A stretch of DNA of 63,673 bases, the filler included, from Nemertoderma westbladi (lineage: Eukaryota; Animalia; Xenacoelomorpha), in assembly GCA_032718475.1 (NCBI GenBank). It is 4 parts of 4 records of this genome, joined end to end, with 100 filler letters (N's around TTAATTAATTAA, not from the genome) between each part and the next. Parts side by side here need not be neighbours in the genome. Positions count along the whole stretch, not along the records: positions 1 to 21,315 come from JAUCBJ010007189.1; 3 more parts are not named here. One strand, written 5' to 3'. Under the pieces are notes generated by a model. It searched no databases. It was not told the DNA's origin and saw nothing but the letters and a program-made list of their open reading frames with translations. The translations under genes and the position numbers were made by a program. This document shows, piece after piece, positions 1-63,673 of this stretch. Positions within the stretch are counted from its first letter, which is position 1. The number at the start of each line of letters is the position of its first letter.

Positions 1-299
1 CAATTTATCCAAAATATTGTCCGGAATTCTGTAATTCTGGGTGTCCATTAAATTTGTCTGTCTTCCTATTTGACTGTTCCAAAGTCGCCCGGACGTCCGG
101 ATGCCCGGACGTCTGGGTACTAGGATGTCCGGACATCCCAAAATCCAGCAAAAATGTCCGAATTTCCGGTAATTTGTCCAAAATATTGTCCGGAATTCTG
201 CAAATCCGGGTTACCTTTAAATTTGTCTGTCTGCCTATTTGACTGTTCCAAAGTTGCCCGGACGACCGGACGTCCGGGCACTAGGATGCCCGACATCCA
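1..299. repeat. Tandem repeat, ~169-bp unit, ~1.8 copies visible (continues off the window)
   Basis: ccaaaatattgtccggaattctg...aatttgtctgtc...tgactgttccaaagt...ccggacg occurs at ~9 and again at ~178; rich in ccgga/tccgg. Confidence 0.85.
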
Positions 300-301
300 A
301 T

Positions 302-645
302 TGTAACAAGTTCCACCATGCCGTGATCTATGGTTATCCCCACTTTTATAGTTGCTGGCATATCACCCTTTTCCTTCTCCAGCTTCTCTCCTGTAATGGT
401 GTCCCCCTATAAATCTTTGTTGTGGTTGCATCGGATGTGGGTGGTAGTGGTGCTTAGTGTAATTTCTACTTGGATATCTATCGGGGTAGCCATTCATTGT
501 ATTGCTTCTGAAAGTTATTTGATGGTCTGGATGTGACTTATAGCTATTGCCAATAACATCTGAGTATGTGAATCTTGATCCAGAGTTATTCCAAAACTCT
601 TCTGGATTATGTTTATCATTTTCATGACCGACGGGAAGTTTCCCT
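302..645 (-). pseudogene. Degenerate coding fragment, possibly retroelement ORF1/gag-like
   Basis: Minus frame reads GKLPVGHENDKHNPEEFW...RREAGEGKG*YASNYKSGDNHRSRHGGTCYN with one stop; ends like the start of a zinc knuckle. Confidence 0.25.
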
Positions 646-660
646 CACAGTTTCACACTT

Positions 661-1440
661 CAGTATCACTAGAGGGAGCCCAACGGCTCCTCAGGTCATT
701 AGAAAATGCTGCTTCTAGTGTTGGTCTTTTTATTAACTCCAGAAAGACCAAAATTTTGACAGTTAACTTTGAAAGTCCTCAGCAAGTCTCTGATCGGATG
801 ATCATAAGCTCAAAGGATGGTATGCTTGAGCATGAGGACGACTTCTGTTTCCTGGGATCATGGATCCGGAAGTTAGGTGAGGACCTTCGAATACGTAAGG
901 GAAAGGCATGGGCAGCCTTGAATAGGCTTTCCAGGATTTGGAAGTCACCGAGAATTAATCGGAAACTTAAGGTCCGATTGTTTAGAGCAGCAGTAGCTCC
1001 AGTACTCCTCTATGGGAGTCCATGCTGGGCTCTAACTGCTGAGGACACCAAATCTCTGGATGGCACATTCACAAGAATGCTACACCGGGTTCATTGTGTC
1101 AAGTACAATGCACACATCTCCAACCAGACACTATATAACATTGGAGGTGTCTCATTGGTTCCCCCAAGCTTGACACTAGAACAAAATCACCTCCGCATTG
1201 CAGGACATTGCTTTCGCCGTGAGGACCAGCCAGTGCATAGTCTTGTACTTTGGCAGCCTCATGGAGTGAATAAGCATGGTGGACAGCCCATGACTTTCTT
1301 GAGACACATCTTAAAGGACACTGGCCTTGAAGATGCGGATGATCTAGCAAATGTCATGGGTGATAGGGAGTTGTGGCGGCACAATTTTGTCGACAAGCTG
1401 GCACGCATTCTTAAAAATGCAGCTGCAATACAGCATGCCC
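661..1440 (+). mobile_element. RTE-clade LINE, 3' part of ORF2 (RT thumb and C-terminal region), 5'-truncated
   Basis: SLEGAQRLL..VGLFINSRKTK, FCFLGSWI, RKGKAWAA, VLLYGSPCW, RIAGHCFR, LVLWQP motifs typical of RTE ORF2. Confidence 0.9.
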
Positions 1441-1444
1441 ATCC

Positions 1445-4060
1445 TAGTAGTAAGTTTTCCTCTGATCTCTTATCCTCTCATTCTTCATCCCAGTATACTC
1501 TATACCCCTCTCTCGGTGTGTAATATACATCATCGGGCTGTGTTCCTCCAGGGCGACGGCAATCTCCCTAAGTACAACCCCACTGGTTCTCTTCTTCCAC
1601 TTCAACTATCGACGGTTTGCTGTCCATTCTATCTCGGCACCTCTGGTTGCCCATAGCAACATTTCCTCGCTTGACTCTATCGTCCTCCTCCCGTCCTTTA
1701 CTCCCAGCGTTATATCTATATTCATGAGATCTCGTATCTACCTCCCAGATGAACTCTTACCATTCTCTAACCATTCTCCTTCCATCTTCTGAGTGGGCTG
1801 GACGTTCTCTCGTTTGGCCGCTTGCGCCGCCAACGCTTCTCCCACTACCCGGTTGTACAGCCTCGTAGATATTCGCTGCCCTTCTACTCTCATCTGTCGT
1901 CAGGAGCTCCGGTTCACTTGAATCACCGCACGCATTTCCCACCGACATCTTTGGGGCATCTGTTGCCTGTTCTTCCTGGGTTCATTTGCCTGCGTTTCCC
2001 CCCGCGTTTCCACGCAGCCTTGTAGGCCTCCACTAGGCGAATTATAACGTTTAACGTTCTAACATTTATATAAATTATACCGTCATTACTTTCACCACGA
2101 TTATTTATTATATTATTATTTAAATTATTTTGTTCACCGTTATTGTTGATATTAATATTCTCACTAAACGTATTGTCATTACCCCCCCCCCCCCCCCCCC
2201 TCGTCCAGTCACACCAGTTCTGTGCTTGTCGTCCAGTACCTGTAAGTGGAGTATTAACAAAAGTTTCCATCACCCATGGTTCCTGATAAATACTTCCCGA
2301 ACCAGCTTCGCTCTCTGATTAACCCAGTTTTGCCAGTTCTAACCGGCGTTTCTGTTTCGCCTGATACTGCATTACCCCCCTCAACTGGGTGTGCATATCA
2401 CCCCGCATTCTCTTACCAGCCATCTCCATCTCCCTTTCATCCCTATGGCATTTCACCATACCATTCATATGCCATCTCCCTAATACTCTGGTCGGCTAAC
2501 TCTGCCTCCCTCGCCTCTACCCCTTTGCGCTCATTCATCTCTCTCTCAATCCTCTCTGTCTTCCTCGCCTCTCACTCTTTGCGCCCATTCACCTCTCTCT
2601 CAACCCTCTCTGCCTCCCTCGCGTCTTGCTCTTTGCGCTCGTTCACTTCTCTCGCCTCCCATTCTCTATACTCGTCTGCTTCCCTCGCAGCCCTCTCTCC
2701 ATAGTCTCTTGCCACCTTCTCGGCCCTCTCTTTACACTCTCATGCTAGCTCCCACTCCCTCTCTAACAGCGCAGTACCCTCATCCAGCTGTTCATCTAAC
2801 TCATTTTGGTCCAACGAGACCATGTCTAGCTGACACGCCAGATCTATCTCTAACACCCTTCTCGCTTTCGCGGAAAGTGTAGCGGACTTTTCAGTCACGA
2901 CGGACTCCCACCATCTACTGGTTTTATTAATTTTATTGTGCCTGCTAGCGGTTTTACTAACGGATGACACCAAAACCTCTGGGTTAACCTCGGGTTCGGC
3001 ATCGTTCAGACCCACCCATCCCACTAACTTAATCCCCCGCGCATCCACCAGATAAGGCCCTATGTACACTACACCATATGGCATTACCCCAGATCGCCAC
3101 AATTCTAACAGTTCTGTGGCGACCCCTCTCGCCCTCTCATTCGCCAATTCCCCTGCCCAAATCAGACTAGGTAGTGAAAATTTCTATTACACTCTCCGAG
3201 TCTGCGGCTCAACTTGGGCTCATCTACCTTTCCTCCTGTCTTGGCGTCTTTGAGGATCCTTCTCGTCGCGTTATATCCCCGTTGTAGGCGATCGCTCGTC
3301 CCGACGTCTTACTCCTGAACTCCTTGGCCTCCTCTCCTCGCCTGGCATGGTACTGCCGGCCCCACTGTTGTTGTTCCGGTGGTCCGCTTGCTGCCTGTAA
3401 CCGCTGGTTGGCTGGCAACACCGGTACTCCTCTCGCCGCTCCCGGTCCCGTGTCGACTCGCATCCCGCTTACCCGTCCGCCCTCCTCCTCGACAACCGAA
3501 CCATCTCTCCTCGGCGAATCTGGTAAGGCATGCCAGTACCACCTCGTCACCGCCTCCCGAATTTTCACATCTCTATCGCTCGGGGTGGGCGGCAGACTTC
3601 CTCCCTTCTCCGAACCCTGGGGCATTGTTGGTTCGCTCATCTCGTTGGTGTTGACACCTGATACCAGACTCTGATTGTGAAATAGAGAATAGGGTGTTAG
3701 TTTGCTATCGTACCACTAGCTGATCTGGTATGTAATTTTATTCTAGAAACTTTGTTGCCGTGGTGGTATGCAGCAAATACCTAGCAATACGTGGCAAGAG
3801 CGCGGTAGGATGTTAGTAACCGCCCTTTAGCCTAAATGGTGTGCCGGTAGCGAATAAGCTGCCTTTGCCTGAGCAACTACGTCAAATTCAGACAGATCAG
3901 TTGACAGCAATGCCTACAGCGCTAACCGGTACTGAATCGCTAGTAGGGTAAAGTCACCAAATTATAGAGTGTGCTGATTGCACCAAGTGCACCTACACGT
4001 ACTAGAAAACAGCACAAACTCGCACCTACCTGTAGGTGATGCAGGTCAGCTGTGGGGATT
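1445..4060 (-). mobile_element. BEL/Pao family copy E: leader and long low-complexity gag N-terminal region, decayed, no LTR visible
   Basis: IREAVTRWY, VVYIGPYLVDARGIKL, TPLTGT.RQ..WCD.T match copy A (24540-27060); 1460-1830 matches copy D 63350-63673; boundaries approximate. Confidence 0.85.
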
Positions 4061-4109
4061 CTGTCTGGACTCAAGATATTTAACTCCTTAATTTTAGTTT
4101 GAAAAATAA

Positions 4110-5600
4110 TAATTCTCTAAAGCAAATGAATTCTAGGGCGACATTAATTTCATCGTAATTAATAAGGCAGTGATTTTTTATGTCCTTTTATTTGACTTTT
4201 TTTGTCATTTTTTTTACGAATTATGCATGACTTTTGTTGTCCTTTTAATGACTTTTATTGTCCTTTTAATGACTTTTTATGTATGTATTTCTTCAAACTG
4301 TCAGACTGCTGATTTCTGGACTGCCAGACAGTTGATTTCACTATGCCTGTGCCAAAACATTCCATGATTCCATGATTTATAGACTATGAGATAGATTTCC
4401 ATATGCGCCTGTGGTAAAAAGACTCTATTTAATAGTTTGTGGTTGTTGTCGATAATCGATTACCACATGACGTAGCAAAACACTCATTTTATAGCCAAAA
4501 ACAATTACCAATTGATGGAAAGGAGCAGGTTAATGCCGAGTTTTCTAACCAAAACAATAAACAGTCACTTTACGAAATCGGGGAAAGGAGCAGGTTTACA
4601 GAGACGGGATTTTCTAACCAAAACAATAAACGATCACTTAACTAATTGAGGGAAAGGAGCAGGTTACAGAGGCGGGATTTTCTAACCAAAACAATAAACG
4701 ATCATTTAACTAATTGAGGGAAAGGGACAGGTTACAGAGGCGGAATTTTCTAACCAAAACAATAAACGATCATTTAACTAATTGAGGGAAAGGGGCAGGT
4801 TACAGAGGCGGGATTTTCTAACCAAAACAATAAACGATCATTTAACTAATTGAGGGAAAGGAGCAGGTTACAGAGACGGGATTTTCTAACCAAAACAATA
4901 AACGATAACATTACCAATTGAGAGAAAGGAGCAGGTTACAGAGGCGGGATTTTCTAACCAAAACAATAAACGATAACAATACCAATTGAGGGAAAGGAAC
5001 AGGTTACAGAGGCGGGATTATCTAACCAAAACAATAAACGATCATTTAACTAATTGAGAGAAAGGGGCAGGTTACAGAGGCGGGCCTTCTGTGCTGTTGG
5101 ATGTAGTGGTGCCGCTATCCGTAACACTACTCAGACAGTAGTCATGATCCATTATTGATTATAAAACTAATACAGAGTAATAGGCCTAAATTATGTGAAA
5201 GGTATATCCACATTTTCCACAATCCTGCAATCCAGTTTGGCCTATCAATTATTTAAAATTTATTAGCCGTAATGTAGGCCTACCATTACCGTATTTAAAT
5301 GGTAGGCTACACAGTAGGCCTATAGCAGTACCGGTGCCGGTACCGGTACTAAAATACAGAAATACCTGCTTTATACCTACATCTGTACATACAATACAGC
5401 AAAATAGTGCTATATACTAATACCGGTACTGATAGTCTGAGAGAACAGCAGTAGAGAAACCGGTAGCATGGAACCTAACATTAGACTTTCGGAGGACATA
5501 AAAAATAAAAAAAAGGACAAAAAAAGGATTTAAACGGACAATAAAAATTATTGCGAATTAATAATGATGAATCTCTATTAAGAGCATTCAGCTCATAGTA
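4110..5600. mobile_element. Putative non-autonomous DNA transposon (diverged long inverted ends) with internal minisatellite
   Basis: 4149-4210 ttcatcgtaattaataaggcagtgattttttatgtcc.. resembles the reverse complement of 5495-5572 (ttcatcattattaattcgcaataatttttattgtcc..). Confidence 0.45.
4490..5084. repeat. 68-bp tandem repeat, ~8-9 copies
   Basis: Unit taaccaaaacaataaacgatcatttaactaattgagggaaaggagcaggttacagaggcgggattttc with starts at 4683, 4751, 4819; a related single unit lies at ~41000-41057. Confidence 0.95.
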
Positions 5601-5669
5601 GTTTGTTATTACAAACTGTACAGTATCCTATAGAGGTTAATTAATCTATCGGGGCTTCTATATAGGCCT

Positions 5670-6775
5670 AATGTACTAACCTCTAGAGTTAAGTCAGGGA
5701 TGTTATGTACGGCTTCTTCTAAAGCATTGACAAATAAAACTTCCTGCTCAATTGCTAATGATTCTGACTCTTCGTTTTCAATATCTATATCCTCGATGGG
5801 AGCACGGGAGAGGGCATCTGGGATCGCATGGTCTTTCCCCTTTTTCCAAATAACATTGAATGTGTATGGCGTCAATTTGGATCGATAATTTAATACCCGG
5901 TTATTATCGATATCAACTAATCCATATTTATTAAAAATGGACACCAAAGGTTGGTGATCTGTAAACACGGTGAAACCAGGGAGTCCTCCCAAATATAAAT
6001 GGCATTTTCTAATCGACCACAAATTTGCCAACGCTTCAAGTTCCAGCATCGCGTATATTGTCTCTGCATCCTTTAAAAAACGGCTTCCACATTGGATGAG
6101 TCTTCACGTTCCTGACGACCCTTTGCTGTAGCTTCGAACTCAGCCAACTTTTCCTGGGCTTCAAGAAGACGTTCTTCCATATCCTCCATATCTTTATCAC
6201 CATCATCGGGTTTTATTCGGGGTGACACACTATACTGTTATCCGATTCCCGAAACCGTTCGAACTTCTTCATCCAGTAGATGATGCGTGTTGATATTGAC
6301 GTGGGAAATAAGCGTTCATCTAATGCCAACGCTTCATATTTCCTAATAGTATCCAGACCCGCGTTACACGCCCTTGTCACAGACGCTTTGTATCCACGCC
6401 GGGAAGCTTCATATGCTTTGAATATCTAACTTCGACGCATTATAATTAGTTTATAATTTATATTTATTGCAACTAATTACACTAAACAGTACAGTTTCTT
6501 AATTGCAAATGTAATATAACAATGTTGATTATTTATGAGAAAGCACAATGCGCCATATTATGTTTACAAAGTATTTATTTGATATTCAAGATACTATATA
6601 ATTATCTCTCCATCCCTGTCCTATATACATACACAAGTGAACACATATAATAGCACTATCAGCTGTACGGCATCCTAATGTAATTGACTACTATTAATAA
6701 TGTAAATAATGTCCCTCCTCCAATACCAATAAATGAAATCATACCAGGTTTTATTTATTTTATACTAGCCGTTGG
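5670..6775 (-). mobile_element. Internally deleted Ty3/Gypsy element: putative 5' LTR, PBS, gag start joined to RNase H
   Basis: PBS-like TGGCGCATTGTG begins at 6555 (minus); gag-like AYEASRRGYKASVTRAC near 6420; junction near 6105 to RLIQCGSRFL..YAMLELEALA..FTDHQPL..DALSRAP. Confidence 0.75.
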
Positions 6776-6780
6776 GTAAA

Positions 6781-6887
6781 TGTGTAATCCCGATATACTG
6801 TACGTGTTTGAAGGCCTTATATATATATCTCTTACCAGTTAGATTTATTACGCCATACTGACTTATGATTATTATACAGATTACACT
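6781..6887 (+). repeat. Gypsy 5' LTR (107 bp)
   Basis: TGTGTAATC...GATTACACT, near-identical to 19209-19317. Confidence 0.95.
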
Positions 6888-6904
6888 TGGCGCCGTGTGT
6901 AGGA
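6888..6904 (+). promoter_or_regulatory. Canonical tRNA primer-binding site (tRNA-Ser-like)
   Basis: TGGCGCCGTGTGTAGGA immediately after the LTR; its complement ends in CCA; the tRNA identity is tentative. Confidence 0.8.
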
Positions 6905-7079
6905 TACGAACCTACTACAGTACTACCTCTGTACCGGTAGGTCTTCCCTACTACGATGTACTATCTGCTGTATCTGACTGCTGCACTGACTGACACGTCA
7001 AGCTGGTAAATAGTACTATTCAATATTATTTATATTAGCCTATATTCTGATATTGGATCCATTTATAACACTCTACCGA

Positions 7080-7718
7080 ATGGCTAACGACCACCGAGAC
7101 CCCCACTCATTTATCCACCGCTGCGTTCCCCCGCCTTTGACATCGACTCCAAACAGTCGATGTGGGACCTGTGGAGAGATGAGTGGGACGCGTTCCTGGT
7201 CACGTCCGGCATGGAAAACCTGCGGACTGCTGACCCCAACAATCCACTGGACCCCACGGTATCAGCAGAACTACTGCGCGTAACGAATCGCCAACAGCGG
7301 GCCGCCCTAACCATGGCATTCTCGCGCAGCACGAACGCTATCGTGAAGGGTCTCGGCTTGTCGGCAGCAGACAACCAAAACGCCGCTACCGTGATCGCCT
7401 CCCTAGATACCCACATTAAAGGAGGAACCAACAAGCGGGTGCCGAGGAGACCCCGTAAGCGTTCCTCGTTAATCTGCGAGAAATCGTAGCCAAGTGCGGC
7501 TTCGAGGCACTCCCTTCCGCTGACGACCACTTCAATGAATGGCTCCTCGATCAGTTCATTGCGGGTTTCAGCGATAAGGAGGTGACAGAGCAACTGCTCT
7601 GCCTCCCCAGTGGCAGCTCTATCACCGCCGCCCTACACCTTGCCCAGTCCGTCTGGACCGCCCGCAAGGATGCCGCAACGATATCTGCCCCTGCTGCACC
7701 AACCCCAGTGACACCCGC
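7080..7718 (+). pseudogene. Gypsy gag, N-terminal part, frameshifted
   Basis: WDLWRDEWDAFLVTSG, LREIVAKCGF, WLLDQFIAG motifs; interrupted by element B. Confidence 0.8.
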
Positions 7719-8295
7719 TGTGACGGGATCAATGGACCCCGATTTATCCGTTGGTTATTCTATTTACGCGTCCCCGCCGTGTGTGTGTAAAAGGGTTCGT
7801 TGGATTAAGAGTTCTTGATTCGCGTATGTATAATATATAACAAGCACAGTCAATAGGATCAAGTATATGATTGAATGATGTACCGGTAAATGAGTAAAGA
7901 TATGGTGGCATTGTGGACGGTAATAGAAGTTGCCGTTCCGCCCTAACTGAACTGACTAACTAAGTAAAATGAAATGGCACAACAATTGGTAATATACTAT
8001 ACTGCCCTAGGTTGGCCATATTACTCAGCGGATGCCTGCCCCCCATTGGCTAATAACTCACTTCTCACCCTCCCATCTCTCTGGGAGTGTTTCCCCTTGT
8101 TGCTATTACTCTCTCCCTCCCGGAGGTGTAACCTCTGACCCCCGCTGTGTGTGTGTGTCCCTTTGGGGTTCGTCGCCCCGTTTATTGGGGTGATACGAGG
8201 TTGATTGGCAATCAACCTCGTACTCCCAATATTGCTTAAAGGCCCTGCTTGGCCAACTTTGTGTGGGATAGTTAGCGGAATTGAATACGCTAACA
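7719..8295 (-). repeat. Element B 3' LTR
   Basis: Direct repeat of 11065-11642, adjacent to the PPT. Confidence 0.95.
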
Positions 8296-9124
8296 CTCCC
8301 CCCCCATGCTATCTTCCCGCTGAGAAGATAGCATCCACCTATAGTGCGCTACAATTCCGCTGGATCCCGATCTACCATCGGGTGTGGGGTGGAATTATTT
8401 TCTCTGGAGCCGGCTTTCCAGGCCGCTCCCTATGGGTATGATATTGCTACCCCGTCTTGGTACAACTCTACCTATCTTGTACCAAGACATCTGGCGTCCC
8501 GTGTCGGGCCGATTGTGCGCTCCTCTCACACGACTTTTGTTTCCCCAACACCTTCACCACTAACTCCCCTCCACTCTCACTCTAACTCCTTCATACTCTC
8601 GGACCTCTTCGTCCCTCACTCTGCCTCCTGCCTCTCCCCCCCCCACGCTTGAATTGCACCCGCACTCTCTTCACACTATTACTCAACCCCCATCTCAGCC
8701 CACTTACTCCCGATGAGTCTCACCCCCCTCCTGTGCCGTCGCACTCAAGAAGTGTGATGTTGTCCAGTGTCTCGTCTGTCATAGTCAATTAGTCCCCGCT
8801 CCCAGTAGCTAATTGAGAAAGGTTGTATGACTATAGTACTTACTTCGTTTATATTTACTTGCTAAACTAATGATCCTTTACGTACGTACATACTAATTGC
8901 ACTTTTCAATTTTTTAAATATTTGAATTCATATTTAGGAGTTCGCACATCTCACGTGGTGCCTTCCAGGCATGCCACATCGAAGTTCTAGTTCATTCCAC
9001 CTGACTTCGGGAACCATCTCAACTCCTTTCCTCTGTTGTCCTACTCCCTTGGTCGTTTCTTGCCACTGCCGCTCCCTTGACTTTATCTCCCTTCAGACCT
9101 CTGACCCTCGCCGTCACCTCTTTG

Positions 9125-10670
9125 CTAATCCCGGTCGTCGACTCCTTGGGCGGTGGGCGCTGGTGTTATGAGCTCCTGGTATCGCTTCGCGGGTGGCCCC
9201 TCCGAGTGGCCCTGCTGTCTCTCCCTAGTGGCGTCCCATAGGATTACTTTCATCGCCCACGGCACGTGCTCCACCAAGAAATCTCTGAACTCCCCTCGGT
9301 TCTGTGGCATCCACCTGTCCAAATACCTTTGCGTATTTATCACCCCGGCATACGACGCGTAGGCATACCTCCTGGTAGGTAAATGGAAGTCTTCGCTTGA
9401 TAATCTCCAGGTGGGCCTCCTGATTAATATTGAAGAAACCCTACTGGAACTCCTGGGCCTTCATACGTTGCCGTGTCATGGCACCGACGTCGGCCCACTC
9501 CTCGAAGATTTTAAACTTCTCTTCGTCTTCCATCCAGTCGCACTGGCGTCCGTAGTGCCCCCGAAAGTTGCACTTCGAACATCGGTTGTGCAATTGTGGA
9601 CACGCCCCCATCCTGTGGCTCGACTCGCGGCAGTAGAGATAACTAGTCCCTTTCTGGAACCGGTACAGAGAGCTCCTTTCCTGGTGTGTTTGCCTCCCAC
9701 AGTAATCACAGCCGAGCACCAATGTCTCCCGCCCCACGCCGTCTTTCGTCCCAAGCGATCTCCGCAGTCTGTGGAGTTGCTGGTAAGCGAAATTTTGGAT
9801 GTTAGCATCCCTGTCCACGTCTATTTCCTCGCCCCTCCCGGGCATCGTCTCCCCGAATACTACCCGTGGTGCCGTCCCCGGTTGCTCGCCCAACCTGATG
9901 GTGCTCCCCGCGAAATCCATCGCCGGTTCCTCATGCACCCAGGCCCGCTTGCCAGGTCTATCCCAGAAGGCTCTCGCTCCACTGGCCGTCACCACCCTCC
10001 CGCCAACCCAGTCCGTGTCCAAGTGGCCTATCCTCCCGATGGGTGGCATCTCTCCGAACTCGTCGTCATCCTCGTCCTCTTCTGGGAGTGGCTCCAACCC
10101 CGGTGTCCCGGTGGATCAACTGTGTCCCTTCCCACCTTGGCTCTCGCCCGTGGCTCTCCATCCTTCTAGCTCTCCTAGCCTCCTTAGCGGGAGATCGCCC
10201 TCGGCGCCCGCTGGTTTGGGCATCGCCCGCGATCCTGATGTCGACTGTTTCGGCGATCCCACCATTCATCCTAATTCTCGCCCTAGAGACTCCCCCGAAC
10301 TCCCTGACGAAGTCCAACGAAGTTCGTCTAAGGCCGCCTGTTCCTCGAAGCCGTAGCTCTGCGCCCTGGCTTCCTCCTCCCTTTCTTCTGCCTCTCTCCT
10401 CTCCTGTCTAGCGATTTCTTCCAATCGCTTCGCTTCTCGTCTATCCGCCTCTAGCTGCTCCCATCTCTGATATGGCGTATCTACATCCCTGTCTACCAGA
10501 TTTCGGCAGTTATAGTACACTGACTCGCCTTTCAGCCCCGGGTGGTCTACCAGACCCTCGAAAGCCGTTTTGAAGGCTTTTCTGTAGCTCAGGGGTGACC
10601 CTGATAGCAGGAATGCCGTTGGTTCCTTCCCAATGACGACGGTCATGAATAGTTTTAGCAAACCTATCAT
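9125..10670 (-). pseudogene. Accessory CCHC zinc-finger ORF (ORF-Z) of element B
   Basis: ORF pieces 10266-10820 and 9441-10097 share one frame broken by TGA stops at 10266 and 10116; CDYCGRQTH..LYCRESSHRMGACPQLHNRCSKCNFRGHYGRQC; continues past a stop and frameshift to 9125. Confidence 0.75.
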
Positions 10671-10679
10671 TATCCTCGT

Positions 10680-10998
10680 CGCCGACGTTTCCTCTATCCC
10701 TCCGGGTCCAGCGTCGTACTGGTGGCCCCACCGTCGCCGTTCTGGTGGGCCGTCCGTCGCCCTCGGCCTGTGGCTGGCCAGCGATATCGGCACGTCGACC
10801 GCCGTCGTGTGTCGACTCATCCCTCTCTTCTCCCGACTCGTCCTCTCGTCGCAGATGGCCCCCTCTCGTTTGGACTACCGGGTCGTCCCTGGTCGACGGG
10901 TCCGGTGTCATAGGTCGGTACCGTCGCGTCGCGGCCTCGCGGATCGTTAGGTCGCCGTCCGGGGTCCGCGGCGGTGTTGTTTCTCCTTCTCGACTCAT
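10680..10998 (-). pseudogene. Short gag N-terminal remnant of element B
   Basis: MSREGETTPP..LTIREAATRRY..AGQPQAEGDGRPT.TATVGPP matches the start of gag in copy A. Confidence 0.85.
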
Positions 10999-11055
10999 CT
11001 TATCTTTATTTCTGGTGGCTGGCAGTCACAGTTTCGGGTTTCAGAGTTCTATGGT

Positions 11056-11064
11056 TTCTATTAC
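11056..11064 (-). promoter_or_regulatory. Non-tRNA PBS of B (GTAATAGAA), complementary to LTR site 11267-11275
   Basis: Abuts the 5' LTR; 9/9 complementarity. Confidence 0.75.
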
Positions 11065-11642
11065 TGTAACGGGATCAATGGACCCCGATTCATCCGTTGG
11101 TTATTCTATTTACGCATCCCCGCCGTGTGTGTGTAAAAGGGTTCGTTGGATTAAGAGTTCTTGATTCGCGTATGTATAATATATAACAAGCACAGTCAAT
11201 AGGATCAAGTATATGATTGAATGATGTACCGGTAAATGAGTAAAGATATGGTGGCGGTAGCGGACGGTAATAGAAGTTGCCGTTCCGCCCTAACTGAACT
11301 GACTAACTAAGTAAAATGAAATGGCACAACAATTGGTAATATACTATACTGCCCTAGGTTGGCCATATTACTCAGCGGATGCCTGCCCCCCATTGGCTAA
11401 TAACTCACTTCTCACCCTCCCATCTCTCTGGGAGTGTTTCCCCTTGTTGCTATTACTCTCTCCCTCCCGGAGGTGTAACCTCTGACCCCCGCTGTGTGTG
11501 TGTGTCCCTTTGGGGTTCGTCGCCCCGTTTATTGGGGTGATACGAGGTTGATTGGCAATCAACCTCATACTCTCAATATTGCTTAAAGGCCCTGCTTGGC
11601 CAACTTTGTGTGGGATAGTTAGCGGAATTGAATATGCTAACA
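11065..11642 (-). repeat. Element B 5' LTR
   Basis: Direct repeat of 7719-8295. Confidence 0.95.
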
Positions 11643-11647
11643 CCCGC

Positions 11648-13687
11648 AGCCTCGCGGGCCAACGTACCACCACGCAACCGCCCATCAGGAAACCGACGCA
11701 ACCGGAACCCCACATCGGCTTCGCGTTGCACCAACTGTTGCTACCCACCCCACGGACCCAGTGAATCCTGCCCCGGCACCAACGCCCGCTGCCGCCACTG
11801 CAACAAATTGGGCCATTACAACAGGATGTGCCCTCGCCAACGCGAGCCCGAGTTCCACGCTGCAGACGTACCACCCTCCCACCATCACACAGAGGAGGAC
11901 GCGGCCTATTCTGGCACTGCCGAGGTGTGCACGATCCTTTCAGGCACTGAACTGGTGAGCGCCCCCATCATTTCTGCCTTAGAGCAACTGGAGGCTCTTG
12001 AAACGGTGACCGTGGGCCTCCAAGTCACCAGGAACCCAAAGTTTGGTTTCAAGGAGCTCCAGTTCCTCCCGGACTCCGCCGCCAACATAACTGCCATCCC
12101 TTTCCAGATCTTCTTGGCGTTTGGTGGGACCACCGCTAACCTCCGCCTAACCAACTCGGCGATCCAACCACCCCAATTAGCCAATGGCAGTCGTTCAGGG
12201 TGGTTATTCAAAGGAGTATTCCAGGCGACCATCCAGTGCCACTCGCTGCATACAGCTTGCACCACGGAAGTCTGGGTCCTGGACAGCCTACACCAGCCAC
12301 TGCTATCCCGCAGAACTTGTTTCCTTTTAGGCATCCTCTATAGCCTGATTCTCTGTGGCGGCCAGCCACCCACTCGCAGCGCAGCCCTGCCACAATACGC
12401 ACCAACCACCAGCCACACCCTGCAGGCACAGCAGCCACCTCCAACTCCCACCACCCAGTCACGACCTCCCGTTACTGGGCCGCCACCGGCGCTGTGGGAG
12501 TCCCTCGTTGCCAGGTTTCCCCGCCCTCTTTCAGGGGTTTGCAGGGTGATGCGGGGTGGCGACATAACAATTAAATGGTGCCTGGGGAGAAACCCTTCTT
12601 CCGCTACACGAACCGTGTTATCCTCGCCAACCTCAAGACTGCCTTTGAAAAGGAGCTGGACGAGCAGGTCGCCATGGGAATCCTGGAGCCGGCAGACGTT
12701 GAGAACGACCCGAGTGAGTGGCTCAGCCCCATGGTAGTAACCCGGAAAAAGGACGGAACCTCGGTCCGGATTACAGTCGACCTCCGGGAGCTGAACCGCC
12801 ACACCGTCCGGCCCGCCTACATCGCGCCGTCCCCCTTCCAGGTTGTATCCCGCATCCCCACAACGCGCGCTGCTTCACGATCCTTGATGGACTTAAGGGG
12901 TTCCACCAGCTCGGCCTCGACATAGCCAGCCGGAAGCTGACAACCTTCGCAACCCCACATGGTCGCTACCGATACCGCCGATGGGGTGGCATGGCAGTTT
13001 GGATATGTTCAACGCCCGAATGGCCAAGGCACTCCACGGCATCCCCAACATCGACCGAATAGTTGAGGACATCCTCATCTATACGGACTCCTTAGAAGAA
13101 CATGCGGAGGCCGTTGCCCGGGTCCTCGCTGCTGCGATGCCGCCGACATTTCTATCAACCCCAGGAAAGTGCAATTCAGCCTTCCTGAAGTGAAGTTTGG
13201 CGGCTACATCATCTCACACGGCAGGTACAGGATAGACCCGGAACTTACGGATGACCTTCGCCACTTCCCGACTCCCACGTGCCGGAAGGAACTCCGCTCA
13301 TTCCTCGGCCTCGCCCAACAGCTGGGTAACTCCACAGCCGAGATCACCCAGCTGGTGGAGCCACTACAAGGCCTCAACTCCAGCCACTCAGCATGGCTGT
13401 GGCTACCTCAACACCAGAAGGCGTTTGAGTCGACCCGGGCAGCCCTGTCCAGCCCCCACTTCCTCTCTGGATTCCACCCTGACCGCCGGACAGAACTCCT
13501 CACGGACGCATCCCGCATTAACGGCCTCGGGTTCCTTCTCTGCCAGTGTGACTCAAGTGCAAACCGCTGGCTCACGGTCCAGCGTGGCTCCCGGACCCTC
13601 GCCAAACACGAGGCCAACTGGTCTGGGATGGCCGAATTGGAGGCCCTCGGTGCGGCCTGGGGGGCCCACAAGTGTCGTTACTTTCTC
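11648..13687 (+). pseudogene. Gypsy gag zinc knuckles, protease, RT and RNase H; multiple frameshifts
   Basis: CTNC..HGPSESCP..CRHCNKLGHYNRMC; FLPDSAAN; EWLSPMVV..RITVDLRELN; LDGLKGFHQ; IVEDILI; LLTDASR; AELEALG. Confidence 0.92.
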
Positions 13688-14860
13688 TGTAAAAGCTTTT
13701 GCGGACATAACAAGCCATTTTTCTCCGCAATATACCGTGTAGGTATTTTAGTGGACATAACAAGCGATTTTTACCCGCTATGTCTGCATGTGTGCTTTAG
13801 CGGACATAAAAAGCCATTTTTGCCGCAATGCGCATAATACTCTAAGGACTGGAGCTCAGATGACGACATCTATCAGCTGATTTACTGTCGACATGTAGCT
13901 TTTGGTTCTTTGTTCGGCTCAGCCAGTTCGGCCAATCAGAGCGATTTTCATTTTATGTGTGCTTTAGCCTTATGATGACCGTGCTAGGCATGTCAGTGTC
14001 AGTGTTGTATTTTTCTAAGCCCAGAACACCGGCTTAGGATTCTTCTGTGCTTCTGTAGAAGTTTCAGACTTTGGCCAGAACATTAGATGGCTTTGATTAT
14101 CGAAACGTAAAACTATTACCTGACCAACTACTGAATCAATGCAACGCAACATATCAACACTGCAACACTGCACTGCTGCATTCACCGCATTATTTTACTT
14201 CTGTTATTAATTACTGTTAATTGGTGTATATTGTTGTTATATTTGGAGAACACCGATAAAGAATCATAAAACCCCCAATCTTCTTGATTACTGAAGGTGA
14301 GAGGACAGGTTACCGGTAGCAATTGCGACTTACATTATAGTGGTTTTGTGTGTATCAAATGCTATTTCATAATCCCTACATGTGTCAGTTGCTATCCTCC
14401 TTATATATGATCAAATTCAGTGACGGTCGGCAGATCAGTGTGAAGTAGTGTGAAGTCGTGTGAGGTAGTGTGACTGGTAATAAAGCATCTCCTAAAGAAT
14501 GCGCCTTTTACGAAACTCCGTAGCCATCTAGTTGTGATTAGTATAAGTCATAACTCTGTTTTATATATTTAAAGCGCCATGTCCTAAAGGAACTGTTGAT
14601 ATTTCCCCGAAAGTGAATAATATTGTCAGAGATTATATAGTAACGATCAATCGAATAATACAGTAGGTCTGCACCGCAATAAGATCAAAGCATCCGAATC
14701 CAGTCTCCCTTAACAGTGGGTGAATGATCGCGCATAGACTGGTTTCGGCTAATGTTACTTTATGTGTACTAAATATTTGTTATAGGCCAAGGTCGATTTG
14801 TAAACAAGAGGCCACCTAAAATTGGCAGGTTAAACTGCTAAAGGTCTGAAAGCACGAACA
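13688..14860 (+). repeat. Element C 5' LTR (1173 bp; three ~50-bp gcggacataa repeats at the start)
   Basis: Colinear with 18181-18970 apart from indels. Confidence 0.88.
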
Positions 14861-14871
14861 GTAATAGTTTT
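14861..14871 (+). promoter_or_regulatory. Non-tRNA PBS of C (GTAATAGTTTT), complementary to LTR site 14109-14119
   Basis: Abuts the LTR end; 11/11 complementarity to AAAACTATTAC. Confidence 0.78.
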
Positions 14872-16625
14872 GTTAGTTTCTTTATTGCACTGTAGGCAAT
14901 AAAGTCGAGGTACCGGTCAAACGGTAAGCTGTAGGCCTAACTGCCCAACTGCCCGAACCGGTACTTAAAAGGTACAACAGTATTATTCGATTTTTGATAT
15001 TTATATACCGGTAGGTCTTGATATTTAATCAGGGACGGCCGCCCTGGTTTTTTATTGGGATTTTACTTATTTCTGTCAGTCTTATTTATCTGTAAGTATA
15101 ATATTGAGCAGAGGGCGTGTAAGCCTGCTCAGATTGTATAGATAATTTGTAGGCTGGATTGTTGTCTAGCTGTTGTTAAGTTTGAAGGGATTGCAGTGTG
15201 TGTAGAGTGTATGTCCGATAAAGTACTAGTTAGGAAAGTAGGGGCATCTTGAGTTGTAAGGTAAATCCCCCCCGAAAGAATAAGTCGTACTACTCGGTTA
15301 GAACGCATACTAACTAACCATTTCGGAGTCTGCATATACTGTAGTTTATTTAGGCTTGACAGTAGTCTGCCAGCATTTGGTCTGTATTTTGTTTGTATAG
15401 TCTGCACGGGTAGCGTAATATTTATTATTCAGAGTTTATGCAAGTATTCGCAACCTTCAAACTCCCCCAGTTTATTCCTACAGTAATTGTGCTTGTTATA
15501 CATACCGTTATAGTTAAATTAACCCCGGTACTACATCAGGGCTGCTTGGCGTAGGTAAAGACTGGTGATTTTATGCTCTAGTCACTCCAGCAGATACCGT
15601 AGTTCTTTAGCTGTTCAAGTATATTTAACTGCTGGTTATTTGTTATATAAGTACTTGTACCTAATCTAATATTTTCCGAAGGTAATTTAGTTTGTAGGCA
15701 GTATATTTGTGTTGTAAAGTGGTTAATAGGCACGTTAGCTCTGGTTGGCTGCGGTAATTAACTTCTAGGTAAGGACACTCCGGGTACATAACGTAGTACT
15801 TATAGTGCTGTAGAGCAAAAAGACTATAAGTCGTCAGACGGTGGTAATTTCTTATCTGGACAACACAGTGTATTTACTACTGCTTAATTATTTTCAAATA
15901 CCGTAGTATCCTGTCAGTTTGTAATAACCAGAAATTCTAACTCCTTGTTAGACTGGTTTGTAGATTCCCTGTAAAACTACCCTAAAATATGTACGTGTAA
16001 TTTGTCATTGTTTATTTAGAGATTGTAATCTCACCCCATAATTGTAAGTAATTAGTAGTGATAAGTAACTTAGTAAAGTAGAATTATTTGTTTTAGTGTC
16101 CAACAGGTAGCACTCCACTGAGAGCGTTTAGCTTCTGTGTAGTGACCCCCTTAACCAGAAATAATAACATTTATTTCAAATATTGGCAAAACCCTTGTAC
16201 GGGTACAAATATATTATAAATCAATTCAAACCGATTTATAAAATAGTAGGCCTGTTATACATTAATTAGTTCTTAATATCAGTTGGGCTACTGCTTAATA
16301 ACAGTAATAAAGTAAAGGAAAGTAACCTTTAAATTCAGAAATTCAGTTATTATAAAATAATTAACATTACCGGTATTTAAGGTAGGCTTATTATATATAT
16401 TTATAAATCTAGGCTGAAATTATATACCGGTATTCTGTAACTAAACCTAGTTTGTAACAATACTTATATATACTATAAGTGTATACCGGTATTCTAATAT
16501 AATATATATCGCGTTACATTGAGTAATGGTATCGGTAATTGATCATTAGGCTTACAGTGATACTGAATTACTAGACTTGCTTTAACTGTCGTTATAATAG
16601 TAGGCATTCAACTGTATAATCAAGC

Positions 16626-18103
16626 ATGGCTGACAAAAGGCAAACTCTGTCAGATAGTCTCCTAGAAACAACTGTCTGCGACTCCGACAGGAGTATTGAA
16701 CGTTTGACACCGAAGTTCAAGTCCCCTCCTACTGTAAGAAAGGTCATCCCTCCAGTAGTAGTATCAGATCCTAGACTAGTAAAGCACCGTAGGTCTATCA
16801 TAGGCACTCGGGCTCAAGTCAAGCAAGAACAAGAGGCAGCTGTTAAACAGCAGCAACATCCGAACCAAGAACTTATTTCTCAGCGGACCGATAGCTCCAG
16901 TAGTTCAGATACTGTGGAGTTGACGCCCGAGATCGGAGCAGAGATAGCAGAGGCGGTTTATTCGGATCCCCTTCTCATTCTTCCTGAAGCTGTATTCACT
17001 AGGGTATTGATTGCGGTGGAGGAACATCAAATCGATTGGGCGAGAAGTAAGCGATCAACTAAGGACAGTTATGCGGGATACACGAAGGAGGAACTGAAGT
17101 CGATTGTCAAGACGCAATGGAACTTCCCCGGACCCGGACTCCCGTTTAACTTATCGGAAGCTGCCTGTAGCCGCCTCCCGTTTAACTTATCGGAAGCTGC
17201 CTGTAGCAGCCTGCCTGTAGCTGCCTGCCGGTGCCTGAGGATGGGAGTGGTAAATTGGAGATCTATTGTGCGTATTGTAGACTCAATAACTTACACATCT
17301 TCGCAGTCTGCCCTCAATTTATGACTCAATGCCATCATTGCCAGTTTAAAGGACACACAAGTTTCGATTGCCCTTTCAACCGAGATCTAGAAAGTGTAGA
17401 CGAAATGGTTGCCCTTCACTATATTCTTGCCTGGGAAGCTAACGCAGATCTCCATTGCGAATCACGTCATCGGTACTACCCTGGACGTGCCTATGAAGGA
17501 GTCTATGCGTTTCACCCATATCTCTTTGCTTCGGTTGAGCAAAAATCTCGCACACCTAGTTACGAGTTAATGAAGCGTGTTGGCGAGAATATTTCGACCA
17601 AATTTGTTCGCAAGTACCTTAGGAATATTAATCCTAACGACCTTAATTCCTATAACTTGATCAACTTCATCCGTCAAGATCCTGAATATGGTGACTTGTG
17701 CATCAACTCGCATCCAGAACTACAAGAAGTTCATAGACGACCCTATGAATATAGAGCCCGAGAACGCGAGTTGGAAAGAACCATCAAACCGAGGAAATTT
17801 CTCACTACTCATGGTCCGCCTACCGCTCTCGTGCAAATGACCCGTCAGGGACCAGTAAGAGCTGCTGTCCTGAAACGCGCTCTAAAGGTTGTTCGACCTC
17901 ATTCCACTGAGGTTGATATCGATCAACCGGGTACCTCAACCGGCGGATACACCGACCGTAACCCTAAACCTTCCGATGCAATTGTATTGCACCCCTCACC
18001 CAGGAGTTATAGCCCTCCTAGTAAAGTGGCTCGCCCCAAAGAGAAAAGGACTCTTACTAGCCTCAAAAAACTTCGTAAACGCCGTTCACATAAGAAGGAC
18101 TAA
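16626..18103 (+). pseudogene. ORF-Z homologue (~475-487 aa if repaired) with double CCHC module; split by a 14-nt duplication
   Basis: ORFs 16626-17324 and 17231-18103 join in frame if one ctgcctgtagc.gc 14-mer is removed; YCAYCRLNNLHIFAVCPQFMTQCHHCQFKGHTSFDC; basic C-terminal tail. Confidence 0.8.
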
Positions 18104-18180
18104 TAGTTTAGAGTATTTTTGTATTTTAGAAACTGTGATTTTTATATTTTATAAACTTAAATCCCATTTTCGGGGAGTGG

Positions 18181-18970
18181 TATAAAAGCTTTTGCGGACA
18201 TAACAAGTCATTTTTCTGCAATGCGCAGAATACTCTAAAATAGCCCTGAATTTGTCCAACTACGCGACGGGAAGGAATTGGAGCTGGTGTGACGACATCT
18301 ATCAGCTGATTCTCTGTGGACGTGGAACTTTTCTTTGTTCTGCCTATTCAGCCAATCAGAGCGATTTCCCCCCTTATATCTGACAGAGGCCTATGGAAAC
18401 TCGCGCAATCTTCTTGATTACTGAAGGTAAGAGGAACAGGTTTACCGGTAGCAATTGCAACTGACATTATAGTGGTTTTTGTGTGAATTAAATGCTATTT
18501 CATAATCCCTACATGTGACAGTTGCGATCTTCCTTATATATGATCAAATTTAGTGACGGTCGGCAGATCAGTGTGAAGTAGTGTGAAAGATAATAAAGCA
18601 TCTCCTAAAGAATGCGCTATTTATGAAACTCAGTGGCCATCTAGTTGTGATTAGTATAAGTCATAACTCTGTTTTTATACTTAAAGCGCCACATCCTAAA
18701 GGAACTGTTAATATTTCCCCGAAAGTAAATATATTGTCAGAGATTATATAGTAACGATCGATTGAATAATACAGTAGGTCTACACCACAATCACTATCAA
18801 GGAATCCGAATCCAGTCTCCCAAAACCGTGGGTGAAAGGTTGCGCACAGACTGGCTTCGGCTGATTAACTCCAGTACACTAAGTAATTGATATAGGCTAA
18901 AGTCGATTTATAAACAAAAGGACAACTAAAATTGGCAGGTTAAATTGCTAAAGGTCTAAAAGCGCGAACA
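18181..18970 (+). repeat. Element C 3' LTR (790 bp, internal deletion, diverged)
   Basis: Homologous to 13688-14860 but lacks about 13975-14275. Confidence 0.88.
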
Positions 18971-19208
18971 GAGGTCGGCCCCCACCCAGCGCTGGCTCAG
19001 GCACAGCCACAAGCACCTACCCCACCTGTGGCGCCCCCTAACGGTACCCCTACCCACACCCGATCGGGGAGAACCATCAGACCTCCCCAACGCTATGCAA
19101 ATAGCGACTATAAAAAACTATCGCATACTACTGTATTAAATAAACACGTTACCAAACTCACTACAAAGCGTACTCGTAACCCCCACCCCACCCACCACCA
19201 GGGGGGTA
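18971..19208 (+). pseudogene. Gypsy pol extreme C-terminus, 3' UTR and PPT
   Basis: TRSGRTIRPPQRY is the typical Gypsy integrase tail motif; agggggg precedes the LTR. Confidence 0.8.
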
Positions 19209-19317
19209 TGTGTAATCCCGATATACTGTACGTGTTTGAAGGCCTTATATATATATATATCTTACCAGTTAGATTTATTACGCCATACTGACTTATGATT
19301 ATTATACAGATTACACT
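19209..19317 (+). repeat. Gypsy 3' LTR (109 bp)
   Basis: Differs from the 5' LTR only in the (TA)n tract. Confidence 0.95.
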
Positions 19318-19982
19318 GTAAACAATTTCATATGGCGGGTTACAGTGTTTCTTTTTGGGGCAGATCTTAGCCTACGCAAAGTTATTGGTGACCCATAGGC
19401 TCCCCTCTATTGGCTGTAACCGTAGGTAAAGTGTCGAATACTATTAGTATTGTACGAAATTACAATGTCCGAGTGGATACAGTGCATAATAGTGATTGGC
19501 TGCTCAGGTTCAAATCAGGCTAAAGGGTGTATCAATTTCGCATTGGTGTGCCCCACAACCCCCCCCCCCCCATAATAATCAACATTGACATTAAAAGCAA
19601 TGACTCGAATTAATACCGCACTGATATGATTCATATGTAATATTAAAAATAAGGAGATTATCATAAAAGTTACCGATAGATCTTGATTAATCATAAATTG
19701 ACACGTCACGTGACATATAAAGTCAGAAAGTGATTGACAGATTGATGTTAAATAATTTCAAAATTATCAATATCAAAATATATTACCGTATTATGATTTT
19801 AGTATTGGCGACAAACCAGTCTTAGTTTGAAACTCTCTTGTTCAATTTACGCTCCTATGACTCTCTAGGTCACTGATGTTAAGGCAAAGTTAGAATGTCC
19901 GAATGAATGAATTCTGAATGAATGAATTCTCCGGCGAATTTGCCACATTGCATCATTTCTTATAAGCCACTGTAAACAGAGG

Positions 19983-20136
19983 AAGGGAGATCGCTCTGAT
20001 TGGCTGAAATATATGTCAACAAATAAGATTCCTCACACAAAGGAACAGCTGGTAGATTTTGTCATTCCAACTCTGAGTTTTTTGACAGACACGTAGTTGT
20101 ACAAATTTTATAAGCCATTTAGAGTATTTAGCGCAT
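19983..20136 (-). repeat. Diverged fragment related to the C-family LTR U3
   Basis: Reverse complement atgcgc.aatactctaaa..aatttgt.caactacg..cagctg..tcagccaatcagagcgat parallels 18221-18370. Confidence 0.7.
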
Positions 20137-20269
20137 CTCTCTTGTTCAATGTATTTTTCGGGTTATTTGATTGGCATCACAATCCCTCGGGGTTTAATAG
20201 ACTCAGCATTCGATCGATCTCGTAATTCCGAGTTTAATCAACTTCGTTGCCATCGTTCCGGGTATAACT

Positions 20270-20422
20270 GTATAATACAGTAATAGACACCATCGCCACC
20301 GTTCCGGGTTTAATAGACTCTGTTGCCATCGTTCCGGGTTTAATAGACTCCGCCGCCATCGTTCTGGGTTTAATAGACTCCGTCGCCATCGTTCTGGTTT
20401 TAATAGACTCTGTCGCCATCAT
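20270..20422. repeat. 30-bp tandem repeat, ~5 copies
   Basis: Unit gggtttaatagactccgtcgccatcgttcc. Confidence 0.9.
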
Positions 20423-21315
20423 TCCTTTTAGAAGTAAAAGTGTCTGAGTCTGTACTCCCAGATATTCCCATTGGCGATATCTCCTTTGCAGAAGTGAAGG
20501 CTGCTGCAAAGAGCATTAAGACCAATCGTGCCAGTGGAGTAGATGGTGTTCCCCCTGAGGTCTTTAAAATACCTGAGTGTTTAAAGCTCATCTATCCCAT
20601 CATAGTAGACATGTACCGTACAACAAGAGTCCCACAAGAAATGAAAACAAATAAGTTGGTGCCAGTTCCCAAGAAGGGCAACCTAACACTCTATGGTTCT
20701 TTTCGGGGAATCTCATTGATCTCGATTGCTGCAAAACTATACAATAGAATTCTATTAAATCGCATCAGGGATCCCATTGAGAGACTGCTACGTGGAAATC
20801 AGAATGGGTTCCGTAAAGGTCGTGGGACCATGGAGCCCATTTTGGCACTTAGAAGGATAATTGAAGAGTTATCAAAAAAGAAAGACAGGCATCTGGCTGT
20901 TATCTTTGTTGACTTCTTCAAGGCCTTTGATTCAGTCTCTCGCTCACGTATGTTCAGCATACTTTCATTATATGGGATTCCTGATGAAATTATTGCAGCA
21001 ATCAGATCAGTATACGATGGTTCGACAACATTTGTGTCTACTGTTGACGGTGACACAGAACCATTTGAAGTGTTATGGGGCGTCCTCCAAGGAGACACAC
21101 TTGCACCATTCTTGTTCATAATTGTGGTTGACTATGTTCTACGCATGTCCTTAGATCATCATAATGATGATGGGGTGATGATAACTCCACCTACTGGCTC
21201 CAGAAGTCGAGGAAATCCTGCCAAGTACCTAACTGATCTAGACTTTGCTGATGACTTAGGAGTACTCTCAGAATCATTAGAGGGAGCCCAGCGGCTCCTC
21301 AGCTCATTAGAACAT
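20423..21315 (+). mobile_element. RTE-clade LINE reverse transcriptase core, open frame, truncated by gap
   Basis: RASGVDG, PVPKKGNL, RGISLIS, NQNGFRKGR, FVDFFKAFDSV, GVLQGDTLAPFLF, DLDFADD. Confidence 0.95.
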
Positions 21316-21415
21316 NNNNNNNNNNNNNNNNNNNNNNNNNNNNNNNNNNNNNNNNNNNNTTAATTAATTAANNNNNNNNNNNNNNNNNNNNNNNNNNNNN
21401 NNNNNNNNNNNNNNN
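21316..21415. other. Assembly gap with artificial TTAATTAATTAA linker
   Basis: N44-TTAATTAATTAA-N44. Confidence 0.97.
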
Positions 21416-21825
21416 TAACAAAGTATTTCCTAAAGAATACGCTTTATACTTTAATCATAAGCAGTATCGTTGCGTCTTAGTATAAGTCTTAGTTCTGTTT
21501 AAATAGATAAAGCGCCACGTCCTAAAGGAACTGTTAATATTTCCCGAAAGCCAATAATATCTGTCAGAGATTAATTATTAACGATCTATCGAATAATACA
21601 TTAGGTATACACTGCAACCTTACACTGTAATAATACAATTCAAGCATCCGAATTCAGTCTCCCGGGTGTAGATCCATCGGGTGAATGATCGCGCATGGGC
21701 TGACTTCGGCTAATGTTTTGCGTATTAGCATAAATTATTGTCGTATGCTAAAGTGGTTTTAATTAACTAAAAGACATATAAATTTTGGCAGGTTAAACTG
21801 CTAAAGGTCTTCAAAAGCGCGAACA
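21416..21825 (+). repeat. 3' part of a C-family LTR (solo or 3' LTR)
   Basis: cctaaagaat..aaagcgccac.tcctaaaggaactgttaatatttccc..ggcaggttaaactgctaaaggtct..aaagcgcgaaca; not followed by GTAAT. Confidence 0.88.
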
Positions 21826-22054
21826 ACGAGTAAAATCACAGTGCAGTGAACAATAACAAGGGAGTGTGGTGCAATATGACACATGACAAATATGACAAAT
21901 AATATTGTTGAAATTGTAAGATTAAAATATTTAAACAATAGTAGGTACAGTTGTGGAGATTATTGATTTTATTGTACACAAGATAAAGCGTCGGTATGTC
22001 AAAATACGATGCTATAATATAAGCTAAGCCCCAGTTCGATGGTTCTTAGATCAA

Positions 22055-22822
22055 CTAAAGGTTTCGTTCGGGTTTTAATTTGTAAAAATCCAGTAGTACA
22101 GCATGCTTCGCTACGAAGTTTCCAATGGGATAGTTGAGTAAGCTCCTAACATATAATACTGCATATTGTTCTTTAGGGGTCCTGGTACAGAAATTATCTT
22201 TCACACCCTGCTTTATACATTTAATGCTGTACCGACAAGTCGATAGTGAGGTGATGGATGGTAGTCCCAGCTCCCATGCAGCCATGTTGTAAGTTGCAAA
22301 TACTGGACATTCAGAGCTTCCAGACAAATGGTTGCACAGCAGATATGTTGTCAGGAATATTAGTTTGCGGTTCTCGCAGTTGAACATATTGTATAGGAGA
22401 GCTAGGTTTTTCATGAGAAGGTGAGACCTGATATCACCTTGCCTCATTAGGGATTCTATAGCGTAATTGGAGATATAGTTGCCACATTTGAGGATTCTCC
22501 TGATAGCTTTATGCAATATGTCTATAACCTTAACTATGTTGAATTCACATCTCCCGTATGTCATGGGTTCGATCCCTGCATGAACCAGGGCAGTTTTCGT
22601 TCGGTCAGCAATAGGCCTAACGTTGCAAAATGCAGTATTATTGCCTAGTAACCAATTCATGGCTACCATATGGTTTTCACTTTGAACCATTTCGCCCTCT
22701 AGCGGCAGACTGGGAACTTCAGAATACTCTGTGACTCTGCAAAAGATATAGCCCATATTGTAATAGATATCGATTGGGGGGTCAAAATTAAGTAATAATA
22801 TATCTAAATAAGTCTCAAACAT
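22055..22822 (-). CDS. 255-aa ORF; C-terminal half resembles the post-RT region of non-LTR retrotransposons
   Basis: AIRRILKCGNYISNYAIESL..IRSHLLMKNLALLYNM..LTTYLL..ELGLPS pattern; no RT core; 5' end overlaps a tandem repeat. Confidence 0.4.
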   Translation of the reverse strand: MFETYLDILLLNFDPPIDIYYNMGYIFCRVTEYSEVPSLPLEGEMVQSENHMVAMNWLLGNNTAFCNVRPIADRTKTALVHAGIEPMTYGRCEFNIVKVIDILHKAIRRILKCGNYISNYAIESLMRQGDIRSHLLMKNLALLYNMFNCENRKLIFLTTYLLCNHLSGSSECPVFATYNMAAWELGLPSITSLSTCRYSIKCIKQGVKDNFCTRTPKEQYAVLYVRSLLNYPIGNFVAKHAVLLDFYKLKPERNL

Positions 22823-23100
22823 CTTGCCTCATGGCTCGCCCCTTAGAACTCTTAAGCAATATAACTTCATAGTTTTGCGGATTGTAAATAACAAAGCTAG
22901 AGAAGATGTTAATTTTCAAATAATACGCCCTCTAGCGGCAGACAGGGGAACTTCTGACTACTCTATGTCTCCGCAAAAGATATGGCCTATGCCGTAGTAG
23001 ATGCCTACCGAGTTTAAACCTATTCGGAATGAAAATAACAAAGTTAGAGATGATGTTAATTTTCAGATAATACGCCCTCTAGCGGCAGACTATGGAACTG
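22690..23100. repeat. Diverged tandem repeat (~147-bp unit) with invariant cgccctctagcggcagac core
   Basis: Cores at 22693, 22926 and 23073; flanks are also repeated. Confidence 0.8.
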
Positions 23101-23299
23101 CAGACGGTTGGATATAGGTAAGAGTAATTAGTAATCAGAGGTGTCGAGAGGGGGGCGGGGCGCTTGGATACAACTATTATTAATAAGCTGTTGCTTGGTT
23201 AAAGCTAATTGGGGGTTAAAGGTCAACGATAAAGCTGTCTGGATATAGATAAGAGTAATATAAAAACTAATTAATCTAAAAATAGAAATCAATGTATAA

Positions 23300-23500
23300 A
23301 GTAAAAGTAATACTATTAATTAATTTAAAATAAAGTACAAATTAATAATTAATTTAAAATTAAATACAAATAAATAAAGTAAAATTAAATACAAATAAAT
23401 AAAGTAAAATTAAATACAAATAAATAAAGTAAAATTAAATACAAATAATTAATTAAAATTAAATATAAATATTAATAAATAGGTATTAATAAATAAAAGA
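23300..23500. repeat. AT-rich 25-bp minisatellite
   Basis: aaataaataaagtaaaattaaatac units. Confidence 0.8.
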
Positions 23501-23524
23501 GCCGCGGTGTCACTTATGACACCC

Positions 23525-23828
23525 TTTGCACGGCTTTGCGACAGTTAGACCTCACTGATGACCCATTGTGTGTCAGGGCGCTAATCAGTCTGATTAATTA
23601 GGATAATCAATTAAACCCTAATTAGGAGTCGTAAGGCACCTATTAGGGTTTAATTGTACTAATTAATTGATGCCACCTATCAATTTGGGTCTAATTAGCC
23701 TATTTGGGAGGTGTCACCCAGACAGTCTGGCGCCAATGACACCCAATGACACCCTACGGGTGATAATAGGGTGTCATATGACACCCAATGGGTGTCAGTG
23801 AGGTCTAACTGTCACAAAGCCGTGCAAA
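23525..23828. mobile_element. Fold-back/MITE-like element with ~50-bp inverted arms
   Basis: 23525-23575 tttgcacggctttgcgacagttagacctcactga.. is inverted at 23779-23828; internal hairpin aattaaaccctaat/attagggtttaatt. Confidence 0.75.
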
Positions 23829-23903
23829 CCTATACTACTGACGGTGCAGGGCTACCAATTTCATTCGGAAGTTGAAAGGGAAGTAAGAAGGGGAAAGGAA
23901 AGG

Positions 23904-24470
23904 TGTTAGCTTATCCAATTCCGCTAACCAACCCATAAAGTGAGGTTTTAAGCAATATTGGGGAACACGAGGGTGATCAATCAACCTCGTGTCACCCCAA
24001 CAAAGTGGGAGGGAGAAACATACACACAATAGAGGTCAGGGGTTACACCCCTGAGAGAGAGAGAATAGCAGGGGCGAAGGGAAACACTTCAGGGGAGGTG
24101 AAAGGGCGACAACAGGGTTATTAACCAATGGGGGGAAGGCACCGGCTGAGTAACGTAACAATGGCCAACCGTGCAGTATACATTATCAGTACAGTGTATC
24201 ATTTAGTCAGTGTGTCATTTTAGTCAGTGTATAGTTAGGTTAGTTTAGCTAGGGAAGTACCGGGACTTTAATTACCGTCCTCATTACCCGTCCTCCATTT
24301 ACTATCAACATTGTGTATCATTTATCTATATCAGCTATATTTCATCTTATATTATATTATACCCGGGAAGCTATATACAACGATCAATAAACTCTTTCAC
24401 CTTTCACACACGGCGGGGACGCATGGATTGAAAACCGGATAAACCAGGATCCTTCGTGGATCCCGTCACA
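23904..24470 (+). repeat. Element A 5' LTR
   Basis: Direct repeat of 34410-34976. Confidence 0.97.
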
Positions 24471-24479
24471 GTAATTAAA
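24471..24479 (+). promoter_or_regulatory. Non-tRNA PBS of A (GTAATTAAA), complementary to LTR site 24267-24275
   Basis: Abuts the 5' LTR; 9/9 complementarity to TTTAATTAC. Confidence 0.75.
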
Positions 24480-24539
24480 CCCGCGAGTGATTGAATCGGA
24501 GCTGCTACCCTAGTTAACTAAACTCGAGATAATAACAAG

Positions 24540-27500
24540 ATGAGTCAACCAGAGGGAATGACACCGCCTGGACCCCGGACGGAGACCTAACGATCCGCGA
24601 GGCCGTGACGAGATGGTATGGACCCACGACGCTGGTCGATACCACATCGACCACGTCGACGCTGGTCGATGCCACGTCGATAACGAGCGAACCGGCGACC
24701 CAAGATGAGGGGGACCGTCTACGAGTAGAGGAAAGCGAGTCGAGAGAAGAGGAAAGCAAGTCGAGAGGAGAGGAAAGCGAGTCGAGAGAAGGAGGAGACA
24801 AGACGGGAGAGGAGAAAGACGAGTCGACGCGGAGCGAGGGTCGACATACCAATGTCGCCGGCCAGCCACAGGCCGAGGGCGACGGACGGCCCACCGGAAC
24901 AGCAACGGTGGGGCCGCCGGACCCGGAGAGATGGGGGAGAGGTTGGCGACGAGGACGTCGGGGTCAGCGATCAACTTCAACGGGCCTACAATGCGACCCG
25001 GAAACTACTTAAAGAGACCAAGGAAGGGGCCGAGATAGACCAGGTGAAGTTAAGGAGAAGACTAGGTGAGTCGAACGAACATTTTAGTTATCTAATGCGC
25101 TTTGGGCAGAGAGAACTGGCCAAGGAGAGAGCGAGAGGGGTTGCCAACGAACTGTATGATTTATGGGAGTGTAGGGGTATGCAGCCTAGTGTAGTGTACA
25201 TAGGGCCATACTTAGTCGATGCCCGGGGAGTAAAATTAGCGGGTTGGAGAAGACCTGAGGAGGGCGAATCCGAGGTTAACCCCGAGGATTCGGTCTCATC
25301 GGTCGGAGAGAATTCCGGTTCCGGGAGGCGGGGGAGAGTTAGTAGGACGGGAAGGCGGAGAGAATCCGTCACAACCGATAAGTCTGCTACATCCTCCGTA
25401 AAAGAAAGACGGGTGAGGGAAATAAATGCGGCGTGTCATCTTGAACTGATAGCGCAAGACCAGAGAGAAGTAGAGAGACAGTTGGAGGAGGGGAAAGCGC
25501 TATTAGAGAAAGAAATGGAACTGGTTAGAGAGACTGGAGAGAGGGCCGAGAGAACCGCAAGAAGCTTCAGGGAGTGCGAGGAAATAGGGAGGAAGGAACA
25601 AGAAGAGCGTGAGGCGAGAGAGGAGAGTGAGCGTAGGGAGCATGAGGCGAGAGAGGAGAGTGAGCGTAAAGAGCGCAGGGCGGAACGTAAAGAGCGCGAG
25701 GCGAGATGAGTGGAGAGAATTGAGAGAGAGAGGGAATTGGCCGAGCAGAGTCGGGAGACAATAGCAGAGGGGAAGCGTGTGCGGGATGCTTTACATGCCC
25801 GCCTAGGGGGGCTAATTCAGTACCAGACCAAACAGAAGCGCAGACTGAAACTGGCCCAGATGGGGCTGTCAGAGAGTGGCGCTGGCTCGAGTGCTTTCGA
25901 GGAGCAAAGGGTCGAGGGAACATTTATTAGTACCCCACTTACAGGAACCGCACGACAGACCCGAGACTGGTGTGACCGTACGGGCGGGGGGGGTAATAAT
26001 AGTACTACAGTAGATGACGTTAATATTAATAGTACTGTATTGGATAATCCTAACCAAACCTTTATTGCAGGAAATACTTTACCTAGTAGTAGTAGTTTAA
26101 ATTTAAATACAAATAATCTAAATAATAATTTCAATTTAAACGTGCAAAATAACCCGAATAGTAATTTAAATTTAGAAAATAATAATAATCCAAATAATTT
26201 AAATAATCCAAACCCGAATTTACAGAACGATTCAAATAGTGTAGTCGCGCAAAATAATTTAAATGATTTTATTTCGAACGAACAAAATGATTCCGTTTCT
26301 GATATGGGTGCTATTAACGTGGACGCGTCGGAGGTGTATGACCGACAGACGGCGGCCTAGTAGGCCACGTAGTTAGTAGGAAGGGGGCGGCGGGGTTGAG
26401 CCGACCCGACGGCGGCCTGGTAGGCCACGTAGTTGGTAGGCAGGGGGTGGCGGGGATGAGCCAACCCGAAGGAGGCCTGGTAGGCCAGGTAGCAGTAGAG
26501 AGAGAAGCGGGGGTGAATAGACCTAGCCGCAGTAGAAACACTGTGTCGACTGGAGAGGGGTGCAGAAGTGAAGTAAGAGGTAGCGGCGTGATATGTGGCG
26601 AGTGGGGGGGGGGGCTACAGGAGCCCCGCAACGAGAAGTTAGTGGCAAGCGGGGGGGCTACAGGAGCCCCACAGCGGGAAGTTAGTGGCGAGAGGGGGGG
26701 GCAGAGAGTGTCCCACAGGCGTCGTCGGATAATGCGCGGGCCGAATCAGGTATACCGCAACACCCAGCGACGGAGAGTAATAGGGGGATTGCGAGTATCC
26801 CCAGCAGGGTGTGATCGAGCAGAGAGAGGCAGGTTGACGTCGCGAGAGGGCGGACAGAGCGCCGAGCCCGATCAGAAGAGGGGAGGAGAATAGTGGAGTT
26901 TAACCGGGGGGTCGACGAGAGATCTCACGAGCCGGAATACTGCACTGAAAAGAGAAGAAGAGAGGATAGTAGGAGAAGTATCGCCGCGAACGATAGGAGA
27001 GCGAGGACGGATAGGGAGCCGTCGGTAGTCGAGATGGAAAGAGAGCCATGCTGGCAGAGACAATGTAGGCGATAGGATAGCGAGGGCGATGGGATTAAAC
27101 CCGGAAGTCGCGGAATACATACCGGTAGGTAGGCCAGAAGCTGATAGGCCCATACCGGTACCAGTGCAGCAGTATGACTACAGCACGAAAGGACATAACA
27201 TATACCCAGGGGAGGGGGGAATTATTGCGGATAGGTGCATGGGCCCCAATATATTAACATCAACCCCAGTACCAAACATACCGGTGGGGGGGGGGACAGG
27301 GTGACATTCCCCCATCACAATATCAACAATATACCCCAATAGGAGCAAGAACAACGAACCCCTTGGATAAAAATAGGTCATGCGACACAGAAATATGGAG
27401 GGGGCCGCTACCCCCAATGATATACCCAAGCCAGAGGAAGGCAGGAAATAGGACGGACGGACCGCACCCAACAGGAGAAACTATGCAACATCCATCGAAC

Positions 27501-28066
27501 CCATAGGAAGCACAGGCGATGGGAATGGCCACGTTAATCGATGCGCTAAAAACTAGGATCGAATTACCACCCGTGGAACTGTTCAAATTCGATGGGAGTA
27601 GGCTGGAAGAATACCTACAGTTTCGGCGCATGTATAGTAACGAAATACTAACAAAGAACTTGACGCAGGCGGAGTGCCTAAAGTATCTGCAAGTATATAC
27701 AGGAGGCCCAGCATACGACATCGTGAGGCAATACCAGGGCATAGAGGGCGGCTTCACGACAGCATGGCGGGCACTGGACAGGGAATACGGGCACCCGGCC
27801 AAGATCATCCGGCAAACCCTGAGAGGCATAACATCGGGTGGCCTACAGGATAATCCTGTTAGTATTAAGACGTTCGCAAACAAGGTCGAGAAGGCGCTAA
27901 TCGTACTAAAGACGCTAGACGCACCATACGAGCTCAACGCGTCCAACAACATCACCACGATAGCGCAGGCACTACGCAACAAGCTGTACAATGGCTTCGC
28001 AACAAGTGGAGGAAAATCGCTTTCTCCACTCGAGATAGAAAGGGTGCGGAACCGGGTCTAGAAGAA
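24540..28066 (+). pseudogene. Element A gag: long low-complexity/coiled-coil N-terminus, then DUF1759-like capsid region; stops and frameshifts
   Basis: E/R-rich and poly-N segments; ELPPVELFKFDGS..EYLQFRRMY..AWRALDREYGHP. Confidence 0.88.
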
Positions 28067-31000
28067 ATGTCGAGCTTCTTAAACTACGAAGCCGAGTTAA
28101 TAACCGACCCATTCTATAGCGAGGATAGCCTGGGAAAGGGACCAAGAACAGATTACCATAGACCGAAACCAGAACACAACACGTCAAACGCATTGCCGAA
28201 GCTCAGGCAATCACTGCCATACGCAGCGACGCAGGGGACTGCTAGTCCACAGGTAGCCGGGGGTAAGACCACATCATGGAGCAGACAGGGGAAAAATAAC
28301 AACACAAACAAACATGACCCTAGTACGCCCAGTAGGCCGAACCCAAACAATAAGAATAGTAGGGACTTTGGTACAAATGCAATCGCAATATGCAATGCAT
28401 TGTATAAGGACGGATACGACCCAAAGAGCAAATGCCAGCTACATACAAATGCGCTTCATCAGACCATGAACTGCAGGTACTGGCAAGCATTACCCAGTGA
28501 AGATCAGGTAGAATACGCGGCGAGAAATGAGATCTGCTCGCGATGTGTGATGAGTGGACATAGAGCTAGACAATGCGAGGAAACGCCGATTAAGTTCGGT
28601 CAAAGTAAAGGCCAAATGATGGCAACGAGCACAGTAGGGGCGAAGAAGAGAGGAATTGTGCTACTTGGGGTAGTACCAGTGCGAGTGATCGGGGAAGGCA
28701 ATCGATCAGTGACCACACTGATGCTGGTCGACAGTGGAGCTGCCTTCACATTAGTCGAGAATTGGGTGGCCGAGGAGATAGGATTGAGGACAAGGCCAAG
28801 TAGGATGGCGGTAACAACAATCTCCAGCAAAGATGAGATCCTGGAGATGAGAACCGGATGGTGCGCGATAGCAGCAATAGCACCGGGATGCGACTATGGG
28901 GCGAGCATCGACCCCATCCAGGTGATAGAGTCGATAAACATCAACACCAGGCGACCAACAAACATCGAGGTCGAGCAATATAAATTCCTGGACAGTATCG
29001 ATTTCTCAATCCCAGAGGTGGACGTTAGGAAAGTGTCCATCATAGTAGGAATGGACTGCCAGACGGCCCACGAGAGAATGCAAACGGTCTTCGGCGAAGA
29101 CAGGCAGTGTGACCCGGTGGCGATTTTAACACCATTCGGGTGGACACTGAGCGGCCCAATCAAGAGTAAGATACCATTTAGGATGTCGGAGACATCAGGA
29201 TGCATGTTCGCGGGAACTATGCAGGAAATGGGTGATGAGAGAGCGGAGGAGCAGCTTAGGAGACTGCTCAGACAGGATTTTGAAGGATTAAAGGAGACCG
29301 GGGTCGGAACCTCGGTAGAAGACAAGCAGGCTCTACAGAGCGTAAAGGAGTCTATGAGGTGTGATGAGGGGCGGTATACCATAGGGATGGTATGGAAGCT
29401 ACCGAAGCTACCGCTACCCGATAATAGAGGGATGGTACTCACGAGGCTTCGTAAGTTGAAGCAGACTCTAAAACGGAGCCCCGAGAAGAATGACAGAACG
29501 ATTAAGAAGTACGTCGAGAAAGGATGGGCCGTGGAGTTACCGGTCGACGAGCCAAGCATGGACAGGACATATTACCTGCCACTCCACGTGGCTTTAGATC
29601 CGAAGAAAGGTAAACTGCGGATGGTAGTTGACGCATCAGCTAAAACCAACGGCAAATGCCTAAACGATTATCTGCTGGAGGGTACCAATATCTACAACTC
29701 GGGGATCGAGGTCCTACTTAGATTCAGGAATGGGAAACATGCCTTCACCTGTGACATAGAAGGCATGTTCAACCAAGTCCGTGTAACAGAAGAGGATAGC
29801 GATAGTCAACGATTTTTATGGTACAACGGCGACGAAGAACCGTCGACCATACTGGTGTACAAGATGATAGTACAGAACATGGGAGCCAAGTCGTCTTCGT
29901 TCACGACGACTATGGCTGTAAGAGACACAGTAAAGGGAAAGGAGGATAAATACAGCACTAGGGCCGTCGATATGATTCGACGCGGCTTCTACGTAGACGA
30001 CGGGATTGAGTCTGGAAACACGGTTAAGGAACTACTGGACACAGGGCGCGAGGTTCGCGACATCCTAAAAGGATCCGGCTTTAACCTAACCAAATTCCAA
30101 TCCAGCTTGGAGGAATTTATCAAGGCGATAGAGGACGAGAGACCAGAATCGACCATGGATAATCCCACAACAGCCAAGGGGCAGGACATGGCGAACAAGA
30201 GGATAGAGTCTCAGCAGAAGGCACTGGGAATCGTGTGGAATAGAGAGACAGACGAACTGAAGTACCAGTTGAGACAGGAGGGCGCAGACATCCACACAAA
30301 GAGGGGCTATGTGTCGTACATAGCAAGGATATACGATCCCCTAGGCCTAGCATCCCCACTACTAGTCACGGGGAAACAGATACTCAAGAGAGTATACAAA
30401 CTGAAGGATGAGTGGGACGTAGAAGTACCAGAAGAGATCAGGAAACAGTGGTGCAAGTGGACAGAAGGTTTGGGGCAGATGGGAACATACAGCATGCCAC
30501 GAGTGTATTTCCCGGATGGGGACATGACGAACCTGGATCTGCACATGTTCTCCGATGCGTCACTAGAGGCATACGGAGCGGCACTCTATTTAGTACAACG
30601 AGGCTACGTGGCTGCGAGGCTAGGAGTTAGGGCCACAGCCTACATAATGGACGCTATTCCCAACATAGTGGAGACACACTACTGGACGGATTCCATGGTA
30701 GTGCATGGCTGGCTACATAACGAGAAAACGAGATACCCTATATTCGTCGCAAATAGAGTGGACGAAATAAGGGCGACGACAGAACTAGAAAGGTGGCACT
30801 ACTGCCCTACGGACGAGAACCCTGCGGACTTGTTATCGAGGGGTGTGGCACGCCACACTTTCTTAAAAAAGGAAGTATTGTGGCAACATGGGCCACAGTT
30901 TCTGAGCGACAAGGAGGCCTGGCCACCGATGAGAAAGGTGGACCCGGGCTCAGGAGAAGCAGTATTAGGGGGAGAAGAGGGAGATTCAGAGGGAGAAGAG

Positions 31001-32473
31001 ATATACTCCCAGATGGTGAGGGAGATAAGGGACGTGCAACCAAAACCAGGAGAACTGTGCGACAACCCAACGGATAAACTCCTCAGCTATAGCTCTAGTT
31101 GGTATAAGACCAAGAAATTAGTGGCGTACTGGAGAGCCTTCGGGAATTTCCTCGCGGGAGTTGGCAAAGACGTAAAGACTAGGACAACAATAGATCTGGA
31201 AGGAGCGTCCAAAGCAGTCATCCGCTATGAACAACGGAAGAACTATGGCGACGAGGTGGAATGCGTCGGTAAACAACAGCATCTCCGACGGGACAGCGAG
31301 CTGATCACGCTGTTACCACAACTTAATAATGACGGGATTCTAGTAATGAACTCTAGGGTGGGATACAACAACAGCATCGTCGTACCACCGAAGCCCATCA
31401 TCATCCCCACAGGATCGCCGATAGTCTACCAGATTATCTGGGACTCCCACAAGTCGATATTGCATGGGGGCACCAACCGAACCCTCACGGAGATACGGAG
31501 GACCTTTTGGGTCAAACAGTTGAGGAAGAAGGTAAAAGCGGTAGTGGGGCAGTGCCAGACCTGCCGACGAGCGAAGAAGGAGCGAGCCATACAGGAGATG
31601 GCACCACTACCGGCGAGTAGGGTAAGACAGCACGACCCACCATTTACGCATTGCGGTGTGGACATGTTCGGGCCAATACAGATCAAGGTGATGCGGCACA
31701 CGGAGAAACGCTACAGTATTATCTTCGTATGTAACAACACGAGGGCAGTATGGATAGAACTCGCCCAAGATGCAACTGCATCAGCATTCATTAATGCCTT
31801 AGAAAGGTTCAGAGACCGCAAAGGGGGGACGATCGCAGTAATATACTCCGACAACGGAATCAACTTTGTGGGAGTGGAGAACGAGATGGCAGAGGCCTTG
31901 GAGGTCTTGGAAGGGGAGGAAGTCAGGGCAGCCATGAGACGACGACAAATAAAGTGGGAGAGGAGGACGCCGTATGCACCACATACCCTAGGATGCGTCG
32001 AGAGACTCGAGGGTAGTTCGAAGTGTCTTATGATGAAGTTGATGAACACCCATATGGTTACGGAGGACGTGCTGAGAACAGTACTTGCGAAGTGTGAGGG
32101 TATCATTAATAGCAGACCGCTATATCCAGAGAATGATGACCCTGAGTCACTAGACGTGCTGACGCCCAGCCATTTCCTAATGGAAAGGCCAGCGACCATC
32201 GACATGCGGGGTGTAGACCCAGATGACATACACTCCCGCCAGTGTTGGAAAGTCGCTAAGGCGATAAGCGCAGAGTATTGGAGGAGGTGGGTTGAGGAAT
32301 ACCTACCCACGCTTCACAGAAGAAGCAAGTGGAGGAACACGAACAGAGAGTTAAGAGAGGGTGATCTCATGATCGTTACGGATGATACAATCATCAACAA
32401 CCAGTGGCGGTTGGCGAGAGTCATAGGCACTTACTCCGATGAGGACGGAAGAGTCCGATCGGTAGAAGTGTGA
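28067..32473 (+). CDS. BEL/Pao polyprotein (CCHC, aspartic protease, RT, RNase H with deletion, integrase)
   Basis: CSRCVMSGHRARQC; LVDSGA; YYLPLH..KLRMVVDASAK; CDIEGMFNQV; FYVDD; FSDASLEAYG; YWTDS; NPADLLSRG; GVDMFGP; SDNGINF; WRRWVEEYLPTL; premature stop at 32473, native end near 32557. Confidence 0.95.
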   Translation: MSSFLNYEAELITDPFYSEDSLGKGPRTDYHRPKPEHNTSNALPKLRQSLPYAATQGTASPQVAGGKTTSWSRQGKNNNTNKHDPSTPSRPNPNNKNSRDFGTNAIAICNALYKDGYDPKSKCQLHTNALHQTMNCRYWQALPSEDQVEYAARNEICSRCVMSGHRARQCEETPIKFGQSKGQMMATSTVGAKKRGIVLLGVVPVRVIGEGNRSVTTLMLVDSGAAFTLVENWVAEEIGLRTRPSRMAVTTISSKDEILEMRTGWCAIAAIAPGCDYGASIDPIQVIESININTRRPTNIEVEQYKFLDSIDFSIPEVDVRKVSIIVGMDCQTAHERMQTVFGEDRQCDPVAILTPFGWTLSGPIKSKIPFRMSETSGCMFAGTMQEMGDERAEEQLRRLLRQDFEGLKETGVGTSVEDKQALQSVKESMRCDEGRYTIGMVWKLPKLPLPDNRGMVLTRLRKLKQTLKRSPEKNDRTIKKYVEKGWAVELPVDEPSMDRTYYLPLHVALDPKKGKLRMVVDASAKTNGKCLNDYLLEGTNIYNSGIEVLLRFRNGKHAFTCDIEGMFNQVRVTEEDSDSQRFLWYNGDEEPSTILVYKMIVQNMGAKSSSFTTTMAVRDTVKGKEDKYSTRAVDMIRRGFYVDDGIESGNTVKELLDTGREVRDILKGSGFNLTKFQSSLEEFIKAIEDERPESTMDNPTTAKGQDMANKRIESQQKALGIVWNRETDELKYQLRQEGADIHTKRGYVSYIARIYDPLGLASPLLVTGKQILKRVYKLKDEWDVEVPEEIRKQWCKWTEGLGQMGTYSMPRVYFPDGDMTNLDLHMFSDASLEAYGAALYLVQRGYVAARLGVRATAYIMDAIPNIVETHYWTDSMVVHGWLHNEKTRYPIFVANRVDEIRATTELERWHYCPTDENPADLLSRGVARHTFLKKEVLWQHGPQFLSDKEAWPPMRKVDPGSGEAVLGGEEGDSEGEEIYSQMVREIRDVQPKPGELCDNPTDKLLSYSSSWYKTKKLVAYWRAFGNFLAGVGKDVKTRTTIDLEGASKAVIRYEQRKNYGDEVECVGKQQHLRRDSELITLLPQLNNDGILVMNSRVGYNNSIVVPPKPIIIPTGSPIVYQIIWDSHKSILHGGTNRTLTEIRRTFWVKQLRKKVKAVVGQCQTCRRAKKERAIQEMAPLPASRVRQHDPPFTHCGVDMFGPIQIKVMRHTEKRYSIIFVCNNTRAVWIELAQDATASAFINALERFRDRKGGTIAVIYSDNGINFVGVENEMAEALEVLEGEEVRAAMRRRQIKWERRTPYAPHTLGCVERLEGSSKCLMMKLMNTHMVTEDVLRTVLAKCEGIINSRPLYPENDDPESLDVLTPSHFLMERPATIDMRGVDPDDIHSRQCWKVAKAISAEYWRRWVEEYLPTLHRRSKWRNTNRELREGDLMIVTDDTIINNQWRLARVIGTYSDEDGRVRSVEV

Positions 32474-32664
32474 ATAGGTGGCAAGATAGGTGCGAAAAAC
32501 AGGAAGACCTACAGGAGGGCTGTAGGGAAGTGCTGTCTACTAGAAGGGGCACCTTAGAATGGAGTTAGAGAGGAGTTTAGTCGTCCACGTTTTGGACTGA
32601 GGGGGGTGGGATTTAGGGCGAGACGCCCTTCCCACACATAAAATAAAAATAAAATAAATAAAAA

Positions 32665-32716
32665 TTAGAGTCAGAGTTAGTTAGTTAGTTAGGAGGTACG
32701 TAGTACCGAGAGTTAG

Positions 32717-32790
<74 letters not shown>

Positions 32791-33400
32791 GAGTTAGTTA
32801 GGAGGTACGTAGTACCGAGAGTTAGAGTTAGTTAGTTAGTCAGGAGGTACGTAGTACCGAGAGTTAGAGTTAGTTAGTTAGTTAGTTAGTTAGTTAGGAG
32901 TTAGTTAGGAGGTACGTAGTACCGAGAGTTAGAGTTAGTTAGTTAGGGGGTACGTAGTACCGAGAGTTAGAGTTAGTTAGTTAGTTAGGGGGTACGTAGT
33001 ACCGAGAGTTGGAGTTAGAAGTAGTAAGAGGGTACGTAGTACCGATAGTTAGTGGAGTTGGAAGTAGTAAGAGGGTACGTAGTACCGATAGTTAGTGGAG
33101 TTAGAAGTAGTAAGAGGGTACATAGTACCGTTAGTTAGTGGAGTTAGAAGTAGTTAGTAAGAGGGTACGTAGCACTGTTAGTTAGTAGAGAGAGTTAGTG
33201 GAGTTAGAGGAGTTAGTAAGAGGGTACGTAGTACCGGCTAGTAAGAGTAGAGTTAGAGGAGTTAGTAGGGGGGTACGTAGTACCGGTTAGTAAGAGTAGA
33301 GTTGGAAGTTAGTAAGAGGGTACGTAGTACCGGCTAGTAAGAGTAGTAGTTAGTTGTAGAACTAGTTAGTAAGAGGGTGCATAGAGCACCGTTAGTAGTA
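32665..33400. repeat. Compound (TTAG)n / ggtacgtagtacc tandem array inside element A
   Basis: Pure (TTAG)n at ~32718-32790; repeated gaggtacgtagtaccgagagttag units. Confidence 0.93.
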
Positions 33401-33529
33401 AGAATTAGTGATAGGGGGGTATAAAATAGTATATAGTAAGAGATAAAAGAGCACAATATATCATAGAAGTAGTAGCCAGAAAGGTAGGTAGGGTTAGTAG
33501 CACAAAATTTAAAATGAAAATTAAGGATA

Positions 33530-33760
33530 TTAGAATCACCTCCGAACTACAGAAGAGCCTTCAAGGCGGCCTTCAAAGGTCTGGTAGAACACCTGGGGCT
33601 GAAGGGCGAGTCGGTGTAATACGCCAGCCAGCATCTAGTAGACAGGGAGGTGGATAGACATCACATGGGCTGGAAGTGGATAGATATGGGGAGAAGCGAC
33701 TGGAAGAAGTCGCCAGGGGAGAAAGGCCGAGAGAGAATGAGGCGCGTTATGTAGACGAGC
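33530..33760 (+). pseudogene. Remnant of the ORF-Z N-terminus downstream of pol in A
   Basis: SPPNYRRAFKAAFKGLVEHLGLKGESV*Y..LVDREVD matches SPLSYRKAFKTAFEGLVDHPGLKGESVYY..LVDRDVD of B. Confidence 0.85.
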
Positions 33761-34409
33761 ATGTAATATAATATATGATAATAATAGCCTTATAATAATT
33801 ATATAAGTAAACCACGTATGTATATTATAAAGTACGTACCGTAGTCAAGCACAACCTTTTCCAATTAGCTACTGGGACTGGGGACTAATCGACCATGGTA
33901 CTGTAAGTCACGGACGAGACGCTGACGACATCATACTTCTTGAGTGCGACGGCACGAAAGGGGGGTGAGGCTCGTCAGAAATGAGAGGGTGAGATAGGGC
34001 GAGATACGAGTAATAGAGTGTGGAGTGCGGAGTGTGGAGAGAGTGTGGGCGCAATTCAAATGTGGGGGGGGGGGAAGTAAGAGGCGGGGTGAGGGACAAG
34101 GAGGTCCGAGAGCGTGTGAGGGCTAGGGTGAGAGTGGAGGAGAGTTAGGGCGAAAGTGTTGGGGAAACAAAAATTGTGTGAGAGAAGCGCACGATCAGCC
34201 CAACACGGGACACCACATGTCTTGGTACAAGATAGGTAGAGTTGTACCAAGATGGGGTAGCATTATCATACCCATAGGGAGCGGCCTGGAAAGCCGACCC
34301 CAGGAAAATAGGCCCACCCCACACCCGATACTAGATCGGGATCCAGCGGAATTGTAGCGCACTAGAGGTGGATGCTATCTTCTCACCGGGAAGATAGCAT
34401 GGGGGGGAG

Positions 34410-34976
34410 TGTTAGCTTATCCAATTCCGCTAACCAACCCATAAAGTGAGGTTTTAAGCAATATTGGGGAACACGAGGGTGATCAATCAACCTCGTGTTA
34501 CCCCAACAAAGTGGGAGGGAGAAACATACGCACAATAGAGGTCAGGGGTTACACCCCTGAGAGAGAGAGAATAGCAGGGGCGAAGGGAAACACTTCAGGG
34601 GAGGTGAAAGGGCGACAACAGGGTTATTAACCAATGGGGGGAAGGCACCGGCTGAGTAACGTAACAATGGCCAACCGTGCAGTATACATTATCAGTACAG
34701 TGTATCAATTAGTCAGTGTGTCATTTTAGTCAGTGTATAGTTAGGTTAGTTTAGCTAGGGAAGTACCGGGACTTTAATTACCGTCCTCAATACCCGTCTT
34801 CCGTTTACTATCAACATTGTGTATCATTTATCTATATCAGCTATATTTCATCTTATATTATATTATACCCGGGAAGCTATATACAACGATCAATAAACTC
34901 TTTCACCTTTCACACACGGCGGGGACGCGTGGATTGAAAACCGGATAAACCGGGATCCTTCGTGGATCCCGTCACA
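34410..34976 (+). repeat. Element A 3' LTR
   Basis: Direct repeat of 23904-24470. Confidence 0.97.
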
Positions 34977-35941
34977 AAAGGAGAAGGTCCGTTACGTGGT
35001 CCGATTTTTTGTCACATACGTGACATTCGGTAAATGATTAATTTAATAGCATATAAATTGTCAAATATACTAATGATCGTAATGGCCCATAACTTTCCAC
35101 TTCGATCTGATTTCTCTTGCCGGACACCTCAATACCACCATTAAACGACTGTTACTTCAAATATCCAAGAATATGGACATAAAGTACGAAAAAAATATTT
35201 GTAAATTTCCAATATAGGACAAAAAAATTTTCTCAATTTTTGCATTCCGGAACTTTTCTCTCATTAACGGCCAAGAAATTTTTAGGGCACTTTCTGGTTT
35301 CATATGCAGAAATTATCGCTCTTTCTAACCATCAATATGGCAAATTCTTAAAGTTAATTTCAAAATTCAACAAATTTCAAAAACAATATTGGTCAATATG
35401 GTTGGCATTGACCCATATACTATATTTATTGTAAAATTGAAGATATAGTAATTTATATGCAATGCCTATGAATAATAATAATACTAGTGCATGAATATTC
35501 ACACTTAAACAGTTAAATAAAATGTTCTAGAACATGGTGTATTTATTAAATCGAATAAATGGGCTGCAGCGTCAAACATGCAACATTACAAATTATTTCA
35601 TGCGCATATATTCTAAATAATATTATAAATTTGCTGTGAAAATAATGTAAAAGAAGGAAAAGAATGGTGAGAACAATGTTGTTGATTATTTAATGTCTTT
35701 TCTATGGAAGGAATTAATGGTAGGTTTGAATTATCATACCAAATTTCGTTGCATATGGTTGAAATTATAAAATATTAGGGGGGGGGGGGGGCTCCGACTT
35801 GATAAAAATGGTTGTTGTATTGGGAGATGGTGTATAAATAAAATGTTCCCGAATAATGGTGTATTTAAATAGGTGCTCATAAAACAGGTGCTCACAAAAC
35901 ACTACTAATATGCTAAAATATACTAATATGGCACTAACTTA

Positions 35942-36157
35942 GGCCGCGTTCACACTACCGAGTCAAAGTCAAAGTCAAAAGAAAATAAATATAGCTAGCT
36001 AGCAATAATAAATAATAATACATTAATTATATAGGCCTAATATAATACATAATTGTTACTATCAATAATACATAATGGCGTTCTAGAAAAAAATCATTTT
36101 CTTGTTATTTTTTTACATTTTGTCTTTTAACTTTGACTCGGTAGTGTGAACGCGGCC
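35942..36157. mobile_element. PIF/Harbinger-type MITE
   Basis: Perfect TIR GGCCGCGTTCACACTACCGAGTCAAAGT; flanks TTA / TAA. Confidence 0.9.
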
Positions 36158-36536
36158 TAACGTTGAACAATATTAAGGACTTCGAGAACATATAGCATAT
36201 ACTCAAGTACAGTATTATGAATAAATACGATGAAGTTCTAGATGTCCTTGATAACATTTTAAAGCATGACATATCTGGCGCTAATTTTTTTAGAGCTTTT
36301 TCTAACGAAAATGGTGCTTTATTGACTCTCAAAACCAACTTTTTCAATAATTCTGATGGTGTTATTATGGTAATATTTTATAGAACAAAAAATATAACAT
36401 GCAGTAGGCCTACTTGTAGGGCAACTGATATTTTGATATACTTACTTACACATTTTATAATACAGTTATTATTGCTGTATTATTAGGCCTAGGTACAGTA
36501 TGTTAGTAGGGTAGAACCAAGTCACAATAACTGGCC

Positions 36537-37516
36537 ATGAGGTTCCAATTGCAGGAGTTGATAGAAAAAGTGAAGGATTTGGAAGATGCCGTTGATGGTA
36601 AGCAAGATGAGATTAAACGTCTGGAGGACTACAAGTCAAAATTACATAAAGGCAATATAGAGCAGGAAAATGAATTACAGGTCAAACGAAAAGTTGGTTA
36701 CCAGTTGGAAAATGATAATAATACATTGTTTCGTAGAATTAAAGAAGAACAGGATCTTCTACAAGAGAGACAACAGAAAGTTTGTGATCTGCAATCTGCA
36801 CTTGATGGAATAGCGGGCGAGAGTGAAAAGCAAAATGCACTTCTTGCTAAAAAGAGGGCGGATGGTTTGATAGAACAAGAAAAGAGAACGAAACTTGTGG
36901 AAGAAAACTTACGGGAAGAAAACGAGATAGCTAGACGATTGATTATTAAACAGGAACTTCAGCAACAAAATGAAAGTATTATAACGCAATGCGAAGAAGA
37001 AGAACGAAAGATCGATTTAAGAAGGAAGGTGAGTGAAGACTTAGAAAATATAAATTCAACATTAAGAGAAAACAATGATTTGGAAGAAGATCGTCTTCAA
37101 CAATTGCTCCAAGAAATAGAGGAACTTGAAGAAAGAAAGAATTTCATTGAGGATAATATTTCCCAGAAAAATGATGAGGCGAAAAATATTGAAATTGCAA
37201 CAAAAATCGATATTCCTACTGCAGAAGAAAACACTACCTATCAGCAAAAAACATATAAACTTGTGAACGCAATATATATTCTTGAAGATACTTTGCAACA
37301 AATGAAAATAACTCAAGTGAAGACTGGGGAGAATATGGCTGTATACCGGGGTACTTTAAATGAACTTGATAAGTTTCTAAATGAGTTAAAAGGCGCATGT
37401 CTTGTAGTAGCATCCGAAAATGAGTCATTGAAAGATCAGCTTCAAGAAACAATGCGTGTTTGTGATAATCGCGACGATGAAATCGAACAACATGTCCAGA
37501 ATAAAATTCAAGCAAG
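36537..37516 (+). CDS. Coiled-coil protein, large exon (host gene, unidentified)
   Basis: ~326 codons of heptad E/K/Q/L-rich sequence ending at AAG/GTGAAT donor (phase 2). Confidence 0.7.
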
Positions 37517-37539
37517 GTGAATTCCCGCCTAGGCTGGTT

Positions 37540-38500
37540 CTATTTTGCGCATAGGCCTACACTAATTCCGTTTTGCGCCTACACTAATTCCGTTTTGCGC
37601 CTACACTAATTCCGTTTTGCGCCTACACCAATTCCGTTTTGCGACTACACTAATTCCGTTTTGCGCCTACACTAATTCCGTTTTGCTCCTACACTAATTC
37701 CGTTTTGCGACTACACTAATTCCGTTTTGCGCCTACACTAGTTCCGTTTTGCGCCTACACTAATTCCGTTTCGCGTCTACACTAATTCCGTTTTGCGCCT
37801 ACACTGATTCCTTTTTGCGCCTACACTAATTCCGTTTCGCACCTACACTAATTCCGTTTTGCGCCTACACTAATTCCGTTTTGCGCCTACACTAATTCCG
37901 TTTTGCGCCTACACTAATTCCGTTTTGCGCCTACACTAATTCCGTTTTGCGCCTACACTAATTCCGTTTCGCGCCTACACTAATTCCGTTTTGCTCCTAC
38001 ACTAATTCCGTTTTGCGCCTACACTATTTCCGTTTTGCGCTTACACTAGTTCCGTTTTGCGCCTACACTTATACCGATATGCTCCTACACTAATTCCGTT
38101 TTGCGCCTACACTATTTCCGTTTTGCGCTCTACACTTGTACCATATGCGCCTACACTAGTTCCGTTTTGCGTCTACACTAATTCCGTTTTGCGCCTACAC
38201 TAGTTCCGTTTTGCGTCTACACTAGTTCCGTTTTGCGCTCTACACTAATTCCGTTTTGCGCCTACACTAATTCCGTTTTGCGCCTACACTTGTACCATAT
38301 GCGCCTGCACTTGTTCCGTTTTGCGTCTACACTAGTTCCGTTTTGCGTCTACACTAATTCCGTTTTGCGCCTACACTAATTCCGTTTTGCGCCTACACTA
38401 ATTCCGCTTTGCGCCTACACTTGTACCATATGCGCCTGCACTTGTTCCGTTTTGCGCCTACACTTGTACCATATGCGCCTACACTAGTTCCGTATGCACC
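37540..38500. repeat. 22-bp intronic minisatellite, ~40+ copies
   Basis: Unit actaattccgttttgcgcctac, with cttgtaccatatg variants at the 3' end. Confidence 0.97.
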
Positions 38501-38518
38501 TGCTGTTATAGATAAGAT

Positions 38519-38676
38519 ATGCAACTTACTGTAAGTCTGCCGGATTCAATAGAAGTGGATTAGGTGGGAGAGCAAGTGTCACGGACAAGTGGCTGAACTG
38601 GTTAGCGCTCCTAATGAGGCCTGAAAGGCCGAAACGTACGTATAGCGCTGGTTCAACCCCCGGCGACGTGCTTCCT
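38519..38676 (+). mobile_element. SINE/retrozyme-like repeat with Pol III boxes and hammerhead motif
   Basis: A box TGGCTGAACTGG, B box GGTTCAACCCC; homologous copy at 41228-41348 (-). Confidence 0.7.
38604..38649 (+). ncRNA. Type I minimal hammerhead ribozyme motif (core variant CUAAUGA, probably inactive)
   Basis: agcgct-c-CTAATGA-ggcc tgaaa ggcc-GAAA-c gtac g-TA-t-agcgct. Confidence 0.78.
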
Positions 38677-38786
38677 CATTTTTTCAATTTCTGAACAAAA
38701 CCTTTATATTATCACTAGTTCCATAGCGCCTACATAAGTTTATTGTTATTAAACATTATGCATCTCTGGTTATTTTCTATTATCAG

Positions 38787-39307
38787 GTATGAACTAAAAT
38801 TGGTCCATGATAGCCAAGCCACGTTGCAATTGCAATTACAATCTTTGGTGAATCTCACCGGGCAGCTGGCCAATGAAAGCGGTAAAGATATCAGCGAACG
38901 TCTAAAGGAAATCATGTCCATGTGCAAAGAAGATGAGCCTGATGGCACTTCCCTGTCTCACGATTCTAATATAGGTGAATCTGCACCTACACAATTAATA
39001 CCCTCGGCACCTTCACCCCTGCCGGATCCAGCTTCGTGTGACACGCTCTTTGAACCATTTGCTCCCCCCGAAATGATAAATCATGATGAATTTACCGTAC
39101 ACTTGCAGACAGAAGTAATATATAACGAATTGTACGCGAGCCCCTCTTTGGTTGAGCAGATGATGAACATGTTTGGATGCCAGAATATGCCTGCAAATGA
39201 ATCCAACAATATGCCAGCGTTTGACACCGATGAAAACCTTCAGATTGCACCGACGCTCACAGCTAATAAGGATCAAACGACTGATGCTGTCGTAGATAAT
39301 ATATCAG
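38787..39307 (+). CDS. Next exon of the coiled-coil gene
   Basis: ttttctattatcAG acceptor restores the frame (AG+G = Arg, then YELKLVHD); CAG/GTACAT donor at 39308. Confidence 0.62.
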
Positions 39308-39496
39308 GTACATGTAATAATATGTTGTACTGGAGAACCAGACCAACGGTTTCTAGCATTATACAGTATGTACAGACTGTAGAACACGCAGTGGTGCTAA
39401 TTTGCGTTCTATCTGGTAAACTGTGTCAAATTTTGGACCTTCGTAACCTTACATCGACTGTACTGTTAGTAGTTACTATACTGTAGTTTGTTTACT

Positions 39497-40875
39497 ATAC
39501 TATATCCGTGTCTCCTACCTGTACTATATCCGTGTCTCCTACCTGTACTATATCCGTGTCTCCTACCTGTACTATACCCGTGTCTCCTACCTGTACTATA
39601 TTCGTGTCTCCTACCTGTACTATATCCGTATCTCCTACCTGTACTATATCCGTGTCTCCTACCTGTACTATATCCGTGTCTCCTACCTATACTATATCCG
39701 TGTCTCCTACCTGTACTATATCCGTCTCTCCTACCTGTACTATATCCGTGTCTCCTACCTGTACTATATCCGTGTCTCCTACCTATACTATATCCGTGTC
39801 TCCTACCTGTACTATATCCGTCTCTCCTACCTGTACTATATCCGTGTCTCCTACCTGTACTATATCCGTGTCTCCTACCTATACTATATCCGTGTCTCCT
39901 ACCTGTACTATATCCGTGTCTCCTACCTGTACTATATCCGTGTCTCCTACCTGTACTATATCCGTGTCTCCTACCTATACTATATCCGTGTCTCCTACCT
40001 GTACTATATCCGTCTCTCCTACCTGTACTATATCCGTGTCTCCTACCTGTACTATATCCGTGTCTCCTACCTATACTATATCCGTGTCTCCTACCTGTAC
40101 TATATCCGTGTCACCTGTACTATATCCGTGTCTCCTACCTGTACTATATCCGTGTCTCCTACCTGTACTATATCCGTGTTTCCTACCTGTACTATACCCG
40201 TGTCTCCTACCTGTACTATATCCGTGTCTCTTACCTGTACTATATCCGTGTCTCCTACCTGTACTATATCCGTGTCTCCTACCTATACTATATCCGTGTC
40301 TCCTACCTGTACTATATCCGTGTTTCCTACCTGTACTATACCCGTGTCTCCTACCTGTACTATATCCGTGTCTCCTACCTGTACTATATCCGTGTCGCCT
40401 GTACTATATCCGTGTTTCCTACCTGTACTATATTCGTGTCTCCTACCTGTACTATATCCGTGTCACCTGTACTATATCCGTGTCTCCTACCTGTACTATA
40501 TCCGTGTCTCCTACCTATACTATATCCGTGTCTCCTACCTGTACTATATCCGTGTCTCCTACCTGTACTATATCCGTGTCTCCTACCTGTACTATATCCG
40601 TGTCGCCTGTACTATATCCGTGTCTCCTACCTATACTATATCCGTGTCTCCTACCTGTACTATATCCGTCTCTCCTACCTGTACTATATCCGTGTCTCCT
40701 ACCTGTACTATATCCGTGTCTCCTACCTGTACTATATCCGTGTCTCCTACCTGTACTATATCCGTGTCGCCTGTACTATATACGTGTTTCCTACCTGTAC
40801 TATATTCGTGTCTCCTACCTGTACTATATCCGTGTCACCTGTACTATATCCGTGTCTCCTACCTGTACTATATCC
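39497..40875. repeat. 24-bp minisatellite, >55 copies, runs into gap
   Basis: Unit tactatatccgtgtctcctacctg with 20-bp deletion variants. Confidence 0.98.
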
Positions 40876-40975
40876 NNNNNNNNNNNNNNNNNNNNNNNNN
40901 NNNNNNNNNNNNNNNNNNNTTAATTAATTAANNNNNNNNNNNNNNNNNNNNNNNNNNNNNNNNNNNNNNNNNNNN
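40876..40975. other. Assembly gap with artificial linker
   Basis: N44-TTAATTAATTAA-N44. Confidence 0.97.
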
Positions 40976-41227
40976 TATCCCGCCTCAATGTTAAATTCTC
41001 AATTCAGGGAAAGGAGCAGGTTACAGTGGCACGCTATTTTAACCACAACAATAAACTAAATACAATATAATAGGTTACAGTTTTATTTTTGAGAGTAATC
41101 AGCTGTTATTTGCGTCGAATTTCCCCTGGAGAGGTTTGGATTTTTATTGCGTCCAGTTTCCCCCCTATCGAGACAAAATACAAGGACATAATTTGGATAT
41201 TATAATATAATTTTGTTCAGAAGTGGA

Positions 41228-41348
41228 AGAAGCACGTAACCGGTGGTTGAACCAGACGTTTCGACCCATCAGGCGGCCCCATCTGTAGCCGTAACTATTG
41301 CCCTCCTATTTAATTCACTTCTATTGATCAGGCAGTCTTAATTTGCAT
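41228..41348 (-). mobile_element. Second, degenerate copy of the hammerhead-containing SINE-like repeat
   Basis: Minus strand: ATGCAAAT.taagactgcc.gatcaatagaagtg..gcCTGATGggtcGAAACGTCtggttcaaccaccggttacgtgcttc. Confidence 0.68.
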
Positions 41349-41961
41349 AATTTATTACAGTTGCATTAACAACTCAACTCCAATTCATTTCATAATAGGG
41401 ATTATGTAATAACATGTGACAAATTTTAAATAAATTAGTATTATAGTAGTCTACTGTATTAATTTAAATATTGGTGTACATTTTCTGAATCTGCTTTTCT
41501 TTCTTGGTTCAAAAACAAAACGTGGCAAATTCTGTGGAATACCCTGTTCTGTTGCTGCATCGAGAGTTTAGATTCGTCGAAAATTAAAAAAATATGTTAT
41601 CCCTATGGCAGAAAAAAATGGGATTAAGTTAAGTAGTACATTATTTATAAAAATATAAATATATTGTATACAAAATCTTGAAAGCTTTTCAAATACAAAA
41701 CTTAAAATGAATTGATTAGGAATTCGATATGGAGAATTTGAAAGAAAATAAATTCTGGTGCTGTGTCTACAATTTGTAAATATGAGGGGCGGGGGGAGTG
41801 TAATAAATTACTAAAATTGCGTGGCGTAACTATTATGTAAACATTACAAAAAACATAAAAAAATATGCACAAAAAGTTACTTTTTAAAACTGGTCTCATT
41901 CAATTTCGCTTGAAAATAAATCCAAATAAAAAATAAATAATTGGCCGCATTATGAGACGTT

Positions 41962-44900
41962 CTATAGAGTAGAAACTGTGAGTGGCAAAGATGAGTATAT
42001 TGGGTAGCCGAGAGGAGGGTCGGCTGCCTGGACGCAGAGATTCCGGAGTAATTGGGGGTGAGCCTGTATGGAGTAGCGTTCCTCGTCGTCGTTGGTCATG
42101 TAGAACAGTTCGGCAGACAGAGAGGCCCAAATGGATCGAACGGCTTGCTGGTTGAGTTGGGACGCGTGCACCACGGTTGGTACCAGAGTCAGGGAATGCG
42201 ACGTGTAGACGGACCCGTCGCTGCCCAGACTGTAGAGTCGCGAACGATCGGCGGTCACCGCCCTAGCCCATTCCGACGATTCGTCGCAACCTATGTACCA
42301 ATCCCTATCGTATTCCAATAGAGTTTCCAGGAGTTCAGAATCGTCAGAGGATTCCCCGAGAAGCACATTATCGATTGCGACTTTGAAGGCGTAGCGGTAG
42401 GACTTGGTTAGCAAGGAATGAAGGTGCGAGCCGCGCGGGTGGGAGTTCAGAGCGCTTAGTTGTGGAGAACGAGGGAATTTATCGGAGAAACACGATAGAA
42501 TCTGCGACGGGCTGTCTGGTAACCCGTAATTAGCAACGCCGTTTAGGAAACTAACCAGTTTCTCGTAAGATTTCTCCAGAGTCGATATGTTTGATTCGGT
42601 TAAATTATCCGAGGGAAGATGGTGTTTGAGAAGAGTTCGGTACCACGAGGTAGGAGGTAAATTATCGGAAGAGTTCGAACTCAAATTGAGCCACGATTTA
42701 GGAGGTAAAAGATTATGCAGTTTACTATGTGCATCAGTTGATTGCCCCTTGATACCTTCACCCTGACTATCGACAAATTCGGCGGGATCATTCATGTTAA
42801 TTTTTCTAGAACCCCGGGATATGGGTTTGGATGATGAAAGTGAATGATTAGATAACAGGTCGGATGATCCTTTAGGCTTATCAGATTCCACCAAGGCTAT
42901 ACTACCAGTGCTAACCTTCCCAACGGGAATTGAAGCACCGGTACTTTTAGCAGAACCGGTAACGACCTTCTTAGTTTCTAGAGAATCACACAAACCATTA
43001 AGCAGGTCGTCTATATCGTCTTCTTCCGAAAAGGCACCAACGGAAGTAAAACTCATCTTAGTTACCGATGATCTAGCAGGCTCCCTGGATCCTAAATAAG
43101 TTGTATTAAATCCGTGATAGTTGGGAGCTTTCTTAGGGGCATCATCAGAGGCAGTTGAATCGGCAAAACTCCTCAAAGACACATTATCTACGCCATCAGC
43201 GGGGTCGAATAAATCCGTGCTGGAGGGCTCCTTATTAAAGACACTCGTACCATTAATATTGTTATTGTTGCTTTTTAATTTTACGCTATTTTTACTCCAA
43301 CCCGAAGCCAATGCGGGTTTATTAATAACGGCAACGGGGTCTATTAACGTATCGCTGTTGTCTGCGGCCGAATTCATTAGCATCCAGACTATAATTCTGG
43401 ATAGAGATTGTCTCAACATGCGCCCGAACTCAGGGCTGTCGATAACTCCAGTTAGCTGAGTTCGAGATTTAGAATATGCGGTTAAATACAATCCGTCCTT
43501 CTGATTGTATATTGATAAAGTACCTGGAGTTTTACAATATTCCAATCGCCCATTGTCGTTGTAAACTTCTTCAAATGTTTCATCTATATGAAGAGCTTCA
43601 ACTGTATGGCAACTCGTCTCTTTCATTTCTAGACCTTTAATGCTGACCTTCAGGTAAGTGAAGCCACGTTCTAGAACAGTAACCCAAATAATCATATCGG
43701 CATAACGGAGTAAGAACTGGTTACCCGGGTGAGGACTTCCGAGACTGCCCTTAGAGAAAGCGTCATGCAAGGCGTGCAAAATGCTAGGGGTTAGATGGGC
43801 ATAATAGGCTGAATCGTCATGGGCACAACGCCCAGAGCCAACAGAGTTGGGCCAGAAACGCAATGGGCGGGGAAAGGAAGTTACGAACAACGGGAGAGTA
43901 AACAAAGGAATGAGAGGAGCGGAGAGCATAGTAGATAGAACGAGGAAGGTTAATGGAACAAAGAAACACAGACTGTTAAACATAAAGATGGGGACAGTGA
44001 ATTTATGGCGTTGTTTGGGGTCCTTTAAGTAGTGATAAATTAATATAATAATAAAGTGAACATTTCTTATCAATTCAACTAATTTTATATAAATTATACT
44101 AATGAGTAGCAATTTAACAGAAGGATGAATGTTAACCCAGTAAGGTTCAGTAACTAATGAATTAATTAGGGTAAGAAGACCAACATGTAGTAGGGCATGT
44201 TGGGTGGATTGCCAAACGGACCGAGAAGCGCGAGTGATTGTGAAAGCAATGAAGAGGTAGGTGTTAGAGGTAGAAGGGTGGGAATCCAGAAGAGTTTGAG
44301 AGATGTAAGCTGTTAGCAGCAAAGGGGATGCGAAATTAAGTAAGAGGCGATGGATCCAACCGAATGGGGAGAGTCGATGTTTGGCTGCGAGGAATAGCGA
44401 TGGGTTTAGGGATAGTTTGGGGTATAAAGGGTTGCGAATGAGGCTGCCGAAGATAAATAGTTGTTGGATGCTTGAGAGAAAATGTAGGACTAACCAGATA
44501 GCCAGTGATACCCACCCTAAAGGTTCAATAACTCCTGGTGAAGGATAGTAAATACTTATAGTATTCATAGAACTGCAGAAAATAATTCCCAAGCCGACAA
44601 CAAGGCAGAAGTAACCTATGGACCATGTATGTCCATAGTAGCGGTTTTCTTTAGGTACAATGTGGCCAAGAGACTGAACGCGGGACCTCCGAAAGCGTCT
44701 TCTAAGAGCCGAGTAGGCAGTAAACGATAAGCCAAATATATCCATGCTGAGGAAGCAGCCAGTAACATTGCTAAATATAGTCGTGTAAGGATGCGGAATA
44801 AAGTGAGTTGCAATTGCACAAGCGGATGAGATAATTACCATTGCGAATAATCTGAGGTTGGTTGCCATAGGGGAACCACCAAGGAATAAGGTTAGGTACT

Positions 44901-45729
44901 GCTCGGATAACCAAATGAGAAGGCAGTCCACTGGGGGTAGAATTCCGAGATTCCATAGCAACGGTAGAAGAGGGAAAACACAATGTAGGTAGTAATTGGC
45001 AGCTGAGTTTATACCTTGTAAGTGGAAGAGGATTATGTGAGCAGTGAGAAAAACAGCGGAGTAGAAACCGCGAGTTAGAGTCGACAAGTCGTAAGCGTCT
45101 TCATTCTGGTATGTAGCAGTCTCCGCAGGTGGTCTGCCGACCAACGGATAGAGTGATAAAGCCAGAACAATCCAACCTAGAATGTATATAACCAATGGGC
45201 CGGTGGATAGTGGGGATTGAGATTGGATAATTTGGGAGACAACAGAAGGGCATAAAAACCATAACCCAACGCCGCAGAGATAGGAATATAACATAGAGTG
45301 CAGCAATATATTAGGTGAAAATGATTTAGCAGGAATCACAAAGTCCCAGGTTTCTTTGTAAAAAAATCCCGCGAATACTATTTCATCTTCTTCAGAGAGG
45401 ATATTATTTCCGCGCGAGGTATCTAACTCGCATTTTCCCTTCTTTCTAACATATAAAGATATAATTTGTAAGGAAATAACAATAACAAAGGCAAATGCGG
45501 CAAATATAATACAAGATGTTTGTAGATTAGCGATATTAAATTCGATCAATACGACGAAAATGACGGATAACAGAATAGGAAAAGCCCATAAACTCAGTTG
45601 GAATAGAGGAATGTATAGCGGTACAATGTAGCCCAGACGAAGTTTGGGGCCGCCCAATAACGTCTGAGGAATTCTTCTCTTGAGAAATTGTTTCTTATAA
45701 TCGTTTAACAACGGAGCGCTGGAGTACAT
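41962..45729 (-). CDS. PCNX4: Pecanex-like protein 4, 1255 aa, single coding exon
   Basis: N-terminal PLLNDYK..PQTLLGGPKLRLGY; many TM helices; FPRPLRFWP; KGLEMKETSCHTVEA; C-terminal TNDDEERYSIQAHPQLLRNL.VQAADPPLGYPIYSS. Confidence 0.95.
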   Translation of the reverse strand: MYSSAPLLNDYKKQFLKRRIPQTLLGGPKLRLGYIVPLYIPLFQLSLWAFPILLSVIFVVLIEFNIANLQTSCIIFAAFAFVIVISLQIISLYVRKKGKCELDTSRGNNILSEEDEIVFAGFFYKETWDFVIPAKSFSPNILLHSMLYSYLCGVGLWFLCPSVVSQIIQSQSPLSTGPLVIYILGWIVLALSLYPLVGRPPAETATYQNEDAYDLSTLTRGFYSAVFLTAHIILFHLQGINSAANYYLHCVFPLLPLLWNLGILPPVDCLLIWLSEQYLTLFLGGSPMATNLRLFAMVIISSACAIATHFIPHPYTTIFSNVTGCFLSMDIFGLSFTAYSALRRRFRRSRVQSLGHIVPKENRYYGHTWSIGYFCLVVGLGIIFCSSMNTISIYYPSPGVIEPLGWVSLAIWLVLHFLSSIQQLFIFGSLIRNPLYPKLSLNPSLFLAAKHRLSPFGWIHRLLLNFASPLLLTAYISQTLLDSHPSTSNTYLFIAFTITRASRSVWQSTQHALLHVGLLTLINSLVTEPYWVNIHPSVKLLLISIIYIKLVELIRNVHFIIILIYHYLKDPKQRHKFTVPIFMFNSLCFFVPLTFLVLSTMLSAPLIPLFTLPLFVTSFPRPLRFWPNSVGSGRCAHDDSAYYAHLTPSILHALHDAFSKGSLGSPHPGNQFLLRYADMIIWVTVLERGFTYLKVSIKGLEMKETSCHTVEALHIDETFEEVYNDNGRLEYCKTPGTLSIYNQKDGLYLTAYSKSRTQLTGVIDSPEFGRMLRQSLSRIIVWMLMNSAADNSDTLIDPVAVINKPALASGWSKNSVKLKSNNNNINGTSVFNKEPSSTDLFDPADGVDNVSLRSFADSTASDDAPKKAPNYHGFNTTYLGSREPARSSVTKMSFTSVGAFSEEDDIDDLLNGLCDSLETKKVVTGSAKSTGASIPVGKVSTGSIALVESDKPKGSSDLLSNHSLSSSKPISRGSRKINMNDPAEFVDSQGEGIKGQSTDAHSKLHNLLPPKSWLNLSSNSSDNLPPTSWYRTLLKHHLPSDNLTESNISTLEKSYEKLVSFLNGVANYGLPDSPSQILSCFSDKFPRSPQLSALNSHPRGSHLHSLLTKSYRYAFKVAIDNVLLGESSDDSELLETLLEYDRDWYIGCDESSEWARAVTADRSRLYSLGSDGSVYTSHSLTLVPTVVHASQLNQQAVRSIWASLSAELFYMTNDDEERYSIQAHPQLLRNLCVQAADPPLGYPIYSSLPLTVSTL

Positions 45730-47018
45730 AATTACTGGAATTACAGCATAAACAAACAGAGAGACATAATCATAATTACCAGGCGGTACCCGCTCCGCTA
45801 GGCTAAAGTCAGAAAGTTAATGTTATCAGTTCAGCAGGTGGTCAAGTTGGTTGAAATTCAGTCTGCAGTTGAGTTATAGGTATAGGTATAGGTTATAGCT
45901 GTATAGGTATAGCCAGCCGTTATTCCGTTATACAGTTGCAGTTATAGGTTTATATCAGTATATCGCCATCGGTACCTCCTGATACCGCGGTACGGTTTTA
46001 CAGTTCACCTCACGCTCACGCTCACACTCGTCACTTCGTTGTTTGTTCCGCACAAGTCTGCAAGTCACAAGTCGTGCAAGTTGATGATTTGTAGGCCTAA
46101 GCCTATTCTAATTCTAAAAGCAGAAATACAGCTGACAATCTAGAAATCAAAGCTGCAAAGTTATTTATTTTTCTTTCAAATATTGAATATCTGAATATTA
46201 CATTATCAATAAATATGAAATACCTATGCCAATATAGCAATAGGCCTATATCAGTATATCAATAGCGAATCACATAGGCCCTACCCGGCTGCCCGGTAAT
46301 CGGAAATCCGTGATCAGATAAACTCATAATAAATCAAATGTTACAAAAGGTTACCAAGGCCTACCCTACCCTACCCCATCTGCAGGCTATGCCCTACTTC
46401 AGCAATTACTGCAGTACCGGTACTACAGTACTAATACCTCTAACTCATTTCAGTTCAGCCAGCGAGTCACTTTCAACTTTAGACGTTCTTCAGGCTGTCA
46501 GGTCTGCAGGTTGTCGGAGTAATCGCAGTCATTGAAATCTCAGGATTGGCACCTGTATCGGTGTATTGCTGTATATATATATACTGATATACAGATATAT
46601 ATATATATACAGTAGCAGCATACTGGCATATACAGATATAGGCAGGTAAATGTCAAGTGGAATCTACAGGGTTAAACTAAAGTCCGTATTCGTATGAATA
46701 CGATCTATCGTATTTGCCTATCAGCCTATCGTATTTGGATCACTCGTATTTCTGTATTTCAGTCATCACAATCAGACAATCGTATTCAGTTATTGCGCTG
46801 CTCTTGTTACAGATCCACCAGCTTGGCACAGGTCTAAGAACACGGTTAGGCCTATGGTCTGATGGTTGGGGTAAATCTTTTCGACCTACTCGTACTGTCG
46901 TAGCGTCGTAGGACTACGCGTGGCTATGCGTAGCTACGAGTAGTTCGCAACATTGGCTGATTGGGTCATATATCACCAGTCAGCCAGTTTCAGAGTTTCA
47001 ACATTACTAGGCGTAGGT

Positions 47019-50000
47019 TTGATTGATTGATTGAATTTTTTCCCATATAAAAATACATACTGCACAATACTGAAATAATATATATAAATCACAATTTACC
47101 GGTAATTTATTTTACATTGTTTTATGTAAATTATGTAAATTAATGGATGGTAATACATGTTTGAAATTATATAATAAAATTGTCTTGCCTAGGTATCATA
47201 AATGGTCTAACTCTGTACAGTAGTTTACAATAAATCACGTGTATATACATACATTAAACTTAAAATAAAATAAAATTTACAGTTTAAAATATATCTGTTA
47301 CGTAGCTACAGTTTAAAAAGTAGTATCACATACGTACAGTAAAATTTATTTAACAAGGTACAATAAAATACGAACACGTAGTTTAAAACTTATCACATAT
47401 TATGTATAGTAAAATTAACTCGGAGTATCAGTACGTAACTACAGTTTAAAAAGTAGTATCACATACATACAATGAAATTTATTTAACAAGGTACAATAAA
47501 ATTTATTTAACAAGGTACAATAAAATTTATTTAACAAGGTACAATAAAATACGAACACATAGTTGAAAACTTATCACATACAGTATGTACAGTAAAATTA
47601 ACTCGGAGTCTCAGTATAATTTTATACAATAAAACAAGGTATATAAAATAAAACAAGGTAGACAAAATAAAACAAGGTAGACAAAATAAAACAAGGTAGA
47701 CATCAATAAAACAAGGTAGACAAAAATAAAACAAGTAGAACCTTAAAATAAAAAACAAGTAGAAAATGTGCAATATTAGATTAAAATGGAGGGATAGCCT
47801 TATGAGGTTTCACCTCGTTTCCATAAGGGTCCCTGTGCTCTATGCGGCAGACAATATTATTTGCACCAAAATTGTAATGAAAATGGAATGGCGCCAATGA
47901 AATGCTAAAAGTAACTGAAAAATACAATAAAAAATAGCAATAAATGCAATAATAAAAACACTGTAATATATAAAATATAGCCTATAAAATAAATAATTAT
48001 GAAGTTCAATAAAATACAATGTTTGTTATGTTAATTAATAATCATAATAAATGTATTCATTTGCATTTTCGCTTAGCAGCTGCTGCTGTAGGTAGTAGTC
48101 TTTGAGGTTGTGTTTGAACACTTCTAAAGTTTTCACGTTCGTTAAGCTTTGAGGCAGTTCGTTCCAAATTTTTGGGCCCAAGTAAGTGAACGCTTTCTTG
48201 CCGCAAACTGTCGTACAATGGGGGAGCGCAGCTGATGACTCAGTAGAACGCAGTGAGTGTGTTTGACAACGAAGGTTAACGAGGTCTGACATGTAATCGA
48301 GTGATATGTTGTTAACAATTTTGAACATATGTGATGCTATAACTGCCTTTATTCTTTCGTTTAGAGGGAGCCAATTTATTTCTTTGAAGTGTTGGATTCC
48401 GATATGTTCACGAGGACCGTAACCAAGGCAATATCTGACACATTTCCTCTGCAGTGCTTCCAATTGCTTACGAAGGCGTTGAGTTATGCTGTAAAACCAA
48501 GTAGATGCGGCATAATCGATATGTGCATGGTTGTATCAGTGTATTGCATAGCAAACGTCTTGTATAGTAGTCTAGTAATCCGCCATATCTATGTAAAAAC
48601 TTCAATCTATTGTTACATTTCTTTATTACCTTTGTGGCCATCTCGGTCCCACTTAGATGTTGGTCTAGCACGGAGCCAAGGTAAGTGACCGATTTTGCAT
48701 TTTTTATACGTTGCCCACCACAATAGACTTCTAGTTCAGGAGAGGAAGCTATCTTCTGGTGTGTCCAATGAGTATGCTGTAGGTCTTATCAAAGTTTATT
48801 GTCAGTTTATTTTGTACACACCAGTCGAATACTCTGTCCATTGTTGAACTCAAACTTTTAGAAATTAATTCTGAGTCATCATTGGTTTTTATTAAGTTTG
48901 TGTCATCGGCAAAGGTTGGGTCCAGGGTGTCATCCTCTATTACCATGTGGAAGTCGTTAGTGTCTACTTGGTACAGTAGAACTCCCAAGATAGATCCCTG
49001 GGGAACACCATTTTTAATAGGTTTAGTCTCCGATCGTGTGTTGCCAATAGCAACGAACTGTTGTCTACCAGAAAGATATGATTCGAACCAATCTTTTGTT
49101 TTATCGGTAGCGCCCATAGCCTTTAGTTTTTCTAACAATATATTGTGATTCACACAGTCAAAGGCTTTTCGAAAGTCTATAGTAACCATACCAGTGAGTT
49201 TGCCATTGTCCATACCATTTCTAATAGCGCTATCTACAAAGATTAATGCCGTTTCAGTTGAATATCCCTCCCGAAAGCCCGACTGAAGTTTATTTATTAG
49301 TTTGTTATTGATATGGTGGTATTGTAGTTGGTTAAATGCAACTCTTTCAAGTATTTTAGACATTATTGGAAGTAATGAGAGCGGGCGAAAGTTTCCTCTC
49401 TCTAGTCGCGAACCACTGCTTTTATATGCAGTCTTTACACGAGCAATCTTGTAACTTGTAGGGTACTTAGTGGTTATTATAGATTGGATAATAATATGCA
49501 GTAGGGCGGATATAATGACTGATAACCCATCCTTTATTATCTTTGCCGGTATCTCATCCGATCCAGTAGCTTTAGAAACATTAACCCTAGAACATATTTT
49601 GTAAACCTCGTCATATGTCGTAGGGTGTAATTCGAAAGAATTTTCCACAACTCCCAGTTTTTTGTAATAGTCCACCACCTTCGGAATATCGTAGTTTCCA
49701 CTAGGTGGCGGCAACTTACTTACAAGCTCATCTGCTATTGTTAAAAAGTAATCATTAAAATAATTACATACATCTTCGGTGTTGCTACATATATTTCCGT
49801 CTATTTTAAGAACGGTAGGAGTTGAGGGATCCTCTTTTTGTTTTTTTGAATGGGGGCCAATGTCTTTCAATGCTTTCCAAAGTTTTTTACTGTCTTTACC
49901 AGCCAATGCAATTTTCTCTTTGATATACGCAGTCTTCTTCTTTCTAATTATAGTTGTAGTTTCATTGCGGGTTTGTTTTAGAAGTTGTTCATCATTATGG

Positions 50001-50508
50001 CTGCGTGTCTCTTGGAATCTATGGGTTTGTTTATTTCTATTAATAATGGCTTCTTTGACCTCAGTATCCACCCAGGGCTGAGAATGACATCGAACTCGAT
50101 ACTCGCGTTTGGGTGCTAGTTTATCTAGAGCAGTATTTAGAGCTAACGTTAAAATATTGGTTGCCTCATCCACATCGGTAGTAGTTGCTATCTTATCTAT
50201 TTCTCTATTGTTATGCAATTCGAATATAAGTTTCTCAGCAGTATATTCATTATAGGATCTACACTTGATATATTTTGGTTCCTTAGGACAACATTTTTTA
50301 CGTTTTCTAGTTGCAAACACCATGTAATGATCACTTAACGTATCCTTAATTACTCCAGAAGTAATTACCATATTTGGGTTTGAAACAAAGATATGGTCCA
50401 ATAGTGTAGCAGTTGTTGAAGTTACTCGAGTTGGCTCCCGTATTAATTGAACTATACTGTTCGACTCACAGAATTGCAATAGTTGTTTCAGGTTGTTATC
50501 GATATGTT
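47019..50508 (-). mobile_element. CR1/L2-type LINE, 5'-truncated, with long repetitive 3' UTR and probable (TCAA)n tail
   Basis: EPTRVT..LLDHIFVS..SDH (APE end); KATGSDEI; FRPLSLLP..SKILER; QSGFR..STETAL; DFRKAFDCVNH; GVPQGSILG; FADD; ttgattgattgattga at ~47019. Confidence 0.88.
48035..50479 (-). pseudogene. LINE ORF2 (APE end and RT) in three frameshifted pieces
   Basis: ORFs 48749-50479, 48468-48671 and 48035-48463 are colinear with CR1/L2 ORF2. Confidence 0.9.
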
Positions 50509-53500
50509 CTAGGCGAACTACGCGTAGGTGCTACGTATAATTACGGATTCCAAGCGGTTCAGTCTGTCAGTACTAAAATAAGATAATACTGTATGTTCAA
50601 TCAACCCACAAGCCACAACCATCAAATTCTTTCAACAAATGTATCCTATACCTGGTATGTATGTATACTCTACTGTATGTAGTGGCATACGCTAAGACTA
50701 CATATTCTTCACTTCATGCGTTGTCAGGTTGTGCGCGCTAAAAATGCGTTAATAATGTTTAGAGTTCAAATATAGTTTACAAAGGAAATAGGCCGATGGT
50801 TCTTATCGATTCTCTATTGATTTTTATTGCCTTTGTTCACGAGAGGGCAAGGATATATTTATGCTAACCCCTTACTGCCTTAACAAGGGAAGGGGGAGAC
50901 TACTGTACAATATTGTCTACCATGATTGGTTGCACTTGTTAATTGACCAAACAATTGAATTATCATTTCACATTTATCATGAAGTATTATCAGCTTTCGC
51001 TTAACCGGTATCACCGGTAGACTGGTAGCTTATACTAACTGTAGAATATTAAAATTATCCAATGGAAACAAAGATACTTGAATCATGAGACGTGAATTTT
51101 AAGTCTACTTTTCTCATCCTGTGTTTGTATGTGAAAGAGCCGAATATTATTTATTACCATAGCTGCATGTGCTGTACTGCTGTATGTCTGTATGTAGAGA
51201 TATGAGCTTCCGATTCTGTTATTCCATTTGTCTGATAATCAGATACCTGAACCTGACATATACCGATACTTGCCTAACAACTCAACCCTACCGGACCTGA
51301 AATTAAAAAATATTGTTATCATGACTGATACGGCATGCGGGACGCGATGCCTGCGTTTTTTATGCGGAATGCGAATTTGCCGCCTTTATTAAACTAAAAC
51401 ATGCGTACAAAATGCGTAAATGCAGTTGTAGATTTAATGGGTATTTTATATGTAAGAGTCGCATACAATGGATATTTGCGTAAACATGCGAAAAAAATGC
51501 ATTCTAAACACAACAATCACGCCATATTCAATTATCCAATGAGAAACTAGGCCTTAAAGATTTCATTCAGCTAAATGCTAAATGCTTGACAGTTTGTATC
51601 CGTATCAGCAAACAGCCTGTCTGTCTGTCACATGTCAGTATGCAGTACTGCAGTATACTGTATGGTACCGTAGGTGTTGTACAGTAGTTTCATTATTAGA
51701 CTACACTGGTATGGCCATTGTATTAGTAGACCATGATACTACCGTACCGGTACCGCCGTTGTAGGCCTACTGTTTGATAGTACCGGTAATTATAGTTTGT
51801 GTGTACTAGTAAACCGGTCACAGGTCGCCGGTCATGGAGGGGCATCCTTTGTCGGCGCAAATACAAGCATCACCCGCACTGGCAAGAAATTCAAGCCTGC
51901 ACTCTCGCAGTCGCCGGCAAAGAAGACCACGGCCACTTCATATCATGCACTGGCTTTCCTCCTGTAAGTATAAATTATTATGGGGACTGATACTAATGAT
52001 AATATTTTTTTCAATATTCACAATATTTGACACTACAGTACTACCCAAAATAACATGAATTAAAAACAATCATCAATTGAAATTATGTATATTAATAAGT
52101 TACTAATTTGGTGTTGTTCAAACTAAATCCTATTAAAAAAATAATACAAATGTTGGTTACCTGCTGTCTCAAATATATTTTATTACAATAAACGAAATTT
52201 GTGATCGGGAAGATTGACATAGGTAAAGTAACACTAACTACATTATAGGCTAATATTATATTTTTATTATTTTTAGCGATATGTCTTTTAGTATGCTATT
52301 CCCGATCCACGTCGATTCAGAGATGTTGTTAGAGAACGGGATTCGGCGTGGGTACTTTTATTGGGATTCTCGAGGCGGGGTACCGTGGGGGGGGGGGGGG
52401 GGGGGGGGGGGAGGGGGGGGGGGGGAGAGAGAGAGACAACTCACCTCCCCGCGATAGTATCCCGGGCTTAGGTCCGGTCCATCTAAGGGCACCCCCGATC
52501 TACCCTCCACGTCCCTCTACGTTGCAGGAGATTCCAGGTCGGCAGAACTGGCGGGATTCTGTCTGGAAATTCCCATACTTGGTTTAACCGGGGTTTGTGT
52601 TGTTGTTAATATTATTTCATATTTGTAAATGTGTGCGGGGGCAACATATGTAGATGATTGAAGGGGTTGGCCTGCCCGTGTTAAAGGCGGGCTTGACTGA
52701 GTCGTGGTGCGTCGAAGGCGAGGTTAACCTCCCAGAAATATCTGATGCTGAGGGCAGACGGGCGCTGCCACACCCATTTTCATCGCGGTAAAATATCGCG
52801 ATGTTTCTTAATAGTCAACACCAAAAGGTAGGTATTTTAATATTCTTATTGGTAATAAAATTTGCTAATTAAAACCTTAAGTAATAATTTACATACTTAG
52901 GCCCTACATTATTGCACTTTTTAATTGATTGATGGTAACAATAATAATGAAAAATTACCAAACTACAGTACCATTACAGCGCAGTAGTTGATATACAGTA
53001 TAGGCCTACAGTATGTTTTCCTTTTCAGGATAAATTAATTGAGAAGGGGAATGACGTTAGTGGTGTTTAACAACCTTTTAATGACGAACCACAAGATACT
53101 GACTGTATACCTCAATGTCAATCATGATTATTGAAGAATAATCAAGATGATGTAATTGTTCTTCTAAAAGTTCTTGATGAAATTAACAAGTAACTATAGA
53201 ACAAACCTTCTGTACGTACTCATGTTCTCAGTAATCCCTACTACCATTAATTACTACCTTTAATTAGTACTCAGAACTCCCATGCACTCCGTACCAATGT
53301 AGAATACAGTTAGGCCCTACAGTAGTACCGCCAGTAGTACTACAGTATTTAAAATTGTAAATACAATACTTTCTAAAATAGTTACTGTTTAACTGTGATA
53401 AAGAACTTATCAAGAAATTTGTTTATGTAAATTTTTTGTACCATTTGTTCCTTTGTTCTATTATTAAAATATATTTGTTGAAGGTAATTGAAATTAATTT

Positions 53501-54096
53501 ACTTTTCATTAATTATTCAAAGTGTAAACTTGGCATTACATGTGTGTAAATTATGTTTCATCAAAAGTGTGTTTCAAAAGTTCAAAACTCAGTTTGGAAA
53601 AAGAGTGTATATGTGCGTAAAATATGCGAATCTATAAATTGCGTTAATAATGCTTTAATTCGCAATGTGAAAACCGTGCGTTAACTATGCGTAGTTCATT
53701 CCAGAATGAGTGTAAATCCGCATGCGAAACGCATAATAAACACCATGCGGAAAACGTGCGTTTATCATACTGGGACGTAGCTACGAGTAGCACCTACGAC
53801 TAGTTTCGAAATACCTACGCGTAGTTCCAAAATACCTACGCGAGTTGTTAAAAAGGCAGTAAGTCTGGCCCTACCGGCAAATGACAGGAATGGAAGTTAC
53901 AAACTACGCGTAGGTCGAAAAGATTTACCCTATGATTGGTTACTTACTGTCAGACCTTAAGTAATGTTCGGATATCTGTCAGTCTGTAGGCCTGTAAGCC
54001 TGTCCTAATTTTAGCAACTCAATTCAGAAAGAATATTCGAAACAATGAAAACTCTGAAACTTGAAGGGGCAACACTCATTGTGTTGCATATAAAAG

Positions 54097-54458
54097 CAGG
54101 GCCAGGTGCAGAGGTGAGCAGGGCCAGGTGCAGGAGGTGAGCAGGGCCAGGTGCAGGAGGTGAGCAGGGCCAGGTGCAGGAGGTGAGCAGGGCCAGGTGC
54201 AGGAGGTGAGCAGGGCCAGGTGCAGGAGGTGAGCAGGGCCAGTGCAGAGGTGAGCAGGGCCAGGTGCAGAGGTGAGCAGGGCCAGGTGCAGAGGTGAGCA
54301 GTGCCAGGTGCAGAGGTGAGCAGGGCCAGATGCAGAGGAGCAGGGCCAGGTGCAGAGGTGAGCAGAGCCAGGTGCAGAGGTGAGCAGGGCCAGGTGCAGA
54401 GGTGAGCAGGGCCAGGTGCAGGAGGTGAGCAGGGCCAGGTTCAGAGGTGAGCAGGGCC
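54097..54458. repeat. GC-rich 23/24-bp minisatellite, ~15 copies
   Basis: Unit gcagggccaggtgcag(g)aggtga. Confidence 0.96.
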
Positions 54459-55064
54459 AACTACTCTCTCTCTGGCAGACCGGCATGGCGCACTTGATAC
54501 ATAATAAATATAAAAATAGTAAAACTGTTATGTTCAAAATGTTAATTTCGTTAATGCTTTATATATTTTTTATGTGAATAATATTTCTGGAGTCCCGAAA
54601 TTTTACTTTAATATTAAATTTAATTTTTCAATCTTTACTATAGCACTCGGTAAATAGAATGCCCCTAGAATAGTGAAAAAACCTTTTTTCCCAGAACTAG
54701 TAAATAATTTTATTAATTCTTCATTCATTTTAAGTAACTATTTGCCTACTAACGCATGAACTGTCGCAATGGCTTAGGCCTACTACAGTACTACCCGCAT
54801 TATGGCGGGAAATTTAAATTACATAAAGAGCATGTACCTGTTTTTAACGAGTCGAAGTCAGTATCTAAAGTGTACTGATTAACTTCACAATACAATATCA
54901 GAATATTGAACAGTAATCAGTGAAATTTTAGTTGAGTATGCTGTAGATAAACTGTTACTTTGCACAGACTGACAGATAGCCTAATATTGAAAAACAAATT
55001 CCATAGTAGGCCTACTTCGATTTGGCCTACGTTGCTAGGCTACGAATCCGCAAATAGAAAACTC

Positions 55065-55702
55065 ATGAACATATTTCTGGTTTGTGGACGTGGTTCCGCT
55101 GGTAAAGTTCATGTTGGTCGCCAACTAATAATAATAACTCTAAGGAGTCGCGGACACACTCGGTTGATGTCCTCCGAGAATCATTCGACCAGTCAAAACC
55201 TAATAGAAGTCGAACGTAAGTTCAATATTCCGCCAAATTTCACCGCTAATCTCGCTAGTTTGGGGGCGAGGCGTACAGGTAACCGTACGTTTACCGACTG
55301 CTACTACGATGTCCCAGAGTACACTCTCACATTAAATGATCATTGGTTGAGGCAACGGAGCGATTCGTGGGAGCTGAAATACCCACCGCCGGAACGAAAC
55401 CGATGTTCCACCACGAAAACCTACAGCGAATCGTCCAAACCAATCGATATACTCAATATAGTCGGCAGAGTTCTAGACAAAGATGTCAATCTTACTTCTT
55501 CCCAACTTCCTAAAGACACATTATTTTCTTGGGGACTCGTTTCGTTCGCCGTAATAACCACCCGTAGAATATCATACACCTACCGCGATATGGTTATCGA
55601 ACTAGATGAGGTTCTATCAGCTAGTGAGGAGTCTGTATTTAGGTTGGGCGAGATTGAAATGTTGGTTCCGGCAGACGAGGTCCCTCGAGCCAAGGAATGT
55701 AT
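55065..55702 (+). CDS. THTPA: Thiamine triphosphatase (CYTH domain), 3' end lost in gap; alternative start at 55167
   Basis: IEVERKF (ExExK), F.D.YYD.P...L...DHWLRQR..SWELK, F..I.TRR.SY, GEIE. Confidence 0.88.
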
Positions 55703-55802
55703 NNNNNNNNNNNNNNNNNNNNNNNNNNNNNNNNNNNNNNNNNNNNTTAATTAATTAANNNNNNNNNNNNNNNNNNNNNNNNNNNNNNNNNNNNNNNNNN
55801 NN
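55703..55802. other. Assembly gap with artificial linker
   Basis: N44-TTAATTAATTAA-N44. Confidence 0.97.
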
Positions 55803-57177
55803 TTAAAAGGGGAAAAGCCACCACCAATTTGGACTAAAGGTCAACTAAAGCCTCTCCCCAAGAAAGGAGACCTCGGCATACCAACAAACTATCGTGGGAT
55901 CTGTCTGCTTGTGGTAGCTGTCAAAATATACAATAAAATGATTCTATATAGGATTAGGCCTCACATAGAGAAACTACTGCGTAAGAGCCAAAACGGATTT
56001 CGACCAAGTAGATCAACAATAGCTCAGAGACTTGCACTACGGAGACTGATTGAAGGAATTAAGTCAAAGAATCTCCCCGCAGTCATGACTTTTGTGGACT
56101 TCAAGATGGCATTCGACTCCATCCATAGAGGTAAAATGCTTGAAATCCTAAGAGCTTATGGAATACCTAAAGTAATTGTTGCTGGCATTTGATTGTTATA
56201 TTGTGACACAGAAGCGCAGGTAATCTCACCAGATGGAGAAATTGAGTTTTTCTCAATCCTGGCTGGCGTACTGCAAGGTGACACATTAGCACCATTACTA
56301 TTTGTAATTGTGCTGGATTACGCAATGAGGACGGCCACAAAGGGTGAAGATCTGGGATTCACACTTCAAGAACGCAGAAGTAGTAGATATCCGGCAACTA
56401 CAGTCACAGACACCGACTTTGCGGATGACATCGCCCTGCTCTCTAATACGCTAGCAGATGCACAGCTTCTACTAAATAAAGTGGAGAGGGCTGCTAAGGT
56501 GGTTGGATTGCATATAAATGCTACAAAGACGGAATTCATGACCTTTAATGTTGATGGAAACTTGACAACCATTGATAATAATCAACTAAGGAAGGTTGAT
56601 GACTTCCAGTACCTTGGATCATGGATAGAGAGTAGCAAAAAGGACATAGAAGTTAGGAAAGCAAAGGCTTGGGTAGCTCTATCAAAAATGGATACCATCT
56701 GGAAATCAGATCTCTCCAGGCACCTGAAGACTAAGTTCTTTCGAGCCACAGTGGAAAGTGTATTTTTATTCGGGGGTGAGACCTGGACACTGACTAAATC
56801 ACTGGAACAACGAACTGATGGTTGCTACACAAGACTACTAAGGGCAGCCCTAAACATCAGCTGGAGACAACACATGACAAACGCCGAACTTTATGGTACA
56901 ATACCACCTGTATCAACCACCCTCCATTAATGCAGATTAAGATTCAGTGGGCACTGCTGGCGAAGTAAAGATGAGGTCATACCAGATCTACTTCTCTGGC
57001 AACCAACTCATGGAAAGCGTAGTCGTGGACGACCGGCCATAACATATATAGATCAACTTGAAAGGGATACTGAACTTGGGAGAAACGAAATTGCGACAAC
57101 TATGGAGAATCGGGAAGCCTGGAAGGATCTCATTTCCACTGTACGAGTTCGCTCGACGTAGTAGTAGTAGTAGTAGT
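55803..57177 (+). mobile_element. RTE-clade LINE 3' portion with in-frame stops and (TAG)n tail
   Basis: PLPKKGDL, SQNGFR, GVLQGDTLAP, DFADD, YLGSWI, RFSGHCWR; gtagtagtagtagtagt at 57158-57177. Confidence 0.93.
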
Positions 57178-58394
57178 CTATTGATTTGGTCTTCGCAGTC
57201 CGAGGGGCCCGGATCATTCCCCTTGCCTACCGTGAAGCTGCAAAGGAAAAACTTGACAAGATGCTGGCCAGTGGTGTTAATGTACCAGTGACATAACCTA
57301 CTGAATGGTGCCACCCTCTTGTCATTGTGCCAAAGAAACATGGAGGTGTTCGGATAAATATAGACCTAACTAAACTCAATAAGTTTTTCCACCGGCCAAT
57401 TTACCCCCTTTGTACACCGCGGTATGCTGTCTCTGACATCCCAGGTGGGATGCAGTTTTTCTCCACTCTTGATGCAGAGGATGGTTACTGGCAACTCCCA
57501 CTGGAGGAGGCCTCCCAAGACTTGACCACATTCGCCACCCCCTGGGGCCGTTTTAAACATGTACGTGCTCCGATGGGACTCTGCTCCACAGGCGATGTAT
57601 ACTGCCTACAGGGCGACCTTGCTCTCAGCTCTGTCCCACACACCTGGAAGATTGTCTATGATATCCTTGCTTTCTCATCCAATCTATCTGCCCATGTGGA
57701 CCTGAACCGCCGAATCCTCCTCCGCTGCCGGGAGTCAGGGATCACCCTGCATCCAGGGAAGTTTGCCTTTGCACAGGAGCGTGTGGAGTTTGCTGGTTTC
57801 TACATTTCTGCCACCGGTATCGAGGGAGACCCTGCTAAACTCGTGGCAATTGCCTCTTTCCCACGGCCAAACAATATTACCAGCTGCGCTCATTCCTCAT
57901 CATGGTTGAGCAACTGGGTACATTCAGCGTTGTATCACTCCAACAGCTGCACCACTCCAGCCCCTCCTGCAGAAGAAAAACGCATTTGCCTGGGAGGAAA
58001 TACACGACGAGGCATTCGCAGCTGTAAAAGCTGCCCTAACATCAATCCCTATTCTGGCAAACTTTAAACCCTGCCTCCCTACCATCCTCCAGACTGATGC
58101 CTCACGTGTTAATGGCCTCGGTTATGTGTTGCTGCAGGACCACTGTGAGTCCCGGCACCTAGTTCACTGTGGTTCCCACTTTATTTCAGAGACTGAGGGG
58201 CGGTATGCAATGGTTGAGCTGGAGCTGCTCGCAGTCACCTGGGCACTCCGGAAGTGCCGTATATTCCTCTCTGGCCTGGCCCGACTTTGAAATAATCACT
58301 GATCATCAGCCCCTCGTTTCCATCCTCGATCACCACACACTGGATGAGGTGGAGAACCCTCGCCTCTAACGCCTTAAGGAGCGCACCATGGCCT
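57178..58394 (+). pseudogene. Gypsy (Mag-like) RT-RNase H fragment, interrupted by element D
   Basis: EWCHPLVIVPKK..VRINIDLTKLN; LDAEDGYWQ; TFATPWGRF; QTDASR; ELELLAV; IITDHQPL. Confidence 0.9.
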
Positions 58395-59037
58395 TGTGAC
58401 GGGATCAGAGATCCCGACCGGATTGGTAAAGTATGCGTCACCGCTCTGCTGGGGATCGTGCTGTTAGCTTTGGCCGAGGCCGACTGAGAAAACAGTAGAA
58501 GTTCCTGTTGTCTTTTGATATTAGGAAATATAGGCAATAATAGCACAATGTATGATTGAAAGCAGAAATACAGATAAATTGTCACCGGTATCGCAGTGGC
58601 GGTCATTTACTATGACTGGTCTGCACTAAATAAACTGAATAACACGACTGACCTGTAAACCAGTATTGTAGGATAATATATGATTAATACATAGAATATT
58701 GGTTCACCTTCTTACTCTACTTTGGCCCTTTACCCAATGGATGCTTTCCTGTTCCCTATCACGTGCTTCCCTCCCCACTATTGGCTAATATACTACTTGT
58801 CACCTTGGCACTCTCTGGGAGTGTTTCCCCTCCGCTTCTAGCGGAGGGGACTAGCTGCCTTCCATCCGAGGTGGTTTGACCTCTCACCTTTCTCTGTGGC
58901 TTGGGGCTTGTGTCGCCCCCCGAATGTTGGTTATGATACGAGATTAATATTGGTAATCTCGTATCCCCAACATATTGCTAAAATGCCACTAGTCCCATTT
59001 TCTGGTGGGTAATGAAGTGTAATTGAATCCGCTTACA
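58395..59037 (-). repeat. Element D 3' LTR (643 bp)
   Basis: Ends TGTAAGCGGATTCAATT.. / ..GATCCCGTCACA on the minus strand, homologous to the A and B LTR termini. Confidence 0.88.
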
Positions 59038-59481
59038 CTCCCCCCCATGCTATCTTCCAGGTGAGAAGATAGCATAGACCTCAAGTGCGCTTCAATTCCG
59101 CTGGAACCCAATCTAATATCGGGTGTGGGGTGGAGTTCTTTTCTCGGGGTCGGCTTTCCAGGCCGCCCCCCCCCCCCCTGGGTATGTTGTTGCTACCCCT
59201 CCTTGGTGCAATCGCGAGCTATGTTGCACCAAGGTATCTGACGTCTCCATTTGAGACAATTGTGCTTTCTCTTCACACAATTTTCAAAAAACCTCACTCT
59301 TAATCTTACTCTAATCTCACTCTCGGACCCCTCTGTCCCTTGCTCTCTCTCTCACGGACCTCGTTGTCCCTTACTCTCCCTCTTACTGCTCGCTCCCCAC
59401 ACTTGAATTGCACTCCTCTCACTTCCTCACGTGCCAACACCTCCTCTCCATACTTCCCTCGTACTCCTCTCATACTCCTCT

Positions 59482-59662
59482 CGGAACTTACCCCAGTCCA
59501 TCGGCTTGTGGCAGACAAGCCTCATGAGCTGGCCCATTGCCACTGCTTCACAATGTCCTGTGCCCGCTCCGTGCTCCCCCCGGAACTTGCCCCAGTCCAT
59601 CGGCTTGTGGCAGACAAGGCCCATGAGCTGGCCCATCCCCACTGCTCCACAATGTCCTGTGT
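59482..59662. repeat. 99-bp tandem duplication in the D 3' region
   Basis: cggaactt.ccccagtccatcggcttgtggcagacaag at 59482 and 59581. Confidence 0.9.
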
Positions 59663-60610
59663 TCTCTACCACTCGCAATGGGCCAATTTTCCTTAGTCTT
59701 ATTTTATTTGTCTTATGATCCCCCCTGTCTGTGCTATTATCCTATTTATTTTTCTACTTCCTTCTTACTATGTACCCTACTAGTACTATGCTATGCCTAC
59801 ATGCCCTTTACTTTCTTACTACATGGCGCTCTCGGTGCCCACAATTTCTAACGTCTATGGTACTATGTACCCTAATACTGCTACTATGGTATATCTACAT
59901 ACCACACCTTTCACTCTCTCTCTCTATGTGGCGCTTTCATGGTGCCCACAACCTCTCTGCTACTACTTCTATGGTATACCTACATACCATACCCTCTACT
60001 CTCTTTCTACGTGGCGCTTTCGGTGCCCACAACCTCTAACTCTCTCGGTACTATGTACCCTGCTACTCCGGTACTATGTACCCCGCTACTACTCTCGCGG
60101 TATGTCTATATACCACACTCCCTAATTTCTAACTTCTAACTCTCCTCTTACTCTTGCTAATTTCTACTAACTTTCTAACTCCTTACTTCTTACTAACTCT
60201 TACTAACTTCTAACTAGTGCTACCTACTATCTAACTATCTACTACTATTACTTTCTAACTTTCTACTATCTCACTTCTTACTCTATTATTATTTATTATT
60301 TATATTTATTTATGTGTGAGAAGGGCGTCTCGCCCTCATTCCCACCCCCCTCAGTCCAACATATTGGACGACTAAACTTCAAGGGCGATTCTTCCAGCAG
60401 GCACTCTCCCACTGCCCCCCTGTAGGTCTTCTTATCCTTCGCCGCACTCTCCTTGCCAATTCCAACTCTCTAGGAATTGATTCTCCCTCCTCCACCACCC
60501 TAAAATCAGGTCTTTCGGTCGCCTTCTTAATTTCCTCATGGTCCTCTGGCAGCAAAATGCCACCCTTCATCTTGTCGTGGCGATAGAATGAAAAGAAATC
60601 GAAAGAACAG

Positions 60611-63600
60611 TTAAAACAGAATGAATAATAGTAATCCTATCCCTTTCCACCCTGTCTTCTTATTTGACCTTCCCCTTTTCGGTATGCCTCTCAACCAGAT
60701 CGGCGTCTCCTCTGGACACTTCTCCGGACATCTCGCCATCCACTCATCTCCTTCCTCATACCGATACTTGCCGGGAACATCCTTGTTCCATCCCATCGTC
60801 TCTAAGTCTTCCGCGTCGAATCCATTCTCCTCCGCCCACTCCCTTGCTGTTACTTTCCCTCCTAATTCATCTACTGACGGTATTTCTCTGGAACTATCCT
60901 CTATCCTTTCACCACGCTCCACTATGCGTGGTTCCAGATCTATACCCAACTCATGGTATCCTTCCCCGGGCCGCTTCTCACATGGGACCTCCCCATCGCC
61001 GGTCTCTGGTTTCTCCTCTACGTCCTCGACAGTGCCTGATAGCAGGCACCCTGATGTCTCCGACACCCTGAATGAAATTTTGGTTTTAATTGGGCCGCTA
61101 AGCGTCCATCCGAATGGTATGAGAATCGCCGTTGGATCACGCTGCTTATTCTCTCCGAATATGGTCCTTACTCTCTCGTGGGCCATCGGACAATCCATTC
61201 CGACTATGATGGATACCTTCGAGACGTCCACTTCCGGTATTGAAAAATCGATATCGTCCAGGAATCGGTATTGCTCGACCTCGATCTTAGTTGATCGCCT
61301 GGCATTTATGTTGATAGATTCTATTATCTGAATGGGGTCGATGGTCGCCCCATAATCACATCCTGGTGCTATTGCTGATATCTCGCACCTTCCCGTCCTC
61401 ATCTCCAGGACCTCATCCTTGCTCGAGGTAGGAGTTACTGCCATCCTACTCGGCCTCGTCTGTAACCCTATCTCCTCGGCCACCCAATTCTCCACCAGCG
61501 TGAAGGCTGCTCTGCTGTCGACCAGCATCAATGTTGTGACTGATCGGCCGCTCTTTCCTGTTATCCTCACTGGTACTACCCCGAGTAGTACTTTACTCTT
61601 TCTTCTTGCTCCCGCCGTGCTCGTAGCCATAGTTTGGCCTCCAGTCTCATCGTCTCCTATCGGTGTTTCTCTACACTCTCCGAATCTGTGTCCTTCTACC
61701 ACGCATTGATGACATAGTCCGTTCGTATCCACGTAGGCTACACGATCTTGTTTAGACAACGCTTGCCAATGCTAAGAACTCATGGTCTTATGGGTCCCAT
61801 CCCTATGCAATTGACATTCGTATCGTGGATTGTAGTGCTCCCTGTATAGCCCTTCATGTATTGCGCGTAGATTCATAACTTCCGGTTTGGTGTTTTGGTT
61901 ATTTAGACTTGGCCTACTGGGTATGTTGGGACTATATTTGTTCGTGTTGTTATTTGGTTTCGGTCCCAGCCATGGTGTGGCCCTACTCCCAGCTAACTGT
62001 GGACTAACAGTCCCCTGTGTGGCTGCATGTGGTAGCGACTGTCTCACTCTCGGGAATGGATCCGCCGGACTGAGTTCGGGTTTAGGCCTGTTGTATTCAG
62101 CTTTCGGTGCCTTCCCCAACTATCCTCGCTGTAGACTGGGTCTGTAATCAACTCAGCTTCGTAATTGAGGAAATTAGACATTTCCTCTAGGCCCGATTCC
62201 GCACCTTTCTTCTCCCGAGTGGAGAAGGCGATCTTCCTCCATTTGTTTCGTAGCCAGATTGGCAGTGTCCGCGCTATCGTGGTGATGTTATTTGATGCGT
62301 TGAGCTCGTATGGCGCATCCAAGGTCTTTAGCACGATCAGCGCCTTCTCGACCTTATTCGCAAAAGTCTTTATACTGACAGGGTTATCCTGTAGACCACC
62401 TGATGTTATTCCCCTCAAGGTCTGCCGGATTATCTTGGCAGGGTGTCCGTATTCCCTGTCTAGGGCCCGCCATGCAGTCGTGAAGCCACCCTCGATACCT
62501 TGATACTGCCTCACAATATCGTACGCTGGGCCCCCTGTGTAAACTTGTAAATATTTTAGGCACTCCGCCTGCATCAGATTCTTAATTAATATTTCATTAC
62601 TGTACATGCGTCAGAATTGCAGGAATTCTTCCGGTCTGCTTCCATCGAATTTAAACAGCTCCACTGGTGGCAGCTCGATCCTGGTCTTAAGCGCATCAAT
62701 GAGTGTTGCCATACCCATTGCCTGTGCTTCCAATAGGTTCGAGGGATGCTGCACAGACTCTCCTGTTGGGTGCGGTCCGCCCATCGGGCCTGTTGATTTT
62801 TTCTCAGATATATCATTGGGGGTAATGGCCCCCTCCATATCTCCATATCGCACGATCTGTTCTGGTCCAAGGGGTTCGGTGTTATAATTCTCGGCTGAGT
62901 GTATTGCTGATATTGTAATGGGGGAATGTCACGCTGTCCCCCCCCCCCCCCCCCCCCCCCCCCACCGGTGTTATGTTTGGTACTGGGGTTGATGTTAATA
63001 TATTTGGGCCCACACACCTATCGGCAATAACTCCCCCCTCCCCTGGGTATATGTTATATCCCTGCATATTATAGTCATACTGGTGTGCAGGTACCGGTAT
63101 AGGCCTATCCACTTCTTTGCCTACCTACCGGTATGTATGCTGCGACTTCCGGGTCTAATCCCGTTGTCCTCACTACCCTATCGCCTACGCTATCTCTTCC
63201 AGCATGGCCTATAGTATGTGCAGTAAGGCCTACAGTATGTCCTGCGGTCTGCCTGTGTGTCCCTCCGGACCGAAGTTTATTCTTCTCGAATATTCCAAGA
63301 AGTCCTCCCCGCGACTACCGTATTCTCGATCGGCAGCTATATCCCATCGGGAAGTTTCTCTTCGATCCCCTCTTCTGTCCTCTTCCTCGTGCCGGTACAT
63401 CCTGTACCCTTCTCCCGGTGTATGCTATATCACACCAGGCTGCGTCTCTCCGGGGTGACGGCAATCTCCCGGAGTTCGACCCCACTGACTCTCTAACTCC
63501 ATCTCTACTACCGACGGTTCACTGTCCATCCTTGCTCTCTGGTTGCTCGTAGCAATGCTTCTTCTATTCTCTTCACTTCTTCTCTCTTCAGTGTAACGAT

Positions 63601-63673
63601 CCTGCTCATGAGATCTCTCTTCGACCTCCCGGATAAACTCCACTGTTCTTCTTCCATCTTCCGACTGGGCTCG
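60611..63673 (-). pseudogene. Element D gag-protease with unrelated acidic C-terminal extension; frameshifted
   Basis: ELFKFDGS, AWRALDREYGHP, CHQCVVEGHRFGEC, LVDSRA (G to R in the DSG motif), GWTLSGP, then sequence with no counterpart in A. Confidence 0.85.

Follow-up and report, generated by a model that had tools for sequence, protein, structure and literature searches.

The locus described here raises the question of what kind of gene is represented by a Cys/His-rich reading frame, ORF-Z, in an LTR element that has lost its pol gene. The window, that is, the whole stretch of Nemertoderma westbladi DNA that was analyzed (63,673 nucleotides, filler included), is repeat-dense animal DNA in which a Pfam scan found Pecanex and CYTH ORFs amid many retroelement fragments. 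The Pecanex C-terminal domain lies in a 1284-codon ORF (41962-45816, minus strand) and the CYTH domain in an ORF at 54951-55754 (plus strand), both of which are probably host genes. The LTR element carrying ORF-Z, here called B, has two relatives in the same window, A and C (Table 1). A and B are both bounded by LTRs of the form TG...CA (98% identity within the pair) and have 5-bp duplications, with a G-rich tract preceding the 3' LTR; the LTR pair of B differs by 9 mismatches and 1 gap in 579 aligned bases. The pol of A contains BEL/Pao-type domains (Pfam; Peptidase_A17, E 5e-28; DUF5641, E 2e-20), and these domains together with the BEL/Pao order PR-RT-RH-IN were found in A and in the relatives described below. 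B retains just the first ~110 codons of gag, followed by the out-of-frame ORF-Z, and was tied to A on the basis of the LTR, gag start, 3' UTR and remnant of a third gene (ORF3) that the two have in common. An AGTT-rich tandem array stands immediately behind pol in C (about 59777-60150), as it does in A, at the site that the ORF3 5' part takes up in intact relatives.

Table 1. Positions of the features of elements A, B and C, counted along the whole window
Feature	Position	Strand	Remarks
Element B	7719-11642	-	3.9-kb LTR element without pol
B 5' LTR	11065..11642	-	TG...CA
B 3' LTR	7719..8295	-	
B target-site duplication, 5 bp	11643-11647 and 7714-7718		outside the LTRs
B gag 5' piece	10673..10998	-	ATG at 10998; homologous to start of A gag
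Deletion junction in B	10673..10675	-	3-base overlap; loose ends in 3/3 runs
ORF-Z	9369..10670	-	434 codons; 3' part of ORF3
ORF-Z E/R-rich stretch	10359..10454	-	start of linker; likely coiled or disordered
ORF-Z acidic run	10059..10082	-	within linker
ORF-Z conserved zinc module	9372..9725	-	three Cys/His clusters and helical cap FE..AD.G..T..R..GFF
80-codon tail	9125..9367	-	other frame; frame change near 9365-9368, indel listed at 9365
B 3' untranslated region and polypurine tract	8296..9124	-	common to A and C
Element A	23904-34976	+	BEL/Pao element related to B
A gag-end/pol ORF	27869..32473	+	protease, RT, Peptidase_A17, integrase, DUF5641
AGTT-rich tandem array in A	32675..33354	+	site where relatives carry ORF3 5' part
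ORF-Z N-terminal-region remnant in A	33528..33745	+	downstream of pol, one stop
Element C	about 58770-63673		third relative of A/B

We found that ORF-Z is a broken, 5'-truncated remnant of a third gene, and that B is unable to yield an ORF3 protein from it. A preliminary description had credited B with about 500 codons. This stretch is not open, being interrupted by the frame change and by in-frame stops at codons 135, 185 and 410 (10266-10268, 10116-10118 and 9441-9443). The tail is probably the ORF-Z C-terminus beyond the frameshift, and none of the 83 long homologues matches it significantly. The features that had been listed for the protein (a helical-looking N-terminus, an E/R run, an acidic run, Cys/His modules and FEEWAD..TRQR..GFF..TYQE) were all recognized, and the lack of an env-like transmembrane anchor was borne out by a highest 19-residue hydropathy of 1.39. 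The last Cys/His cluster has the CX2CX4HX4C spacing of the retroviral/Gag knuckle, and the window contains a single occurrence of the core zinc motif, against 0/100 shuffles; two ligands that are near-invariant in the zinc-module family are absent from B. The N-terminus of ORF-Z matches, as had been noted, the remnant downstream of pol in A (52% over 58 aa, E 2e-12, 33536-33709; 74% at the nucleotide level over 199 bp). Since B has no pol, its assignment to the env position rests on this remnant and on the relatives, and not on B.

Next, we compared B with contigs from three DNA runs of the host (at most two samples). The gag frame of B crosses the junction out of frame with ORF-Z and stops at 10510-10512. 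Contigs of gag type fit B from 10673 upward and those of ORF-Z type fit it to 10675, and both continue into other sequence; upstream of the junction, the ORF-Z-type copies carry non-gag sequence. Given that the contigs diverge at 10673/10675, B is the product of a deletion whose two sides overlap by 3 bases, and in other copies ORF-Z extends further upstream. The deletion at this short overlap was probably a template switch, and B would then have been copied as a non-autonomous element. We also considered whether B was copied from a spliced subgenomic RNA and rejected this, because the fit of ORF-Z-type contigs through 10675 leaves AT, not AG, at the acceptor; in A, a GT sits one base beyond the position matching the junction. 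B is deeply covered by contigs, mostly at 90-95% identity, so that many diverged copies are present in the host, although the depth is summed over contigs and does not give the number of copies. Among the 40 variants listed of 373, which include two of the three ORF-Z stops but not the third, nearly all the covering depth shows another base at these two stops, and the same is true of the two codons that lack a near-invariant zinc ligand in B. In other words, these lesions are private to B.

Two further observations concern the noncoding parts of the elements. The segment at 8295-8433, which adjoins the 3' LTR on its inner side, far exceeds the rest of B in summed contig depth and is conserved in A and C; it is a candidate cis-acting signal. 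No TGG-type primer-binding site was found within 98 bases of the A 5' LTR or in 133 bases of B (regions 24470-24570 and 10930-11064, respectively), both elements having young LTR pairs. TGG sites are present in a gag piece near 3600-3700 and in a metagenome relative (L023), and the missing site in A and B may reflect decay or a local peculiarity.

Searches with ORF-Z alone gave little. No homologue was obtained in word-based searches with near lengths, longer lengths or the stop-free piece of ORF-Z; Pfam searches on five ORF-Z pieces and a PDB sequence search with the single protein gave nothing useful; the ESM Atlas gave no usable match; a single-protein scan of metagenome contigs confirmed 0/103 candidates; and the zinc motif was not found in viral contigs. 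In an HMMER scan with the C-terminal 224 residues among 1.84 billion proteins, 51 proteins matched at E<=1e-3 (best 6e-12), all via the zinc module. No env or capsid Pfam family occurs in these 51 homologues. One of them, P0052, is an ordinary zinc-knuckle protein and was removed prior to alignment, and another, P0003, has two zinc-module copies in tandem. In the alignment of 18 long members, a low-complexity linker, which is long and varies widely, joins a conserved N-terminal domain to the zinc module, which is conserved as well. ORF-Z matched the profile of 43 long members with E 6.6e-18, over residues 316-433 only. Against the PDB, the best match of the 43-member profile was EXD2 (E 3.5e-15), and the 18-member profile matched EXD2 (E 4.5e-13), then Lin28 knuckles, Egalitarian and WRN; the matches of the 18-member profile to the Lin28 and HIV nucleocapsid knuckles were weak. 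The model of the ORF-Z zinc module has pLDDT values of 87-97 over the C-terminal 69 residues. Its fold search gave a best Foldseek E of 0.21 and a best VIA Z of 3.1, the latter on the low-confidence N-terminal helix, which amounts to no clear fold match and does not demonstrate a new fold. The zinc module defines a family that has no Pfam model.

A more distant zinc-module ORF lies elsewhere in the window, at 16620-18100 (plus strand; profile iE 3e-7). It is interrupted near 17200 by a short duplication, gave no match to the exonuclease profile, and is flanked by direct repeats of 590 bp (14276-14861 and 18406-18971, 86%). This is possibly another pol-less LTR element that retains the zinc-module gene.

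We searched metagenomes with a degenerate DNA motif of the zinc module, which gave at least 120 loci; 80 of those listed have flanks, and the 40/120 listed loci without flanks were excluded from the context counts. One locus (L071) was kept in the counts, though it resembles a chance motif match (28-codon frame). Because the loci were picked by the zinc motif, the ubiquity of the module among them is by selection, and because most of the listed loci fall under a few accession prefixes, they are not independent hosts. An A-like pol was found upstream on the same strand in 30/34 listed loci with at least 4 kb upstream (opposite strand, 0), and in 37/48 listed loci with at least 2.5 kb upstream. 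Thirteen pol ORFs were scanned; DUF5641 was present in 13/13 and Peptidase_A17 in 11/13. ORF3 is in a separate frame, with its first ATG usually 200-600 bases past the pol stop. Among the 31 listed loci of at least 7 kb, only L023 has a long LTR pair around both pol and the module, and six have identical contig ends of 51-111 bp. DUF1759 was found in three gag-pol ORFs of the relatives, and the ORF3s that were scanned contained no env, DUF1759 or other gag family. A hydropathy window of at least 1.9 occurs in just one of 24 intact ORF3s. These data show that ORF3 is a third gene behind pol in a BEL/Pao clade, and that it is neither gag nor env. The preliminary description had proposed a third, non-env gene behind a BEL/Pao pol, and this holds; it had missed, however, that the copy in B is itself a 5'-truncated pseudogene, and that ahead of the zinc module intact relatives mostly have a DEDD exonuclease fold. 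Its assignment of ORF-Z to the env position is likewise sound for A and the relatives but is not shown by B. In four relatives (L005, L051, L043 and L015), ORF3 reaches 1300-1600 codons, with 500-950 residues before the exonuclease that match no Pfam family.

This exonuclease is the N-terminal domain seen in the long homologues. It shares an ORF with the module in 31 of the 39 listed pol-linked loci and lies in a broken frame in six more (37/39 in total); the other two, L047 and L059, are linked to pol and have the zinc module, with the exonuclease absent. The AlphaFold model of one ORF3 (L013) shows an N-terminal domain and a zinc module, both modelled with confidence, and a disordered linker; its structural matches are EXD2 (Foldseek E 1.6e-6), WRN, NrnC, Nibbler and Egalitarian. 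By profile and model, the N-terminal domain of intact relatives has an EXD2/WRN-like DEDD 3'-5' exonuclease (DnaQ) fold. An ESM Atlas search with another relative, P0026, gave a best value of 0.83 for a protein with an exonuclease and a CCHC cluster, which is a lead only. For catalytic scoring, the domains were dereplicated at 80% identity (56 of 65 domains), and 50 spanned both ExoI and ExoIII. All four D-E-D-D acids are present in 24 of these 50, none in 13, and one to three in 13. The catalytic state tracks the pol tree: in one clade, 8/8 scored domains have four acids, and in another, 7/7 have 0-1. Judged by its catalytic acids, the DEDD domain appears to be often disabled, with catalysis apparently lost in whole lineages. 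Two loci (L010 and L079), which lie on a separate deep pol branch, have His at the Tyr column of ExoIII.

We then calculated dN/dS values by the Nei-Gojobori method for 13 hand-picked pairs. The exonuclease gave 0.08-0.52 (11/12 pairs computable), including 0.22-0.52 for catalytically dead domains, and the zinc module gave 0.02-0.43 (10/13 pairs computable); the module is the most conserved part in 7/9 pairs for which both ratios were computable. None of the pairs compared gave a sign of positive selection. Both ORF3 domains are under purifying selection, and the preliminary description, which had called for such a comparison across copies, is upheld on this point for the zinc-module family. 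Between B and the remnant in A, the ratio is 0.49 in the ORF-Z frame versus 1.13 and 0.92 in the others, over 57 codons only. We also compared the module tree with the pol tree. Of the pol splits with good support, 16 of 18 are also present in the module tree; there is no strong conflict, and the two trees are correlated (rho 0.89, 28 rows; 0/2000 permutations). Given this agreement, ORF3 is old and vertically inherited. In each of the two trees, the family in our window is a long branch that splits off deeply, and its precise placement is unsure.

If the relatives carry an exonuclease, then it must be asked whether the family of B once did so. The exonuclease profile had no match anywhere in the window, B included; in A, the interval matching the ORF3 5' part is mostly tandem array. 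Against the post-ExoIII profile, 142/2000 shuffles did as well as the first 60 residues of ORF-Z, and neither hhalign nor comparison with the homologue P0012 gave an exonuclease signal in the ORF-Z N-terminus. One match was borderline (residues 33-67 on the ExoIII region of L010; 1/300 shuffles, three segments tried), and its register is incompatible with the hydrophobic helix expected next. A by-eye alignment of the ORF-Z start to the post-ExoIII helix was rejected after it failed shuffle tests. However, the exonuclease is found in 37/39 listed loci and in 4/5 deep pol lineages other than that of the window; the nearest long relative of the B module is P0012 (support 0.81), which has a degenerate exonuclease domain; the 351 residues from the ORF-Z start to the motif fall within the family range of 161-564 from ExoIII to the motif; and ORF-Z continues upstream in other copies. 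On these grounds, we consider that the lost 5' part of B probably held the exonuclease fold.

The strongest alternative is that the family in the window represents an exonuclease-less type of ORF3, with a helical, E/K/R-rich N-terminus, a linker and the zinc module, so that only a short or unrelated 5' part was lost. L047 and L059, which have a charged helical stretch ahead of the linker, would be examples of this type, and it agrees with the blank or borderline results of the direct tests for a remnant in ORF-Z and with the second zinc-module ORF in the window. However, the ORF-Z N-terminus did not have its top match to L047 or L059, and the near-constant presence of the domain in pol-linked loci and other deep lineages, the grouping of the B module with P0012 and the spacing within the family range all speak for a lost exonuclease. 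We therefore regard the exonuclease-less type as a minority possibility, though one to be taken seriously.

What, then, was the gene for? A nucleic-acid-binding role of ORF3 is plausible. A nuclease-type fold joined to a zinc module in intact relatives makes an RNA-handling helper likelier than an envelope, and since selection has continued in whole lineages that no longer have catalysis, the core job would be binding. On balance, we lean towards ORF-Z being the broken 3' part of an old BEL/Pao ORF3, built of exonuclease fold, linker and zinc module, that acted as an RNA-binding adaptor and whose exonuclease was lost in B. As for the mechanism, there is a little short of an even chance that the zinc module grips RNA of its own element while the DEDD fold holds the RNA 3' end, or trims it where the acids are intact, with binding as the core job; ORF3 might in this way escort, localize or shield the genomic RNA, to give some examples. 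Egalitarian is a catalytically inactive DEDD protein, and it appears RNA-bound in PDB titles. EXD1 and Maelstrom are further DEDD proteins that are inactive and still bind RNA (PMC5408684). A broader proposal, which is speculative and rather unlikely in its entirety, is that a deep BEL/Pao clade has kept since its origin an RNA-control gene, in which a DEDD nuclease is fused to an undescribed three-zinc module, that whole lineages made this into a pseudo-nuclease comparable to Egalitarian, EXD1 and Maelstrom, and that it serves as an adaptor or an anti-piRNA decoy. If this is true, then deleted elements such as B would show ORF3 travelling apart from pol.

We also considered the possibility that ORF3 is a counter-silencing factor, which trims or sequesters host small RNAs or acts as a decoy for the DEDD proteins in the piRNA pathway. 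Nibbler is among the enzymes of RNase D type that the fold matches, and long variable linkers separate the conserved ends. According to PMC5408684, EXD1 and Maelstrom, as inactive DEDD derivatives, take part in piRNA biogenesis, and the DEDDy ORF3s of rotifers have been suggested to have a role in silencing. However, the best sequence match is EXD2/WRN and not a piRNA factor, the strict co-divergence with pol suits a replication-coupled job at least equally well, and the pairs compared show no positive selection. This function is rather unlikely.

Less probable still is that ORF3 acts in the particle on reverse-transcription intermediates, either by trimming primer or cDNA 3' ends or by nucleocapsid-like chaperoning. 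The retroviral spacing of the last cluster, the weak matches to the Lin28 and HIV nucleocapsid knuckles and the absence of a TGG site adjoining the LTR in A and B are consistent with this idea, and enzymes of WRN type act on DNA (PMC5408684). However, the gag-pol ORF of A has its own knuckle (a weak match at 28535-28579), one entire pol clade has lost catalysis, and L023 has an ordinary TGG primer-binding site and yet keeps the module. The last point also leaves the priming-chaperone role, which the preliminary description had offered, unsupported as a need of the whole clade. Finally, it is very improbable that ORF-Z represents an envelope gene or another gag, or a gene captured from the host that has no role for the element, as its env position and gag-type knuckle might suggest, because there is no hydrophobic anchor (with the rarity of such segments in intact ORF3s), no env or capsid family in the homologues or scanned ORF3s, and a fixed site behind pol with purifying selection and tree congruence; by position, Pfam and trees alike, ORF3 is neither gag nor host gene.

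Returning to the adaptor reading, we compared ORF3 with known systems. In the ICTV profile of the Belpaoviridae (PMC8742986) and in a BEL/Pao survey (PMC3118150), env is the only third gene named. ORF3 resembles the env-like ORF3 of Belpaoviridae in being a third gene that follows pol and precedes the 3' LTR, but it has neither a signal nor membrane segments and shows no similarity to glycoproteins. The small accessory ORFs of MDG1 elements are of another type (bioRxiv 10.1101/2025.03.14.642691). A functional model for an adaptor, by analogy, may be CERV of C. elegans Cer1, a non-structural accessory of an LTR retrotransposon that has a cysteine-rich element and is needed for export of the genomic RNA (PMC10309623). 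CERV differs in that it is made from a spliced mRNA sharing sequence with gag, and PMC10309623 nowhere uses the word exonuclease. Among cellular proteins, intact ORF3s have the same fold and ExoI/II/III motif order as EXD2/WRN, Nibbler and Egalitarian, and the trypanosome RNase D likewise pairs a nuclease with zinc knuckles (CCHC fingers; PDB match). Cellular genes of EXD2/WRN type differ from ORF3, whose linker is long and variable and whose zinc module has no structural match at E<=0.001; ORF-Z itself has no EXD2/WRN-type domain.

The closest parallel comes from bdelloid rotifers, in which the LTR retrotransposons Juno and Vesta carry DEDDy exonuclease ORF3s that are shared with Athena retroelements (PMC5408684) and are cited in reviews (PMC5718144 and PMC6338049). 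By description, these are like ORF3 here in being a non-env gene that follows pol, includes a DEDD exonuclease of DnaQ-like/RNase D-like type and has no membrane anchor, and a Cys-His-Cys motif has been noted in Vesta2 and Vesta5 (PMC5408684). According to PMC5408684, the rotifer carriers are rotifer-specific and non-BEL, their catalytic residues are intact, and their ORF3s were acquired recently and repeatedly, with no clear departure from neutrality. In contrast, ORF3 here has a BEL/Pao carrier, co-divergence with pol, purifying selection, a large conserved C-terminal zinc module, and whole lineages that are catalytically dead. We found no exonuclease ORF3 of BEL/Pao in the open-access literature that was searched, and an ancient non-env ORF3 of a BEL/Pao clade is apparently undescribed. 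It adds a conserved, selected third gene that has co-diverged with pol across several deep BEL/Pao lineages, and its zinc module could mark the clade that carries it. In addition, the role of retrotransposon-borne DEDD nucleases, a question raised by the rotifers, is now approachable via natural pairs in which an active-looking and a dead domain go with a common zinc module. A DEDD ORF3 as retrotransposon cargo is already known from rotifers; the carrier here is a BEL/Pao element.

Follow-up and report, generated by a model that had tools for sequence, protein, structure and literature searches.

A pol-less LTR element of Nemertoderma westbladi with two candidate self-primer pairs, and its putatively self-priming BEL/Pao neighbours

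How might a retrotransposon that carries no recognisable polymerase, and whose primer-binding site (PBS) is not of the tRNA type, begin its reverse transcription? This question is raised by element C of Nemertoderma westbladi, which lies with its neighbours A, B and D in the window, that is, in the whole stretch of 63,673 nucleotides analysed here (Table 1). No pol domain was found in the element by ORF and Pfam scans, and an Rfam search over positions 13600-19100 gave no match at E 0.1.

Pairing between the PBS of element C and its own 5' LTR

An earlier note on this DNA had claimed that the PBS directly behind the LTR end GAACA is complementary to a segment of the 5' LTR over 11 nt, with one possible additional G-U pair. 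The complementarity was confirmed: PBS1 and site 1 form 11 Watson-Crick pairs, extended to 13 by two G-U pairs rather than one, and their free energy was calculated at -12.4 kcal/mol for the core and at -15.5 kcal/mol with a bulged extension. Of 20000 sequences obtained from the 1173-nt LTR by dinucleotide shuffling, 10 reached 11 Watson-Crick pairs, so that the chance probability of such an 11-mer is P=0.0005, or P=0.001 if the PBS is allowed to start 0-4 nt off; the 13-pair version with G-U is weaker evidence (P=0.036). GTAATAGTTTT and AAAACTATTAC occur once each on the + strand of the window. Among 108 tiles of 1173 nt taken from both strands of the window, the value of 11 was found only in the LTR of C, the other tiles reaching 8 at most (the PBS-bearing tile aside), and the PBS of C forms at most 8 pairs with 12 foreign LTRs. 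The end GAACA is placed by three C-type copies, and PBS1 follows it with an offset of 0 (0-4 in the relatives described below). The PBSs of C and A differ at letters 8-9, and each LTR matches its own PBS. A spliced match for the PBS was found in none of C, A and B, all three of which pair directly. The sequence CTTCTTGATTAC at 14280-14291 was rejected as a partner of PBS1 (5 pairs).

Table 1. Features of element C and of the neighbouring elements, in coordinates of the window (WC, Watson-Crick pairs)
Feature	Position	Strand	Remarks
Host gypsy-type element	6780..19318	+	TGG PBS; 97% LTRs; A and C nested inside
Element A	7719..11642	-	Related to B, no pol; 9 nt of PBS paired to own LTR, 202 nt from its end
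Element C	13688-18970	+	Pol-less LTR element: 5' LTR 1173 nt, 1.76-kb leader, one ORF, PPT, 3' LTR 793 nt
C 5' LTR, long type	13688..14860	+	TG...CA, 1173 nt; ends set by alignment to 18178-18970 and 21416-21825
Predicted upstream promoter	13932..14003	+	CCAAT 13932-13936, degenerate TATA-like 13970-13977, TCAGT initiator-like 13993-14003
316-nt block	13960..14275	+	Long LTR type only, from LTR alignment; contains site 1; parts covered by diverged contig pieces, in all four runs
Site 1	14109..14119	+	AAAACTATTAC, complement of PBS1, 741 nt from LTR end
5' splice-site-like motif	14297..14303	+	Present in both C LTRs
Second TATA-like motif and AATAAA	14402..14484	+	14402-14409 and 14479-14484; predicted only
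Site 2	14649..14661	+	Complement of 14980-14992, 13 WC
PBS1	14861..14871	+	GTAATAGTTTT, non-tRNA (no TGG); adjoins LTR end GAACA
119-nt segment	14861..14979	+	Flanked by two AACAGTA repeats; two predicted hairpins; terminal LTR-end-like ACAACA
PBS2-like sequence	14980..14992	+	Behind LTR-end-like ACAACA
Sole C ORF	16626..18103	+	Two frames, break near 17200; tandem Cys/His knuckle
C PPT end	18172..18177	+	GGGGAG, then TG; read from sequence
C 3' LTR, short type	18178..18970	+	793 nt; without site 1, site 2 kept
U3-like relative	19947..20136	-	75%; aligned to short LTR type through block junction
Third C-type LTR end	21416..21825	+	81% alike, cut by assembly gap; site 2 kept, terminus GAACA
Element B	23904..34976	+	BEL/Pao, pol present; 9 nt of PBS (+4 past bulge) paired to own LTR, 195 nt from its end
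Element D	58397-63673	-	Relative of B with BEL/Pao domains; cut by window end, PBS beyond window

The LTR of C shows, as had been noted before, no homology to those of A, B and D, the local alignment scores (24.5-35.5) being comparable with the shuffle means (27-31). The long R-U5 of about 750 nt that was proposed from the pairing fares less well: the distance from site 1 to the LTR end is indeed 741 nt, but this is more than three times that of the longest relative (range 74-233 nt), and a rival pair exists at 199 nt. Moreover, AATAAA lies 359 nt downstream of site 1, versus 11-110 nt where it was found in the relatives and in B. Concerning the transcript, the CCAAT/TATA spacing of the predicted upstream promoter recurs in the 3' LTR of C and in the relative at 20 kb; the TATA at 14402 is a cleaner motif, but it is located downstream of site 1 and a start there would exclude this site. 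RNA folding recovered helix 1 in 3 of 12 folds, for which the RNA began at 14100 or at 14109, whereas no fold from 13997 or 14060 contained it; the helices of A and B are likewise poorly predicted (1/6 folds).

Two LTR types and a second pair

The earlier note had held that C-family copies lacking the match would count against self-priming, and this is partly the case: the 3' LTR of C reaches 5 nt at best against PBS1. Site 1 is absent there because the 316-nt block is replaced by 23 nt. The two LTRs are not sisters. They are about 90% identical (506/561 in the shared 3' part and 131/156 in U3), whereas the LTRs of the host gypsy element, in which C is nested, are 97% identical (105/108; for comparison, 568/577 in A), and a nested element cannot predate its host. 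The frame of the host halts in RNase H and picks up again in the putative integrase tail. That no target-site duplication was found at the flanks of C is in agreement with LTRs that are not sisters. Thus, C most likely derives from two insertions that later recombined; the match of site 1 is nevertheless still cognate, since the 5' LTR and PBS1 are contiguous.

As to which LTR form came first, the U3-like relative (read from 20136 to 19947) fits the short form across the block junction, which hints that the block might have been gained. Diverged contig pieces span the block as well as the passage from the LTR end through the 119-nt segment, which they join on both sides, into the PBS2-like sequence (four runs, at most three samples); hence, the long form represents a lineage rather than a one-off. 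Among the 40 variants listed out of 370, none falls within site 1 or either PBS, a count that proves nothing. In the contig cover, the segments 13935-14229 and 14879-14996 fall below their flanks, depth being no measure of copy number. Two candidate introns were ruled out, namely the 316-nt block, which has no AG end, and 14861-14980 as a GT-AG intron, which has no pyrimidine tract; moreover, copying would eliminate any intron located downstream of the cut. A strong splice-donor-like motif is present at 14297 and 18427, in the short LTR approximately 35 nt past the TATA-like motif, and it may be the source of a subgenomic RNA for the ORF located 2.3 kb downstream.

When 1715 leader positions were scanned against the LTR, a single run of at least 11 pairs emerged, i.e., that of 14980-14992 with site 2 (13/13). 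Positions 14861 and 14980, which are separated by 119 nt, each belong to an AACAGTA repeat. Tests made post hoc gave this pair a chance probability of 0.003 within the initial 200 nt of the leader, of 0.043 if the entire leader is considered and of 0.00015 for positions behind ACA. The pairing is found in all three C-type LTRs (with two G-U in the 3' LTR and with 12 Watson-Crick pairs in the third copy), site 2 lying 199, 198 and 226 nt from their ends (202 in A and 195 in B for the corresponding sites); its conservation, however, does not exceed that of its surroundings, since 11/13 identical positions are matched by 32% of windows. Helix 2 is predicted with P 0.88-0.97, and the fold containing it puts 8 of the 11 PBS1 bases in a loop; helices 1 and 2 cross, and the folding method cannot show both together.

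As to which of the two pairs would prime C, we consider it rather likely that site 1 is used in this long-LTR lineage. Site 1 was chosen for the long type because PBS1 is the only candidate adjoining the end common to the three copies. The short type would need another pair, since site 1 is missing there. It seems, instead, rather unlikely that pair 2 is the working one in the long type, with an LTR ending at ACAACA (14979), PBS1 being part of U5 and the match of site 1 a relic or a chance occurrence: the core of pair 2 is longer and more stable (13 Watson-Crick pairs, -16.4 versus -12.4 kcal/mol), its helix was obtained in 9 of 9 folds, site 2 is kept in all three LTRs and, the true sister 3' LTR being missing, the end of the long type is not directly visible; however, both other C-type copies terminate at GAACA, an 11-nt match lying exactly at that end would be left unexplained (P=0.0005), and site 2 would then be 318 nt from the LTR end, outside the range of the relatives.

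Neighbouring elements and BEL/Pao relatives

Element B carries the Pao peptidase A17, DUF1759, DUF5641 and integrase domains, which assign it to BEL/Pao and not to the Tf1/sushi chromoviruses, and it is about 35% identical to elements of cnidarians, echinoderms, molluscs and fish. A TGG PBS is missing from A and C and, despite its BEL/Pao domains, from B as well. The self-pairing of A and B has a chance probability of 0.008 and 0.021, respectively. The LTR of D has no ATTAC core at the homologous place. The single ORF of A fuses sequence resembling the 5' ORF of B with sequence resembling the 3' non-pol part of B, followed by tandem knuckles (10408-10606 and 33528-33716); B may have a decayed accessory gene past pol.

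The window also contains further decayed fragments similar to the 5' region of B (1481-3386, -), an unbroken frame of 1284 aa with a Pecanex C-terminal domain (41965-45816, -) and an ORF cut by a gap (54951-55754, +), presumably related to CYTH/thiamine triphosphatase. Fragments of non-LTR retrotransposon RT are located at 579-1523, 20407-21316, 48749-50530 and 55800-57150, and a second gypsy pol fragment at 57200-58390, where D is inserted. Tandem arrays occupy 4501-5152, 32667-33400, 37424-40875 and 54090-54460 (periods of 68, variable, 22-24 and 22 nt), and the assembly gaps are filled with the TTAATTAATTAA spacer.

B was aligned with 42 homologues, and this alignment led to 508 confirmed loci in metagenome contigs, the best 78 of which were analysed; the same type of alignment against viral contigs gave 0/420 confirmed. 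LTR-like repeats were found in 36 of the 78 loci; of these, 11 allowed the LTR end to be set and 12 no more than its start, whereas 13 were left out. All 10 relatives with a set LTR end that entered the shuffle run (10 of the 11) pair over 10-15 nt with their own LTR, a result that no more than 4 out of 1000 shuffles equalled in any one case; eight of them pair only across a GT-AG junction and two directly. The eleventh (L058) pairs directly over 12 nt and shows the GTAAT/ATTAC core seen in C. Of the relatives with the start only, 8/12 pair over 10-15 nt (P at most 0.02, 100 shuffles) and 4/12 do not; since three of those 8 duplicate other loci, the non-redundant relatives amount to 16. None of these has a PBS of the tRNA type, and 12 pair only across a predicted splice junction and 4 directly, it being understood that the splice-site rule was set after junctions had been spotted by eye, that two LTR lengths are approximate and that splicing is predicted. 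The PBSs are diverse and match their own LTR better than any other, save for a related trio with a common PBS. In the RT tree, the direct and spliced forms are interspersed, forcing at least three changes, and B lies on a long branch, its place being unsure.

In the 12 relatives with split pairing (L001, L006, L007, L017, L019, L023, L026, L044, L051, L066, L073 and L077), a predicted GT-AG intron of 72-426 nt within the LTR splits the complement of the PBS, the downstream exon supplying 4-7 nt of it. In the 3' LTR of L001, a TATA lies approximately 36 nt before the donor, which gives a first exon of about 5-6 nt; judging from this arrangement, the spliced L001 primer would comprise the initial ~12 nt of the transcript, similarly to Tf1. 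L023 and L066 also exhibit LTR-to-leader matches of 11 and 10 nt, possible counterparts of helix 2.

On the whole, self-priming in the lineage of the neighbours (the BEL/Pao element B and the 16 relatives) is well supported as a prediction from sequence. The earlier proposal that C shares the priming of its neighbours holds as far as the cognate pairing of the 16 relatives and the A-like PBS prefix are concerned, and falls short in the 3' LTR of C, which lacks the match; we regard it as very probable that the C family self-primes.

The source of the reverse transcriptase that C would borrow is probably BEL/Pao. C and A have in common the PBS letters 1-7, the knuckle pair with its linker and the GGGGAG-TG junction at the PPT, which is the same in A, B and D; the tandem knuckle resembles that of the ORF of A (15/40 identical, E=4e-7 pairwise), although the motif is generic, that of A also matching the host gypsy element (E=0.002). 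For the ORF of C, there was no Pfam match, DUF1759 included, the homologue search gave 0/353 candidates, and the atlas returned only generic CCHC proteins (best 0.84, below the lead threshold of 0.9). A search for an autonomous partner with a C-type LTR, made with a 26-nt pattern of the C LTR, found 0 matches in viral and prokaryote genome contigs. It would be improbable, in our opinion, that C self-primes while serving a helper outside BEL/Pao, be it a Ty3/gypsy element of Tf1/sushi type or one as yet unknown: the lack of pol, of LTR homology to A, B and D and of ORF homologues other than generic ones would suit such a helper, but the PBS prefix identical to that of A, the PPT junction and knuckle pair described above, and the TGG PBS of the gypsy element actually present in the window do not.

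Very improbable is the idea that both matches arose by chance in AT-rich DNA, C being primed by an unrecognised tRNA fragment or being a dead chimera. In its favour are the chimeric, post-insertion origin of this copy, the poor prediction of helix 1 and the post hoc discovery of helix 2 (P=0.043 for the leader as a whole); it has to face, on the other hand, two separate low P values for the pairs of C, the cognate pairing of 16 relatives and a C without TGG.

A tentative scheme of primer formation

The scheme towards which we lean, on balance, is that of a pol-less C that borrows the RT of BEL/Pao and self-primes, with pair 1 in the long type and with pair 2 acting as a stem there and as the primer in the short type. 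Transcription of C would start near 13995, leaving a leader of about 110 nt before site 1; the segment 14109-14119 of the 5' LTR RNA would anneal to PBS1 in the long type, and RNase H would cut after C14119, thus placing the 3' end of the primer at the LTR end, as in Tf1. Pair 2 would form a stem around the PBS in the long type and would represent the primer pair of the short-LTR subfamily, for which the PBS2-like sequence is predicted to lie directly past GAACA. In the relatives with split sites, only the spliced RNA would present the primer; the LTR intron, being located upstream of the cut, would be recopied from the 3' LTR and might thereby persist, and its loss might have given rise to the direct form of A, B and C.

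More tentatively, C could record a primer switch, with its two complete pairs 119 nt apart, site 2 serving the short LTR and site 1 the long one, within a BEL/Pao lineage that might be a broad one, having dropped tRNA priming and building most of its primers through splicing of an LTR intron by the host.

In retroviruses, U5 pairs with the leader to form a stem around the PBS; the predicted helix 2 of C is alike, with the difference that the leader arm of C itself resembles a second LTR end followed by a PBS. As for known self-priming, the PBS of Tf1/Tf2 of Schizosaccharomyces pombe is complementary to 11 nt of the transcript of its own LTR, and an RNase H cut releases the primer, which in Tf1 consists of the first 11 nt of the RNA (accessible part of PMC7175516). 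C resembles these Ty3/gypsy elements of the Tf1/sushi type in having a PBS complementary, beyond chance, to about 11 nt of its own LTR, and differs from them in the predicted ~110-nt leader, the 741-nt R-U5, the second pair, the absence of pol and the BEL/Pao neighbours. Self-priming has also been predicted from PBS-LTR complementarity for Tcn1 chromoviruses and for plant TAR copia elements (Houba, Osr-1) (accessible part of PMC6317226); these belong to other superfamilies and hosts than C, and splice-built primers or double pairs are not mentioned in that part of the text.

For Belpaoviridae, an 18-nt PBS for tRNA-Arg or tRNA-Gly and LTRs of 0.2-1.2 kb have been reported, replication being "poorly understood" (PMC8742986). 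B and D fit this family by their BEL/Pao domains; the 1.17-kb LTR of C is within the range, its TG...CA ends and PPT are present, and its PBS prefix, PPT junction and knuckle pair are shared with A. The difference is that a TGG PBS is missing from A, B, C and the 16 relatives, whose PBSs are complementary to their own LTRs. In the accessible text of the Sinbad paper and of the BEL/Pao survey (PMC554778, PMC3118150) no passage on PBS, tRNA or self-priming was found, nor in that of PMC8220671 and PMC3601003 anything on self-priming of BEL/Pao. The literature searched contains no report of self-priming in BEL/Pao, although subscription papers, Repbase notes and supplements may have it; relative to this literature, the double self-primer pair is likely to be new.

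If this reading is correct, there would be a marine lineage of self-priming BEL/Pao elements, mostly priming across a splice junction, in which host splicing is tied to the start of reverse transcription, and this would also explain the failure of PBS searches on these elements. C, in turn, would show that unrelated LTRs can retain one AC/GT rule at the primer end, and that a PBS and its primer, although bound to change jointly, may be exchanged through a state with two pairs.

What the first reader, a model, noticed from the sequence alone, without database searches (positions are those of the whole stretch)
24267..24479. Self-priming signature (no tRNA PBS) in a BEL/Pao retrotransposon, with covariation across three elements
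Seen: the 5' LTR of A ends ..GTCACA and is followed directly by GTAATTAAA, not TGG. Its exact complement TTTAATTAC lies ~200 nt upstream inside the LTR (24267-24275). Homologous element B has PBS GTAATAGAA (11064-11056) and LTR site TTCTATTAC (11275-11267) at the equivalent position, so two compensatory substitutions keep 9/9 pairing. C, whose LTR shows no evident homology, has an 11/11 pair. All three putative primers end ATTAC and are followed by C. Known: Tf1/sushi-group Gypsy elements prime by annealing the mRNA 5' end to the PBS, and RNase H then cleaves off the primer; BEL/Pao elements are generally described as tRNA-primed. Inference: this BEL/Pao lineage self-primes, which would be an independent origin. 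I know of no description of this but could not check the literature.
Basis: partly seen in the sequence, partly recalled or inferred. Interest (0 to 1): 0.93.

Follow-up and report, generated by a model that had tools for sequence, protein, structure and literature searches.

The report
Self-priming BEL/Pao jumping genes
Two related jumping genes in this animal genome lack the usual tRNA landing site and carry instead nine letters that pair with their own terminal repeat, so they likely start copying themselves with their own RNA, and in many distant relatives the matching letters exist only if an intron is cut out of the repeat, which would make host splicing the builder of the primer.

Summary
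Elements A and B are confirmed. Both have no TGG after the 5' LTR, and each carries a 9-nt site complementary to its own LTR, with two compensatory changes. A is BEL/Pao, but this copy's gag and RNase H are broken. Element C fails: its site is missing from its second LTR and it has no pol.

The trait is not peculiar to this lineage. In 16 of 45 related BEL/Pao families from metagenome contigs the primer site pairs over 10-12 nt with the element's own LTR, against 10 of 2250 non-cognate pairs. In 13 of the 16 the match appears only after removing a GT..AG intron from the LTR. One family occurs with and without exactly that intron, and the published element Sinbad shows the spliced pattern (read by eye).

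Best reading: Tf1-like self-priming, usually with a splice-assembled primer; A and B are an intron-less form. No RNA data were available, the start site is untested and A's place in the tree is unresolved. Ten paper searches found no description. This scan has noted the same thing on other genomes.

The parts
23899..23903 (+). Target-site duplication of element A (AAAGG; second copy 34977-34981)
23904..24470 (+). 5' LTR of element A (567 nt, TGT..ACA)
24261..24264 (+). CGGG, could pair with CCCG 24480-24483 as a second helix beyond a 2-nt AC bulge (predicted)
   Evidence: family-wide permutation p 0.02; absent in B
24267..24275 (+). Putative self-primer 3' segment of A, exact complement of the primer-binding site; same in the 3' LTR at 34773-34781
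24413..24417 (+). U5 GCGGG, predicted to pair with 24480-24484 and leave the primer-binding site unpaired; competes with the second helix
   Evidence: pair probability 0.97-1.0; overall fold not better than shuffles, z -0.81
24447..24463 (+). U5 hairpin just before the LTR end, also present in B and E with different letters (predicted)
24471..24479 (+). Primer-binding site of A, directly after the LTR, no TGG
24540..27868 (+). gag region of A, interrupted by stops and frame changes; DUF1759 in 27507-28058
27869..32473 (+). BEL/Pao pol reading frame (protease, RT with YVDD, RNase H with an in-frame gap of about 28 residues, integrase, DUF5641)
34400..34409 (+). Polypurine tract of A
34410..34976 (+). 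3' LTR of element A
11065..11642 (-). 5' LTR of element B (non-autonomous, 73.9% identical to A's LTR)
11267..11275 (-). Putative self-primer segment of B, two changes against A; same in the 3' LTR at 7928-7920
11056..11064 (-). Primer-binding site of B, two compensating changes against A
7719..8295 (-). 3' LTR of element B
14109..14119 (+). Element C: 11-nt complement of 14861-14871, in a segment absent from C's other LTR; doubtful
58395..59037 (-). 3' LTR of a fourth relative, E; the aligned site (58610-58602) differs again and predicts a different primer-binding site outside the window
   Evidence: prediction not testable here

Best explanation
Elements A and B are BEL/Pao-type LTR retrotransposons whose primer-binding site is the exact complement of nine letters in their own LTR, and they likely prime minus-strand DNA synthesis with that piece of their own RNA instead of a tRNA. 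Shown: the pairing, its position directly at the LTR end, the compensatory changes, and the same arrangement in many relatives, where the complement is mostly split by a GT..AG segment. Inferred: transcription starts a short way upstream of the site; the 5' end folds back onto the primer-binding site; the element's RNase H would cut after the terminal AC to free a 3' end, as in Tf1; reverse transcriptase extends into U5; plus-strand copying of the attached primer would rewrite the primer-binding site, which explains the exact match. In relatives the primer would be assembled by splicing the LTR intron near the cap, while the 3' LTR copy mostly escapes splicing; when it does not, an intron-less family arises (L002 against L004). 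A and B have the contiguous form; whether they lost such an intron is not shown. Copy A itself could not do this unaided, since its RNase H region has a gap; B has no pol.
For: No TGG and 9/9 pairing in A and B with two compensatory changes. 0 of 7 relatives whose LTR end is fixed by a repeat boundary have TGG in the next 8 nt; combined p 1.9e-5 for contiguous matches. Junction-spanning matches of 12, 11, 11 and 15 nt in L001, L034, L049, L055, reached by 0 of 300 shuffles each. Own-LTR match of 10 nt or more in 16 of 45 families against 10 of 2250 non-cognate pairs; 13 of the 16 exactly 11 nt. Exact loss of a 168-nt GT..AG segment between L004 and L002, 90.5% identical internally, same primer-binding site. 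Sinbad shows an 11-nt match across a 35-nt GT..AG segment (by eye). The two TGG-type loci L067 and L071 score 5. An A two letters before the paired stretch in 14 of 16 elements, A included.
Against: The A and B duplexes are short and weak (-5.0 and -7.7 kcal/mol); in nested folding their probability is 0.00-0.18 for A and 0.00-0.87 for B depending on the ends chosen. They are 9 nt where relatives have 10-15, and no GY..AG removal lengthens them. The U5/leader folds are no better than shuffles (z -0.81, +0.67). C fails in its second LTR and D shows no match. 29 of 45 families gave under 10 nt; many lack a full LTR, L055 is missed by the rule, two are TGG-type, but the rest were not resolved one by one. 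The rule was shaped on the same loci. An unanchored contiguous scan had no power (28 of 49 against 27 of 49). A lies on a long branch, 36-37% identical to its nearest rows, and is not placed with the self-priming group.
Confidence: 0.85

Rival explanations
1. The pairing is a regulatory or packaging fold of the leader RNA, and priming uses something else, such as a tRNA half, another host small RNA or a protein.
For: Half-tRNA primers are known in plant Copia lineages (PMC6317226 passages). The 9-bp duplex is weak. Host tRNAs could not be compared: no genome is held and the window has 0 tRNA genes.
Against: The paired stretch starts 0-5 nt after the LTR end, where the primer must sit, and begins with GT in A, B and all 16 hits (a condition of the rule; seen without that condition). 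Each family's site matches its own LTR and almost never another's, which a shared host primer would not give.
Confidence: 0.08
2. A and B self-prime, but by an origin separate from the splice-assembled group; the likeness to those relatives is convergence.
For: A is a long branch outside the starred 14-row self-priming set; the TGG-type L067 is about as close (path 2.5 against 2.42). 9 nt instead of 11, and no intron.
Against: The data do not reject one group holding A and all self-priming rows (p-AU 0.43), though they do not show it. Shared details: GT start, AC just before the paired stretch, offset 0. This rival concerns origin only and is compatible with the mechanism above.
Confidence: 0.3
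3. The A and B matches are chance or remnants with no function.
For: 0.5% of CA positions in the window reach 9 nt. A and B are homologous and both defective.
Against: Exact double compensation about 1e-3 on top of p below 0.013 for each match; site kept in both LTRs; no other primer site present.
Confidence: 0.03

Closest known systems
Tf1/Tf2/Tj1 and the Tf1/sushi group (Ty3/gypsy chromoviruses)
   Same: Primer-binding site complementary to the element's own LTR transcript, no tRNA; neighbouring duplexes around the site (the three-duplex 'pretzel', PMC10085805 passages; PMC4600332 passages). An 11-nt primer for Tf1 is recalled, not read.
   Different: Different superfamily: A has Pao-type domains. 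In most relatives the complement is split by an intron, which the passages read do not mention for Tf1. A and B pair over 9 nt. Cleavage and start site are shown for Tf1, only inferred here.
Plant Copia TAR lineage (Houba, Osr-1) and Gypsy Tcn1
   Same: Self-priming predicted from an LTR-complementary site (PMC6317226 passages), so a second origin outside Tf1 has been proposed before.
   Different: Copia or Gypsy, plants; that survey asked for at least 10 contiguous bp, which A and B (9) and most spliced forms would miss.
Belpaoviridae (BEL/Pao), ICTV profile 2021
   Same: LTRs, PR-RT-RH-IN order, polypurine tract, animal host (PMC8742986 whole text).
   Different: The profile gives an 18-nt site for tRNA-Arg or tRNA-Gly and a 4.2-10 kb genome; A has no such site and is 11.1 kb.
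Sinbad of Schistosoma mansoni and the Sailor lineage (Sinbad, Sparrow, Surcouf)
   Same: Sinbad's published sequence has no TGG after the LTR and an 11-nt match to a spliced LTR junction (PMC554778 supplement 1, whole); the main text has 0 occurrences of PBS, priming or tRNA.
   Different: A is contiguous, 9 nt, and far from all relatives found. Sinbad itself was not in my trees, so the clade name for the loci is an inference from host range and PMC6238403 passages.

Membership tests
BEL/Pao (Belpaoviridae), element A | Paired LTRs TG..CA with target-site duplication and polypurine tract | tested here: met
BEL/Pao (Belpaoviridae), element A | Pao-type domains in the order gag (DUF1759), PR, RT (YVDD), RH, IN, DUF5641 | tested here: met
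   all 120 listed homologs carry PF05380
BEL/Pao (Belpaoviridae), element A | 18-nt primer-binding site for a host tRNA 3' end (ICTV profile) | tested here: not met
   no TGG in the 8 nt after the LTR; this trait describes the family but is not what its classification rests on
BEL/Pao, element C | Pao-type gag or pol domains | tested here: inconclusive
   no Pfam family; only a CCHC-type frame 37.5% identical over 40 aa to one in B; Atlas hits below 0.9
Tf1-type self-priming mechanism | Primer-binding site complementary to the element's own LTR, covarying | tested here: met
Tf1-type self-priming mechanism | Complement lies at the 5' end of the transcript | not testable with these tools
   no RNA holder listed; TATA at -31 in 1 of 19 elements
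Tf1-type self-priming mechanism | Two further duplexes flanking the primer-binding site | tested here: inconclusive
   predicted for A, weak for B; fold energies within shuffles
Tf1-type self-priming mechanism | RNase H cleavage frees the primer | not testable with these tools
   biochemical; copy A's RNase H region has a gap
Tf1/sushi group (membership) | Ty3/gypsy chromovirus RT and integrase | tested here: not met
   A has Pao-type domains, no chromodomain hit
Splice-assembled self-primer group (Sinbad-like) | Complement spans a GT..AG junction in the LTR | tested here: not met
   A and B best junction match 4-5 nt; met in 13 of 45 relatives
Splice-assembled self-primer group (Sinbad-like) | RT groups with the self-priming relatives | tested here: inconclusive
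   (p-AU 0.43)

The most novel reading that the evidence does not exclude
A large aquatic branch of BEL/Pao retrotransposons, Sinbad included, has dropped tRNA priming and builds its primer with the host spliceosome: an intron inside the LTR must be removed from the 5' end of the RNA to create the 11-nt primer, yet kept in the 3' copy to be inherited. A and B are a far-diverged, intron-less form of this system.
Probability: 0.65. Interest if true: 0.9.

Novelty: new variant of a known kind. Interest (0 to 1): 0.8.

Why it matters
The ICTV profile describes BEL/Pao replication as tRNA-primed and poorly understood. Self-priming has been shown only in Tf1-type Gypsy elements and predicted in one plant Copia lineage. 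A self-priming BEL/Pao branch would make the switch between tRNA and self priming a repeated event in all three retrotransposon superfamilies. The splice-assembled form ties the first step of reverse transcription to host splicing, gives a natural on/off control, and is testable with existing RNA data of hosts such as schistosomes, fish or sea anemones. It also explains why primer-site finders, which ask for TGG or a contiguous 10-nt match, would return nothing for these elements.

Tried and rejected
No genome held, so no family-wide phased test and no host tRNA set. No RNA holder listed; this says nothing on expression. Contigs of 4 runs laid on 23850-24800 were short and unphased; the variant table was cut (40 rows shown, 97 not) and showed no row at the site or the primer-binding site, so covariation could not be read from it. 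A motif scan of metagenome contigs for this family found 0 stretches; viral contigs gave no relative. Unanchored contiguous scan: no power. Whole-fold energy of U5 plus leader: not significant for A, B or C. TATA spacing as a start-site test: 1 of 19. Splice extension in A and B: none. Element D (gag start near 3640, minus): no LTR end or match found. L067's 11-nt hit at its start codon does not follow an LTR end and was treated as chance. L006 was wrongly labelled contiguous in the tree; it is spliced. L026 was labelled TGG without a fixed LTR end and was left out. The first tree run did not finish. Three primary Tf1 papers are not held. PMC6934838, PMC9873768, PMC3118150, PMC8220671, PMC4558846, PMC9094657 (passages or term counts) gave nothing on BEL/Pao priming. 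Host taxon: pecanex-like 4 is about equally distant from all animals listed, so only 'long-branch animal' can be said.

Full report
Anatomy. The window is repeat-rich animal DNA; no genome is held. Element A runs from 23904 to 34976 with 567-nt LTRs, 559 of 567 identical, a 5-bp target duplication and a polypurine tract. Its long frame 27869-32473 carries protease, RT with YVDD, RNase H, integrase and DUF5641, with DUF1759 upstream, which makes it BEL/Pao. Its best relatives are only 30-36% identical. This copy is defective: gag is interrupted and the RNase H region has an in-frame gap of about 28 residues against 10 homologs. Element B (minus, 11642-7719) is a non-autonomous relative with its own target duplication; its LTR is 73.9% identical to A's. 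E (3' LTR 59037-58395) and D (gag start near 3640) are further relatives cut by the window ends.

The observation. A's 5' LTR is followed directly by nine letters whose exact complement lies at 24267-24275; B shows the same at the aligned position with two changes on each side that keep all nine pairs; both sites are kept in the 3' LTRs. A 9-nt complement occurs at 37 of 7313 CA positions; anchored nulls give p 0.003-0.012; the exact double compensation has a chance near 1e-3. C, which I take to be the LTR ending at 14860, has the 11/11 pair, but 752 nt away in a segment that its second LTR lacks; that LTR offers 5 nt only, the two LTRs are 87% alike, there is no target duplication and no pol. 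C may be a related case with a recombined or deleted LTR (its CCHC frame resembles one in B), but it is not a witness.

Structure. The duplexes are weak (-5.0 and -7.7 kcal/mol) and their nested-fold probability depends strongly on the ends chosen. In A a U5 segment is predicted to pair with the five letters right after the primer-binding site and leave that site open; this crosses the primer duplex, so nested folding cannot show both. A U5 hairpin before the LTR end occurs in A, B and E with different letters. This resembles the three-duplex fold described for Tf1 (PMC10085805 passages), but the folds are no better than shuffles, so I give it little weight. Contigs from four runs (696, 1097, 528 and 38 laid) cover the site region and U5 plus primer-binding site far more than the stretches between and after, and several leave A at 24472-24483; they are short and unphased and the depth is no copy number.

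Relatives. An alignment of A's RT-RNase H with 15 homologs fetched 79 loci from metagenome contigs, the best of 478 confirmed; six checked with Pfam have Pao-type domains. Seven had an LTR end fixed by a repeat boundary; L029 and L067 were left out because their repeat match stopped inside the LTR. None of the seven has TGG in the next 8 nt; contiguous own-LTR matches were 11, 11, 9, 7, 7, 6 and 5 nt, combined p 1.9e-5. The short matches began right after a pyrimidine tract and AG, with a GTAAG-type donor upstream. Removing the segment gave 12, 11, 11 and 15 nt in L001, L034, L049 and L055, reached by 0 of 300 shuffles each; L037 and L069 are contiguous; L076 gives 11 only at an offset of 5, found afterwards. 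A rule-based test (LTR-like end, 0-5 nt, GT; contiguous or spliced match) was run on 45 families: 29 of the 79 loci were dropped for lacking the 5' region or an open gag-RT frame, 5 as identical copies, and two start codons were set by hand. It gave 10 nt or more in 16 of 45 (13 spliced, 3 contiguous; 13 exactly 11 nt) against 10 of 2250 non-cognate pairs. The rule was shaped on these loci, but the control used the same rule. Of the 29 misses many lack a full LTR, L055 has a changed first letter, and L067 and L071 have TGG a few nt after an LTR-like end (which tRNA was not tested); the others are unresolved. L002 and L004 are 90.5% identical inside, share the primer-binding site, and differ by exactly the 168-nt GT..AG segment: this is the footprint expected if the segment is an intron that was spliced and then copied back. 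Because the junction does not exist in the DNA of the spliced-type elements, the partner of the primer-binding site must be processed RNA (inference). In the published Sinbad sequence (PMC554778 supplement 1, both parts, read by eye) the LTR ends at 386, and letters 391-401 are the complement of the junction made by removing 199-233; a 35-nt intron fits the very short introns of schistosomes (recalled). The paper has no mention of PBS, priming or tRNA.

Start site. The letter two before the paired stretch is A in 14 of 16 elements and A shares this. Letters upstream of the stretch pair with letters downstream of the primer-binding site better than in permuted pairs (mean -4.5 against -3.2 kcal/mol, p 0.02; no single element but L068 significant; B none). 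A TATA box at -31 was seen in 1 of 19.

Tree. Self-priming loci are spread through an 86-row group of a 96-row FastTree (support 93) that holds proteins from fish, echinoderms, a sea anemone, a fluke, molluscs and crustaceans; L067 and L071 lie outside it. A is a long branch, unplaced; one group of A and all self-priming rows is neither shown nor rejected (p-AU 0.43). No outgroup was used and Sinbad was not in the tree, so 'Sinbad-like' is an inference.

Mechanism, most likely (0.85): fold-back of the 5' end onto the primer-binding site, cleavage after AC by the element's RNase H, extension into U5, and rewriting of the primer-binding site from the attached primer. Pairing and covariation are shown; start site, cleavage and extension are inferred from Tf1 (PMC5341516, PMC4600332, PMC11042837 passages). 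That the intron is spliced near the cap but mostly kept in the 3' LTR is an inference needed to explain its inheritance.

Literature. The ICTV profile (PMC8742986, whole text) gives tRNA priming. PMC6317226 (passages) lists self-priming for Tf1/sushi and Tcn1 and predicts it for Copia TAR. PMC3601003 (passages) names only chromoviruses. Ten searches (listings and abstract starts) showed no description of self-priming or a spliced primer in BEL/Pao. The library lacks most subscription journals and Repbase; supplements other than Sinbad's file 1 were not opened and could bear on this. This scan's index holds seven earlier notes from other genomes with the same reading, two with the splice junction; I looked them up after and did not check their loci. 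No notes exist for this genome.

Verdict: real for A and B, not for C; a new variant of a known kind; interest 0.8.

Noticed in passing
window 41962-45816 (-): Uninterrupted 1284-codon frame for a pecanex-like 4 protein, about equally distant from all animals listed; suggests an intron-poor gene in a long-branch animal.
   Followed up: partly
window 11644-13687 (+) and flanks: Broken Gypsy-type gag-pol fragment (CCHC, DSA, RT, RNase H hit) into which B and C are nested.
   Followed up: partly
window 13688-18970 (+): Element C: LTR pair 87% alike, 1.7 kb AT-rich leader, frames at 16620-18103 with two CCHC-like knuckles and a basic tail; a third partial LTR at 21416-21825. Superfamily unknown.
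   Followed up: partly
window 9444-10115 (-): Frame inside B with a CCHC knuckle similar to C's, not found in A.
   Followed up: partly
window 34370-34400, 8330-8305 (-), 59075-59045 (-): A conserved inverted repeat directly before the polypurine tract in A, B and E.
   Followed up: no
window 32473-34409: 1.9 kb after pol in A with tandem GTTA-type and 43-nt repeats; A is 11.1 kb, long for BEL/Pao.
   Followed up: no
window 24234-24253, aligned in B and E: Conserved block of TTAG/TCAGT repeats 14-33 nt before the self-primer site; could be initiator or splice-acceptor elements.
   Followed up: partly
L001, L007, L008, L049, L068, L069, L076: Spacers of 2-5 nt between LTR end and primer-binding site go with a GGGGCCGG-like tract plus spacer before the 3' LTR, while spacer 0 goes with GGGGAGCCA in the loci where both were seen; may reflect extra terminal letters on the cDNA.
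   Followed up: no
window 54951-55754 (+): CYTH-domain frame.
   Followed up: no
window 20407-21363, 48749-50530, 56193-58067: Non-LTR-type RT fragments.
   Followed up: no
window 23505-23835: Fold-back element with long inverted ends just before A's insertion site.
   Followed up: no
window 37424-38501, 39377-40931, 4501-5152, 54088-54461: Minisatellites with 22, 24, 68 and 22-23 nt units.
   Followed up: no
window 21316-21415, 40876-40975, 55703-55802: Assembly gaps (N runs around a short AT-rich linker).
   Followed up: no
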